From a virus (Duplodnaviria > Caudoviricetes), in IMG/VR virus record IMGVR_UViG_3300036786_000016, positions 1-39,843 of that record: DNA of 39,843 bases, one strand, 5' to 3'. Positions 1-39,843 of this stretch are shown here, piece by piece. The notes beneath the pieces are model-generated. The model worked only from the letters and a program-made list of their open reading frames with translations. It ran no database searches and had not been told where the DNA came from. The stretch's first letter is position 1; each line of letters begins with the position of its first letter. The position numbers and the translations under genes were made by a program.

Positions 1-74
1 GCATCCCTTATGTCCGTTTTCGCGATCTAGACGCCCTTACCCTATCAAACAACATTATGATCTTGTTTTGTTGA

Positions 75-485
75 TCAATGTCGGTGCGTTTTGCCTGATG
101 ATGCTGTGTGCCGGTCATGGCATGGCTTGCACAGGCCGCGGCCGTACCTAGGATCATCCACGTCTAGCCCGAGCTCGGCAAGTTCGACCTTGCTGCGCGG
201 CCAGTGGTCGGCGGTGTCTGGCATGCGCAGGCACTGTGCATCCTGATGATCTTCACATGTCGCATCACATCGGCATTGTCGGTCGCGATCGAGTACGCCT
301 CGACGGAATCGCTCACGATGCGAGCGTCCGTATGTGCGCGACATGGTGCCTGCTCGACGATGATCGGACTCACGTCGAGCCTCGATGTCGTGCTCATCGC
401 ACATCGTCTGCCCACTGCGCCGGGTGCCACGAGGCTGGCCGCATGGGGGTACGTGCGTGCACGGGGGTGGTGGCTTCATCGGCAT
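75..485 (-). CDS. HNH endonuclease (terminase-associated, packaging type)
   Basis: VLDRDRQCRC...TADHWP...GRGLCKPCHDRHT HNH-like core, Cys-rich N-terminus, last gene of the genome as in cos-type phages. Confidence 0.85.
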   Translation of the reverse strand: MPMKPPPPCTHVPPCGQPRGTRRSGQTMCDEHDIEARRESDHRRAGTMSRTYGRSHRERFRRGVLDRDRQCRCDATCEDHQDAQCLRMPDTADHWPRSKVELAELGLDVDDPRYGRGLCKPCHDRHTASSGKTHRH

Positions 486-494
486 GGGGGTGGG

Positions 495-722
495 TCATCT
501 CTGCGCGATGGGGGTGCGTCGCTGTGGCCGCTTGGTGGTACGCGCCGTATCAAGATCACCGATGGTGAAGAAGTCGACGCGCTCGATGCGTCTCGCCGGC
601 GTCACCTTGCCACGCCGAACCCACTGGCGCACCGTGTTCCGCTGCAGGAAATGCCGATTCGCATAGTCCGCGGCATTGATGAGTTGATCCTCTGCATAGT
701 CAAAATCTCGGCGACGAATCAC
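495..722 (-). CDS. Small HTH DNA-binding protein (MerR/Xis-like)
   Basis: INAADYANRHFLQRNTVRQWVRRGKV pattern typical of MerR/excisionase-type HTH. Confidence 0.65.
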   Translation of the reverse strand: MIRRRDFDYAEDQLINAADYANRHFLQRNTVRQWVRRGKVTPARRIERVDFFTIGDLDTARTTKRPQRRTPIAQR

Positions 723-1035
723 TGTCGGTCCATCTCTGTGCGGGTATGGATAGGGGTTGCCGGTATCGGGCGTCTATCGCCGTGCCGTGTACGTGGCTGG
801 CGAATATCGGGCCTTTGTGGCCGTGCTTGATTTTGAAATGGTCGCGCCACACCAATTCACCATGCCACAGTTCATAGGTCATTCTCAGATTGCACAGTGC
901 GACGTATTCGCCGATATCGGTCAATGGCACTGCGTCGACGCGGACGCGGACGCCGTCGGACGTCGCCACGATCAGAGCCATTCCGCAGGCGCCGCATTGC
1001 GACTGTTGCGCACGAGTCGATTTCCACCACGCCAT
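700..1035 (-). CDS. Hypothetical protein with CxxC motif
   Basis: Start trimmed to ATG 1035 (MAWWKS) directly after the upstream stop; QCGACG motif, His-rich C-terminal part. Confidence 0.65.
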   Translation of the reverse strand: MAWWKSTRAQQSQCGACGMALIVATSDGVRVRVDAVPLTDIGEYVALCNLRMTYELWHGELVWRDHFKIKHGHKGPIFASHVHGTAIDARYRQPLSIPAQRWTDSDSSPRF

Positions 1036-1036
1036 A

Positions 1037-1288
1037 TCAGCACCCGACATGCCTTTCGTAACCCTGCACGGCCAATTGTTCGGCGACGAGTTCGCCACAG
1101 CGCACGCAGTCGGTTTCGTTGCCCCACGGCCGGCGTGAATGCCGCTCCCACGTCTCCAGGATCCGCACCGGGAACATCCATACGGGCAGGTCAGGGTTGG
1201 TAATCGGGGCTCGCCAGCGGATGCCGATCCGCTGGCCGAGTAGCGCCTGCAGCGGCGCTTTCCAACGTGGGCCGTCGTCAAGGTACAT
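1037..1288 (-). CDS. Hypothetical protein (CxxC...HxxC)
   Basis: Fits the tandem gene packing; DCVRCG...RHVGC; two WxAP[LI] motifs. Confidence 0.6.
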   Translation of the reverse strand: MYLDDGPRWKAPLQALLGQRIGIRWRAPITNPDLPVWMFPVRILETWERHSRRPWGNETDCVRCGELVAEQLAVQGYERHVGC

Positions 1289-1300
1289 CAGCGGCGCCCG

Positions 1301-1636
1301 CTAGCGTGGAATAGCCGCACGTGCTGTGACCTCGAATTCTTCGGCGTCCGGCGCCCGCCAGCTCGACGACATGATCTCGAATCGGGCGCAGCACCAGGGC
1401 GGCAGGTTGGCGAGATCGACGCGTCCGTGGCAGGGGCAGGTTTTCGGGCCGCGGGTTTTGCACGGCGGCGCGCATCGGCACGGGTACGGCTCCAACGTCA
1501 TGATCGGCATCGTGATCTCGATGTCGCCGATGCGCTCGATGGTCGGCACGGAAGTGAGCGCCGCCGTTCCCGCGACGGTCCAAACGGCTGTCGGCGCGGC
1601 CGGTTTTGAGGGGGGCTGTTCGATCATCGTCGCCAT
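1301..1636 (-). CDS. Cys-rich hypothetical protein
   Basis: PCRCAPPCKTRGPKTCPCHG...WCC; purine-rich sequence upstream; fits packing. Confidence 0.6.
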   Translation of the reverse strand: MATMIEQPPSKPAAPTAVWTVAGTAALTSVPTIERIGDIEITMPIMTLEPYPCRCAPPCKTRGPKTCPCHGRVDLANLPPWCCARFEIMSSSWRAPDAEEFEVTARAAIPR

Positions 1637-1637
1637 G

Positions 1638-1737
1638 TTCCCGACCCTTTCCGATCTTTCCCACCTACGGTGCGGTGGGAAAAGATCAACTCGGGGTTTC
1701 CGGGAAAACGTGGGAAACAGTCGGAAAAGATCAACTT
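1638..1737. repeat. Iteron-like repeat/palindrome cluster, candidate replication origin
   Basis: GGAAAAGATCAACT at 1678-1691 and 1723-1736; near-perfect inverted repeat 1653-1665/1674-1687; several GGGAAA/TTTCC units; directly downstream of the primase-helicase gene. Confidence 0.5.
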
Positions 1738-1738
1738 G

Positions 1739-3919
1739 TCACTCATCATCGCCCTCCGAGTCTGCCGGAGCGTGCGTCCACGTTCGTACGTGTGTATGCA
1801 TATTCGATCGTCCTTCACGGCGGATGATCAGACACCCGGCCGACTCCAGCGACCCGAGCGCGGCGCCGAGATCTTCCGTGCGCGCCTTCATCGCCTCACG
1901 GATCTCGGTCTGACTCACGGCCCGGCCGCCCCGCTGCGACATCCACTCCGAAACCCGCTGCATGAGCACGGCGTTGCGATCGGCAAGCGGCTGAGGCTCG
2001 CACACTTCGAATTGGATATGCGTTTCATCCCGTGAGTCGACAATGACGTACGCCGCCTCCTGTGTTCGATCCGAGGCACGGAATGCGCCACACTTGGCAC
2101 GTATATAGCCGGGCCGGTCTTTTCCGATGCGCATGCGAATAGCGCCCCGGCTTCCGCGCCCTAATTGCTCCGCCACCTCGACCGTGTAACCGGCGCCGTC
2201 GAGCCCGGCCATTTTCGCCTGAGCGCCGATGGCGAACCTTCCGCGGGTGTCCTGATTCTTGGTGACATGATCGATCAGGACAACAGCGGCGCCGGTATTC
2301 TGCGCGAGCCGTCGCGGAAATGCGCGGATCCACAATGCCACCTGATCATTGTCTTTCGACGATTCCACGCCGAACATTCCCATACCTTCGGTGACGCCGT
2401 CGATAATGGCGACGGTAAACGGATTAGCCATCATCATTTCGTACGCGGGCCGCTCGTCGAGTCCACCAGGGCGGGCGTCGGGCCGGATGTAGCTGAACAG
2501 TCGTTTGATCGTGTCGCCGGGCACACCCATGAGCAGTAGGCGGCCGGCAACCGTCGACGCGTCGGATTCGAAGTCCACGTAGAGCGCCGATTTGCCGGAG
2601 AGCAGCACGGTCGCGCACACGATCTGCGCAAGCAGCGACTTGCCGGATTCACTCTCCCCGTGGAACGAGTGCACGAGCCCGGGGTAGAGCAGGTTCACGC
2701 CGTCACGCCGCGGCAGGTGCGCCGGTTGCACAGGCTGATGCGTGCCGTCGAGGATCGGCCCGAGGTCAACGGGTAGCCACGTTGACGGCGGCGGCGCGTC
2801 ATCGGCCACGCCGGGTGCTCCGGTGCCCGCTCCGAGCGGCTGAGCGGGCGCGGCGTACGGCTTGAGTAACGCCATCATCGGCGACGGTTCGTTGCCGGCG
2901 AGCTTCCCGGCGGCCGTGGCCATGCTGCCCCCGTGCTCCAAGTGGGCGTACGCGGCGAATTTCGTGTACTGCTGCTCCGGCTCGAACGTGCTCGACGTCG
3001 TGAACACCCACAGGCCGCCGGGATCGCCGGGTCCGTCGTCCGTCGTCGTCGCGGACACGCCGCTTTCCTTGCCAGGTCGACACCAGTAGGTTTTTCCACC
3101 GTGCTGGTACAGCTCACGCCATCCGTGGGGCGTGAGTATCTGCGCCCACGTATGCTGTCGGGCGAACACGTCGCCGGGTCGGTCGCCGTCGTTTGCCCCC
3201 GTGATCGCCGCGCCGACCGGCGACGTGTTCGCCATCGGCGCCATCTGCCGCACCGGCGCAGCGATGTGCAGGGAACGGCACCACACGTGAATCTCACGCC
3301 GCTGCTCAGCGGTGATCGTGGCAATCGTCGCCGGCGACCCCCACCGCTGCACCCACGGCCGCTGACCGTACGGCCCGGCAGGATCGGACGCTTCCGCGCG
3401 GGTCGGCGCGACAATCACATACCCGCCTTGACCGCGGGTCTCGATCAGCGTCCGTTTCGGCGTGAGACCTTTCGCCGCGTTGTCGCGCTCGGCGGCCGTC
3501 CACTCATTCGGGCGGGCCGGGCGACTGGCGAGCTTGGTGTTGCCGAGCGCCGGAGCATCGGACACCCGGTAGAAAAGATGCAGCCCGTTTTTCGGCGACT
3601 CCTCGCCGTAACCGTCGACAACGGCCTGTAGCCCGGGCACGTTCGGCAGCGCCGCCTGCAGCGCATCCCACAGCCCTTCGCGAACGGCGAGACCTTCGAA
3701 TTCGAGCATTTCGAGGTTGCCGGACGTGGCCCCACAGATAATGGCGATGCCGGCGTCGTCGGAGATCAGCGGCGGAAACTCCGGCCGCTGGTTGATCCAC
3801 TGGCGCCATTCGCCGTACGGTGCCTTGCTGCCGTCGAGCCTGATCGGTATGGGCGTGCACCCGGCGGCGTACCAGGTGAGCGCGGCGAGTGATTCGGGTG
3901 AGCTCATCGGCGCTCGCAT
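1739..3919 (-). CDS. Bifunctional DNA primase/polymerase fused to RepA/AAA helicase (start 3919 or 3907)
   Basis: Prim-Pol motifs (PIRLDGSKAP, GIAIICGATSGNLEMLEFEG, GLHLFY, IETRGQGGYVIVAP); Walker A GESESGKS; Walker B IIDG; LIDHVTK; C-terminal wHTH-like region. Confidence 0.9.
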   Translation of the reverse strand: MRAPMSSPESLAALTWYAAGCTPIPIRLDGSKAPYGEWRQWINQRPEFPPLISDDAGIAIICGATSGNLEMLEFEGLAVREGLWDALQAALPNVPGLQAVVDGYGEESPKNGLHLFYRVSDAPALGNTKLASRPARPNEWTAAERDNAAKGLTPKRTLIETRGQGGYVIVAPTRAEASDPAGPYGQRPWVQRWGSPATIATITAEQRREIHVWCRSLHIAAPVRQMAPMANTSPVGAAITGANDGDRPGDVFARQHTWAQILTPHGWRELYQHGGKTYWCRPGKESGVSATTTDDGPGDPGGLWVFTTSSTFEPEQQYTKFAAYAHLEHGGSMATAAGKLAGNEPSPMMALLKPYAAPAQPLGAGTGAPGVADDAPPPSTWLPVDLGPILDGTHQPVQPAHLPRRDGVNLLYPGLVHSFHGESESGKSLLAQIVCATVLLSGKSALYVDFESDASTVAGRLLLMGVPGDTIKRLFSYIRPDARPGGLDERPAYEMMMANPFTVAIIDGVTEGMGMFGVESSKDNDQVALWIRAFPRRLAQNTGAAVVLIDHVTKNQDTRGRFAIGAQAKMAGLDGAGYTVEVAEQLGRGSRGAIRMRIGKDRPGYIRAKCGAFRASDRTQEAAYVIVDSRDETHIQFEVCEPQPLADRNAVLMQRVSEWMSQRGGRAVSQTEIREAMKARTEDLGAALGSLESAGCLIIRREGRSNMHTHVRTWTHAPADSEGDDE

Positions 3920-3951
3920 TCCATGCTGTCGATATCTGTGTGTACGGACAA

Positions 3952-3984
3952 CGTGACCCCGTCTCGCACGGAAACGGGGTCACG
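3952..3984 (-). terminator. Stem-loop upstream of the primase gene (terminator/attenuator candidate)
   Basis: 11-bp perfect inverted repeat CGTGACCCCGT / ACGGGGTCACG in an intergenic gap; no clear U-tract. Confidence 0.5.
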
Positions 3985-4008
3985 GCTTGGTGCGATGGGT
4001 GTGGCGTT

Positions 4009-4257
4009 CTACTCGGGCAGCTGACCCCAAGCGGTGATGACGCGCCAGGCGCTTGGCTGCATGGTGGTGGGGACGACGAGTCGGTACCCGTACAGAAACT
4101 CCGGCAGCTCGGTGGTCACGGGCGCGTTCCAACGGTAATGCTCGGTCCTTTCGCGCACGATTTCGTCGGCAACCAGCTGGCCAACCTCGACCATGCCGGA
4201 TGTGCAGCCGCGCCGCGCTTCGCCGACGGCATCGAGAATGACGCTGAGAACGTTCAC
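4009..4257 (-). CDS. Hypothetical protein with capsid-like C-terminal motif
   Basis: GTG start at 4257 overlaps the upstream stop (GTGA); LYGYRLVVPTTMQPSAWRVI segment. Confidence 0.6.
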   Translation of the reverse strand: MNVLSVILDAVGEARRGCTSGMVEVGQLVADEIVRERTEHYRWNAPVTTELPEFLYGYRLVVPTTMQPSAWRVITAWGQLPE

Positions 4258-4514
4258 TCCGGCACCTCCCGCCACTCGCTGACGCCGAACCGGCCGAATT
4301 CGATCTTGACGGTACCGTCCGGGCTGGCTGTGACATCGAATTCATGCGACGCGAGGTATTTCTTGGCGTGCCGCGATGTTGCCGCGGCAACCGCCCTGAG
4401 CACGTCGACATCGTCGTGTGCGCCGCTGAGTACGGTCCGGATGATGTGCGGGCCGCCACCGGGCGCGTTCTGTGACCGGCCGATGCTCTGCATGATGATC
4501 TCGATGCGGGTCAC
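4254..4514 (-). CDS. Hypothetical protein
   Basis: GTG start at 4514 overlaps the upstream stop (GTGA); 3' part of ORF 4254..4868. Confidence 0.55.
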   Translation of the reverse strand: MTRIEIIMQSIGRSQNAPGGGPHIIRTVLSGAHDDVDVLRAVAAATSRHAKKYLASHEFDVTASPDGTVKIEFGRFGVSEWREVPE

Positions 4515-4804
4515 GGGGTCAACCCACCGGGATACTGCGTGGTCGGCGCGCAGCGTTCCCACCGGAGCGAGTGCATGCCGGTCCCGTCGAACGCTGCGCC
4601 GTAGCTGCGCCGGATATCCATGCTGACGGTCGGGGCGAGCTTGACCGTGACGCATCCCTCGATCATCGACATGATGGCGCGCGCCATGTTGACCGAGTTG
4701 AAATGCTCGTTGTCGAGCTCGACGTTGAACGGCTCTCGACCTTCGACCCGCACGACGTACGTGGAGGTCGGCCGCGGGCCCGGGCCGTTGCGCTGGGCTC
4801 TCAT
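4511..4804 (-). CDS. Hypothetical protein
   Basis: ATGA overlap with the upstream gene; globular-looking sequence. Confidence 0.6.
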   Translation of the reverse strand: MRAQRNGPGPRPTSTYVVRVEGREPFNVELDNEHFNSVNMARAIMSMIEGCVTVKLAPTVSMDIRRSYGAAFDGTGMHSLRWERCAPTTQYPGGLTP

Positions 4805-5496
4805 GCCGACTCATCGTCAGGCTCGGCGGTGACGGCGAGCGAGTTGGAATACTCGGCGCGCTCGCCATGATCGAATTGGCTGCAGCCCCATCGTCCGCAC
4901 GACGAAAACCCAGTCGCGTGACTCTCGCGCTGATGACGCGAGAACATCTCGGCGAGCGCGTCGACGTGTGCGTCGACCTTGGTCAGCGACTCAGCTGCAG
5001 CCGCCTCGATGCCGTCACGGCCGGGCTCGACCGGCGTCTCGTTAACGGGCTGGACTTCGACCGGATGCGCCGACCGGTGGCGTGCCGGTTCCATTCGGTT
5101 GTACAGCGCAACGCTGCGACGCAACGTGTCGCGGTCGGTCGCCACAAACTTCGTGCCGTCTCTGGTGTACGCATGAAACGGCCCGTCCGGCGATGAGCCG
5201 TAGACGCGGACGCCTTCCGGCTTGGTGCTGTCGAGTGGCGGGTCGGCGTTTTTGTTGTCGAACGCGATGAGCGCAGCCTTGACGTGCTCGCGGAGTTGGA
5301 TAAATTCCTCCGCTATCACAGCCTGCCGGGCGAGCAGGGTATTGATGTCCATTGCCCGCCTCTTCGACTCGCTGAGCATGGTGTTTTGTTTGATTCCGAG
5401 CTGCCGAAGATCTTCGCCCAGATACGGGAACTGATCTTGCAGCATGGCGAGCGCGATGCGCCACATGCGCTGGTCTCGCTTGGTCTTAAGTTTCAT
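4801..5496 (-). CDS. Hypothetical protein (helical N-terminal region)
   Basis: Start trimmed to ATG 5496 (MKLKTKRD) downstream of a terminator hairpin. Confidence 0.65.
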   Translation of the reverse strand: MKLKTKRDQRMWRIALAMLQDQFPYLGEDLRQLGIKQNTMLSESKRRAMDINTLLARQAVIAEEFIQLREHVKAALIAFDNKNADPPLDSTKPEGVRVYGSSPDGPFHAYTRDGTKFVATDRDTLRRSVALYNRMEPARHRSAHPVEVQPVNETPVEPGRDGIEAAAAESLTKVDAHVDALAEMFSRHQRESHATGFSSCGRWGCSQFDHGERAEYSNSLAVTAEPDDESA

Positions 5497-5528
5497 CGTC
5501 TGTCCGATCTTGGTGTGTGTGCGGCGGT

Positions 5529-5571
5529 GAAAGTGGCGGCCGGGGCAGGGAAGAGAGCCACCGGCCGCCAC
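5529..5571 (-). terminator. Intrinsic terminator after the SSB-like gene
   Basis: GTGGCGGCCGG / CCGGCCGCCAC 11-bp stem followed by TTTC on the minus strand. Confidence 0.65.
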
Positions 5572-5584
5572 GCTATCGAGGGGC

Positions 5585-6487
5585 TCAGCCCTGGTACTGC
5601 TGCGGGTACTGCTGCTGTTGCATGTTCGCGTACGCCTGCTGAGCCTCGGGCGCGCCCGGGCCGACGATGCCGGGCCGATACCCGCCCGGCACCTGCTGCG
5701 GCTGCTGCTGACCGTACGGGGCAGCCGGGTACTGCTGCTGTGGCGGCTGGCCATAGCCCTGAGGTGCCGGAGCGTACGCCTGCGGCTGAGGCTGGCCGTA
5801 ACCCTGCGGCTGGCCGTAGCCGGGCATCGGCTGCTGCCCCTGAGGTGCCGGAGCATACTGCGGTGGCACGTTCGGCACGCTCTGCATGGCCTTGAGCTGC
5901 TCATCGGTTCCGAGTTCCGCCTGCCAGTTCGGCCGCCGGGTCACGAAATCATTCGCACGCTGCACACTGGCCGGATTCTCCGACTCGTCGTTGAGCATGA
6001 ACGGCGCCGAGTTGCTGCCCCGGGCCGTGCCCTTCGTCATGCGGCCAAGAACCGGCTCGCCGATCTGCCGGGCAAGCCCGGCGGCGAGAACCTTGCCACC
6101 CCACATGACGCCGATGAACGTCTTGCCGGGTGCACCGTCGGCGCCGACGCCGTCGAGGTCGACAACGTTCACCTGAATCGCGTCGGACGCCGGCTTAGCA
6201 GCTTCCTTGACGCTGCCGTCCGGGTTGAGCACCTCGGCGCGCGGCGCGAAGAACGCCGGCAGCAGAGCAACCGGGTAGACGATGAGCAGCTTGTTGGCGA
6301 GGTCGGTTGCGGTCACACGGTCGCCGGACGGCGCCGCCTGAGGCTTCACGAACGACACCGGGCCGGGCGCGGGCGCGGGCGCGGGCGCCTGCTGTGGCTG
6401 GCCGTAGCCCTGCTGTGCCGGGTACTGCTGCGGTGGTGCGTACTGCGGTGCAGGCTGGCCGTAGCCCTGCGGGTAGTTGGGCTGCAC
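5585..6487 (-). CDS. Putative ssDNA-binding protein with Q/P/Y/G low-complexity arms
   Basis: GTG start with GAGAGGGG RBS; central globular domain (DLANKLLIVYP...VVDLDG...VLGRMTKG...SAPFML) resembling an actinophage SSB-like family; downstream of the Cas4-like nuclease. Confidence 0.55.
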   Translation of the reverse strand: MQPNYPQGYGQPAPQYAPPQQYPAQQGYGQPQQAPAPAPAPGPVSFVKPQAAPSGDRVTATDLANKLLIVYPVALLPAFFAPRAEVLNPDGSVKEAAKPASDAIQVNVVDLDGVGADGAPGKTFIGVMWGGKVLAAGLARQIGEPVLGRMTKGTARGSNSAPFMLNDESENPASVQRANDFVTRRPNWQAELGTDEQLKAMQSVPNVPPQYAPAPQGQQPMPGYGQPQGYGQPQPQAYAPAPQGYGQPPQQQYPAAPYGQQQPQQVPGGYRPGIVGPGAPEAQQAYANMQQQQYPQQYQG

Positions 6488-6537
6488 TTGGCTTGCCCCT
6501 CTCATTCGATGGTTGGCTGTGGCTTCTGCCGTTGCCG

Positions 6538-6616
6538 TTCCCCGGGCAGGATTCGAACCTGCGCCCACCGATTTCTAGCGGCCGTTTCGGCGCTCTGTCC
6601 ACTGAGCTACCGGGGA
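6538..6616 (-). tRNA. tRNA-like RNA (Arg-like body) with enlarged 13-nt anticodon loop, no encoded CCA
   Basis: TCCCCGG/CCGGGGA acceptor stem, TA, GCTC-AGTGGACA-GAGC D arm, CCGA/TCGG anticodon stem, TGGGC variable loop, GCAGG-TTCGAAT-CCTGC T arm; anticodon arm is 23 nt instead of 17. Confidence 0.85.
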
Positions 6617-6623
6617 AGATCAT

Positions 6624-6824
6624 TTAGATATCCGTCAATCTGACCTTGATCTTTGCGACCGCCTCGTCGATCAGGTCACGCAGGTCGAACAGATTGTCGA
6701 CGTCGCTCATGACCTGCGTGGATAAGCTGGTGACGGCGGCCGGCGAACCGTCCGGCCACGCAACGTCTGTCATCTCGGCAATGACGGTAACCCGTACTCC
6801 GATCACTTCGGCCACGATCCCCAT
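6624..6824 (-). CDS. Hypothetical protein
   Basis: Fits between the membrane gene and the tRNA-like element; exact start uncertain. Confidence 0.5.
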   Translation of the reverse strand: MGIVAEVIGVRVTVIAEMTDVAWPDGSPAAVTSLSTQVMSDVDNLFDLRDLIDEAVAKIKVRLTDI

Positions 6825-7096
6825 GCGTGCATATCGCCGAGCGCGTGCGTCATGTCGAGATCGGGTAGCGCCGTCATCTCGACACGCAACGGGCCGTCGG
6901 GCCGCTGGAGCTCGGCGAATTCGAGCATCGAGTGCACGTCCTCAGCGTCGGCGTAGCCGTTGTTATACGCCTCTCGGGCGCTGGCCGTGCTCATGTCGAG
7001 GCCGCTCCAGCGACCCATGATGAACGCCATGATCGTGCATCCGATGCCGCATGCCGCGACGACGTACAGCAAGATCATAAGCATGTTGTTGGTCAT
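6803..7096 (-). CDS. Membrane-anchored hypothetical protein
   Basis: N-terminal hydrophobic helix MLMILLYVVAACGIGCTIMAFIM; purine-rich RBS; first gene after a promoter. Confidence 0.65.
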   Translation of the reverse strand: MTNNMLMILLYVVAACGIGCTIMAFIMGRWSGLDMSTASAREAYNNGYADAEDVHSMLEFAELQRPDGPLRVEMTALPDLDMTHALGDMHAWGSWPK

Positions 7097-7139
7097 GTCT
7101 TCCCTGCCTCTATCTGCAATGTGTGACAGCTACGGACAC

Positions 7140-7168
7140 GAGCATACTCAACATGCACCAGCCGTCAA
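7140..7168 (-). promoter_or_regulatory. SigA-like promoter overlapped by an operator
   Basis: Minus strand TTGACG-16 nt-TATGCT; operator GAGCA-N9-TGCAC at 7140-7158. Confidence 0.65.
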
Positions 7169-7179
7169 GCGCCCGGATG

Positions 7180-8940
7180 TCACGGCGTCACGCCACGCGG
7201 GCCCGTGCCCCGCTTCGCCGCGGCCTGATACTCACGGCCACGGTCGCAGCTGAACCGCGTCAGCGGCGCCAGCGGCGCGTAGAACGGACAGAAACCACAG
7301 CCCTTGCCCGGCGTCGTCAGGATGATCGCCGGGCCCGCTTCCTCGGTACCGATCCACGGCTCATCTCGGGTTGCTGCGTCAACCCGCGTACCGACATCGC
7401 GCAACATGTCGAGCCGGGCAAGCGCCGCCGTGGCATTGGCGAAATCGGGCTTCCGCTCGATCACCAGCAGTCCATCGAGGAAACCCGACCGCGGCCAGAG
7501 CGCCAAGTTGACCGAACGCACCTCATAACCGGCGCGCTGCCAACCGAGCGCGTACGAGTCGATCTGTACCCCGTACTTGCTGCCCGGCGCCAGCTTCTCC
7601 GCCTTCACCGTACGGAAACTGTCCGTCCCGAGCACCTTGTGATCGTAGATATCCACGATGCCGGAGCCCGGCGAGGTTTCCGTCGCCTCAGTCCACTCGA
7701 CATCAGCAAGATCCGTTGATCCGCTGATGTCGTCGCTGACCCACACCCGGCGCTCCAGCAGAAACCGCTCTCGGCCGATCGACATGTTGACAGCCTCGAA
7801 CACCTCGGCCAGCTTCGCATGCACGGCGGTACCGACGAACGACGCCCACGGGTCCGGTTGGTTCACAGCAGGGAAACCGAGCAGCTTACGCAGCACCCGG
7901 GCGTCGCACGGGTCGCCGATCTCCGACGGGCCGATAGCCGCCTGCAGCGTCCGCGGATCAGCGGCCGCGTATGCCCGCACCGACGCCATCAGCATCTCCC
8001 GCTTCGCGGCCAGCTTCGGCGCCACCGCGTTGCCGTCCCTATCCGTGATGACCGGCGCCGCGAACCGCACCGGTGCATATTCCTCGCGACGTGGCGTCTC
8101 ATCAGCAGGCGACGCTGTGCCCTGAGCGAGCGCGAGAGGATCGGCGGTGCGCGCAGCCGACTCGACAGCGGCCCGCACATCAGCGGCCGGCTCAGGACAG
8201 TTCAGGTGCCCGGGCTGGCCGCAACGCCGGCACGTGTCGGTGCGCCGGGCTTCCGCCATCTCGGCAATGAACTGATCATTGGGCGTGTACGACAGCCGCG
8301 CGGGCATGTGCGCCAGGTCGGTACCGAGCGCGGAAATACGGGTGCCGCGATCCATCGCCAGAATCACGCCCGGCGGAATGTTCGGATCCTCGACGATTTC
8401 CATGCCGGCCGCCCAGTTCGGCGGCGTGGCCGTGGCCGCACGCTCCGCCCGCTGCTCGGCGGTGAGCGCGCGATTGCCGATCGCGTACCCGGTGGCAAGC
8501 TCGCTCTCGGCGGTAGTGATCGCCGTCCGCATCTCGTCGAGGTTCTCCGGAAGCGGAGCCGGCGACCAGTAAACGTAGCCATCGGCGGCCTGCTGAGTCA
8601 TCGTCGGCGCAGCAGGCGGAGCCTGGTTGGTCGACGGCACGATGGACAGGCTGACGCCGGCACGGTTGCGCACCGAGTCCGCCGGGTCGCCGGTCAGGAT
8701 CGCGCGCTCACCGTGGAAAACGAAATGCGAGTCCGGCGCCCAACCGCAACAGCCCGGCGCGTTCAGCGGCGTCATGCACGGCTCAGGTGCGCGTGTGTTG
8801 GCGCTGGCCGCAACCTGCCAATCAAGGTCGCGCTCATCGACGTGAATCGGGGCACGGAACACCACCGGCGCCGTGCGGAGCTCGCCGGCAGGGTCCGGCT
8901 CCAACCAGTCGCCTTGCAACGGTGCACGAAATTGGATCAT
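7180..8940 (-). CDS. Cas4/RecB-like (PD-(D/E)xK) exonuclease with long mosaic N-terminal extension
   Basis: IGPSEIGDPCDAR, GTAVHA, ERRV, SGSTDL, DHK, QIDSYALG, CGFCPF; ATG 8940 overlaps the upstream stop. Confidence 0.85.
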   Translation of the reverse strand: MIQFRAPLQGDWLEPDPAGELRTAPVVFRAPIHVDERDLDWQVAASANTRAPEPCMTPLNAPGCCGWAPDSHFVFHGERAILTGDPADSVRNRAGVSLSIVPSTNQAPPAAPTMTQQAADGYVYWSPAPLPENLDEMRTAITTAESELATGYAIGNRALTAEQRAERAATATPPNWAAGMEIVEDPNIPPGVILAMDRGTRISALGTDLAHMPARLSYTPNDQFIAEMAEARRTDTCRRCGQPGHLNCPEPAADVRAAVESAARTADPLALAQGTASPADETPRREEYAPVRFAAPVITDRDGNAVAPKLAAKREMLMASVRAYAAADPRTLQAAIGPSEIGDPCDARVLRKLLGFPAVNQPDPWASFVGTAVHAKLAEVFEAVNMSIGRERFLLERRVWVSDDISGSTDLADVEWTEATETSPGSGIVDIYDHKVLGTDSFRTVKAEKLAPGSKYGVQIDSYALGWQRAGYEVRSVNLALWPRSGFLDGLLVIERKPDFANATAALARLDMLRDVGTRVDAATRDEPWIGTEEAGPAIILTTPGKGCGFCPFYAPLAPLTRFSCDRGREYQAAAKRGTGPRGVTP

Positions 8941-9233
8941 TGGTGTCTCGCTTCGGGTAGGAGATGCACGGGGATGCATCCGGTAATGATCAGTTCGTTG
9001 ATCGTGCGGGAACCGAAACACGTCTCGGCCGCCAGGTGCGCGGAGAGCAGGCGGCCAGCTTGAACCACTTCCGGGAGGTGATCGGCGCACGCATGCGTCG
9101 AGACAAGCCCCCATCCGTAATCTTGCGTGTCCTCCACCATCAGGTGATACACGGCATCCTGTGGGCAGCGCGGGCCGTAGCCGTCGACAGAGTCCGTGTG
9201 GCCGCACCGCGTGCCCGCTTCGTTCTCATCCAT
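8937..9233 (-). CDS. Cys/His-rich hypothetical protein (start 9233 or 9263)
   Basis: RCGH...RCPQDAVYH...ACADH motifs; stop coupled to the nuclease start. Confidence 0.55.
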   Translation of the reverse strand: MDENEAGTRCGHTDSVDGYGPRCPQDAVYHLMVEDTQDYGWGLVSTHACADHLPEVVQAGRLLSAHLAAETCFGSRTINELIITGCIPVHLLPEARHQ

Positions 9234-9285
9234 CGGCCGGCCGATGCCATGCGCGAGCGGCATCACACAGGATCGCAATACGCCA

Positions 9286-9768
9286 TCAGAACCCCCGCCG
9301 CACGACGTGATTGCACGGGGTCGACCGGACGATGGAAAACCGCTGAGGCTTCCGCCCGGCACTGAGCGAGCCGGGCAACTCCACGATCTCTGTGTGCAAC
9401 CCGAGCACGACAGCGAAACACTCGACCGTACCGCCGCTGCTGTCATCGATCGGGAACCGGCACACAACACGCGTGGTCGCATCCTGCTCGGCGTAATCGC
9501 CGCACTCGCACCGGTGCCGACCCACATGCCCGGACGGGTTCGGCGTCGCCGTCGCCAGGCCGTCCGGGTCCGGCACCTCGACCATTTCCCGCATGCACCA
9601 GTGCAGCGTGCCGGGCTTGTCCTTCGGCGGCGCCATCTCGCCCCACGTCACGCCGCACCGCTTCCCCCGGTAGCCGCGTTTGGTGTGCTCATCGAACAGC
9701 TGGCGCTCATCCTTGCCGACGTTGTAGTCAAGACCGGTGATCGGTGTCAGGTTCAACCCCTCAGGCAT
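9286..9768 (-). CDS. Cys/His-rich hypothetical protein
   Basis: ATG 9768 overlaps the RuvC stop region; RCG...HWC...GHVGRHRCECG. Confidence 0.6.
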   Translation of the reverse strand: MPEGLNLTPITGLDYNVGKDERQLFDEHTKRGYRGKRCGVTWGEMAPPKDKPGTLHWCMREMVEVPDPDGLATATPNPSGHVGRHRCECGDYAEQDATTRVVCRFPIDDSSGGTVECFAVVLGLHTEIVELPGSLSAGRKPQRFSIVRSTPCNHVVRRGF

Positions 9769-10417
9769 GGGTACCCACCTCCGCTTTCCGTGCGCGGGTC
9801 TTGCGGGCCGGCTTGCCACCGGTGGCCGTGGCCAGTGCGGCGAGATGCGTCGCCGGCAGCTTCGCGAGCGGGCAGTTGACGAGTGCGGCGGCGAGCGCGG
9901 CGCAGACGGCGGCGTCGGCGAGGTTGTCGTCCCCGCCGGTTTCGAACATCGGGAACCGCCGGGCAACTGCGTCGATCATGGCGCCCTTGCCGGCGTTGCC
10001 CTTGCCGGTGGCGTACACCTTGAGCACGCTCGGGGGGATGAGCAGCACCGGTATGTTGCGTTCGAAAAGCGCCCTGAGCAGGGAAAAGTAGATGTACCCG
10101 CGCTCGAACAGTCCACCGGTGGCGGCCGGGCCGGCGACGGTGGCGCGTTCCATCACGATCGATCGCGGGTAGACTGGGCCGGTGCTCACCTCGGCCGAGC
10201 CGATGGCAGCCCGCACGATGTTTTCGACCAGTAGATCCATGGTCGAGATGGCTTCGCCGGCGTTCATGGTGGTGAGCCCGGTAGCGCCCTTGACGTAGCT
10301 GAACGTGCGCAGTATTTCCGGCAGCGGCTCGGACGGGTCGGGTGACACGTATTCGAGACCGTGCACGCGAACGATTCCGGTTGCGGTACCGGAGAGATCG
10401 ATCCCTGTGACATGCAT
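9761..10417 (-). CDS. RuvC-like Holliday junction resolvase
   Basis: VTGIDLSGTATG, VMER, PPSVLKVYATGKGNAGK, DDNLADA: RuvC catalytic acidic motifs; start trimmed to ATG 10417. Confidence 0.88.
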   Translation of the reverse strand: MHVTGIDLSGTATGIVRVHGLEYVSPDPSEPLPEILRTFSYVKGATGLTTMNAGEAISTMDLLVENIVRAAIGSAEVSTGPVYPRSIVMERATVAGPAATGGLFERGYIYFSLLRALFERNIPVLLIPPSVLKVYATGKGNAGKGAMIDAVARRFPMFETGGDDNLADAAVCAALAAALVNCPLAKLPATHLAALATATGGKPARKTRARKAEVGTHA

Positions 10418-10476
10418 GTGCGGCAATCCTTTTCGGGTAGATGGTGCAGTTGTGGAGATAACCTCCGTTATGCGCG

Positions 10477-10650
10477 TTACTCGGGCGCGATCATTTCTAT
10501 GATCGGATCGTGTGGGTACGCGATCACGACTTGCTTGCCACAGCCCCATGGGCATGGCGCGAGGTGCGCTGTCGCAACGCGGCGATTCGGGTCTGCGATC
10601 CAATGGCCGCAAATCAGAATCGCGAAGTGTGTTCCGACCATAATTTGCAT
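10477..10650 (-). CDS. Small hypothetical protein (CGH...CPWGC)
   Basis: TAATG overlap with the upstream stop at 10650; Zn-ribbon-like residues. Confidence 0.5.
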   Translation of the reverse strand: MQIMVGTHFAILICGHWIADPNRRVATAHLAPCPWGCGKQVVIAYPHDPIIEMIAPE

Positions 10651-10859
10651 TATTTGTCCCATGTCGGATTGTCGGCATACCAGCGACGAGCGTCCGCCAT
10701 GCCCGCGCGGTGCGCGGCCGAGAGAACGCCCTCCCGGTAGCCGAGCTTGATGCGCGTTCTGATCTCCATCGGCAACCGGAACCAGCACCGACGGCACGCG
10801 TACTGATGAGACGGCACGCCCGGGTGCCCACAGTGGCCGGGGCAGGTGTGCCCCGGCAT
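10650..10859 (-). CDS. Small Zn-binding phage protein
   Basis: HTCPGHCG...ACRRCWFRLP pattern of a common small phage family; TAATG coupled at both ends. Confidence 0.65.
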   Translation of the reverse strand: MPGHTCPGHCGHPGVPSHQYACRRCWFRLPMEIRTRIKLGYREGVLSAAHRAGMADARRWYADNPTWDK

Positions 10860-11134
10860 TACGGTCCGCTCCCGATGACCTTGCCGGACCTGTCCTTGCA
10901 CACGTGCGGATGCGCGACGCCGGCCGCGCCGACCCACGTGCCCCCGGCGGCTCGGCAGTCCTTCGCGTTGCTCGGGTTCACCGGCGTGCCACAGTTCGCG
11001 GCCAGGCCACCGACGCCGAGCAGCACGATTAGCGTGGCAATCACGATCGAGCTCAAGCAGTCAACCCGGCGCTTATGCTCACGCTTCGCTTTTGGGAACC
11101 GCCCGGCACGCTCCGCGTTCGGATTCCAACCCAT
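10859..11134 (-). CDS. Membrane/exported protein
   Basis: Basic N-terminus, hydrophobic helix, then CRAAGGTW...C small domain. Confidence 0.65.
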   Translation of the reverse strand: MGWNPNAERAGRFPKAKREHKRRVDCLSSIVIATLIVLLGVGGLAANCGTPVNPSNAKDCRAAGGTWVGAAGVAHPHVCKDRSGKVIGSGP

Positions 11135-11140
11135 GATCTT

Positions 11141-11557
11141 TTACCGTGCCTTTCGTGGTTGCGGCGCCCGGCGAGCCGGCAGCGCCGTCGTGAAACCGTC
11201 CAACTGACGCCAGCGCTCAGCACACGGCTTGCACATCAGCGTCACCTCGCCGTTGAGCACCCGTCGGTATCGGGCGTGCGTGGTATGACCGGCGCCTACG
11301 GTGCCGTTGCGCGCACGGTCGTACTCCAGCCTCACACCCTCAGAGCAGGGCTGTGGCACGCCGTAGTACGGCGACCACGCCGGACGGGTTTTCAAGCTGG
11401 AGCGGACAGCTGGCGGCCGGGCCGAGCGGCGCTTGACGCCGGCGTCCGTCAGGCCGAGCCCCTTGCCGACCGGCGTCGGCTCGATCTCGAACAGCGGCGC
11501 TGTTTCCATGCCGAGCCCGACATGCGAGGTGCGCAACGCGCCTATTTTCCTTGGCAT
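11141..11557 (-). CDS. Hypothetical protein (possible Zn-binding)
   Basis: TGATG coupling; PCSEG...MCKPCA. Confidence 0.55.
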   Translation of the reverse strand: MPRKIGALRTSHVGLGMETAPLFEIEPTPVGKGLGLTDAGVKRRSARPPAVRSSLKTRPAWSPYYGVPQPCSEGVRLEYDRARNGTVGAGHTTHARYRRVLNGEVTLMCKPCAERWRQLDGFTTALPARRAPQPRKAR

Positions 11558-11709
11558 CAGAGCTCACCAGCCAACCGGCGCCGGTCCCACTCGGCCAGAG
11601 CATCACGGAGCCCGATGTACGCCGAGCTCCCGACCCGGCCAGCCTGCGGGTCCTCACGCATGCACTGGCCGAGCCTCTCGATCTTCTCGGCGAGCTCACC
11701 CTTACTCAT
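11557..11709 (-). CDS. Small hypothetical protein
   Basis: ATG 11709 overlaps the upstream stop region; stop coupled to the next gene. Confidence 0.45.
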   Translation of the reverse strand: MSKGELAEKIERLGQCMREDPQAGRVGSSAYIGLRDALAEWDRRRLAGEL

Positions 11710-11875
11710 CGTCGTCAACCTCGCAGCCGTCGTGAACCGCTCGACCATCTTGCATCCTGATCTCATCACCTTCATCGATACGGTCATGGCACTCACCGCA
11801 CCGACCCTCGAATGCCGCCGTGAATACGGGGCCGGCCGAGTTTGTCACATACCTTGGCGGCTGAAACTCCGGCAT
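11702..11875 (-). CDS. Small Zn-finger protein
   Basis: AAFEGRCGECHDRIDEGDEI...VHDGC (CxxC...HxxC); TGATG coupling. Confidence 0.65.
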   Translation of the reverse strand: MPEFQPPRYVTNSAGPVFTAAFEGRCGECHDRIDEGDEIRMQDGRAVHDGCEVDDDE

Positions 11876-12195
11876 CACGGGCGCATCGACTGCTCGGCAA
11901 GGCGCGGCAGGTACTGGATAAGGATGTCGGTGCTGTCCGCAGACACGCCGACGGCGAGCCATCCGGGCGGAACGTCGAGCCCGGCACGCAACACCCGGAC
12001 ATCGCCGGGCAGATCAACCTGTACATGCCGCTCCGGCAGCTCGACGGTGGTGGTCCGGCTCATCCGCCGCTTTGCCCTGAGGCACAGCGGGTAGCCCGTG
12101 ATCAGCCACAGGCCGCCGGTGCAGAATCCGGCGATCATGTGTTTGGTGTACCAGCCGATCGATATCGGCGCGGTGGTGACGAGCGTGCGACTCAT
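11875..12195 (-). CDS. Membrane protein
   Basis: HMIAGFCTGGLWLITGYPL hydrophobic segment; ATGA coupling. Confidence 0.6.
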   Translation of the reverse strand: MSRTLVTTAPISIGWYTKHMIAGFCTGGLWLITGYPLCLRAKRRMSRTTTVELPERHVQVDLPGDVRVLRAGLDVPPGWLAVGVSADSTDILIQYLPRLAEQSMRP

Positions 12196-13064
12196 GCTGT
12201 GACCAGCTCTCCATATGCGTTGATCTTGCCTTGGTGGAAACGCTTCGCCGATCGACGACGCTGCGCCGGGGTCTCACGCCGCGGCCCGGCCGCGGGGATC
12301 GCAAGGAACTGCTCCGTTGTCGTCCGGGTGCCGGCCGCCAGAGCCCGGCGGTGCAGCTCGACCTCCCGCGCGTCGCTGTCCCGCATCACTTGCGCCAGAT
12401 ACACCCATCCGACGCCGGCGTGCTGGAGCATCCCGCGCTTGCATTTGGCCCTGGCGAGCTCCAGTCGATCATCGAGCGCCGCGAACTCCGCGGCCGTCTG
12501 AGCTTCGATGATCTCCAGCTCGCTCGGCCAGTTGAAATCCGGAACGCCAGGTGCCAGCAGGGAACCGGGGCCGACGGACTCAACCTCGGCGAGAGGCGAC
12601 CAATTGATCGTGGCGCCCTTGCTGCGCTCGTTGTCGAGCTCCAGTGCGGCGGCCAGCGACTTGCCGTTGGCTTCCCATGCGTGCGTTTCGTCGAGAACGG
12701 TGAACGCCGGCCGAGCGCCGCGGTTGTCGTCGGGCTTGATGTAGTCGGCGGCATCCGGCGACATGGTCGGGTGCCATCCGGTCCGATCCGTTCCCGGCCG
12801 CCAGCCTGCTTCCCTGAGACGCTCGAAGTGCACACGCTCGAACAGTGCGAGATCGGCCGCGGATGTATCCGCAAACACGCTGCGCGTGGGAGGCGAAACG
12901 ATGGCGCGGCCGGCAGGCAGGTACGCGCTCGGCGACAGTCGCTCAGCCGCCTGATTCCGTGCCACGGCGACGGCTGTGCGGGTCGGCGTGCCGAACCATG
13001 ACCAGGCGGCCACCATGATGAGCACGAGTGCCACGCCGGAGACGATCATTGCCTTGGTGTCCAT
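12192..13064 (-). CDS. Membrane-anchored protein containing a terminase Walker-B-like segment
   Basis: CAGGAG RBS; N-terminal TM helix; internal RGARPAFTVLDETHAW. Confidence 0.7.
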   Translation of the reverse strand: MDTKAMIVSGVALVLIMVAAWSWFGTPTRTAVAVARNQAAERLSPSAYLPAGRAIVSPPTRSVFADTSAADLALFERVHFERLREAGWRPGTDRTGWHPTMSPDAADYIKPDDNRGARPAFTVLDETHAWEANGKSLAAALELDNERSKGATINWSPLAEVESVGPGSLLAPGVPDFNWPSELEIIEAQTAAEFAALDDRLELARAKCKRGMLQHAGVGWVYLAQVMRDSDAREVELHRRALAAGTRTTTEQFLAIPAAGPRRETPAQRRRSAKRFHQGKINAYGELVTA

Positions 13065-13082
13065 TTTGTTCTACTCCTGTCG

Positions 13083-13103
13083 TTATCCACAACCTGTGTA
13101 TGA
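13083..13103. promoter_or_regulatory. DnaA box pair
   Basis: Perfect TTATCCACA at 13083-13091, 3-bp spacer, inverted degenerate box TGTGTATGA at 13095-13103. Confidence 0.45.
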
Positions 13104-13171
13104 ACCTGTGCACCGTGTACGCTGCGCCTAGATCCTTGGTGCGTGCGGCGCCTTAGTGGATTCGGGTGATG

Positions 13172-13208
13172 GCGGCCGGTTTCGGGTTTAGGGTCCCGAG
13201 CCGGCCGC
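13172..13208 (-). terminator. Stem-loop after the HTH gene
   Basis: GCGGCCGG..TCGGG / CCCGA.CCGGCCGC inverted repeat directly after the stop at 13214. Confidence 0.55.
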
Positions 13209-13213
13209 GCCCG

Positions 13214-13510
13214 TTAGTCGACAATGCTGCCGTACCGATCGAGCGCCCCCGTCGCCTTGCCGTACGCGATGATCTTTCGCTCGTACCAATACGGCACCAT
13301 CACGCTGCGACCCGATTCCGGGTCGATCGCGTAGCCGTCGGCGTCCGGGAACGCCACCGCGGCCACGCCGAGCCGGGTACGCCGGATAGCTGACTCCACG
13401 GTCGACAGCTTGAGCCCGAGCCTGCCGGCGACAGCACGTTTGTTCAGCGCCTCGCCGGTCCCGACCTTGGCCACCGGCCATGCCGTAATTGCTGCTAGCG
13501 GTGATGTCAT
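13214..13510 (-). CDS. HTH DNA-binding protein (AlpA/Xis-like)
   Basis: LNKRAVAGRLGLKLSTVESAIRR HTH followed by FPDADG...PYW wing signature; GAGAGG RBS. Confidence 0.75.
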   Translation of the reverse strand: MTSPLAAITAWPVAKVGTGEALNKRAVAGRLGLKLSTVESAIRRTRLGVAAVAFPDADGYAIDPESGRSVMVPYWYERKIIAYGKATGALDRYGSIVD

Positions 13511-13559
13511 GGGTGTTGCCTCTCGCGCTTCCGGGTGAATACTGCACGTTCAACGTACG

Positions 13560-14165
13560 CTATTCCTTGCTGCCGTAGCCGAGCTTGCGGCCGACCGCGG
13601 CGACGGCGTCCAACGCATCCTGGTAACGCTCCAGCCAGCGGCTAGCGGCATCCTGAGCGTCCGAGCCACGCTGTCTGTGCATCTTGTAGGCGTACTCAAA
13701 TAGCGACTGAAATTCGAGCTCATCGCGCTCACGGTTCTCGGCGTACGCCAGCGACTCATCGTTGCGGCGGCCGTTCTCGACCTCGGCGGCGTACGCGTCG
13801 CAGAACACCATCTGCCAGTCCGTGAGCTGGTAGTCGTATTTCTCGCGCCAGTCGGCGAGCTGGCCGCCCTGGGCGGCCAGAGCCTCACCTTCGCGACGCT
13901 CGACGTGCGCCACCATGTACGACTCGAACACCTCGAAGCACAGCGCCGCCAGGCCCAACTTGGCATCGCGCGAGCACCGGGTCTTGGTGCCGAACACAAG
14001 ATCGCGCATCAGCGGATACGAGATGTCATAGCTGGCCTTGAGCTTGGCCGCTTGCGCCGGGTGAATGCTCTCCAGCGCTTCGAAGTTGTCAACGGTGAGG
14101 TTGGCCAGCTTGACGGCGCTCATCTTCATGTAGGCGTCTTGCTCGATTCCGGTCATTTCGCGCAT
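13560..14165 (-). CDS. Hypothetical acidic helical protein, first gene of the early arm
   Basis: AGGAGG RBS before ATG 14165 (MREMTG); directly behind a promoter. Confidence 0.75.
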   Translation of the reverse strand: MREMTGIEQDAYMKMSAVKLANLTVDNFEALESIHPAQAAKLKASYDISYPLMRDLVFGTKTRCSRDAKLGLAALCFEVFESYMVAHVERREGEALAAQGGQLADWREKYDYQLTDWQMVFCDAYAAEVENGRRNDESLAYAENRERDELEFQSLFEYAYKMHRQRGSDAQDAASRWLERYQDALDAVAAVGRKLGYGSKE

Positions 14166-14192
14166 CGTTTCCTCCTGTGTCATGGTCAACGG

Positions 14193-14231
14193 GTGCACAC
14201 TCACTATGCACCATGCATGGTCAGTGTGCAA
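14193..14231 (-). promoter_or_regulatory. SigA-like early promoter with overlapping operator
   Basis: Minus strand TTGCAC-17 nt-CATAGT; GTGCA-N9-TGCAC at 14193-14211 covers the -10/+1 region. Confidence 0.65.
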
Positions 14232-14244
14232 CCTCCGGACACAG

Positions 14245-14276
14245 AAAAGCGGCCGAGCCCCCAGACTCGACCGCTT
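14245..14276 (-). terminator. Intrinsic terminator ending the late/lysis operon
   Basis: Minus strand AAGCGGTCGAG-loop-CTCGGCCGC followed by TTTT. Confidence 0.75.
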
Positions 14277-14292
14277 CCCTAGCTGCGAAACC

Positions 14293-14682
14293 TTACTGCG
14301 AGACGCTGCCGTCGACCGGCGCACCGTCGACCGGTACACCGTCGACCGGCGGAGTGTCGCCACCGTCCGCAGGCGGGGCAGGCTGCAGTGCCGCGAGCGC
14401 CGCCACGTCCGCCGCATCGATCGCGTCGATACGGTTCAGCGCATCCTGCGCCGCTGCGGCCTGCGTGTCCGTCAACGTGCCACCGTTGTTCTCGATGTCC
14501 GTGACGGCCGCCAGCAGCGCAGCGTCGTCCGTGCCGAGCTGGTCGAGCTTGACCCCTGCACCGTCGAGCAGATCCTGAATCTTCATGATGCGGTTTTCCT
14601 CTCGTCGCACGATCGGCAACAGCCGATCGAGCTTGTCGCTAACCCTGAGCAACAGCAACAGAGTCACGTCGGATCGATCCAT
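14293..14682 (-). CDS. Coiled-coil protein at the end of the lysis cassette
   Basis: GAGGGG RBS; helical acidic body; C-terminal PVDG x3. Confidence 0.7.
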   Translation of the reverse strand: MDRSDVTLLLLLRVSDKLDRLLPIVRREENRIMKIQDLLDGAGVKLDQLGTDDAALLAAVTDIENNGGTLTDTQAAAAQDALNRIDAIDAADVAALAALQPAPPADGGDTPPVDGVPVDGAPVDGSVSQ

Positions 14683-14724
14683 CGTGGTCGCCCCTCAGGT
14701 GATGTGCCTCGACCCTAGCAGGCT

Positions 14725-15069
14725 CTACGGCAGGCGGCGCGCGAGGAAAGTGAGCTCCGCATGCGCAGCGTCGATCAGCATCGACGTGCCGTAGATCGAC
14801 ACCGGGAACGGGCCGAACCCCCACACGGCCGCGGCCGGAACCGATTCGGGTACCGTCACCGTCTGACCCTCGACCACCGTCAGCGGATTGAACGTCACAT
14901 CGTGCGCCGTGCTGCCGGCGTTCGTGTTGTGGACGTCGACCACCGTGCGGCCGTCGTTCGCCAGCACCATACCGTCGGCGACGTTGCCGGCCGCGGCGGA
15001 CAGGCCCGACACCACCAGTTTCGACGCGCCGCGGCCGTACGTGCCGACCGGGATAGCTGTTGCCGTCAT
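14725..15069 (-). CDS. Small beta-rich protein (virion-accessory-like)
   Basis: NDGRTVVDVHN...GPFPVSIYG pattern; ATGA coupling with GAGG RBS. Confidence 0.65.
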   Translation of the reverse strand: MTATAIPVGTYGRGASKLVVSGLSAAAGNVADGMVLANDGRTVVDVHNTNAGSTAHDVTFNPLTVVEGQTVTVPESVPAAAVWGFGPFPVSIYGTSMLIDAAHAELTFLARRLP

Positions 15070-15395
15070 TGCTCCGACCTTTCCTCGCGTAGGTGCCGAC
15101 GGCCGCGCACCAGCGCATCGGTCAGCAGGGCATATTGTGCGCTCAGCATAGCGACCATGTAGCCGTACACCGACGCACGGACAATGTCACGAGCAGGGAA
15201 TCCGCGCCCGATGAACGTGGTCAGGATCGCCAGCGTGAACACCAGCAGCTGCGACGTGTTCATGAGCACCAGCCACCATGATTCGAGCGGGCGCCGGGCG
15301 AACCGGTACCGCACCGCCCATAGGTAGTGGCCGAGGAACAGCAACGCGAGCACGGCTCCGGCGATTTGCTCGCCGGCGACGATGGCGCCGGCCAT
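15066..15395 (-). CDS. Multi-pass membrane protein, holin candidate
   Basis: Three hydrophobic segments and a charged C-tail; located in the lysis cassette. Confidence 0.65.
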   Translation of the reverse strand: MAGAIVAGEQIAGAVLALLFLGHYLWAVRYRFARRPLESWWLVLMNTSQLLVFTLAILTTFIGRGFPARDIVRASVYGYMVAMLSAQYALLTDALVRGRRHLREERSEQ

Positions 15396-15613
15396 CAGGC
15401 ACCTCCCCGCATCGCCGCGCGCAGCCTGTCTGCGAGGTGGTTTTCATCGTTCACACGTACAAAATACCTGGCAAGACCCACCGACTGTGTACGCGCACTA
15501 TCGGCTGTGGATCTTTGGTCGGCTACCGCGGCCCGTAGGTCATGGAGCTCGGCCCGTTCGTCGTCGGAGATGACCGGCTCATCGATATGCAGCAGTCTCC
15601 GGAGAAACGTCAT
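15395..15613 (-). CDS. Lysis-cassette hypothetical protein
   Basis: Coupled on both sides; ENHLADRLRAAMRGG C-terminus typical of actinophage lysis-region small proteins. Confidence 0.65.
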   Translation of the reverse strand: MTFLRRLLHIDEPVISDDERAELHDLRAAVADQRSTADSARTQSVGLARYFVRVNDENHLADRLRAAMRGGA

Positions 15614-15888
15614 GGTCCGACACCCACCTTGGGCAACGCCTCGACGAGTCGCTGTGTGGTCTCGGCAGCGACCAGAACCTTGGCCAGTGAATCGGCCGTG
15701 ATCTTCCCCGTGTCTATTTGATCTTTGAGGATCGTGACCACCTCGGCGTTGTGGTCGCGCTGCTCACGTAGCCGGTCATCGTACGATCTGCGTTGCCATC
15801 TGACGATGCCGAGCACGAGAATGAAAACAATCAACCATGGTGCGCCGGTGGCCGCTATCTGCGGTGCCGCGCTACTCCACCAACCCAC
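15610..15888 (-). CDS. Single-TM plus coiled-coil protein, holin-associated
   Basis: GTG 15888 just after the endolysin stop; PWLIVFILVLGIV TM followed by a coiled coil. Confidence 0.65.
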   Translation of the reverse strand: MGWWSSAAPQIAATGAPWLIVFILVLGIVRWQRRSYDDRLREQRDHNAEVVTILKDQIDTGKITADSLAKVLVAAETTQRLVEALPKVGVGP

Positions 15889-15905
15889 CGGCGCCCCCGT
15901 TCGAT

Positions 15906-16922
15906 TTAAGCCTTGAGCCGGGCCGCTGCGTCGTCGTTCACGGCCTTGGCGATTGCCGCCAGCGTAGCGGCATCCATCGGCGCCGGTGGCACGGTGGTCG
16001 TCGGAATCTTGGCGACGGCGGCCTTGATAGCGTCGAGCTCCGTCTTGAGTGCGGCGTTGGAGTCGCGCAGGTTGTAGACCAGCTGCCAGACGTCGCCGAG
16101 CGCGAAATCGGCTTTCGTCGTCGGATTCGTGGCGTGGTCTGCGCGCTGTGTCGGATTCGCAATGGTGTCGGTGTCCCACACGGTTTGTCCGTCGGCGGTG
16201 GTGATTGCCATGTCCTGCCCCTCAGTGATGATCGCCAATAGTTGATCTTTGGTGCCGCGAAACGCGTTCGCGTCGCACGTCGTCAGTCCGGCGATGATGG
16301 CGCCGGAGCCGTACTGGAGCAGCGTTGGAGTCTGCCCGCTGTACGCCGCCCACCCGGCCGAGCCGTTGCCCGGGTAGATCGACTTGAATGCGCCCTTGGG
16401 ATTCGACCCGTAGTTGGCATTCCACAACCGGTGCCCGAGACCCGTGAGGGTGTCGCCGTACATGCCGTGACTGGCGTACGCGAGCACCGGCCTGCCGGTG
16501 GCCGCGACGACAGCGTCACACCAGGCCTTGACGTATGCCGCCGACGGTTTGCTGCCACCCTCGATCTCGGCGTCAGCCTGCCAGAACCAGCCTGGAAAAG
16601 TCCGCCACCAGGGCACGCCGGCGTCAGCGACGGCGACCATCTTGGCGACCTCAGCCGAGACACTGTCGCTTCCGTGCAGAAACCAGTAGCCGCCGAGGAT
16701 TTCGATGCCGGCCGCCCGCGCCGCGGCGAGCGCACCAGGCGCGGTCGGGTCGACGTTGCCGGTTCCCTCGCCAAGCTTGTGTGTGAAAAACTCGATGCCC
16801 TCCGCGGCGGCCTTGGTCATGATGGCGGCCGTGAGCGTGCCATCGTAATGCGATGCGTCCCACCCGTACGTGACGGCGGTGGAAACGTTCGGCGATGCTG
16901 TGCCGATGGCGAGCGGTGACAT
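15906..16922 (-). CDS. Endolysin, GH25 muramidase with C-terminal helical domain
   Basis: YGWDASHYD, FFTHKLGEG, GGYWFL, QADAE (DxE), LWNANY, LLQYGS, CDANAFRG. Confidence 0.9.
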   Translation of the reverse strand: MSPLAIGTASPNVSTAVTYGWDASHYDGTLTAAIMTKAAAEGIEFFTHKLGEGTGNVDPTAPGALAAARAAGIEILGGYWFLHGSDSVSAEVAKMVAVADAGVPWWRTFPGWFWQADAEIEGGSKPSAAYVKAWCDAVVAATGRPVLAYASHGMYGDTLTGLGHRLWNANYGSNPKGAFKSIYPGNGSAGWAAYSGQTPTLLQYGSGAIIAGLTTCDANAFRGTKDQLLAIITEGQDMAITTADGQTVWDTDTIANPTQRADHATNPTTKADFALGDVWQLVYNLRDSNAALKTELDAIKAAVAKIPTTTVPPAPMDAATLAAIAKAVNDDAAARLKA

Positions 16923-16931
16923 GATCCGAGG

Positions 16932-17138
16932 CTATCGCGCGTAGCAAGCGAGCCCGGCCGCCAGGCAACCGGATGCGACGCATAGCACTATGCCGACCGC
17001 GGGCGCGCCGAGAGTGGCCAGCGCGAGCCCGGCGACGCCGAGCGCCAACACGGTGAATCCGATGAGCTCGCGACGCGCCTTTTCCTTGCTCGCGGCGCGA
17101 CGTGCGGCGGCGTACGAGGGTCGGGTGATGGTCTGCAT
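16932..17138 (-). CDS. Small two-TM membrane protein (holin/antiholin/exclusion candidate)
   Basis: GAGAGGA RBS before ATG 17138; basic N-terminus and two hydrophobic segments; directly before the endolysin. Confidence 0.7.
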   Translation of the reverse strand: MQTITRPSYAAARRAASKEKARRELIGFTVLALGVAGLALATLGAPAVGIVLCVASGCLAAGLACYAR

Positions 17139-17170
17139 GATCGTGTCCTCTCGGGCGATTCGATCCGCCC

Positions 17171-17281
17171 ACGGTAGCACGGTGCACACTCAACATGCAC
17201 AAACGGCACTGAGACGGCCGCTGATGCAAGATCCGTTCGCACCTACCCAGCCATACCGGTAGGTGCACGTTCGCCATGCAC
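17171..17281 (-). promoter_or_regulatory. Two GTGCA-N9-TGCAC operators, extended -10 candidate and hairpin
   Basis: Operators at 17182-17200 and 17263-17281; TGCTACCGT at 17179-17171; hairpin GCACCTACC/GGTAGGTGC at 17239-17266. Confidence 0.55.
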
Positions 17282-17356
17282 CGTGGACTTATACATACTG
17301 TCAAGTAACATAGCCATGTTTTGCCAGCCCACCACGAAACCGACTACAGACGGTGA

Positions 17357-18265
17357 CTAAATCTGTCCGGCCACGTCCGAGTACATCGCCACCGGCGACA
17401 CGCCACCATCGGCGCCGAACACATACCGCCCCGACGTCACAGCCGGCGTCGGCGACGGCAGCACGAGACCCATGCGGTAAAGCCGGCCGCCCTTGCCGCC
17501 AGCATGAGCTGGCAAGGAAAGGCCGAGCCGGTACAACTTCCCGCGCTTCGGCGGCGCAGCCTGAGGCAGCACCAGCGCCGAACGGTAGAGCCGGCCGCCC
17601 GGCGTGCCGGAGCCTGCCGGGCGCAGAGCAACCGCCTGCCACGTGAATTGATCCGTCGAGCTGCTGACCGTGATTGTGCGCGACTGCGCGCCGGTGCTGA
17701 GGTCGCGGCCCGAATCCCACACACCCGCTGTGTAGTCGAAGCCGGACACGGCGAGCGAGGAATGCGCGTACTCGCTCACATCGGAGCCGTCCGAATTGGC
17801 GAGAGTCTTGCTACCGAACGCATGCCGCGACATCGTCATATGCCACAGCCACGCATCCGAGGTGACGGTGGTCAGACCCAGCGTCGCACTGGCCGCGGCC
17901 GGCGTCACGCCGCCGCTAGCCTCAGCGTCGATCTCCGTTGTCGTGTCCACACCCGAAAACGCCTGCGCGACGATAAACCCACGGAAACCGGCGCCGAGCG
18001 CAACCGAGAACGTCGACGCTGCCACCTCGGTAGACGTGGCCTTGATCTTCCACACGGCCGAGCGCATCGTGGTGGTGGTGGTGTCCGTGCTGCCCACCTG
18101 CGAGAAGCCCGACGGTGGCGTAAACGTCGCCGTCGTGCCGAGGTAGCACACACCGATGAGTAGGCAATCGTCGACGGCCAGCCCGGTCGGTTTGCTGGTG
18201 GTGTATGTGCTGGTCGCGGTATCGAACGCCGCGCCCGTAGCGGTACGAGCACCGATGCCGGTCAT
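17357..18265 (-). CDS. Minor tail / receptor-binding-type beta-sandwich protein
   Basis: T/S/G-rich; KPTGLAVDDCLLIG...TPPSGF pattern; C-terminal RLYR repeats. Confidence 0.65.
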   Translation of the reverse strand: MTGIGARTATGAAFDTATSTYTTSKPTGLAVDDCLLIGVCYLGTTATFTPPSGFSQVGSTDTTTTTMRSAVWKIKATSTEVAASTFSVALGAGFRGFIVAQAFSGVDTTTEIDAEASGGVTPAAASATLGLTTVTSDAWLWHMTMSRHAFGSKTLANSDGSDVSEYAHSSLAVSGFDYTAGVWDSGRDLSTGAQSRTITVSSSTDQFTWQAVALRPAGSGTPGGRLYRSALVLPQAAPPKRGKLYRLGLSLPAHAGGKGGRLYRMGLVLPSPTPAVTSGRYVFGADGGVSPVAMYSDVAGQI

Positions 18266-18268
18266 GGA

Positions 18269-19336
18269 TTAGCTCGCAGCCGTCAGGATCGCCTCAACGC
18301 GAAGATTGTCATATGTCGTCACCGCGGAAAGGTCGGACGTCGTAATGGTGTGCGTGATGTCTGTCGGATCCGCGGTGACGGTCTCCGTCCACGTCGAGCG
18401 CAGCGTAGTCCCCTCGTAAACGTTGATCGTCCACGTCGTCGACGTCGTGCCGGGGTCGAGCCCGAGCGTGTATTTGGCCTGCCATCCGACTTTGGTGCCG
18501 GGGTCGGCGCCGGTCGAGTGCTTCGCGTTGTAGTCGCCTGTGACGATGAACTCGACGTAATCCGTCAGGTCAACGGTGCCCGTTTCGTCGATATTCGTGT
18601 AGAGCGTGGAATTGTCCGACACACCCGTGACGTTCGTCTTGGTAATGTCCGCGATCGGGTGCAGCCACTGCGTCGTCGAGACCGGCGACAGCGCGACCAC
18701 CATCACCGCCGTGCTGCCGGGCGTGCCGTTGACAGTCCACGTTCCGCCCGCCACGGTGCCGGCCGATCCGCCCGCGATCTCGGCGACAGCGATATCGCAC
18801 TTGCCCGTGCCGGTGGCGAATATCGCCTGCTGACGTGTGGTGTAGCCCGACGGTGGCGTGTAGACGCCGGCCGACGCGATGCTGTTCTTGTTACCGATGA
18901 TCGACAGCACGACGGTGCCGTCAACGGTGGTGGTGGCGTTCGGCCCGGCGAACGTCGTTGGCGAGCCGGTTGAACTGTAGGTGGTCGGCGTCGGCGCCGC
19001 GTTGATCGTGTTCGCGAGATCGTTGTCTCGGTAGATCAGCGCCACCACGCCGATCTTGCATGAGACCGCCGGGGTGATCGCCACGGCCACGCCGACATCC
19101 GACGATGGCGAGCCCACCGTGCCGGCCGCCTCCTTGGCGTACCACGCGACGTGCTCGGTGCTCGACGGTGATGCGTCGACGCGCATCGTCCAACCGACCG
19201 GCAGCGACTCGCTGACAGCGCCGACGGATACGGCGATATAGATCATGTCGCCGCCGAGGATGCCCGACGGCAGCGTGATCGTGCCGGGCCCGGACGCCGT
19301 CGTATTGGCGGCGCCGGTCACATATGCGAGCGTCAC
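18269..19336 (-). CDS. Minor tail / receptor-binding-type protein
   Basis: LPSGILGGDMIYIAV...PVGWT and TPPSGYT patterns, paralogous to the downstream gene. Confidence 0.65.
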   Translation of the reverse strand: MTLAYVTGAANTTASGPGTITLPSGILGGDMIYIAVSVGAVSESLPVGWTMRVDASPSSTEHVAWYAKEAAGTVGSPSSDVGVAVAITPAVSCKIGVVALIYRDNDLANTINAAPTPTTYSSTGSPTTFAGPNATTTVDGTVVLSIIGNKNSIASAGVYTPPSGYTTRQQAIFATGTGKCDIAVAEIAGGSAGTVAGGTWTVNGTPGSTAVMVVALSPVSTTQWLHPIADITKTNVTGVSDNSTLYTNIDETGTVDLTDYVEFIVTGDYNAKHSTGADPGTKVGWQAKYTLGLDPGTTSTTWTINVYEGTTLRSTWTETVTADPTDITHTITTSDLSAVTTYDNLRVEAILTAAS

Positions 19337-19345
19337 GAGGGCCCC

Positions 19346-20335
19346 CTACAGGACGAACGTTGAGTAGGTTTTTGCATATTTGGTACAGAATGTCTTGCTA
19401 GCCGCGATCAAATTAGAGTCGGCACCGGGCGTCGCCACCACGCCGCCCACCGTTGAGTTGAACTGTGAGAAGTACGCAGCCGATGTGTGCGGCCCGGCGC
19501 CGGTGGCCGCGGCGTAATCCGCCATCGTCGTCATCCACGTAGCCGCATGCGGCATGTTCGTGACGGCTTCCGAGTTGCCGGCGCCGATCTCGGCGAGCCC
19601 CCATCCGGCGCCGTGGCCAGCCGCGAACGCGACCGCGCTACCCAGCTTCGTCGCACCCGACTGACTGAAATCAGCGTCCTTCGATTCGTACATGTCCCAT
19701 CCAACGACATCGATCTCACGATCGGCACCGTCGGCGCCGAACCAGAATTGCGACGGCAGGCCGTTGGTGACGCCCGACGTCAGCGAAAAACCGGAAAGGA
19801 TCATGTTGGTATAAACGTGAGGCTTTTTCACGGACTTGATAAGCGCGTAGCCGTGCCGCTTCGCCGCGTTGACCTGCGCGAGCGTCATCACCGTGAACGG
19901 GTACGTTCCCTGCCTGAGCTTCACATCGAGCTCATGCTGTATCTCGATGAACACGACGTGAGAGTCCGGAACCGACGTCACGAACGCCACGATCGCCACG
20001 TCCAACGCACCCGACGCCAATTGTTGCATATCAGGCTTAAACGAATAGACGCTCGCGCGCTTGCCGATGTCGTCGGCGGCCGGCGACAGCGAAAACGTCG
20101 ACGGACACATGCCAGAGCTGTACGTGCGTGAGCAGCTGAACGGCCCGGCGAGCGGCTCCAAAGCGTTAATCTCCGCTGCGGAGTGCGCGGACACACCGAA
20201 CAGACATCCGGCGCCACCCGGCGGTGGTGGCGGTGGTGGCGGCGTACCGCCCGACGGTGGGATCAGCGGGTCGCCGGGCTTGCCGATCGGCGACCACCGG
20301 CCGCCGATCATCACATACCGTGTGCGGCGCGGCAT
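19346..20335 (-). CDS. GH26-like (clan GH-A) glycoside hydrolase, probably virion-associated
   Basis: SVYSFKP, ASGALD, IQHELD (acid/base), IDVVGWDMY, WGLAEIG (nucleophile); poly-Pro linker after a short N-terminal peptide. Confidence 0.7.
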   Translation of the reverse strand: MPRRTRYVMIGGRWSPIGKPGDPLIPPSGGTPPPPPPPPGGAGCLFGVSAHSAAEINALEPLAGPFSCSRTYSSGMCPSTFSLSPAADDIGKRASVYSFKPDMQQLASGALDVAIVAFVTSVPDSHVVFIEIQHELDVKLRQGTYPFTVMTLAQVNAAKRHGYALIKSVKKPHVYTNMILSGFSLTSGVTNGLPSQFWFGADGADREIDVVGWDMYESKDADFSQSGATKLGSAVAFAAGHGAGWGLAEIGAGNSEAVTNMPHAATWMTTMADYAAATGAGPHTSAAYFSQFNSTVGGVVATPGADSNLIAASKTFCTKYAKTYSTFVL

Positions 20336-20880
20336 TACGGTGCCGTGTCGTCGTAGAGGTCACCCGGCGCCGCATACGCCGGCGTACCGCCCGCCGGTGG
20401 TGTGTTCGGTCCAATCCAGTCGACGACGTTCGTGCCGGCGATGTCCGGCCGCGGATTCCATGTGCCATCTGGGTTGGCTGGCCACGCCAGTACGGCCAGC
20501 GCCGCGAGTGCGGCGAGGTTGGAGAGTAGGCCGCCTGAGTCGGCAAGCTGCTGAGTCAGTGAGTCGATCTGATCGCCGGCGTTGTTGCACACGATGGAAA
20601 TGCGGGGGCCGCCGGCCGCCGACGCCCACATGCGCGAAATCCCGTCGGGCCCGTAGAACAGCGGGATAGTGCCGATGGTGAGCCCGTCAGTCCCGTCGGA
20701 CGATTGGATGCTGTCCGTCGCCGTGGCGCCGTCGCCGAGCAGTAGATCTGTGATCTGTTCCCCGCCGGTCTGGAGTGTCCAGAACGTAATATTCGCGGAC
20801 GCGAGCACGGGTGTGACGCCGTCGTCAGCGATGTCGAACGTCCAGCCGTCGAGCGTCAGGCCGTAGCTATTCCGTGCCAT
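20335..20880 (-). CDS. Minor tail protein (fibre adaptor-like)
   Basis: FWTLQTGGEQITDLL...IPLFYGPDG...MWASAAGGPR motif typical of actinophage fibre N-terminal domains; ATG 20880 with GGTGGGGG RBS. Confidence 0.7.
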   Translation of the reverse strand: MARNSYGLTLDGWTFDIADDGVTPVLASANITFWTLQTGGEQITDLLLGDGATATDSIQSSDGTDGLTIGTIPLFYGPDGISRMWASAAGGPRISIVCNNAGDQIDSLTQQLADSGGLLSNLAALAALAVLAWPANPDGTWNPRPDIAGTNVVDWIGPNTPPAGGTPAYAAPGDLYDDTAP

Positions 20881-20896
20881 GCCCCCACCTTCCGCA

Positions 20897-21859
20897 TCAG
20901 AGGAACCACACGACGTCAGAGCACGACACGACATCGTCGGCACCGATCGACGTCTGCGAATACGCCTGCAGGTTCACAGTGCCGTCATTCCCGACGTTGC
21001 ACAGCACATCGAAATCGCCGTTGAGATATGACATGAATCGGACGATATGATCCTTCGGCGCCAACGCTGGCGGCATCTTCGCGATGACAGCCGCTGTCGA
21101 CGGCGCCAGCGTTCCGGACGTCCGCGTCACCTGCAGGTGCATCCGCACCATCCGGCCAACCTGCTGCACGTACGACCCGTCCGTGATGTCGAACTTGGTC
21201 ACGGACGTGAGCGGAATGTACCCGGATTCGCTATTCAGCGCGTCGTACGCAGTGCCATTGCCAACGGCGTACAAACCTGACTCATACTCGTAGATCGTTT
21301 GACCCTTGACCGCTGGCGGCCTGCCCGCGCCCGTTGAGGTGATGTAGCCGGGCCGCGCAATCCAGTAGCCGAGCTTCTTCGTCAACGCGCTCGCGGCGAT
21401 CGAGCTGGCACCGTTCGGAATCTTGAAAACACCGAGGGGATATTCCCACACCCCCGAGTCGTTCGACGTATCCGTCTGCGTCGCTGCCGGACCCGCCGTC
21501 GATGATCCACCGGTCACGATGGCGGCGCGCACCGCGTTGTCGATTGAACGGTCGAGACGCCACACGGCAAGGTCGTACCGGTCGGCACCAGTCGAGTTGG
21601 CGGCGCACGAAATCGTCGTGTCCGTCGTGCCCTCAAGGTAGATACAGCCGCGGACGAGCCCGCTGGAGCCGGCACGGAAGTGCGCCGCCCGCGTGCCGGT
21701 TCCGTCGGAGTAGACCGGGTACGGGTCGGTGGGCAGGCCGAGGATGCCGGTGGGATAGAACGCCTGAACCAGCGCCTCACCCTCGATGTCCGTGATGACG
21801 CCGACACCGGAGCCACCGTCACGGCTTCCCGAGGGGTAGCTGTCTTGCGCCATGGTCAC
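20897..21859 (-). CDS. Minor tail protein (baseplate/fibre base)
   Basis: ANSTGADRYDLAVWRLD...WEYPLG motif; follows the hub protein. Confidence 0.75.
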   Translation of the reverse strand: MTMAQDSYPSGSRDGGSGVGVITDIEGEALVQAFYPTGILGLPTDPYPVYSDGTGTRAAHFRAGSSGLVRGCIYLEGTTDTTISCAANSTGADRYDLAVWRLDRSIDNAVRAAIVTGGSSTAGPAATQTDTSNDSGVWEYPLGVFKIPNGASSIAASALTKKLGYWIARPGYITSTGAGRPPAVKGQTIYEYESGLYAVGNGTAYDALNSESGYIPLTSVTKFDITDGSYVQQVGRMVRMHLQVTRTSGTLAPSTAAVIAKMPPALAPKDHIVRFMSYLNGDFDVLCNVGNDGTVNLQAYSQTSIGADDVVSCSDVVWFL

Positions 21860-23040
21860 GTCCTTTCGAGTGCGCCGAGGCGACGCCGGGTCGCCTGATT
21901 TTCCTTGATCTGCGCCGTGTCGGAGCTCGCCGAGCCCGTGCCTATCGTAGGCTGCACGGTTTCCACGCCATCCGGTCCCACGGTGATCGTGACCGAGGTG
22001 ACGACGTCTTTGCCTGTGCGGCCCGGTGCGTATTCATATCCAACGATGTCTCCGACGTTATAGTCAACGCCGAGCACCGTACCGGGCGAATCCGTTGCGG
22101 CCGTCGTGAGCTGTGTTTGTTCGCCGTCCGTGGTGAGTTGATCGTTGCCCGCCTGCGTCAACGTGGCCGTGTCGGTGGCCGAGTTGGAGACGAACACCTC
22201 GGCCCGCCCCCATTTGGTGACCGCGGCCGAGTTGGCGACCTCGACAATGGTCCGGCTCGTACCCGTGCCGTCGCCACCCACGATCGCCACCGTGCTGGCA
22301 GGCGCCGTTTCGACCAGCTTGAGCGACTGGAGATTGCCGAGCGAGCGCGAGTAGACGATGGTGGCCGACCGGTCCACCGGCACATACACCTGAAATTCAA
22401 GTGACGGACCTGAAACCTGCCGGGTGCGGTAGCCGAGTCCGCCACCGGCGGCGCAGACGGTGCGCAGGATATCGCCGAGCCGATCGAACCGGGTCCAGTA
22501 GGTGACGTTCGAACCGGCGCCGGCATCGGTCTCGATGGTGAGGTTGGCGACCTTCCGTGCCGTGAGCGCGGAAGGTCCGACGTTGCGGTCAACGAGGTCC
22601 TTGGCGACAGTCTCGGCCGGCAAGCCCGGCGTCGTCAGGATGTCGGCGACGACAGACGATTGGTGCTCAGAGTCGTGCGTCGTGCTCGGGTAGGTGATGC
22701 GCCGAGCGATATCGAGCCCGTCGTCAGCAAACTGCATGACCATTTGCCCGGGGTCGGCGTCGTCGCCGGAGCCTGCCGACCAACTGATGTCGCCGGGCCG
22801 CTCGATCGGTCCGGACGCGAAATATTCCCATGCAAACCCGAGCGCGGGGGCCACGTTGCGCAGGATGACGATGCGGTTCGGCGGAACGGCGAGAGTGAGT
22901 AGCTCAGGCGTGAGGTTCGCAGTGACCGAGTAGGTATCAATATCGTTGAATCTAATGATGAGCGTGAGGCCTGACCAGCGCACGAACTGGCCGATCGGCT
23001 GGAGCGTGCCGTCCGTGAAATACAGCTGGTAGGTACTCAT
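21856..23040 (-). CDS. Minor tail protein (Gp37-like baseplate hub)
   Basis: IRFNDID, RFDRLGDIL, AIVGGDGTGTSR, WGRAEVF, GVDYNVGDIV; second gene after TMP. Confidence 0.8.
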   Translation of the reverse strand: MSTYQLYFTDGTLQPIGQFVRWSGLTLIIRFNDIDTYSVTANLTPELLTLAVPPNRIVILRNVAPALGFAWEYFASGPIERPGDISWSAGSGDDADPGQMVMQFADDGLDIARRITYPSTTHDSEHQSSVVADILTTPGLPAETVAKDLVDRNVGPSALTARKVANLTIETDAGAGSNVTYWTRFDRLGDILRTVCAAGGGLGYRTRQVSGPSLEFQVYVPVDRSATIVYSRSLGNLQSLKLVETAPASTVAIVGGDGTGTSRTIVEVANSAAVTKWGRAEVFVSNSATDTATLTQAGNDQLTTDGEQTQLTTAATDSPGTVLGVDYNVGDIVGYEYAPGRTGKDVVTSVTITVGPDGVETVQPTIGTGSASSDTAQIKENQATRRRLGALERT

Positions 23041-23987
23041 GCTTTTTTAAACCTCGGGTAAAAGGTCATGTTGACCCTGGTGCCCGCGCCGGAGCCGGTG
23101 GCCGCAAACCGGATGCCGGTCGTCCCGCGAGGAATGCCAAACAGCGACGAACCTGGCAGCACGAGCTCGCCCAGCTTCGATGCGCCGGCCGCATCCGTCA
23201 CGGATGTGATGCCCGGCGTCGTGTCGACGATGCGCACGTCACTCGATGACAGCGACGACGCGGGATTGATGGTGAACAGCGTCGTTGAGTCGGTGCCGTC
23301 AGCGTTGAGCAGAATGGCGGAAAACTGGTCAAACGGCCCGTTGATCGTCCATAGTGGCCATGCCACCACCTGTCCTCGATTGGTGACGGTGGTGGCGCCG
23401 ATGATGCGCGACGATGCCACCGACCGGTACGGCCCGTAATACGGCGACGCCGAGCCGGATGCCGTCGAGCGCTCGAACGTTGTCGGCGTCGGGTCGGAGA
23501 AGTAGCCGTCAGGGCACCACAGCTGCAGCGGGACAACGTTATAGATCCAGTCGTCGCCACCACCTGAGTCAAATCCTGCCTGGTAGTAGCACATGATGCG
23601 GCGCTCGGTTCCGTCGGCGCGCACGAATCGCATCATGCCCGGGCCAAGCTCCTCGGTCCGGGTGATCGCATCCTCTAGCTGATCTTCCGTGGCCTGAAAC
23701 TGTGCCGGCGTATTGCCTGTGATGGCGGTGGGCAGCGTCATGATGCGCGCCTCAGGCCGCCACGAACGCTGCCGGGAGCCACCAGCAGGCATGAGATCAG
23801 TGGCCATGGTGATCGGCACTGACCCGAGCCCGGCGACACCCTGAGCGAGGAACCAACCGAGCTCCGGCTTCGTCATCGGGTACGCCACGAAATCCGGCGT
23901 CACCCACTCAACGTACGTGTAGTCGTACGCGCGCGTCGGCGACGGCTCGAATGGGATCGGCAATTCAGTGCCGATACTGAGAGGCAT
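23037..23987 (-). CDS. Distal tail (Dit-like) minor tail protein
   Basis: First gene after TMP; LWCPDGYF, VTNRGQVVAWPLWTINGP. Confidence 0.8.
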   Translation of the reverse strand: MPLSIGTELPIPFEPSPTRAYDYTYVEWVTPDFVAYPMTKPELGWFLAQGVAGLGSVPITMATDLMPAGGSRQRSWRPEARIMTLPTAITGNTPAQFQATEDQLEDAITRTEELGPGMMRFVRADGTERRIMCYYQAGFDSGGGDDWIYNVVPLQLWCPDGYFSDPTPTTFERSTASGSASPYYGPYRSVASSRIIGATTVTNRGQVVAWPLWTINGPFDQFSAILLNADGTDSTTLFTINPASSLSSSDVRIVDTTPGITSVTDAAGASKLGELVLPGSSLFGIPRGTTGIRFAATGSGAGTRVNMTFYPRFKKA

Positions 23988-26923
23988 TAGCGCGGTCCCC
24001 CGTTCCGTGCGAGCGCGTCACGCCGCGCGTCGAGTGCCTCAAGGTCGGTGATCGATAGCTCAGCACGCTGCGGGTAGATGTTCGTAGTATGCCCGCCCGT
24101 CGTGGTGACCACAGGCACCGTAGCGGAGCTCGCGCTATTCAGACTAGCGACGGCCGCGGCCGGAGGCGCCAGCGCAGCCACAACAGCGGCGGTGGCCATG
24201 TGCGCCGAATCCTTGACCCCCTGTGCGTATCCCTGCATGGTGAACTTGCCGACCTGCGCGAATTCAGTCGACGGCGAGTGAATTCCGAGCGCCGACTTGG
24301 CGCCGCTGAGAACTTTGCCCATCGCATGCTTGACGACGTCGATGGCGTGCCCGATGTCGCTCTCGATGCCCTTTATCATGCCCTCGACCAGGGATCTACC
24401 GATTCCTTCCATGGCCGAGATGGCGCCGGATGCGGCGCCTTTCAGCTTGCTCCCCAGCGACGACAGTGCGTCGCCGGCCTGCCCGGGCAGCTTCTTGACC
24501 TCGGCGATGGTGTTGGACACGCCAGACTTGAACCGAGCGACCAGCGACGACCAGGCGGACGAGACGATGGAGCCGACGCGTGAGCCGAGCGACTCGATCG
24601 CAGCGACAGCGCGACCGGGCAATTCCTTGGCGGTGGCGATGGCGAGGTTGACGCCAACGACAAACCGCGTGTGAACCGTCGTCCACATTGATTCGATCTT
24701 GGCGATGAGATCTGTACGAAGCTTCTCGGCAAACGCCACGATCTTGCCCGGCCACGTCGTCACCGCGGTGACGACGGCATCGATTCCGGCATGGAACAGA
24801 GCGACCGCCGTCGACCATAGATCCTTGATGACCTGCCAGATCTTGCCCGGCAGCGTGAGCGTCAGCTTGATGATGGTGCCGATGGCGAAACCGAGTGCGA
24901 ACAGCATGGCGTCGCCGGCGTCAACGATGATCTTCGCCAGCAAGCCGGGCAACGCCTTGAGCCCAGCCAGCATCTTGCCGGGCAGCGAGGTGAAGAACGA
25001 GATAACGGCGTTGAATGCCGCGGCCACGCCGGACGCGACGTTCTTGCCCAGCGACGCGAAAAATCCGCCGATGGATGATCCGATCGAGGTGAAGAACCCA
25101 CCGACGGCCGAGAGCGCGTCGCCGAGCCCGTGCAGAATCGACTCGCCGATCTTGGCAAAATTCAAGCCGGTGAGCAGCGTCGAGAACGACGTCAGCGGCC
25201 CGGTCAGCTTATTGAGCGGCGAGAGCAGCTCGAACAGCCCTTTGGCGATGAGCGAGATGAGTGGCGCGATCGCCTTCGAGGCCAGCAGCCCAACCAGCAC
25301 GGCCGCGAGTTTGATGATCGGCGCGGCGATGTCGACAGCGATGGTGAGCAACTGCGCCAGCAAGGTGATGAGCGGCGTGAGCGCGACCACGATCTGTACG
25401 ACCGGTGGCAGGATCGAGATCAGCGCCGGGATGATCGGCATCAGCGCGTTGAGCAGCGTGACCACCAGCGGCGCGATAGCGGCGAGGATCGGCCCGAGCG
25501 CGGAAGCGAGAGCCGACACAACAGCACCGATGACCGGCGCCAGCGCCTGAATGATCGTGGTGACGACGCTGAGGATCGGCGCGAGCACCTGCCCGAGCAC
25601 CGTTCCAATCTGCACGATGACCGGCGCCAACGCCTTGAAAACCGGTGCGAGGGTCGAGGCCAGCACGTTTCCGAGCGTGACCACAACGGGCAGCAGCGGC
25701 TTGAGCGCGGCCGACAATCCCGTGACGATGGCGGAGATGATCGGCGCGAACGCGGACACGATCGGCGCGAGCCCGCTGACCAGCGCCGATATCAACTTGG
25801 CCGCGAGCGGCAGAATGGGCGCAATGGCGGCCGCAATTTTGCCCAGCGCCGCGCCCGCGGGAAGTAACGCCGGGCCGAGGGTGCCGAGTCCAGTGGACAG
25901 CGCGGTGACCAGCGGCGTGAGAATCGGCGTGATCGCTGAGATGAGATTCGCCAGCACCGGCAGAATCGACGAGACCAGCCCACCGATGGCGGGCGCGAGC
26001 ACGTCGAGCGCCTTGCCGACAATCGGCGTGATCTGCGCGAGGCTGTTTTTGATGGCAGGGATCGCCGGCGAGAACGCGTTACTCAGCGCGATCGAGACTG
26101 TGTCTTTAAAGGTCGAGAACACGCCGAGCAGGGTCTGCGCTTGCTTGTCCATCGCTCCGGCTGCGCCGGGGAATTGTTTCATTCCCTGCAGCAGCTCTTG
26201 CACGCCGTCAGCGCCGGAGATGCTGCCCGCGCTGATCTCTTTCATGACCTGCGCGGTGGTCTGACCGCGCGCTGATGCGATGGCTGCGACGCCGGAGAAT
26301 CCGGGCAGCGCCTCGGAAATCTGGTCGAGGTTGTCGAGCGTCAGCTTGCCGGCCGAGCCAATCTGACCCATGGCGAGCGAGACGGAGTTCAGCCCTTGCG
26401 CGCCTGCGCCGGTGACTGAGGCCACGTTGCCGACGGTGGTCAGAAACGGGATTAGCTGATCTTGCGAGAGTCCGACGGACTTGCTGAACGCATCGAAGCG
26501 CCCGGCCGTCGCTGTCAGGTCAGTGAACTGAAACGGCGTCGCGGCAGCGAATTTCTGCAGCTGAGTGAATTGGGCGTTGCCTGCCTTGACGGAGCCCGTC
26601 AAGCTGTCGAAACTGATCTTGGTCTGTTCGAGCGTAGCCGCGGATTTGAGGCCGAACGCTGCGATACCGGCGACGATGGCGCCGCCACCGATCGCAGCCA
26701 CCTTGAGCCCGGTCGCGACCACCGACGCAACGTTGCTGAGGCCCTTCTTTGTCGCGTCGCCGAACTTCGACGAAAACGACTTGCCTGCCTGGTCGCCCGA
26801 TTCCTCAACCGCCGGGCCAACCGACGCCTTGAGCTCGGCCGCGAGCTCACTCTGCAGCTTGCCGGCGAACCCCTTGGCGCTCGGAATAATGGTGACGTAC
26901 GCGGTACCAACTTCGATCGCCAC
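23987..26923 (-). CDS. Tape measure protein
   Basis: 978 aa; EVGTAYVTIIPS start; FAAATPFQF tape-measure domain; long amphipathic Pro-periodic repeats. Confidence 0.95.
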   Translation of the reverse strand: MAIEVGTAYVTIIPSAKGFAGKLQSELAAELKASVGPAVEESGDQAGKSFSSKFGDATKKGLSNVASVVATGLKVAAIGGGAIVAGIAAFGLKSAATLEQTKISFDSLTGSVKAGNAQFTQLQKFAAATPFQFTDLTATAGRFDAFSKSVGLSQDQLIPFLTTVGNVASVTGAGAQGLNSVSLAMGQIGSAGKLTLDNLDQISEALPGFSGVAAIASARGQTTAQVMKEISAGSISGADGVQELLQGMKQFPGAAGAMDKQAQTLLGVFSTFKDTVSIALSNAFSPAIPAIKNSLAQITPIVGKALDVLAPAIGGLVSSILPVLANLISAITPILTPLVTALSTGLGTLGPALLPAGAALGKIAAAIAPILPLAAKLISALVSGLAPIVSAFAPIISAIVTGLSAALKPLLPVVVTLGNVLASTLAPVFKALAPVIVQIGTVLGQVLAPILSVVTTIIQALAPVIGAVVSALASALGPILAAIAPLVVTLLNALMPIIPALISILPPVVQIVVALTPLITLLAQLLTIAVDIAAPIIKLAAVLVGLLASKAIAPLISLIAKGLFELLSPLNKLTGPLTSFSTLLTGLNFAKIGESILHGLGDALSAVGGFFTSIGSSIGGFFASLGKNVASGVAAAFNAVISFFTSLPGKMLAGLKALPGLLAKIIVDAGDAMLFALGFAIGTIIKLTLTLPGKIWQVIKDLWSTAVALFHAGIDAVVTAVTTWPGKIVAFAEKLRTDLIAKIESMWTTVHTRFVVGVNLAIATAKELPGRAVAAIESLGSRVGSIVSSAWSSLVARFKSGVSNTIAEVKKLPGQAGDALSSLGSKLKGAASGAISAMEGIGRSLVEGMIKGIESDIGHAIDVVKHAMGKVLSGAKSALGIHSPSTEFAQVGKFTMQGYAQGVKDSAHMATAAVVAALAPPAAAVASLNSASSATVPVVTTTGGHTTNIYPQRAELSITDLEALDARRDALARNGGPR

Positions 26924-26939
26924 GCGTACGCCACCTCCC

Positions 26940-27350
26940 CTATGTCGGCTCGGCCGTCTGACCCATCGGCGCGCGGCCAGCCATCCGAGCGAGCTCCGCT
27001 TTCATTTCCTCAGCCGTGTGACCGGCCGCATCACCAAACTGTCGCTCAGACTTGCCGTCGACCCCCGGCCGCGGGATCGGCCGAGGTCGCTTGCCCTTGC
27101 CCCCGCCGCGCTGCCAGTTCGCCTCAGCGAGCCGGTCATGCACACCCGCGACCAGTTGGGCCAACAGCGCCCATTCATTATCCTGCCCGAGCGCGACCCG
27201 GACATATGCCGAGTCGCGAGCCGGATTCCGTATGAAATTGTGCAGCTCTTGCCAGCTCACGTCCGTCAGGTGCCAGCCGGCTCGGAGTAGATCCGCCTGT
27301 ATGGCGTCGCCGTGCTCACGCAGGATGGCGACGACGCCGGCTATTCCCCC
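26940..27350 (-). CDS. Tail assembly chaperone, frameshifted C-terminal part (GT-like)
   Basis: -1 frame entered at GGGGGAA; AIQADLLRAG...ANWQRGGGKGKRPRPIPRPG. Confidence 0.8.
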   Translation of the reverse strand, partial: GGIAGVVAILREHGDAIQADLLRAGWHLTDVSWQELHNFIRNPARDSAYVRVALGQDNEWALLAQLVAGVHDRLAEANWQRGGGKGKRPRPIPRPGVDGKSERQFGDAAGHTAEEMKAELARMAGRAPMGQTAEPT

Positions 27351-27730
27351 GGATTCATGCCCGAGTGCCCGAGCCAGCCGACGAACAGCGCTTCGGCCTG
27401 CCGGATGGTGAATCGGTTGGCCGAGAACGACAGCCAAATGTCGGCGCCTTCCGAGTCCGGCGAGCCGTCGTCGCCGAGTCCGAGCCGGATGGCGTTCTTG
27501 ATGGCCTGGACGTTGCCGGTATCCGCCAACTCAACGATCTCGATCGGCAAATCGTTGAGGTCGCAGAGCTCGTACCGTGTCCCGCCGAGCACGACCGGGT
27601 ACGGCGTGCCGACGTTGCTGATCGCGTCGAGGTCGAGCGCATCGGCGTTGAGGTCCGGGATCGCAGCGAGCGTACGTGCGGCCGACTTGGCCGTTTTCCG
27701 TGCGCTCGCCGGTCGGGTTGATCCTGGCAT
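27341..27730 (-). CDS. Tail assembly chaperone (G-like)
   Basis: Between major tail and TMP; AAAGGA RBS; ends HSGMNPGE* on the slippery sequence. Confidence 0.85.
   Translation of the reverse strand: MPGSTRPASARKTAKSAARTLAAIPDLNADALDLDAISNVGTPYPVVLGGTRYELCDLNDLPIEIVELADTGNVQAIKNAIRLGLGDDGSPDSEGADIWLSFSANRFTIRQAEALFVGWLGHSGMNPGE
27344..27350 (-). other. Programmed -1 ribosomal frameshift site
   Basis: CCG GGG GAA TAG; heptamer G GGG GAA; -1 frame reads GGG GGA ATA GCC and stays open to 26940. Confidence 0.85.
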
Positions 27731-27762
27731 TTCATGATCCTTTCGGGTGATGTTTCGACTGT

Positions 27763-27828
27763 GGATAGTCCAATGTGGTCTATCCGGAAGTTCGCTAGCT
27801 GGCCTTATGCGGCAGGCGCCCAGCTAGC
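27763..27828 (-). terminator. Two stem-loops after the major tail gene
   Basis: GCTAGCTGG/CCAGCTAGC (27794-27828) and GGATAG..CCA/TGG..CTATCC (27763-27785). Confidence 0.45.
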
Positions 27829-28368
27829 CTTATCGCTGAACTTGGTGCAGACAACACCGTTGTTCGGGTACATGGTCACGGTGACCTCGTACCCGATCTC
27901 AGTGTCGGACTTGTAGACGAGATCCGACCGGGCGGAAACCTCACCGTTGCTGATGTAGATCCGCTCGTGATCGTTGCCGTCGATGATGTCGAGCACGAAC
28001 GCGCGCGGGTCCGGCGTCGGCACCATGATGTCGATCTTGTAGCCGGTCGAACCGTCCGAGACCATGACCGAGCCCTTGTGATACAGCTCGACAGCCTCGC
28101 GCTTGTTCTCGATCATCATGAACTTGATCGTGGCCGTAGAGCCACTGATGATCGTCCGGACGGTTACCCCGCCCTGCCATGCCTTGATCTCCGTCGTGTC
28201 GTCGGAGTACGACTCGGTGATGCCGTCGTCCGATATGTACCCGAGATCCGCGAACAGCACATCCAACACTGCGATGGCGGTAGCGGGTGCGTCGGGTGCG
28301 TCGCCGGCCGCGCACGCGTAAACGGCGCCCGTGACGGCGACATTAACGTTTGACGAGCTAGTAGCCAC
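27805..28368 (-). CDS. Major tail protein
   Basis: DLGYISDDGITE...IKAWQGG...VRT motif of actinophage tail tube proteins; GAGAGGGG RBS. Confidence 0.9.
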   Translation of the reverse strand: MATSSSNVNVAVTGAVYACAAGDAPDAPATAIAVLDVLFADLGYISDDGITESYSDDTTEIKAWQGGVTVRTIISGSTATIKFMMIENKREAVELYHKGSVMVSDGSTGYKIDIMVPTPDPRAFVLDIIDGNDHERIYISNGEVSARSDLVYKSDTEIGYEVTVTMYPNNGVVCTKFSDKASWAPAA

Positions 28369-28388
28369 GGTGATGCCCCTCTCTCTTG

Positions 28389-28835
28389 CTAGGCGCCGAC
28401 GGCGCGTAGGCGAATCTCAGTCGTGAACAGTACGATCTCACGTGCCGAGTCAATAGGATCATCGAACCTCCCCGGGCCGACGAATTCAGCCGCCTGGCCG
28501 AACCGCGCGCCCCCGTAGATCGCATTGAGCGACCCGCCGATGAGCCCCCGCGCAAGCTGCGCGAGTTTCATTTGATCTTCCCCGTCCGATGTCGCGTCCG
28601 TGAAATACCAAACCTGAAAATCCAGCCGCGCCGCATCTTCGACCAGGTTCGTAATCACGCCGCCGGAGCGCCGCACCCGGATGTGCCGGACTGGCGTCGC
28701 ACCCGGCGGATACTGCGTCGACACCCTCACGCCGGCAACGAACGGGTACGCGGCCTGGTCGACTCCGGCGAGCAGGGAACGGAGCGCCAGCGTCACCGCG
28801 CGCTCAGCGTCCGGATACAGGATCACCTCACCCAT
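28389..28835 (-). CDS. Tail terminator
   Basis: YPDAE...IRVRRSGG...ARLDFQVW; directly before the major tail gene; start trimmed to ATG 28835. Confidence 0.75.
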   Translation of the reverse strand: MGEVILYPDAERAVTLALRSLLAGVDQAAYPFVAGVRVSTQYPPGATPVRHIRVRRSGGVITNLVEDAARLDFQVWYFTDATSDGEDQMKLAQLARGLIGGSLNAIYGGARFGQAAEFVGPGRFDDPIDSAREIVLFTTEIRLRAVGA

Positions 28836-29160
28836 TGGCCGCGTCCATTGCCTGACCAAGCACCCGGTCGCGTGCCTCGACCGCCCGGGCCGCTGGGTGC
28901 TCAGCCACCACGCGGATACGCGCCCGGCGCTCACCCCTGCCGACAATGACCTTGGTGGTGATGTGCCCGGGCACGCCGGCGACGTCACGGGCGCCGACCT
29001 CGATAGCGGCGTAACGCGCGTCGGCCGCGGCCGACACCCGGTTGCCCATAACCTCTAATTCTTCGCTGACACGCTCGCTCAGCAGCAGCTCACGGATGCC
29101 CTCCGTGTTCAGCTCGATCCGAACTTTTCCCGTCTGCCACCCGGCCGTATCGCCTGCCAT
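28828..29160 (-). CDS. Neck/tail completion protein (HK97 gp10-like)
   Basis: RIELNTEGIRELLLSERV...RARIRV...AVEARDRVL; position in the head-tail block. Confidence 0.7.
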   Translation of the reverse strand: MAGDTAGWQTGKVRIELNTEGIRELLLSERVSEELEVMGNRVSAAADARYAAIEVGARDVAGVPGHITTKVIVGRGERRARIRVVAEHPAARAVEARDRVLGQAMDAANG

Positions 29161-29161
29161 G

Positions 29162-29512
29162 TCAACCCCTCACGTCGACAAGGAACAGCTCGACATGATC
29201 GAGCACACCGGTGGCATAGATAAGCGGCTCGCCGTCGACGTCGTACGTCGAGCCGGCGTACGTGGCGCGATCCGTCGCAATGATGTCGACACCCGGCGGC
29301 GCAATGACCAGCCACCGGCGCTGTACGGTGTCGCGCGCCTGCCCGTCGTGCACCTCGGCGAGCGCGAGCGGCTGCACGCTGCAACCGTCGAGGTCGAGCG
29401 CATCCGCACTTGCCCAGTCGAACACATCGTTTCCGTACGCGTCGGCGTTCTCGACCAGCGGCGCACGCAGCCGGGTAATTGTCTGCGTGGCGAACGAGAT
29501 AGGCAGCGTCAT
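29162..29512 (-). CDS. Head-to-tail stopper
   Basis: DAYGNDVFDW...GCSVQP...PPGVDIIATDR...YDVDGEP. Confidence 0.8.
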   Translation of the reverse strand: MTLPISFATQTITRLRAPLVENADAYGNDVFDWASADALDLDGCSVQPLALAEVHDGQARDTVQRRWLVIAPPGVDIIATDRATYAGSTYDVDGEPLIYATGVLDHVELFLVDVRG

Positions 29513-30090
29513 CGGTAACCACCTCGGAACGGGACAAGTCGTTGCTGGTCATTCGCGGTGATCTCGATATTGGGCATCGTGCCATCCGAGCGCGCCGCGA
29601 GCCGCACGGAAACAGCACCCGCCTGCTGCTGCGCCACCGGCAGTGCGCCGACGAACACCCTGCCGACCAGCTGACACGAGAGCAGGCTGAGATCGGCCGG
29701 CGACGTGACATATCCGTGCGTCACCACGGCATTGATGCCGCGGCGCCGCCGGGTCCACCAGCGGCCGTATGTTTTCTCGATGACACCATTGCGCGACCAT
29801 TCGTAATCAGTGTCGACCAGCGCAGTGCCGTTCTCCGTGATCGAGGTGACGCCGGCGAGCAGGCGCACGGGGAGCACCAGCAGCGGGCCGCCCTTGCCGT
29901 CGATCTCCAGCTCATCATCGACCAGCTGAGGCCAGATCTGCCACTCGCAGTAGCGCCGGATTTCAGCGCTGGCCGCGGCGAGAAACATTTCCACGCTGGC
30001 CGTGTCCGCGCCGGAGAGGTCGCGCCGGGCGTAGGTGGCGAAATCCTCGGCGGTTGCGAACGCATCATAGTTACCAAGATCGTCCATCAC
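29509..30090 (-). CDS. Head-to-tail adaptor
   Basis: FATAEDF...LAAASAEIRRYCEWQI...VTHGY. Confidence 0.8.
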   Translation of the reverse strand: MMDDLGNYDAFATAEDFATYARRDLSGADTASVEMFLAAASAEIRRYCEWQIWPQLVDDELEIDGKGGPLLVLPVRLLAGVTSITENGTALVDTDYEWSRNGVIEKTYGRWWTRRRRGINAVVTHGYVTSPADLSLLSCQLVGRVFVGALPVAQQQAGAVSVRLAARSDGTMPNIEITANDQQRLVPFRGGYR

Positions 30091-31340
30091 TCACCTCGCC
30101 TCGACGTCGCGGAAGCCGTGCGCCGCGAGGTGCCCGCACCGACCAAACGATCAGCAGGATCACCTGTGCGACGTCGCGCCCGATGAATGATTACGGCGCT
30201 CAGCGTACCCGTTACCGTCGCCGAGCCAATCACCTCGCCGGACACTGACGGTTCGAATGGGTCGCCGTTGACGGCGCCCGTGACATCAGCGGTTCCCGCG
30301 GCCGATCCGACCACCTGAACAACGCCGGCCGCCGAGCCGGTCACGGTGGCCGAGCCGACCACTGCACCGACGGCGACGCCGGTGGCCGAGATCGAGCCCG
30401 TGACGTCGACAGCGCCCGCGGATGTTCCGTGCACAACAACGCGACCACTGACGGCGCCCGCCACCGCGGCTGATCCGGAGACCGTGCCGTGTACGGCGAT
30501 ACGCGAGGAAACAGCACCGGCCACCACAGCCGAGCCGGCAGCCGAGCCGTGCACGACAGCGCGACCCGGCGCCACACCCGTGACGGTGGCGGCGCCGACG
30601 ACGGCGCCGTGCACGATCGGATGCCCGGCGATGGCGCCGGTGACCGTACCGGCGCCCACCGCAATACCGCTGACAGTGTCGGGCCCGAGCGCAGCCGCAT
30701 CCGACCAGCCGATGCCCTCGAGCTTGCCGCTCGCGTTCGCGGCGGCCGTGGCCTGCCCCCACACGATCCGCTGAATCGTGCCGGCGAAATTGTCCGTCAG
30801 CGCGCCGGAATCCTGTGCCGCGGTCAGCGAGTCGCCGACGAAGATCTGCAGCCGATAAGCGCCGGTTGTCGTGCCGACAACCGACCACTCGACCCGGTAC
30901 CGCACGCCGGCCGTAAGCGCGCTCGACGTGAAAATCGCCGTGCCGTCACCACGCTGAAACACCAGCGTATGCGTGGTGGTGTGATGCCAGCGCCAGCGTT
31001 GATTCGTGTTCCCGGTATCCATGCCGCGGGCCATGATCGTGTTGCCTGCGGTACCGAAATCCGCCGGGTCGAGGTACATCCGCATAAACTGCACGGCCGT
31101 CGTGTTCGACGGATTGACACCGGACGTCGTACCCCATGATCCGAGGCACGCCGCGCTCGCCACGGTCGCGTACGCCAAGCAGTTTCCGCCCGACGGTCGC
31201 CGGCAACCGCCCGAGCTGGAGTATGTCAGCGACGCGCCCGAGCCGATCGTTACGGCAGAAAACGCCGTGCCGACACCCGAATCGGAAATGGTCGGCGTGG
31301 CACCGGCAGTGCCCTTCGGCCAGAGTGTCAGCGTCGTCAC
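30087..31340 (-). CDS. Putative neck/head fibre scaffold: lectin-like N-domain plus 20-aa repeats
   Basis: Beta-rich N-domain (YRVEW...LQIFVGDS), then about 7-8 repeats of VHGxxxGxAxVxGxxxxxxx. Confidence 0.65.
   Translation of the reverse strand: MTTLTLWPKGTAGATPTISDSGVGTAFSAVTIGSGASLTYSSSGGCRRPSGGNCLAYATVASAACLGSWGTTSGVNPSNTTAVQFMRMYLDPADFGTAGNTIMARGMDTGNTNQRWRWHHTTTHTLVFQRGDGTAIFTSSALTAGVRYRVEWSVVGTTTGAYRLQIFVGDSLTAAQDSGALTDNFAGTIQRIVWGQATAAANASGKLEGIGWSDAAALGPDTVSGIAVGAGTVTGAIAGHPIVHGAVVGAATVTGVAPGRAVVHGSAAGSAVVAGAVSSRIAVHGTVSGSAAVAGAVSGRVVVHGTSAGAVDVTGSISATGVAVGAVVGSATVTGSAAGVVQVVGSAAGTADVTGAVNGDPFEPSVSGEVIGSATVTGTLSAVIIHRARRRTGDPADRLVGAGTSRRTASATSRRGE
30186..30675 (-). repeat. 20-aa (60-bp) tandem coding repeat
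   Basis: VHGAVVGAATVTGVAPGRAV / VHGSAAGSAVVAGAVSSRIA / VHGTVSGSAAVAGAVSGRVV / VHGTSAGAVDVTGSISATGV / AVGAVVGSATVTGSAAGVVQ / VVGSAAGTADVTGAVNG. Confidence 0.85.
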
Positions 31341-31350
31341 GGCGCCGCCG

Positions 31351-31734
31351 TTAGTCCGCGGTCAAGCTCAGCGAGCCGGCAGGAATCTTGAAATCGTCGC
31401 CAGAGTTGACCGTCTTGCTGGTCATGGTGTCGTGCATCCACCGGAACGGCGTGCCGGCCGAGTCCCAGATCTCCCAACCGACAACCGTGCACGCGGGCAT
31501 GCCCGTGATAACGATGTCGCTGCCATTCGTGCTGGCGCCCCCGGCGCTCGACGCGCTCGGCGTGATGCTCGGCCCCGAATACGACCCGCCTGCGACCTCT
31601 GTGCCGGCCGACGAATCGTCCCCGTTGGCTGTCATGAGCTTGAGCTTGAGCGGTGTCGTCGGCGCGGTCGCGCCCGAGTTTCCGGTGATGAAGTTCAGGA
31701 CGCGCGACTCAGCCGCATCGGTCAGGCTGGCCAT
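31351..31734 (-). CDS. Small fibre subunit (gp80-like 'bead' protein)
   Basis: LKLMTANGDD...TEVAGGSY...IWDSAG...KTVNSGDDFKIPAGSL, a widespread virion beta-sandwich family. Confidence 0.7.
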   Translation of the reverse strand: MASLTDAAESRVLNFITGNSGATAPTTPLKLKLMTANGDDSSAGTEVAGGSYSGPSITPSASSAGGASTNGSDIVITGMPACTVVGWEIWDSAGTPFRWMHDTMTSKTVNSGDDFKIPAGSLSLTAD

Positions 31735-32093
31735 TACTCGGCCGCCGTCGTCTTACGCGGCCGGCCTGGACCACGCTTCGGCGCCGTCACGGGCGCGAGC
31801 GCCTTATTGGCAACGTCGGCGGCCGGCGTGTCGATCTCGGCCGCCTGAGTCGTGCCGGGCTTGGCGGGCGGTACGCCATTGTTGTACGGCGCGGAATCGG
31901 CGTACGCCGGGTGCGATGGGCTGATCTTGTGCAGCGCCCACATTTCGCCGCGGCGGCCGACTCGCAGCCACCGGGTTTCACGCTCTCCAGCCATGCCCGC
32001 CACCTCTCGTAGAGCGTCTATCGGTTGACTCGTGCTCGCCGCGCCGCATCCGCATCCGGCGGCGCCGCACAGCGAGCACGAGTCGCCGTTCAT
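31734..32093 (-). CDS. Hypothetical head-region protein with Cys cluster and AT-hook
   Basis: CSLCGAAGCGCG N-terminus; KRGPGRPRK C-terminus; TAATG coupling. Confidence 0.6.
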   Translation of the reverse strand: MNGDSCSLCGAAGCGCGAASTSQPIDALREVAGMAGERETRWLRVGRRGEMWALHKISPSHPAYADSAPYNNGVPPAKPGTTQAAEIDTPAADVANKALAPVTAPKRGPGRPRKTTAAE

Positions 32094-32383
32094 TACGCGA
32101 TCACGCCGCCGTTGTGCAGCGACGCCTTAACGGCCGCCTCGTACGTGCGGCTATTCGCCATGTCCGTCACCAGTGCGTTGACCTGCGTGCGAATTGCAGC
32201 GAGATCAACCTTGATCGCGGCGAGCAGCGCTTGCTCATTGCTGCTGTACGTGCCTGCCGGCGTCTGCGTCGCGGTGAGCGCCGCCACGGCAACGCCCGTC
32301 TTGGCGACTACATCCGCGACAGCGACGCCCTTGCCGGTGGCACCGGTGCCGATGTTGTAGCTAGTTCCGTCAGTAAGCGCCAT
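32093..32383 (-). CDS. Head fibre/decoration-like protein
   Basis: Short coiled coil (DLAAIRTQVNALV...ASLHNGGVIA) after the capsid genes. Confidence 0.55.
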   Translation of the reverse strand: MALTDGTSYNIGTGATGKGVAVADVVAKTGVAVAALTATQTPAGTYSSNEQALLAAIKVDLAAIRTQVNALVTDMANSRTYEAAVKASLHNGGVIA

Positions 32384-32397
32384 TGTGGCACTTCCCC

Positions 32398-32676
32398 TTA
32401 CTGCTCAATGAGCATGTAGGACAGCGTATGAGCCGTGGCGTCCGTATTCTTGATCCACACGTCCTCATCGCGAACGCGAATCGGCACGAGTGGTAACGCA
32501 GCCGAGCTCGCAATCGCGAAAACGGCAACCGTTCCAGCGGAGTCGCTGGCAACCTTTACAGCGCCAGAGCCACCAGCCGAAACGTAGACATCCCAGGATC
32601 CTTGCGGCGAGGCTCCCGCGAACGCAAACGCGCCCACGGTTGCACCCACCGCAATGGATACGGTCCCGGTTATCAT
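32398..32676 (-). CDS. Small beta-rich virion protein (capsid decoration candidate)
   Basis: ATGA-coupled to the MCP stop; beta-strand-rich. Confidence 0.55.
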   Translation of the reverse strand: MITGTVSIAVGATVGAFAFAGASPQGSWDVYVSAGGSGAVKVASDSAGTVAVFAIASSAALPLVPIRVRDEDVWIKNTDATAHTLSYMLIEQ

Positions 32677-33989
32677 TCAGTAATGCCCGACATGTCCGCG
32701 ATCACGAACGCGTTTGGCTGCACGATGCCGAACGCATAACGGTCCTCGGCCAAGATCGCGACCATGTTGCGGATGAAGAAATCTGCGTGTGAGTTCGAGA
32801 CGGCGAGCGTCGAGTCTTCGCGATCCCAAACGATGCCCTTGCGGAAATCGCCACACACGATCGTGCCCTGCGCGACCGACTCGGACTCGACGACGGGGAG
32901 ACCCCAAATCGTCGGGGTGCCGAGCTGCTGCGGGCCGCCGAAATAGTACCGGCCCGTGTTGTCGACCAGCAGATCGATGGCTTCCCAGTCGTACGGGTGC
33001 ATGAGGTACGCCGTGGCCAGCGAGCGGCCGACAACGCGCACGAGCGTACGCATGTGCCGAACGGCGCCCAGTGTATCGATGGTAGGCGCGTACGCCTGCG
33101 TGCCGTCGACGCTGAGCAACCCGTCGAAGTTCTCGCCGGTGCCGTCGCCGTTGATAATCTGATCCTCGACCTCTTCCCTGAGGCCGTATGTGAGGAACGC
33201 GTCGATCAGGGTGCGAATCTGCGCCGCGTCCGTCAGGGCGCGGGTAGTCGCCGGAATCCAGTGCGCGAATGTCCGGACAAGCGACGTCTTCTTGTCCAGC
33301 GCCAACCCCGATTCGGACTTGACACCGTGCGCAGCGTCGACGCTGCCCGGCGTCGCCGTCGTGGTCGACTCGGCCACCGGGCTCGCGTTGTTCGTCGTGC
33401 TGGTCACCTGCACATAGTCGACAGCGTCACTCGTGGTCTGACCCTGAGAGAACAAGCCCTGAACGTTGAGCGGACGTTGGAACTGGTCGAGGCCAGCCTG
33501 TAGGCCGATGTTGTCATTGATGACAAACGCACCGGCAGACGTATCCGAACCGCCCGTGACCAGCGTCTTGAGCTGGACGGCGCCGGACTCGATCCGGGTC
33601 TTCTCACGGAACCGGCCGTTTGGCGCACTCTTGATCAGCGTCTTGTACTCGTCGCTGCCGACGAACGCCTCGCCGATGGTCTTGCGACGCCGGCCGCCGA
33701 CAGCAGCCTGTGCCGCGGCCAGCTTCTTGGCAACGTTTTCCGGGTCATCGTCGACGAAATCCGACATCGAAATGTCGCCATCGAGCCCCTTGAGCTTGTC
33801 GCGCATCGTCTTGTCCGCCGTGGCAAGCGACTTCTTGCGCTTGAGATCGGCGATTTCTTCCATCTTGCTGCCGATCTCGGCGTACTCGGCGTCAGTCATC
33901 TGACGCTTTTCGCCATCGGCGGCATCCGCGATTGCGCGCGCCGCGAGTGCGGCCGTCTTAATCGATGCGTTGAGCTGCTCCAGCGTCAC
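32673..33989 (-). CDS. Major capsid protein, HK97 fold with N-terminal delta domain
   Basis: Coiled-coil N-terminus; TFAHWIPAT...DQIINGDGTGENFDGL; YLMHPYDW; WGLPVVES...GDF; FIRNMVAILAEDRYAFGIVQPNAF. Confidence 0.95.
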   Translation of the reverse strand: MTLEQLNASIKTAALAARAIADAADGEKRQMTDAEYAEIGSKMEEIADLKRKKSLATADKTMRDKLKGLDGDISMSDFVDDDPENVAKKLAAAQAAVGGRRRKTIGEAFVGSDEYKTLIKSAPNGRFREKTRIESGAVQLKTLVTGGSDTSAGAFVINDNIGLQAGLDQFQRPLNVQGLFSQGQTTSDAVDYVQVTSTTNNASPVAESTTTATPGSVDAAHGVKSESGLALDKKTSLVRTFAHWIPATTRALTDAAQIRTLIDAFLTYGLREEVEDQIINGDGTGENFDGLLSVDGTQAYAPTIDTLGAVRHMRTLVRVVGRSLATAYLMHPYDWEAIDLLVDNTGRYYFGGPQQLGTPTIWGLPVVESESVAQGTIVCGDFRKGIVWDREDSTLAVSNSHADFFIRNMVAILAEDRYAFGIVQPNAFVIADMSGITE

Positions 33990-34025
33990 CGCATGCCCCT
34001 CTCTGGATAGTGGGTTTGCCTCGAC

Positions 34026-34850
34026 CTATTCGCTGTCGACGTCTGACAGTTCAAGATCAATGAGGGCCATCACTCCAGCGGCGCGCAGGTTGGACGCTCC
34101 GACACCATCGGCTGAGCCGTCCGTGTCCCCGTCGGTGCTGCCATGGCTGTTGTTCTTGGTCTGGTTGGATAGTACATGTTTCGCCGAGTCGCACGGAACA
34201 CCAAGCGTCACGAGCGCCGCGTGCATGTCCGTCAACGACTTCATATCGGCATCGGAGTGCCGGGCGCCCGCCTTGACCCTCGATGCCAGATCGATGATCG
34301 TGCGCTTCGCGCCGATCAAGGTAGTTTCTTGGTTCGCGCCCAGCAGCGTCGGGCCAACCTCGTGCAGATCAACCGCCTTGATGAGCCAGTTTTCCTCGCC
34401 GGCGTACACGCCGTAACCGGCGTCCATCTCGGTGTACGCGAAACTGAACTGCGTCACCCGGCCGCCCGCCATGAGCCTGCTCACCTGAGCGGCGCGCGGG
34501 TTTGTGTCAATGTCGTTCTGTCCGAGCACCCATAGGCCGGGCGGGGAATCGGGCGCGAACTTGGCGGCCGGCACCTCTTGCGCATCGAGCACGACGCCGA
34601 TATGTGAATCGGGGTCTTGCCAGTCGTGCGACCAGATAACCGGGATCGGATCGCCGGTTTTCTGGTAGGCCGCGAGCGTGTCGTTGAACGCTCCCGGCAG
34701 CATGACGTCGCCGTACGAGTCGACGTTGCCGAACACGGACACGATCGCCGAGAACTGACCCGGCTTGAGGTCGCTGCCGTCTTGTCCGGCGGCCTTGATG
34801 ACGTGCGCGCGAGCTCGCTTCACGATCAATTCATTGGTCTTGACCCTCAT
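34026..34850 (-). CDS. HK97-family prohead (capsid maturation) protease
   Basis: SVFGNVDSYGDVMLPGAF, IWSHDW, QFSFAY, LHEVGPTLLGANQET; ATG 34850 coupled to the portal stop. Confidence 0.92.
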   Translation of the reverse strand: MRVKTNELIVKRARAHVIKAAGQDGSDLKPGQFSAIVSVFGNVDSYGDVMLPGAFNDTLAAYQKTGDPIPVIWSHDWQDPDSHIGVVLDAQEVPAAKFAPDSPPGLWVLGQNDIDTNPRAAQVSRLMAGGRVTQFSFAYTEMDAGYGVYAGEENWLIKAVDLHEVGPTLLGANQETTLIGAKRTIIDLASRVKAGARHSDADMKSLTDMHAALVTLGVPCDSAKHVLSNQTKNNSHGSTDGDTDGSADGVGASNLRAAGVMALIDLELSDVDSE

Positions 34851-36823
34851 GCCGCAACCCCTTCCGGGATGATCTCGATGTCGCAGTTGCATCCGGCGAC
34901 CTGATTTTCGTCGAGGTTGATCGAGTCGCCCGGCCACCGGGCGCCGTTCGAGAAATGCTCATCGAGCCCGACGGTTTCGCCGTTCAGCTTGGCATGCTCG
35001 GGCCGCGGATTCTCGCCGGTGAGCCAGCGCTTCCGCGCACCGAGCCCGGCCACCTGCCGGCCAGCCTCGACCGTCGACCATGACGCCACGGAGGTCGCCT
35101 GTGTGCGACCTCCCTCCACGGCGCGCTGAGCGATGGCGAGCGCGAACACGGCCGACAGCGCCGCCTCGACGTCGTGCGCGAGCAGCGCCGTGGCAATTTG
35201 GTTCTTGGTCACCGTGTTGATACTCGCCGCGACGCCGGCCGTCTGCGCCTGCAGGTAATGCACGGTGTCGTCCGGCTCGTACCCGTCCGGCGACCCGAGC
35301 GACTTGGCAACAGTGCTGCCGGTCAGGGCCGCGAGCGGCGCCGCGAGCCGGTAGAGATCAGCGCCGAGCTCACCATTCCACCGGTCGAGGTCGAACAGCT
35401 GATGCACCTCGGTGTCGGCGCTGGCCTGCGCATATTTTCCGATAACGGATTTCAGCTGACGCCCGAATGTGGCTGCGAGCATGTCGACGTGTGCCTTGAC
35501 GGCAGCATCCGGCGCCGCGGCCTTGCTGCCGCGGCGCTTCGGCGGTGCCGGGTCGTTCGGATTGAGGGGGTTCTGATCGGCCGGGTCCGGCGCCGAGTCC
35601 TGCGGGGAAGCCTGCCCTCCGGCCGTCACGTTCAGTGGCGTGATGAGCTCGTCGCCACCTTCGATCGCCGGCAGGTTGATTCGCCCGCGGCCCTCGTTGC
35701 GGGTCATGTACGGGCCGCCGATAGCAGCCTGCAGCATCGTCGCCTGAGACTCGAAATCGCCCTTGAGCTTGGCATTGATGTTGTACTCGACGTAGTTCTT
35801 GCGGGCATCGTAGAAGTCGGGCACGAGCTGAGTGTTGATCTCACCCTCGCTCGATACCGTCCATGGGCCGAGCGTGTCTACGTACAACTGCACATGCTGC
35901 TCATCGATGTTCGACAATGTCGCATGATCGAGAATGCCGACCAGCGGCGGGGGAATGTGATACGCCGCCGCGACCTCTTCACGGGTCAGCTTCCGGCTCT
36001 CGACGTACTGAGAGTCCTTCGGCGAGTAGCCCGCCTGCTGCCAGGTCATGCCGTCTTCAAGAACCGGCGCCGATCCTGACTTGGCACCATCGAGCAGATA
36101 CGCCGCCCAGTCGGATTCGAAGCGCTCGCGTGCGGGCGTATCCCATTCCGGCGCCTCGGCCGGCCGCGAGATCACGCCGGACGAGATCGCGCCGCGCTCC
36201 CACAGCGCCTCACGACTGGCCGTGGCCGCGTATTCCTCGCTCAGGATCGTGCGCAGTGACTCGATCGGCGACACGCCGCGCCGCGTGTCTTCCGGGTCGT
36301 ACCCGGCAAACGTGACGATGTCAGCGGACGGCACGTCCAAGAAACCCTTGGTGCCGTAGATGCGATACGCGTCGACCTCGAACCAGTCGCCACCGACCGG
36401 CATGATCCGACTTGGCGGGATGCGCCGGAGAAATCCAGGTGCCTCGCCGACGTTGGAACGGATCTTGAGCCAATACGCCGTGTCGTACAGCGCACGGTCG
36501 GCGAACATTCCGTAGTTGAGCCGGTAGCCAGTGGTGGTCGGGTTCGCCGAAAACTCCAGCATGTACGCGAGCTCGGATTCATCCATCGTCAGCCGCTTGC
36601 GGTCCGTGTCTGACGTGCGCTCGAACGTCTGGCAGGCCAGCGACGCGAGGTTGCGCGCGAGGAAATCAACCACCATCCGCACGGCAGGCTGCGTGCGGTA
36701 GATCTGCGCGTACGTCAGCGCAGCGTGCCGGCCGATGGCGATGCCGCGGCGCGTCGGGAAGCCGAACGGAGTGATGTCTTGCCCGATGGTCGCCAGCGAC
36801 CCATCGGAGATGACGAATGCCAC
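34847..36823 (-). CDS. Portal protein (HK97 family) fused to a MuF-like minor head domain
   Basis: GVSPIESLR, VLEDGMTW, EVAAAYHIPPPLVG, MTRNEGR...LPAIEGGDEL; Pro-rich linker; KRWLT...RPEHAKLNGE...WPGD...GCNC. Confidence 0.92.
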   Translation of the reverse strand: MAFVISDGSLATIGQDITPFGFPTRRGIAIGRHAALTYAQIYRTQPAVRMVVDFLARNLASLACQTFERTSDTDRKRLTMDESELAYMLEFSANPTTTGYRLNYGMFADRALYDTAYWLKIRSNVGEAPGFLRRIPPSRIMPVGGDWFEVDAYRIYGTKGFLDVPSADIVTFAGYDPEDTRRGVSPIESLRTILSEEYAATASREALWERGAISSGVISRPAEAPEWDTPARERFESDWAAYLLDGAKSGSAPVLEDGMTWQQAGYSPKDSQYVESRKLTREEVAAAYHIPPPLVGILDHATLSNIDEQHVQLYVDTLGPWTVSSEGEINTQLVPDFYDARKNYVEYNINAKLKGDFESQATMLQAAIGGPYMTRNEGRGRINLPAIEGGDELITPLNVTAGGQASPQDSAPDPADQNPLNPNDPAPPKRRGSKAAAPDAAVKAHVDMLAATFGRQLKSVIGKYAQASADTEVHQLFDLDRWNGELGADLYRLAAPLAALTGSTVAKSLGSPDGYEPDDTVHYLQAQTAGVAASINTVTKNQIATALLAHDVEAALSAVFALAIAQRAVEGGRTQATSVASWSTVEAGRQVAGLGARKRWLTGENPRPEHAKLNGETVGLDEHFSNGARWPGDSINLDENQVAGCNCDIEIIPEGVAA

Positions 36824-36838
36824 GCCGGCCCCTCCCCG

Positions 36839-37036
36839 CTAGACGGTCTGAACGAAATCAATGGCCGAGCATGGAATGCACAGCGTGCCGTCGGCCGGGG
36901 CGGACTTGCTCGGGTCCATCCGCGGCTCGCCGACGCGACCAGCTGTGACGCGCACGCACCATGGCCAGCTGAGCGCCTTGGTGCCCATGATGGTACGGCC
37001 CGTGCGGAGATGCACCACTACGCGCCGCTGCCTCAT
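36839..37036 (-). CDS. Small protein between TerL and portal
   Basis: VVVHLRTGRTIMG...DGTLCIPCSAIDFVQ (Sm/LSm-like strand pattern); ATGA coupling. Confidence 0.7.
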   Translation of the reverse strand: MRQRRVVVHLRTGRTIMGTKALSWPWCVRVTAGRVGEPRMDPSKSAPADGTLCIPCSAIDFVQTV

Positions 37037-38880
37037 CTTCGACCCACCACAGTCAGCCCCCTGTTCGCGTACGCGCTCCGGCGCTCCGGTGGCGCCGCCA
37101 TCGCCCGGTTGAGTGCGATGGTAGCGGCCGCAACGCCGTCGATCTTATCGGCCGACCGGGCCCGGTCCGGCTTGACGTTCCCCGCGGGATCCATCGCCAC
37201 CGCGAGGTTGCCCACCATCCACCGGGCAACCGGGTGTGATCCGTGCCGGAAGATCGGATTTTGCGGGGTCGAGGCCAAGATCATGCGCTTGAGTTCCTTG
37301 AGCGGTGGCGACAGCGACGCGAAACCCTGCCTGACCGGCACGAGCTTGAGACCCTTGCCGGTCAGGTTGTTCACGATCGGCGCCGCATTCCACGGGTCAT
37401 AACCGATTTCCCGCACCGCGTACGTCTTGTGATCCTCCTCGATGTCGTTCTCGACCTGCTCATAGTCCTGTACGTCGCCGTCGGTGACAGTGAAACGTCC
37501 GTCGCGGCGCCAGCCCTCCGCCATTTTGCTCGTACGCTTCACCAGCTGCTTATACGCACCCTCAGGGAGCCAGAACCGCCACTTGACGTCGTAACCGCCG
37601 TCGCCGTCCGGGAACAGCAGCGCGTACGCGGTGAAGTCCGACGATGACGCCAAGTCGAGGCCGCCAAACGCCGCCCGGGCCGCGAGTCGGCCGATATCGA
37701 CGATCGACATGCAGTTATCCCATGATTTGATCGTGATGTACGTCGTCGATTGCTTCGTACGGATGCCGAGGTGAAGGCGGAGATATTTCGAGTAGTCTGC
37801 CGGCGACTCACGCGCCACGGTGGCCTGTCGCGCCAGGTACGAGCGCGTCGGCGACACCCCGAAACCGGGATTGGCCAGCCGCTGCGCCTCTTCGCTGAAC
37901 AGATCGATACCGAGCTTGTCGGCGTCCTCTTCCGAGTCGGCAACCGCCCAGATCACGCCGTATGTGGTCGGGTCGAGGTACGCGCGCTCGGCCAGCTGCA
38001 CGATGCGGTTGCGCTTGCGGACATACACCGTATCCGGCTTGCCCTCGTCGGCGGTGGTGATGAGTACGCCGAGCGGTTGCGTCCGCGAGCCCGTGCCGGT
38101 CTCGATGGTCTCGATGAGCTCCGGCGACTTGTGCACGTGCACTTCGTCGACGCAGTAGAAATGCAAATTGGCGCCGTGCATGCCCTCCGCGACTGACGAG
38201 ACAACGGAGAATTCGGACGCCGTCGCAAGATGGATGATCTTCTTGCGATAAGCCTTTGCGTACGGCTTGAGAGCTGGCGAGGAATTGACCAGCGAGCGCA
38301 CCGGGTCGAACACGAATCCAGCCTGTTTTTCGGTGGTGGCCGCGGCCACGCATTCCGCGCCGGACTCACCGTCGGCGCACGACATGTAAATGCCGAGACC
38401 ACCGATGAGCGTGCTCTTGCCGTTCTTCCGGGAGACCTCGACCCACAGCTCACGGATGATGCGCACGAGCTCGTCCGGGTCATCGCCGTAGTCGATCCAG
38501 CCGAACACAGGCGCGATGATCCACGCGATCTGCCACGTGTCAGGGTTCAGCGGCCGGCCAGCCCACTGGCCTTTAGTGTGGCGCAGGTTCCGGAACACGG
38601 ACAGCACCTTGTCGACCCGGTTGCCGTCGAACAGCGCCGTCCGCACGATCTCGCCGGGCTCCGGCGTCTTGTGCAGCGGCGCCTGCCAGACCTCGGGCAA
38701 CCTGAGCCCGCGCGACAGCATGTAATGCGCCACCTCGGGCGACATTTTGAGCTCAGCGAGGTAGTCGGCGTCCGGCAGTTTCGGATGCGCGGAAGGACAG
38801 GACTCGCAGCGCACGGCCCGATAATTGACGGGCGCGGGCGGGCGCTTAGCCGGTGGCCGAGAACGGGTTAACGTCGCCAT
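37033..38880 (-). CDS. terL: Terminase large subunit
   Basis: WQ motif, Walker A SRKNGKS, Walker B CVDEVH, ITTA coupling motif, GGLDLASSSDFTA nuclease, YDPWNA, KIDGVAA. Confidence 0.97.
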   Translation of the reverse strand: MATLTRSRPPAKRPPAPVNYRAVRCESCPSAHPKLPDADYLAELKMSPEVAHYMLSRGLRLPEVWQAPLHKTPEPGEIVRTALFDGNRVDKVLSVFRNLRHTKGQWAGRPLNPDTWQIAWIIAPVFGWIDYGDDPDELVRIIRELWVEVSRKNGKSTLIGGLGIYMSCADGESGAECVAAATTEKQAGFVFDPVRSLVNSSPALKPYAKAYRKKIIHLATASEFSVVSSVAEGMHGANLHFYCVDEVHVHKSPELIETIETGTGSRTQPLGVLITTADEGKPDTVYVRKRNRIVQLAERAYLDPTTYGVIWAVADSEEDADKLGIDLFSEEAQRLANPGFGVSPTRSYLARQATVARESPADYSKYLRLHLGIRTKQSTTYITIKSWDNCMSIVDIGRLAARAAFGGLDLASSSDFTAYALLFPDGDGGYDVKWRFWLPEGAYKQLVKRTSKMAEGWRRDGRFTVTDGDVQDYEQVENDIEEDHKTYAVREIGYDPWNAAPIVNNLTGKGLKLVPVRQGFASLSPPLKELKRMILASTPQNPIFRHGSHPVARWMVGNLAVAMDPAGNVKPDRARSADKIDGVAAATIALNRAMAAPPERRSAYANRGLTVVGRR

Positions 38881-39433
38881 CTACGCCGCCACCCTTACCC
38901 AAATTGGCCAGCCCGCCCATGGCCGACGGGTTGAATCCAAACAGCGTGCCGAGCGCCTTGATGCGCATCGCCGCGGCGTTCTGGACAGCCACCGACGGGT
39001 TTGCCTTGCGCTCGATCACGGGCGCCGGGCGGAAGTAGCCGACCTTGCGGCCCTCGAATTCCGTCGCTACCTCTTCCGGGTCCCACTCAAGATCATCATA
39101 GGCGACGAACCTGACGCCATCCTTGACAGTCTCATGGATGAGACCGCGGCGCCGGATGTCGAGCGTCGCATCACGGAACTGCTCGACCGACTCACAGTAG
39201 GCCGCGAGCGCCGCGAAATCCTCCGGCTTCGTCAAGTTCAGCTTGACGATTTGCCCGACGGAGATCGCCCATACCTCGGCCGCGTATTCGCCGAGCCATG
39301 GCGGTGGCTCGGGTGCCGTGTCGTCGAATGGGGGCGGTGGCTCGACCACCCGGCCGCCCGAGTCGCGGCCAGCAGCGCGGCCAGTGAGCAAACGCAGGTT
39401 CGGCGGCGCCTTAGCCGGGCCGCGGGCACCCAT
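38846..39433 (-). CDS. terS: Terminase small subunit (P27 family)
   Basis: MGARGP...PEPPPWL...AEVW...DFAALAAYC...NPSV...FGFNPSA; ATG 39433 TAATG-coupled. Confidence 0.9.
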   Translation of the reverse strand: MGARGPAKAPPNLRLLTGRAAGRDSGGRVVEPPPPFDDTAPEPPPWLGEYAAEVWAISVGQIVKLNLTKPEDFAALAAYCESVEQFRDATLDIRRRGLIHETVKDGVRFVAYDDLEWDPEEVATEFEGRKVGYFRPAPVIERKANPSVAVQNAAAMRIKALGTLFGFNPSAMGGLANLGKGGGVDGDVNPFSATG

Positions 39434-39735
39434 TACAAACCACCGGCCGACTTGATCGTTTCGGCCGCGGCCAGAAACTTCGCGTCGATGTCGGGGCCTG
39501 GCTCGAAGCTCCACGGCTCAGGATCTCCACTCGCCCCACTGCCGACCATGTACCACCCGTCCGACTTCTCGCCGGTGGGGTCAATCGAGATCGCCAGCGC
39601 CACGCCACGCGGATGGAACACGGCGGCGTTGATGAGCCACAGCAGGCCCGACGATGAGAGCTCGGCGAGCGAGCGAACTGTTGGCCGGGTCTCGCCGTCA
39701 GCGGGCGTGAACGGTGGGCGGGATTCGATCGTCAT
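39433..39735 (-). CDS. Conserved-looking small phage protein
   Basis: GLLWLINAAVFHPRGVALA motif resembles a widespread small phage protein family of unknown function. Confidence 0.7.
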   Translation of the reverse strand: MTIESRPPFTPADGETRPTVRSLAELSSSGLLWLINAAVFHPRGVALAISIDPTGEKSDGWYMVGSGASGDPEPWSFEPGPDIDAKFLAAAETIKSAGGL

Positions 39736-39785
39736 CGCAGGTCACCCAGAATTAGCACAGAGTCGATCTTGATGAGTGGTCGCAT
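39732..39785 (-). CDS. 17-aa leader ORF (MRPLIKIDSVLILGDLR)
   Basis: AAGGGGG RBS before ATG 39785; its TGA overlaps the next ATG (ATGA). Confidence 0.4.
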   Translation of the reverse strand: MRPLIKIDSVLILGDLR

Positions 39786-39843
39786 CCGTGCCCCCTTGTC
39801 GATCTTGGCAATCCGGGAAAACCTGAGCGGACGAAAGCTTCTC

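Follow-up and report, generated by a model that had tools for sequence, protein, structure and literature searches.

Terminase-, capsid- and tRNA-like stretches in the non-structural arm of a soil actinophage: a likely captured terminase patch and a likely RNA-processing signal

Described systems and the four stretches

Non-decoding tRNA-like RNAs are known from phages, as in the case of RNA C and RNA D of T4. The anticodon loop is the feature recognised by anticodon nucleases, and RNase P/RNase Z-type enzymes cut tRNA bodies at the acceptor and T arm. Decoding phage tRNAs act against retron-Eco7/PtuAB, PrrC and PARIS by replacing the cut host tRNA, for which they need their anticodon (PMC11555353, PMC13728456), and PMC11555353 reports that changes to the anticodon or the stems abolish this rescue.

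On the protein side, two sources describe the known Avs sensors as reading folded domains through large interfaces (PMC13601566, PMC13581612). T4 vs.8, a natural stand-alone TerL-like protein, is presented there as toxic with EcAvs2 and not as protective, and both vs.8 and isolated ATPase domains activate sensors (PMC13601566). Upx is predicted to bind unfolded strands of the terminase ATPase by beta-augmentation (PMC13601566), and Avs7, Avs8 and Avs10 bind the capsid A-domain (PMC13581612), so short pieces of these proteins are not absurd as ligands.

The window, i.e. the whole stretch of 39,843 nucleotides of phage DNA that was analysed, had been proposed to carry four imitations of such targets in its non-structural arm. 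The features involved are the following.

4009..4257, minus strand: orphan ORF of 82 aa, immediately upstream of the primase (earlier-named motif at 4036-4095)
5585..6487, minus strand: Gln/Pro-rich gene of phrog_870 (function unknown), which follows the tRNA-shaped gene directly in 3/3 related phages
6538..6616, minus strand: tRNA-shaped gene; acceptor stem fully paired (7/7), D and T arms canonical, no CCA encoded
7180..8940, minus strand: Cas4-like exonuclease (phrog_1674) whose N-terminal extension is long and variable
8350..8406, minus strand: 19-aa hairpin-like motif resembling a capsid A-domain strand, not significant
12192..13064, minus strand: 290-aa protein of an actinophage family, with a hydrophobic N-terminal helix, a variable low-confidence linker and a conserved helical C-terminal region
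12618..12788, minus strand: linker segment of 57 codons between two conserved family blocks
12639..12722, minus strand: TerL Walker B-like patch within the linker insertion (DNA-profile match at 12653-12719)

All four stretches were located where the first-pass annotation had placed them, on the minus strand of the non-structural arm, and the three peptides lie in frame within ORFs that have a coding-type GC3 bias. Their early status is presumed from gene content, namely the replication and recombination genes nearby. Distances of 2-4 kb separate the parts, which lie within unrelated host genes. A second assembly, probably from the same sample, showed zero differing letters. Megablast against annotated phages gave no close relative of the window phage; the only two close relatives found were G043 and G071, which together with the window are referred to here as the three related phages (G072/L226, identical to G043 across 16,141 bases, was left out of the counts). 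In an unbiased PHROG scan of 132 windows the only head-and-packaging matches were two of the three peptides, and Pfam, NCBIfam and PDB gave no support for any of the three. A derivation of the three peptides from the DNA of this phage's own TerL or MCP genes was rejected by sequence comparison.

Terminase-like and capsid-like protein pieces

The N-terminal hydrophobic helix of the 290-aa protein is likely a membrane anchor. Since the orthologue in G071 has about 12 codons in place of the 57-codon linker, its two flanking blocks being joined almost directly, the linker of the window is largely an insertion. The structural model of the protein contains no beta-sheet, and residues 90-135 have pLDDT values below 50 (6-sequence alignment). 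The patch within the insertion contains the Walker B strand with the acidic pair of the large terminase ATPase (PF03354, phrog_9); Walker A and the full ATPase domain are absent, the profile match covering residues 114-137 only, and Pfam gave no match. Like T4 vs.8, the patch is terminase-derived sequence outside the packaging operon, but vs.8, which activates EcAvs2, comprises an entire ATPase-like domain and carries both Walker motifs, whereas the patch is one strand-helix piece (PMC13601566).

The resemblance to TerL, as the first-pass annotation had claimed, is above chance. The best 40 of 141 records in a tblastn search with the peptide were all terminases (best E 0.07), the sole PHROG match was the phrog_9 TerL (E 0.089), and the 14 residues after the patch core, which lie outside the search pattern, ranked in the top 4 of 1944 14-mers of the early proteome. 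Database-level E-values for the patch were 0.07-0.2. A TerL HMM gave 18.2 bits, the null maxima being 7.0 and 11.3, and nhmmer an E-value of 2e-7, but these values are circular, as the donors were chosen by a pattern derived from the patch. The patch is related to TerL proteins of one clade, that of the Arthrobacter AZ-like, Microbacterium and Gordonia phages; compared with the best match (L061), 12/15 residues of the core are identical, with 80% DNA identity over 45 bases, and the start of the following helix is similar. The phage's own TerL did not match the patch, 218/300 shuffles scoring equally well. The Walker B region is common to the patch and the TerL clade to which Microbacterium phage Barnstormer and Arthrobacter phage Tweety19 belong (phrog_9), but the patch comprises ~25 residues, lacks Walker A, the ATPase fold and the nuclease, and sits inside an unrelated, putatively membrane-anchored protein.

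The patch occurs in 1/8 members of the 290-aa protein family, the seven others filling the linker differently. Five homologues from the protein library scored -3.3 bits or less on the TerL profile, and a short linker motif in three homologues aligns beneath the first patch residues. Word-based homologue searches with the 290-aa and 88-aa ORFs recovered only the query itself, the search with alignment A1 gained no further member, and single-protein and small-alignment scans yielded no relatives. P0007 was dropped as a family member because it proved to be a repeat-protein artefact. The Walker B pattern had 62 matches in IMG/VR, of which 62/62 lie in frames of TerL length and none is free-standing. 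On these sequence comparisons the patch was likely captured by short-patch recombination, and it is likely without fixed function.

The claim of a capsid-like motif in the exonuclease did not rise above chance in profile tests. The motif at 8350-8406 had no match in PHROG, Pfam, PDB or phage tblastn searches and none with the MCP HMM, where 16/100 shuffles were equally good; hhalign against the capsid gave an E-value of 0.55. The Atlas search led to capsid clusters, all of them sub-threshold. As a positive control, a segment of the real MCP matched PF05065 with E 5.8e-6. The motif sits in an insertion at ~8080-8403 that is missing from G071 and replaced by a different one in G043, and it is in register in 1/3 related phages. 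A hand-made hairpin pattern fits both capsid-like motifs; it had at least two matches in 3/2000 shuffles, and 17/69 real MCPs fit it, but it was composed after the motifs had been seen and was given little weight. A hairpin arisen by chance is the probable explanation of the exonuclease motif.

The 82-aa ORF shows a weak collinear alignment (4027-4164) to the HK97-type capsid A-domain. Its match to phrog_15928 ('major head protein') has an E-value of 0.054, or 0.0033 when the search covers the genome's six frames; the MCP HMM gives 3.6 bits at the A-domain, which ~4% of 500 shuffles reached, and hhalign against the capsid gives E 0.18, where two neighbouring control ORFs give 0.26-0.33. A model built from the single sequence reached a mean pLDDT of 41.5, too low for a fold search, and the ORF had no homologue, being found in 0/1 relative covering that site and in none by word-based search. 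Its alignment with the HK97-fold MCP A-domain (PF05065; phrog_15928) is collinear around the conserved glycine-strand motif, but the match is borderline, and the P-domain and the E-loop are absent. A very diverged stand-alone capsid A-domain is a reasonable candidate, although we lean slightly against it. In the search for capsid donors, PF05065 and PF25209 had no match in 38 and 33 records, respectively, of the TerL donor clade.

A different capsid piece was found in G043, where 24 bases of the phage's own capsid gene are repeated exactly and in frame inside a small non-structural gene. It is the longest exact structural-to-early match in that genome (24 vs 17 bases) and corresponds to the most conserved capsid strand; the 8 consecutive identical codons are a direct sign of DNA copying. 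A copy from any region of G043's own capsid gene would have been detectable. G071 has another gene at this site. When the three non-structural arms were scanned, two matches exceeded the null maximum of 11.3 bits, namely the TerL patch (partly circular) and the G043 copy, both in frame and each falling on the best-conserved motif of a protein that is sensed. This counts against simple capture, as does the limitation of the head-and-packaging matches in the 132-window scan to two of the three peptides.

The tRNA-shaped gene

The prediction that the tRNA body at 6538-6616 does not decode normally was borne out. The acceptor, D and T arms of a canonical class I tRNA are present, but the 5-bp anticodon stem and 7-base loop are replaced by a 4-bp stem and a 15-base loop (6572-6586); Rfam RF00005 scored 54.7 bits and ARAGORN gave no anticodon. 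No assembly error in the loop was apparent from the second assembly, with the reservation that run X1 could itself be the source sample. When the 15-base loop was compared with the phage mRNAs for antisense pairing, no match of at least 10 bases appeared, and a crude scan showed no dedicated promoter-like site directly upstream.

A tRNA-shaped fold lies upstream of the phrog_870 gene, which appears to be SSB-like, in 3/3 related phages (window, G043 and G071). Between G043 and G071 one acceptor-like pair and one T-stem pair are changed on both sides, i.e. compensatorily; the G043 fold was paired by hand, and Rfam found nothing in G043 at E 0.1. The middle part of the window RNA differs from that of both relatives, so that common ancestry of the RNA is not established. 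In another 11 distinct phage sequences the acceptor, D and T arms are likewise intact, with 6-7 of the 7 acceptor pairs, and the middle is enlarged. As in T4 RNA C and D and the 'tRNA-OTHER' of Arthrobacter phage MidnightRain, the tRNA ends are kept and the anticodon region is enlarged and non-canonical. Unlike these, the window gene is single, lies in a replication/recombination operon and not in a tRNA cluster, and has ~8 extra bases. With the decoding tRNAs active against retron-Eco7/PtuAB, PrrC and PARIS it shares the tRNA shape and the non-structural location, but not the anticodon loop on which those depend (PMC11555353, PMC13728456).

The gene likely acts as a signal for RNA processing or stability in front of the SSB-like gene: RNase P/RNase Z-type enzymes would cut the phage transcript at its tRNA-like acceptor and T arm. 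It is rather improbable that the RNA is instead freed as a stable non-decoding tRNA mimic, acting in trans on 3'-end-modifying or elbow-binding effectors of the CapRel type and not on anticodon nucleases. The intact acceptor, D and T arms and the similar shapes in the 11 other sequences would agree with such a role, as would the pyrophosphorylation of tRNA 3' ends by CapRel (PMC13728456), but the gene is single-copy, encodes no CCA and has no promoter-like site of its own in the crude scan, and its constant place in front of a single gene points to action in cis.

Origin and possible roles of the four stretches

The reading that we somewhat favour treats the four look-alikes as separate things, the terminase patch having been captured in frame in a variable linker and the tRNA-shaped gene being a processing or stabilising signal. 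Patches would be acquired through illegitimate or relaxed recombination, either with co-infecting phages or with the phage's own late genes, disordered linkers would tolerate them, and they would turn over quickly. The variable insertions in both host proteins (the 290-aa protein and the exonuclease) support capture. The two closest relatives lack the protein pieces, which are therefore likely recent captured fragments and not a conserved immune decoy set; the conservation expected of an anti-defence decoy protein was not observed, the TerL patch being present in 1/8 family members, the exonuclease motif in 1/3 related phages and the 82-aa ORF in 0/1 relative, a pattern that the first-pass annotation itself had named as counting against decoys. 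Its own alternative, recombination debris from structural genes, fits the protein pieces best, except that the TerL donor belongs to another phage clade and not to this phage. A coordinated, co-inherited early arsenal of four decoys pre-occupying sensors and anticodon nucleases, as had been proposed, is very improbable and is largely refuted by the two relatives: all four stretches are indeed in the non-structural arm and two have at least weak profile support, but they are scattered over unrelated host genes and not co-inherited, the exonuclease motif fails all profile tests, and an RNA with no anticodon loop lacks the target feature of anticodon nucleases. This last point is consistent with PMC11555353.

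A weaker form of mimicry survives because the in-frame copy of a capsid strand in G043 is a different one and statistically clear. Under this reading, which we consider unlikely, this soil actinophage family would repeatedly copy the most conserved motifs of sensed virion proteins (the TerL Walker B, the G043 capsid strand, perhaps a mini A-domain) into accessory proteins as short-lived decoys that bind Upx or Avs7/8/10 without activating them, in addition to a non-decoding tRNA mimic, lineage-specificity reflecting an arms race. Two different in-frame motif copies in 2/3 related phages, the weak collinear A-domain match of the 82-aa ORF, the strand-threading model of Upx (PMC13601566) and the A-domain binding of Avs7/8/10 (PMC13581612) are in line with it. 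However, the pieces are not conserved among relatives, the G043 copy has no synonymous divergence in its 8-codon core, so that protein-level selection is not visible, and the TerL donor clade differs from the phage's own TerL. Moreover, a profile search can see only conserved motifs among foreign pieces, and vs.8 and isolated ATPase domains are reported to activate sensors (PMC13601566). It is more improbable still that the protein resemblances arose by chance in GC-rich low-complexity coding sequence and that the tRNA is a decaying pseudogene. The database E-values of the patch, the linker motif of three homologues under its start and the lack of Pfam, NCBIfam and PDB support agree with chance, but the terminase-only best 40 of 141 tblastn records and the non-circular flank test (4 of 1944) do not, and in the RNA all acceptor pairs (7/7) are retained and the D and T arms are perfect, a tRNA-shaped fold also recurring at the corresponding site of both relatives.

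Were the mimicry reading true, it would represent an anti-defence strategy, trigger mimicry, that was not found described in the literature searched; the Walker B peptide and the 82-aa ORF would be cheap to test against Upx and the Avs sensors. Separately, the non-decoding tRNA shape that keeps its position ahead of the SSB-like gene offers a testable lead on the role of phage 'tRNA-OTHER' genes. If the favoured reading of separate, captured pieces is true, these phages offer a small-scale picture of accessory genes acquiring pieces of structural genes of 8-25 codons, and would advise caution against calling such pieces decoys before relatives have been compared.

Genome setting and relatives

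The window is the entire virus record (39,843 bases), was found in a single sequencing run, from a soil metagenome, and carries all its likely genes on the minus strand, in two arms:

14-39 kb, minus: TerL, portal, HK97-type capsid and tail genes
0.7-14 kb, minus: HTH-like gene, RuvC, Cas4-like exonuclease, Gln/Pro-rich gene and primase

The second arm is probably early, judging by its gene content. The two contig ends carry an ORF (75-485) with a pattern that by eye is HNH-endonuclease-like and a TerS-like gene, respectively, suggesting a near-complete genome; the completeness rating of the record is 52%. A search among annotated phages found no close relative, and the best matches to the exonuclease were from actinobacterial phages. 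A related phage, G043, was found by a capsid scan followed by a profile search, and is syntenic with the window (MCP 77%, exonuclease 65%, Gln/Pro-rich gene 52%, N-terminal part of the primase 61%). A second relative, G071, was found via the exonuclease alignment, and G072, identical to G043, was left out of the counts. Of 80 exonuclease loci fetched, the others were distant, mostly 26-41% identity, and no noteworthy free-standing match was found among them.

Virion-like motifs outside the structural genes

The first-pass annotation had described four look-alikes of terminase, capsid and tRNA in the early arm. This observation held in part: the terminase-like peptide and the tRNA body stood, and a capsid-like motif in the exonuclease failed profile tests. 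The candidate virion-like motifs are:

12639-12722, minus: terminase-like peptide, residues 115-142 of a 290-aa ORF (12192..13064, minus)
8350-8406, minus: motif in the Cas4-like exonuclease gene (7180..8940)
4009..4257, minus: 82-aa ORF

The first peptide had been read as TerL Walker B-like, and this was borne out by tblastn, in which all 40 matches listed, of 141 records, were terminases, and by phrog_9, its only PHROG match. Pairwise scores against five TerLs of another clade, themselves chosen by the peptide, were 70-84, with 0/300 shuffles as good in each case; the window's own TerL was rejected as a match (218/300 shuffles as good). A pattern scan of IMG/VR gave 62 matches. Every one lies in a frame of TerL length, a Walker A pattern is in view for 58 of them, and none is free-standing. 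An HMM built from these matches is circular for scoring the patch; the 14 residues beyond the search pattern ranked in the top 4 of 1944. By sequence similarity, the peptide is very probably homologous to TerL. The best donor agrees with it at 12/15 residues and at 80% of 45 bases, and the differences are 3 silent and 3 replacement codons, which cannot demonstrate selection.

A full-library search gave five further homologues of the 290-aa protein, P0007 being dropped as spurious. The eight members seen have a hydrophobic helix at the N-terminus and conserved helices at the C-terminus, with no Pfam or PHROG family found, and the gene directly follows the HTH-like gene in 3/3 related phages. 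The flanking blocks are linked by about 12 residues in G071 versus 57 in the window; the linker differs in sequence in each member and was modelled with pLDDT under 50. Conservation, by which the fragments were to be judged, was not found: the patch is in none of seven homologues, with the caution that a short linker motif in three of them aligns beneath its first residues, and the insertion that holds the exonuclease motif is absent from G071 and replaced in G043 by a different one, in which a hairpin with some likeness to the motif is displaced by about 25 residues downstream. The MCP-like assignment of the exonuclease motif found no support in PHROGs, Pfam, PDB, phage tblastn, an HMM of 69 related MCPs or hhalign; capsid clusters were among its Atlas leads, every one below the Atlas bars.

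The C-terminal half of the 82-aa ORF aligns with the capsid A-domain, with order kept, and about 4% of 500 shuffles reach its HMM score. It is the only match in the window to phrog_15928 (E 0.0033), which also matches the real MCP of phage QueenHazel. Its hhalign to capsid was no better than that of control ORFs, BLASTP against two MCPs found nothing, and structure prediction gave no fold. Its neighbours in the Atlas (0.91) are unnamed viral proteins, 89-116 aa long; its slot holds an unrelated small ORF in G043 and lies outside G071 coverage. In an unbiased PHROG scan (132 windows of 40 residues, E up to 1), 34 windows had any match and three matched head-and-packaging families (E 0.14-0.2), namely the TerL patch (two windows) and the 82-aa ORF, a sequence pattern that is suggestive but weak for both.

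For the window, G043 and G071, fifteen structural-protein profiles were also run on the non-structural arms, in the three forward frames (37,043 residues). Two matches exceeded the maximum of 90 shuffled arms (11.3 bits): the TerL patch (18.2 bits, circular) and a capsid strand in G043 (14.9 bits):

G043 26455-26832 (stretch L176, 7955-8332): 125-aa ORF with capsid strand, directly after the exonuclease; copy near 26608

The core of the copy is a 24-base stretch shared exactly, and in frame, with the MCP gene of G043 itself, in the most conserved capsid strand; the next-longest match between structural and early genes in G043 spans 17 bases. No case in the window is as clear. The exonuclease C-terminus and a minor tail gene of the window share a 19-base exact repeat (7306-7324 and 22624-22642) in the same reading frame, beside an insertion of 8 residues relative to G043; the next-longest match is 16 bases, and the repeat may be due to chance or be a further captured patch.

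The tRNA-shaped gene

6538..6616, minus: tRNA-shaped gene of the window
G043 about 28299-28375; stretch L224 about 12097-12172: tRNA-shaped folds, no D stem, long central hairpin, not in Rfam

The window gene (Rfam 54.7 bits) has 7/7 acceptor pairs and canonical D and T arms, encodes no CCA, and carries a 15-base loop on a 4-bp anticodon stem, in agreement with the earlier view that it should not decode normally. Like designs occur in Microbacterium phage PrincePhergus, where the gene precedes DNA polymerase I, in Arthrobacter phage MidnightRain, annotated 'tRNA-OTHER', and in 20 IMG/VR contigs (L008-L027). The 23 records, including the window, have 12 distinct middles and 6-7 of 7 acceptor pairs, and show recurrence, not frequency, since the search pattern selected enlarged middles. 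In L008-L027 the acceptor, D and T arms are intact and the anticodon regions enlarged, with two near-identical variants in 13 contigs (about 43% GC). The loops of the window (6572-6586) and PrincePhergus (L006, about 3030-3040) share a six-base GC palindrome, which may allow loop-loop pairing or may be due to chance in GC-rich DNA.

Both G043 and G071 have a tRNA-shaped fold in the corresponding position, between the upstream-gene stop and the Gln/Pro-rich gene, with a T arm, a 6-bp acceptor-like stem and a long middle hairpin; Rfam did not recognise it. Between the two, one pair is changed on both sides in the T arm and one in the acceptor-like stem. In the G043 and L224 folds the third acceptor-like pair is G-U; together with the missing D stem and the long central hairpin, this brings to mind the tRNA-like domain of tmRNA. 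RNase P/Z recognise the acceptor and T arm, and T4 RNA C and D are the known comparison for non-decoding tRNA-like phage RNAs. Decoding was lost by two separate routes while shape and position were kept, an indication that the acceptor and T-arm shape has a role in cis.

Proposed decoys or probable captured patches

The coordinated decoy arsenal of the first-pass annotation was not supported and is highly improbable. According to PMC13601566, the contact of EcAvs2 with the folded terminase ATPase, which includes bridging ATP, buries about 2,800 square angstroms, and the stand-alone terminase-like ATPase vs.8 of T4 is toxic together with EcAvs2. Upx is predicted there to thread unfolded ATPase strands (section 9), so a strand peptide is a conceivable ligand, yet the ATPase domain alone activates Upx. 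The capsid A-domain is bound by Avs7, 8 and 10, as described in PMC13581612. Passages of the EVADES preprint mention DNA mimics, not a terminase or capsid decoy (10.1101/2025.06.06.658234), and literature searches, mainly of main texts free of subscription, found no paper on virion-motif decoys or this RNA class. That the tRNA-shaped RNA acts as a decoy in trans is improbable. Against defences that cut tRNA, phage tRNAs act as functional replacements (PMC11555353; PMC13728456), and rescue is abolished on changing the anticodon or stems (PMC11555353).

Fast-turnover mimicry of virion motifs is unlikely, and is retained mainly because the copies are in frame and on conserved motifs; that all the resemblances arose by chance is slightly less probable even than a decoy in trans. 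Lineage-specific captured patches together with a cis-acting tRNA mimic are the most likely reading, held with moderate confidence. A published study (PMC3945230) reportedly deals with how relaxed recombination between phages gives rise to mosaics. The in-frame copy in G043 indicates that virion-gene DNA gets copied into non-structural genes in this phage family. G071 has another gene at that site, and every such copy is confined to a single lineage.
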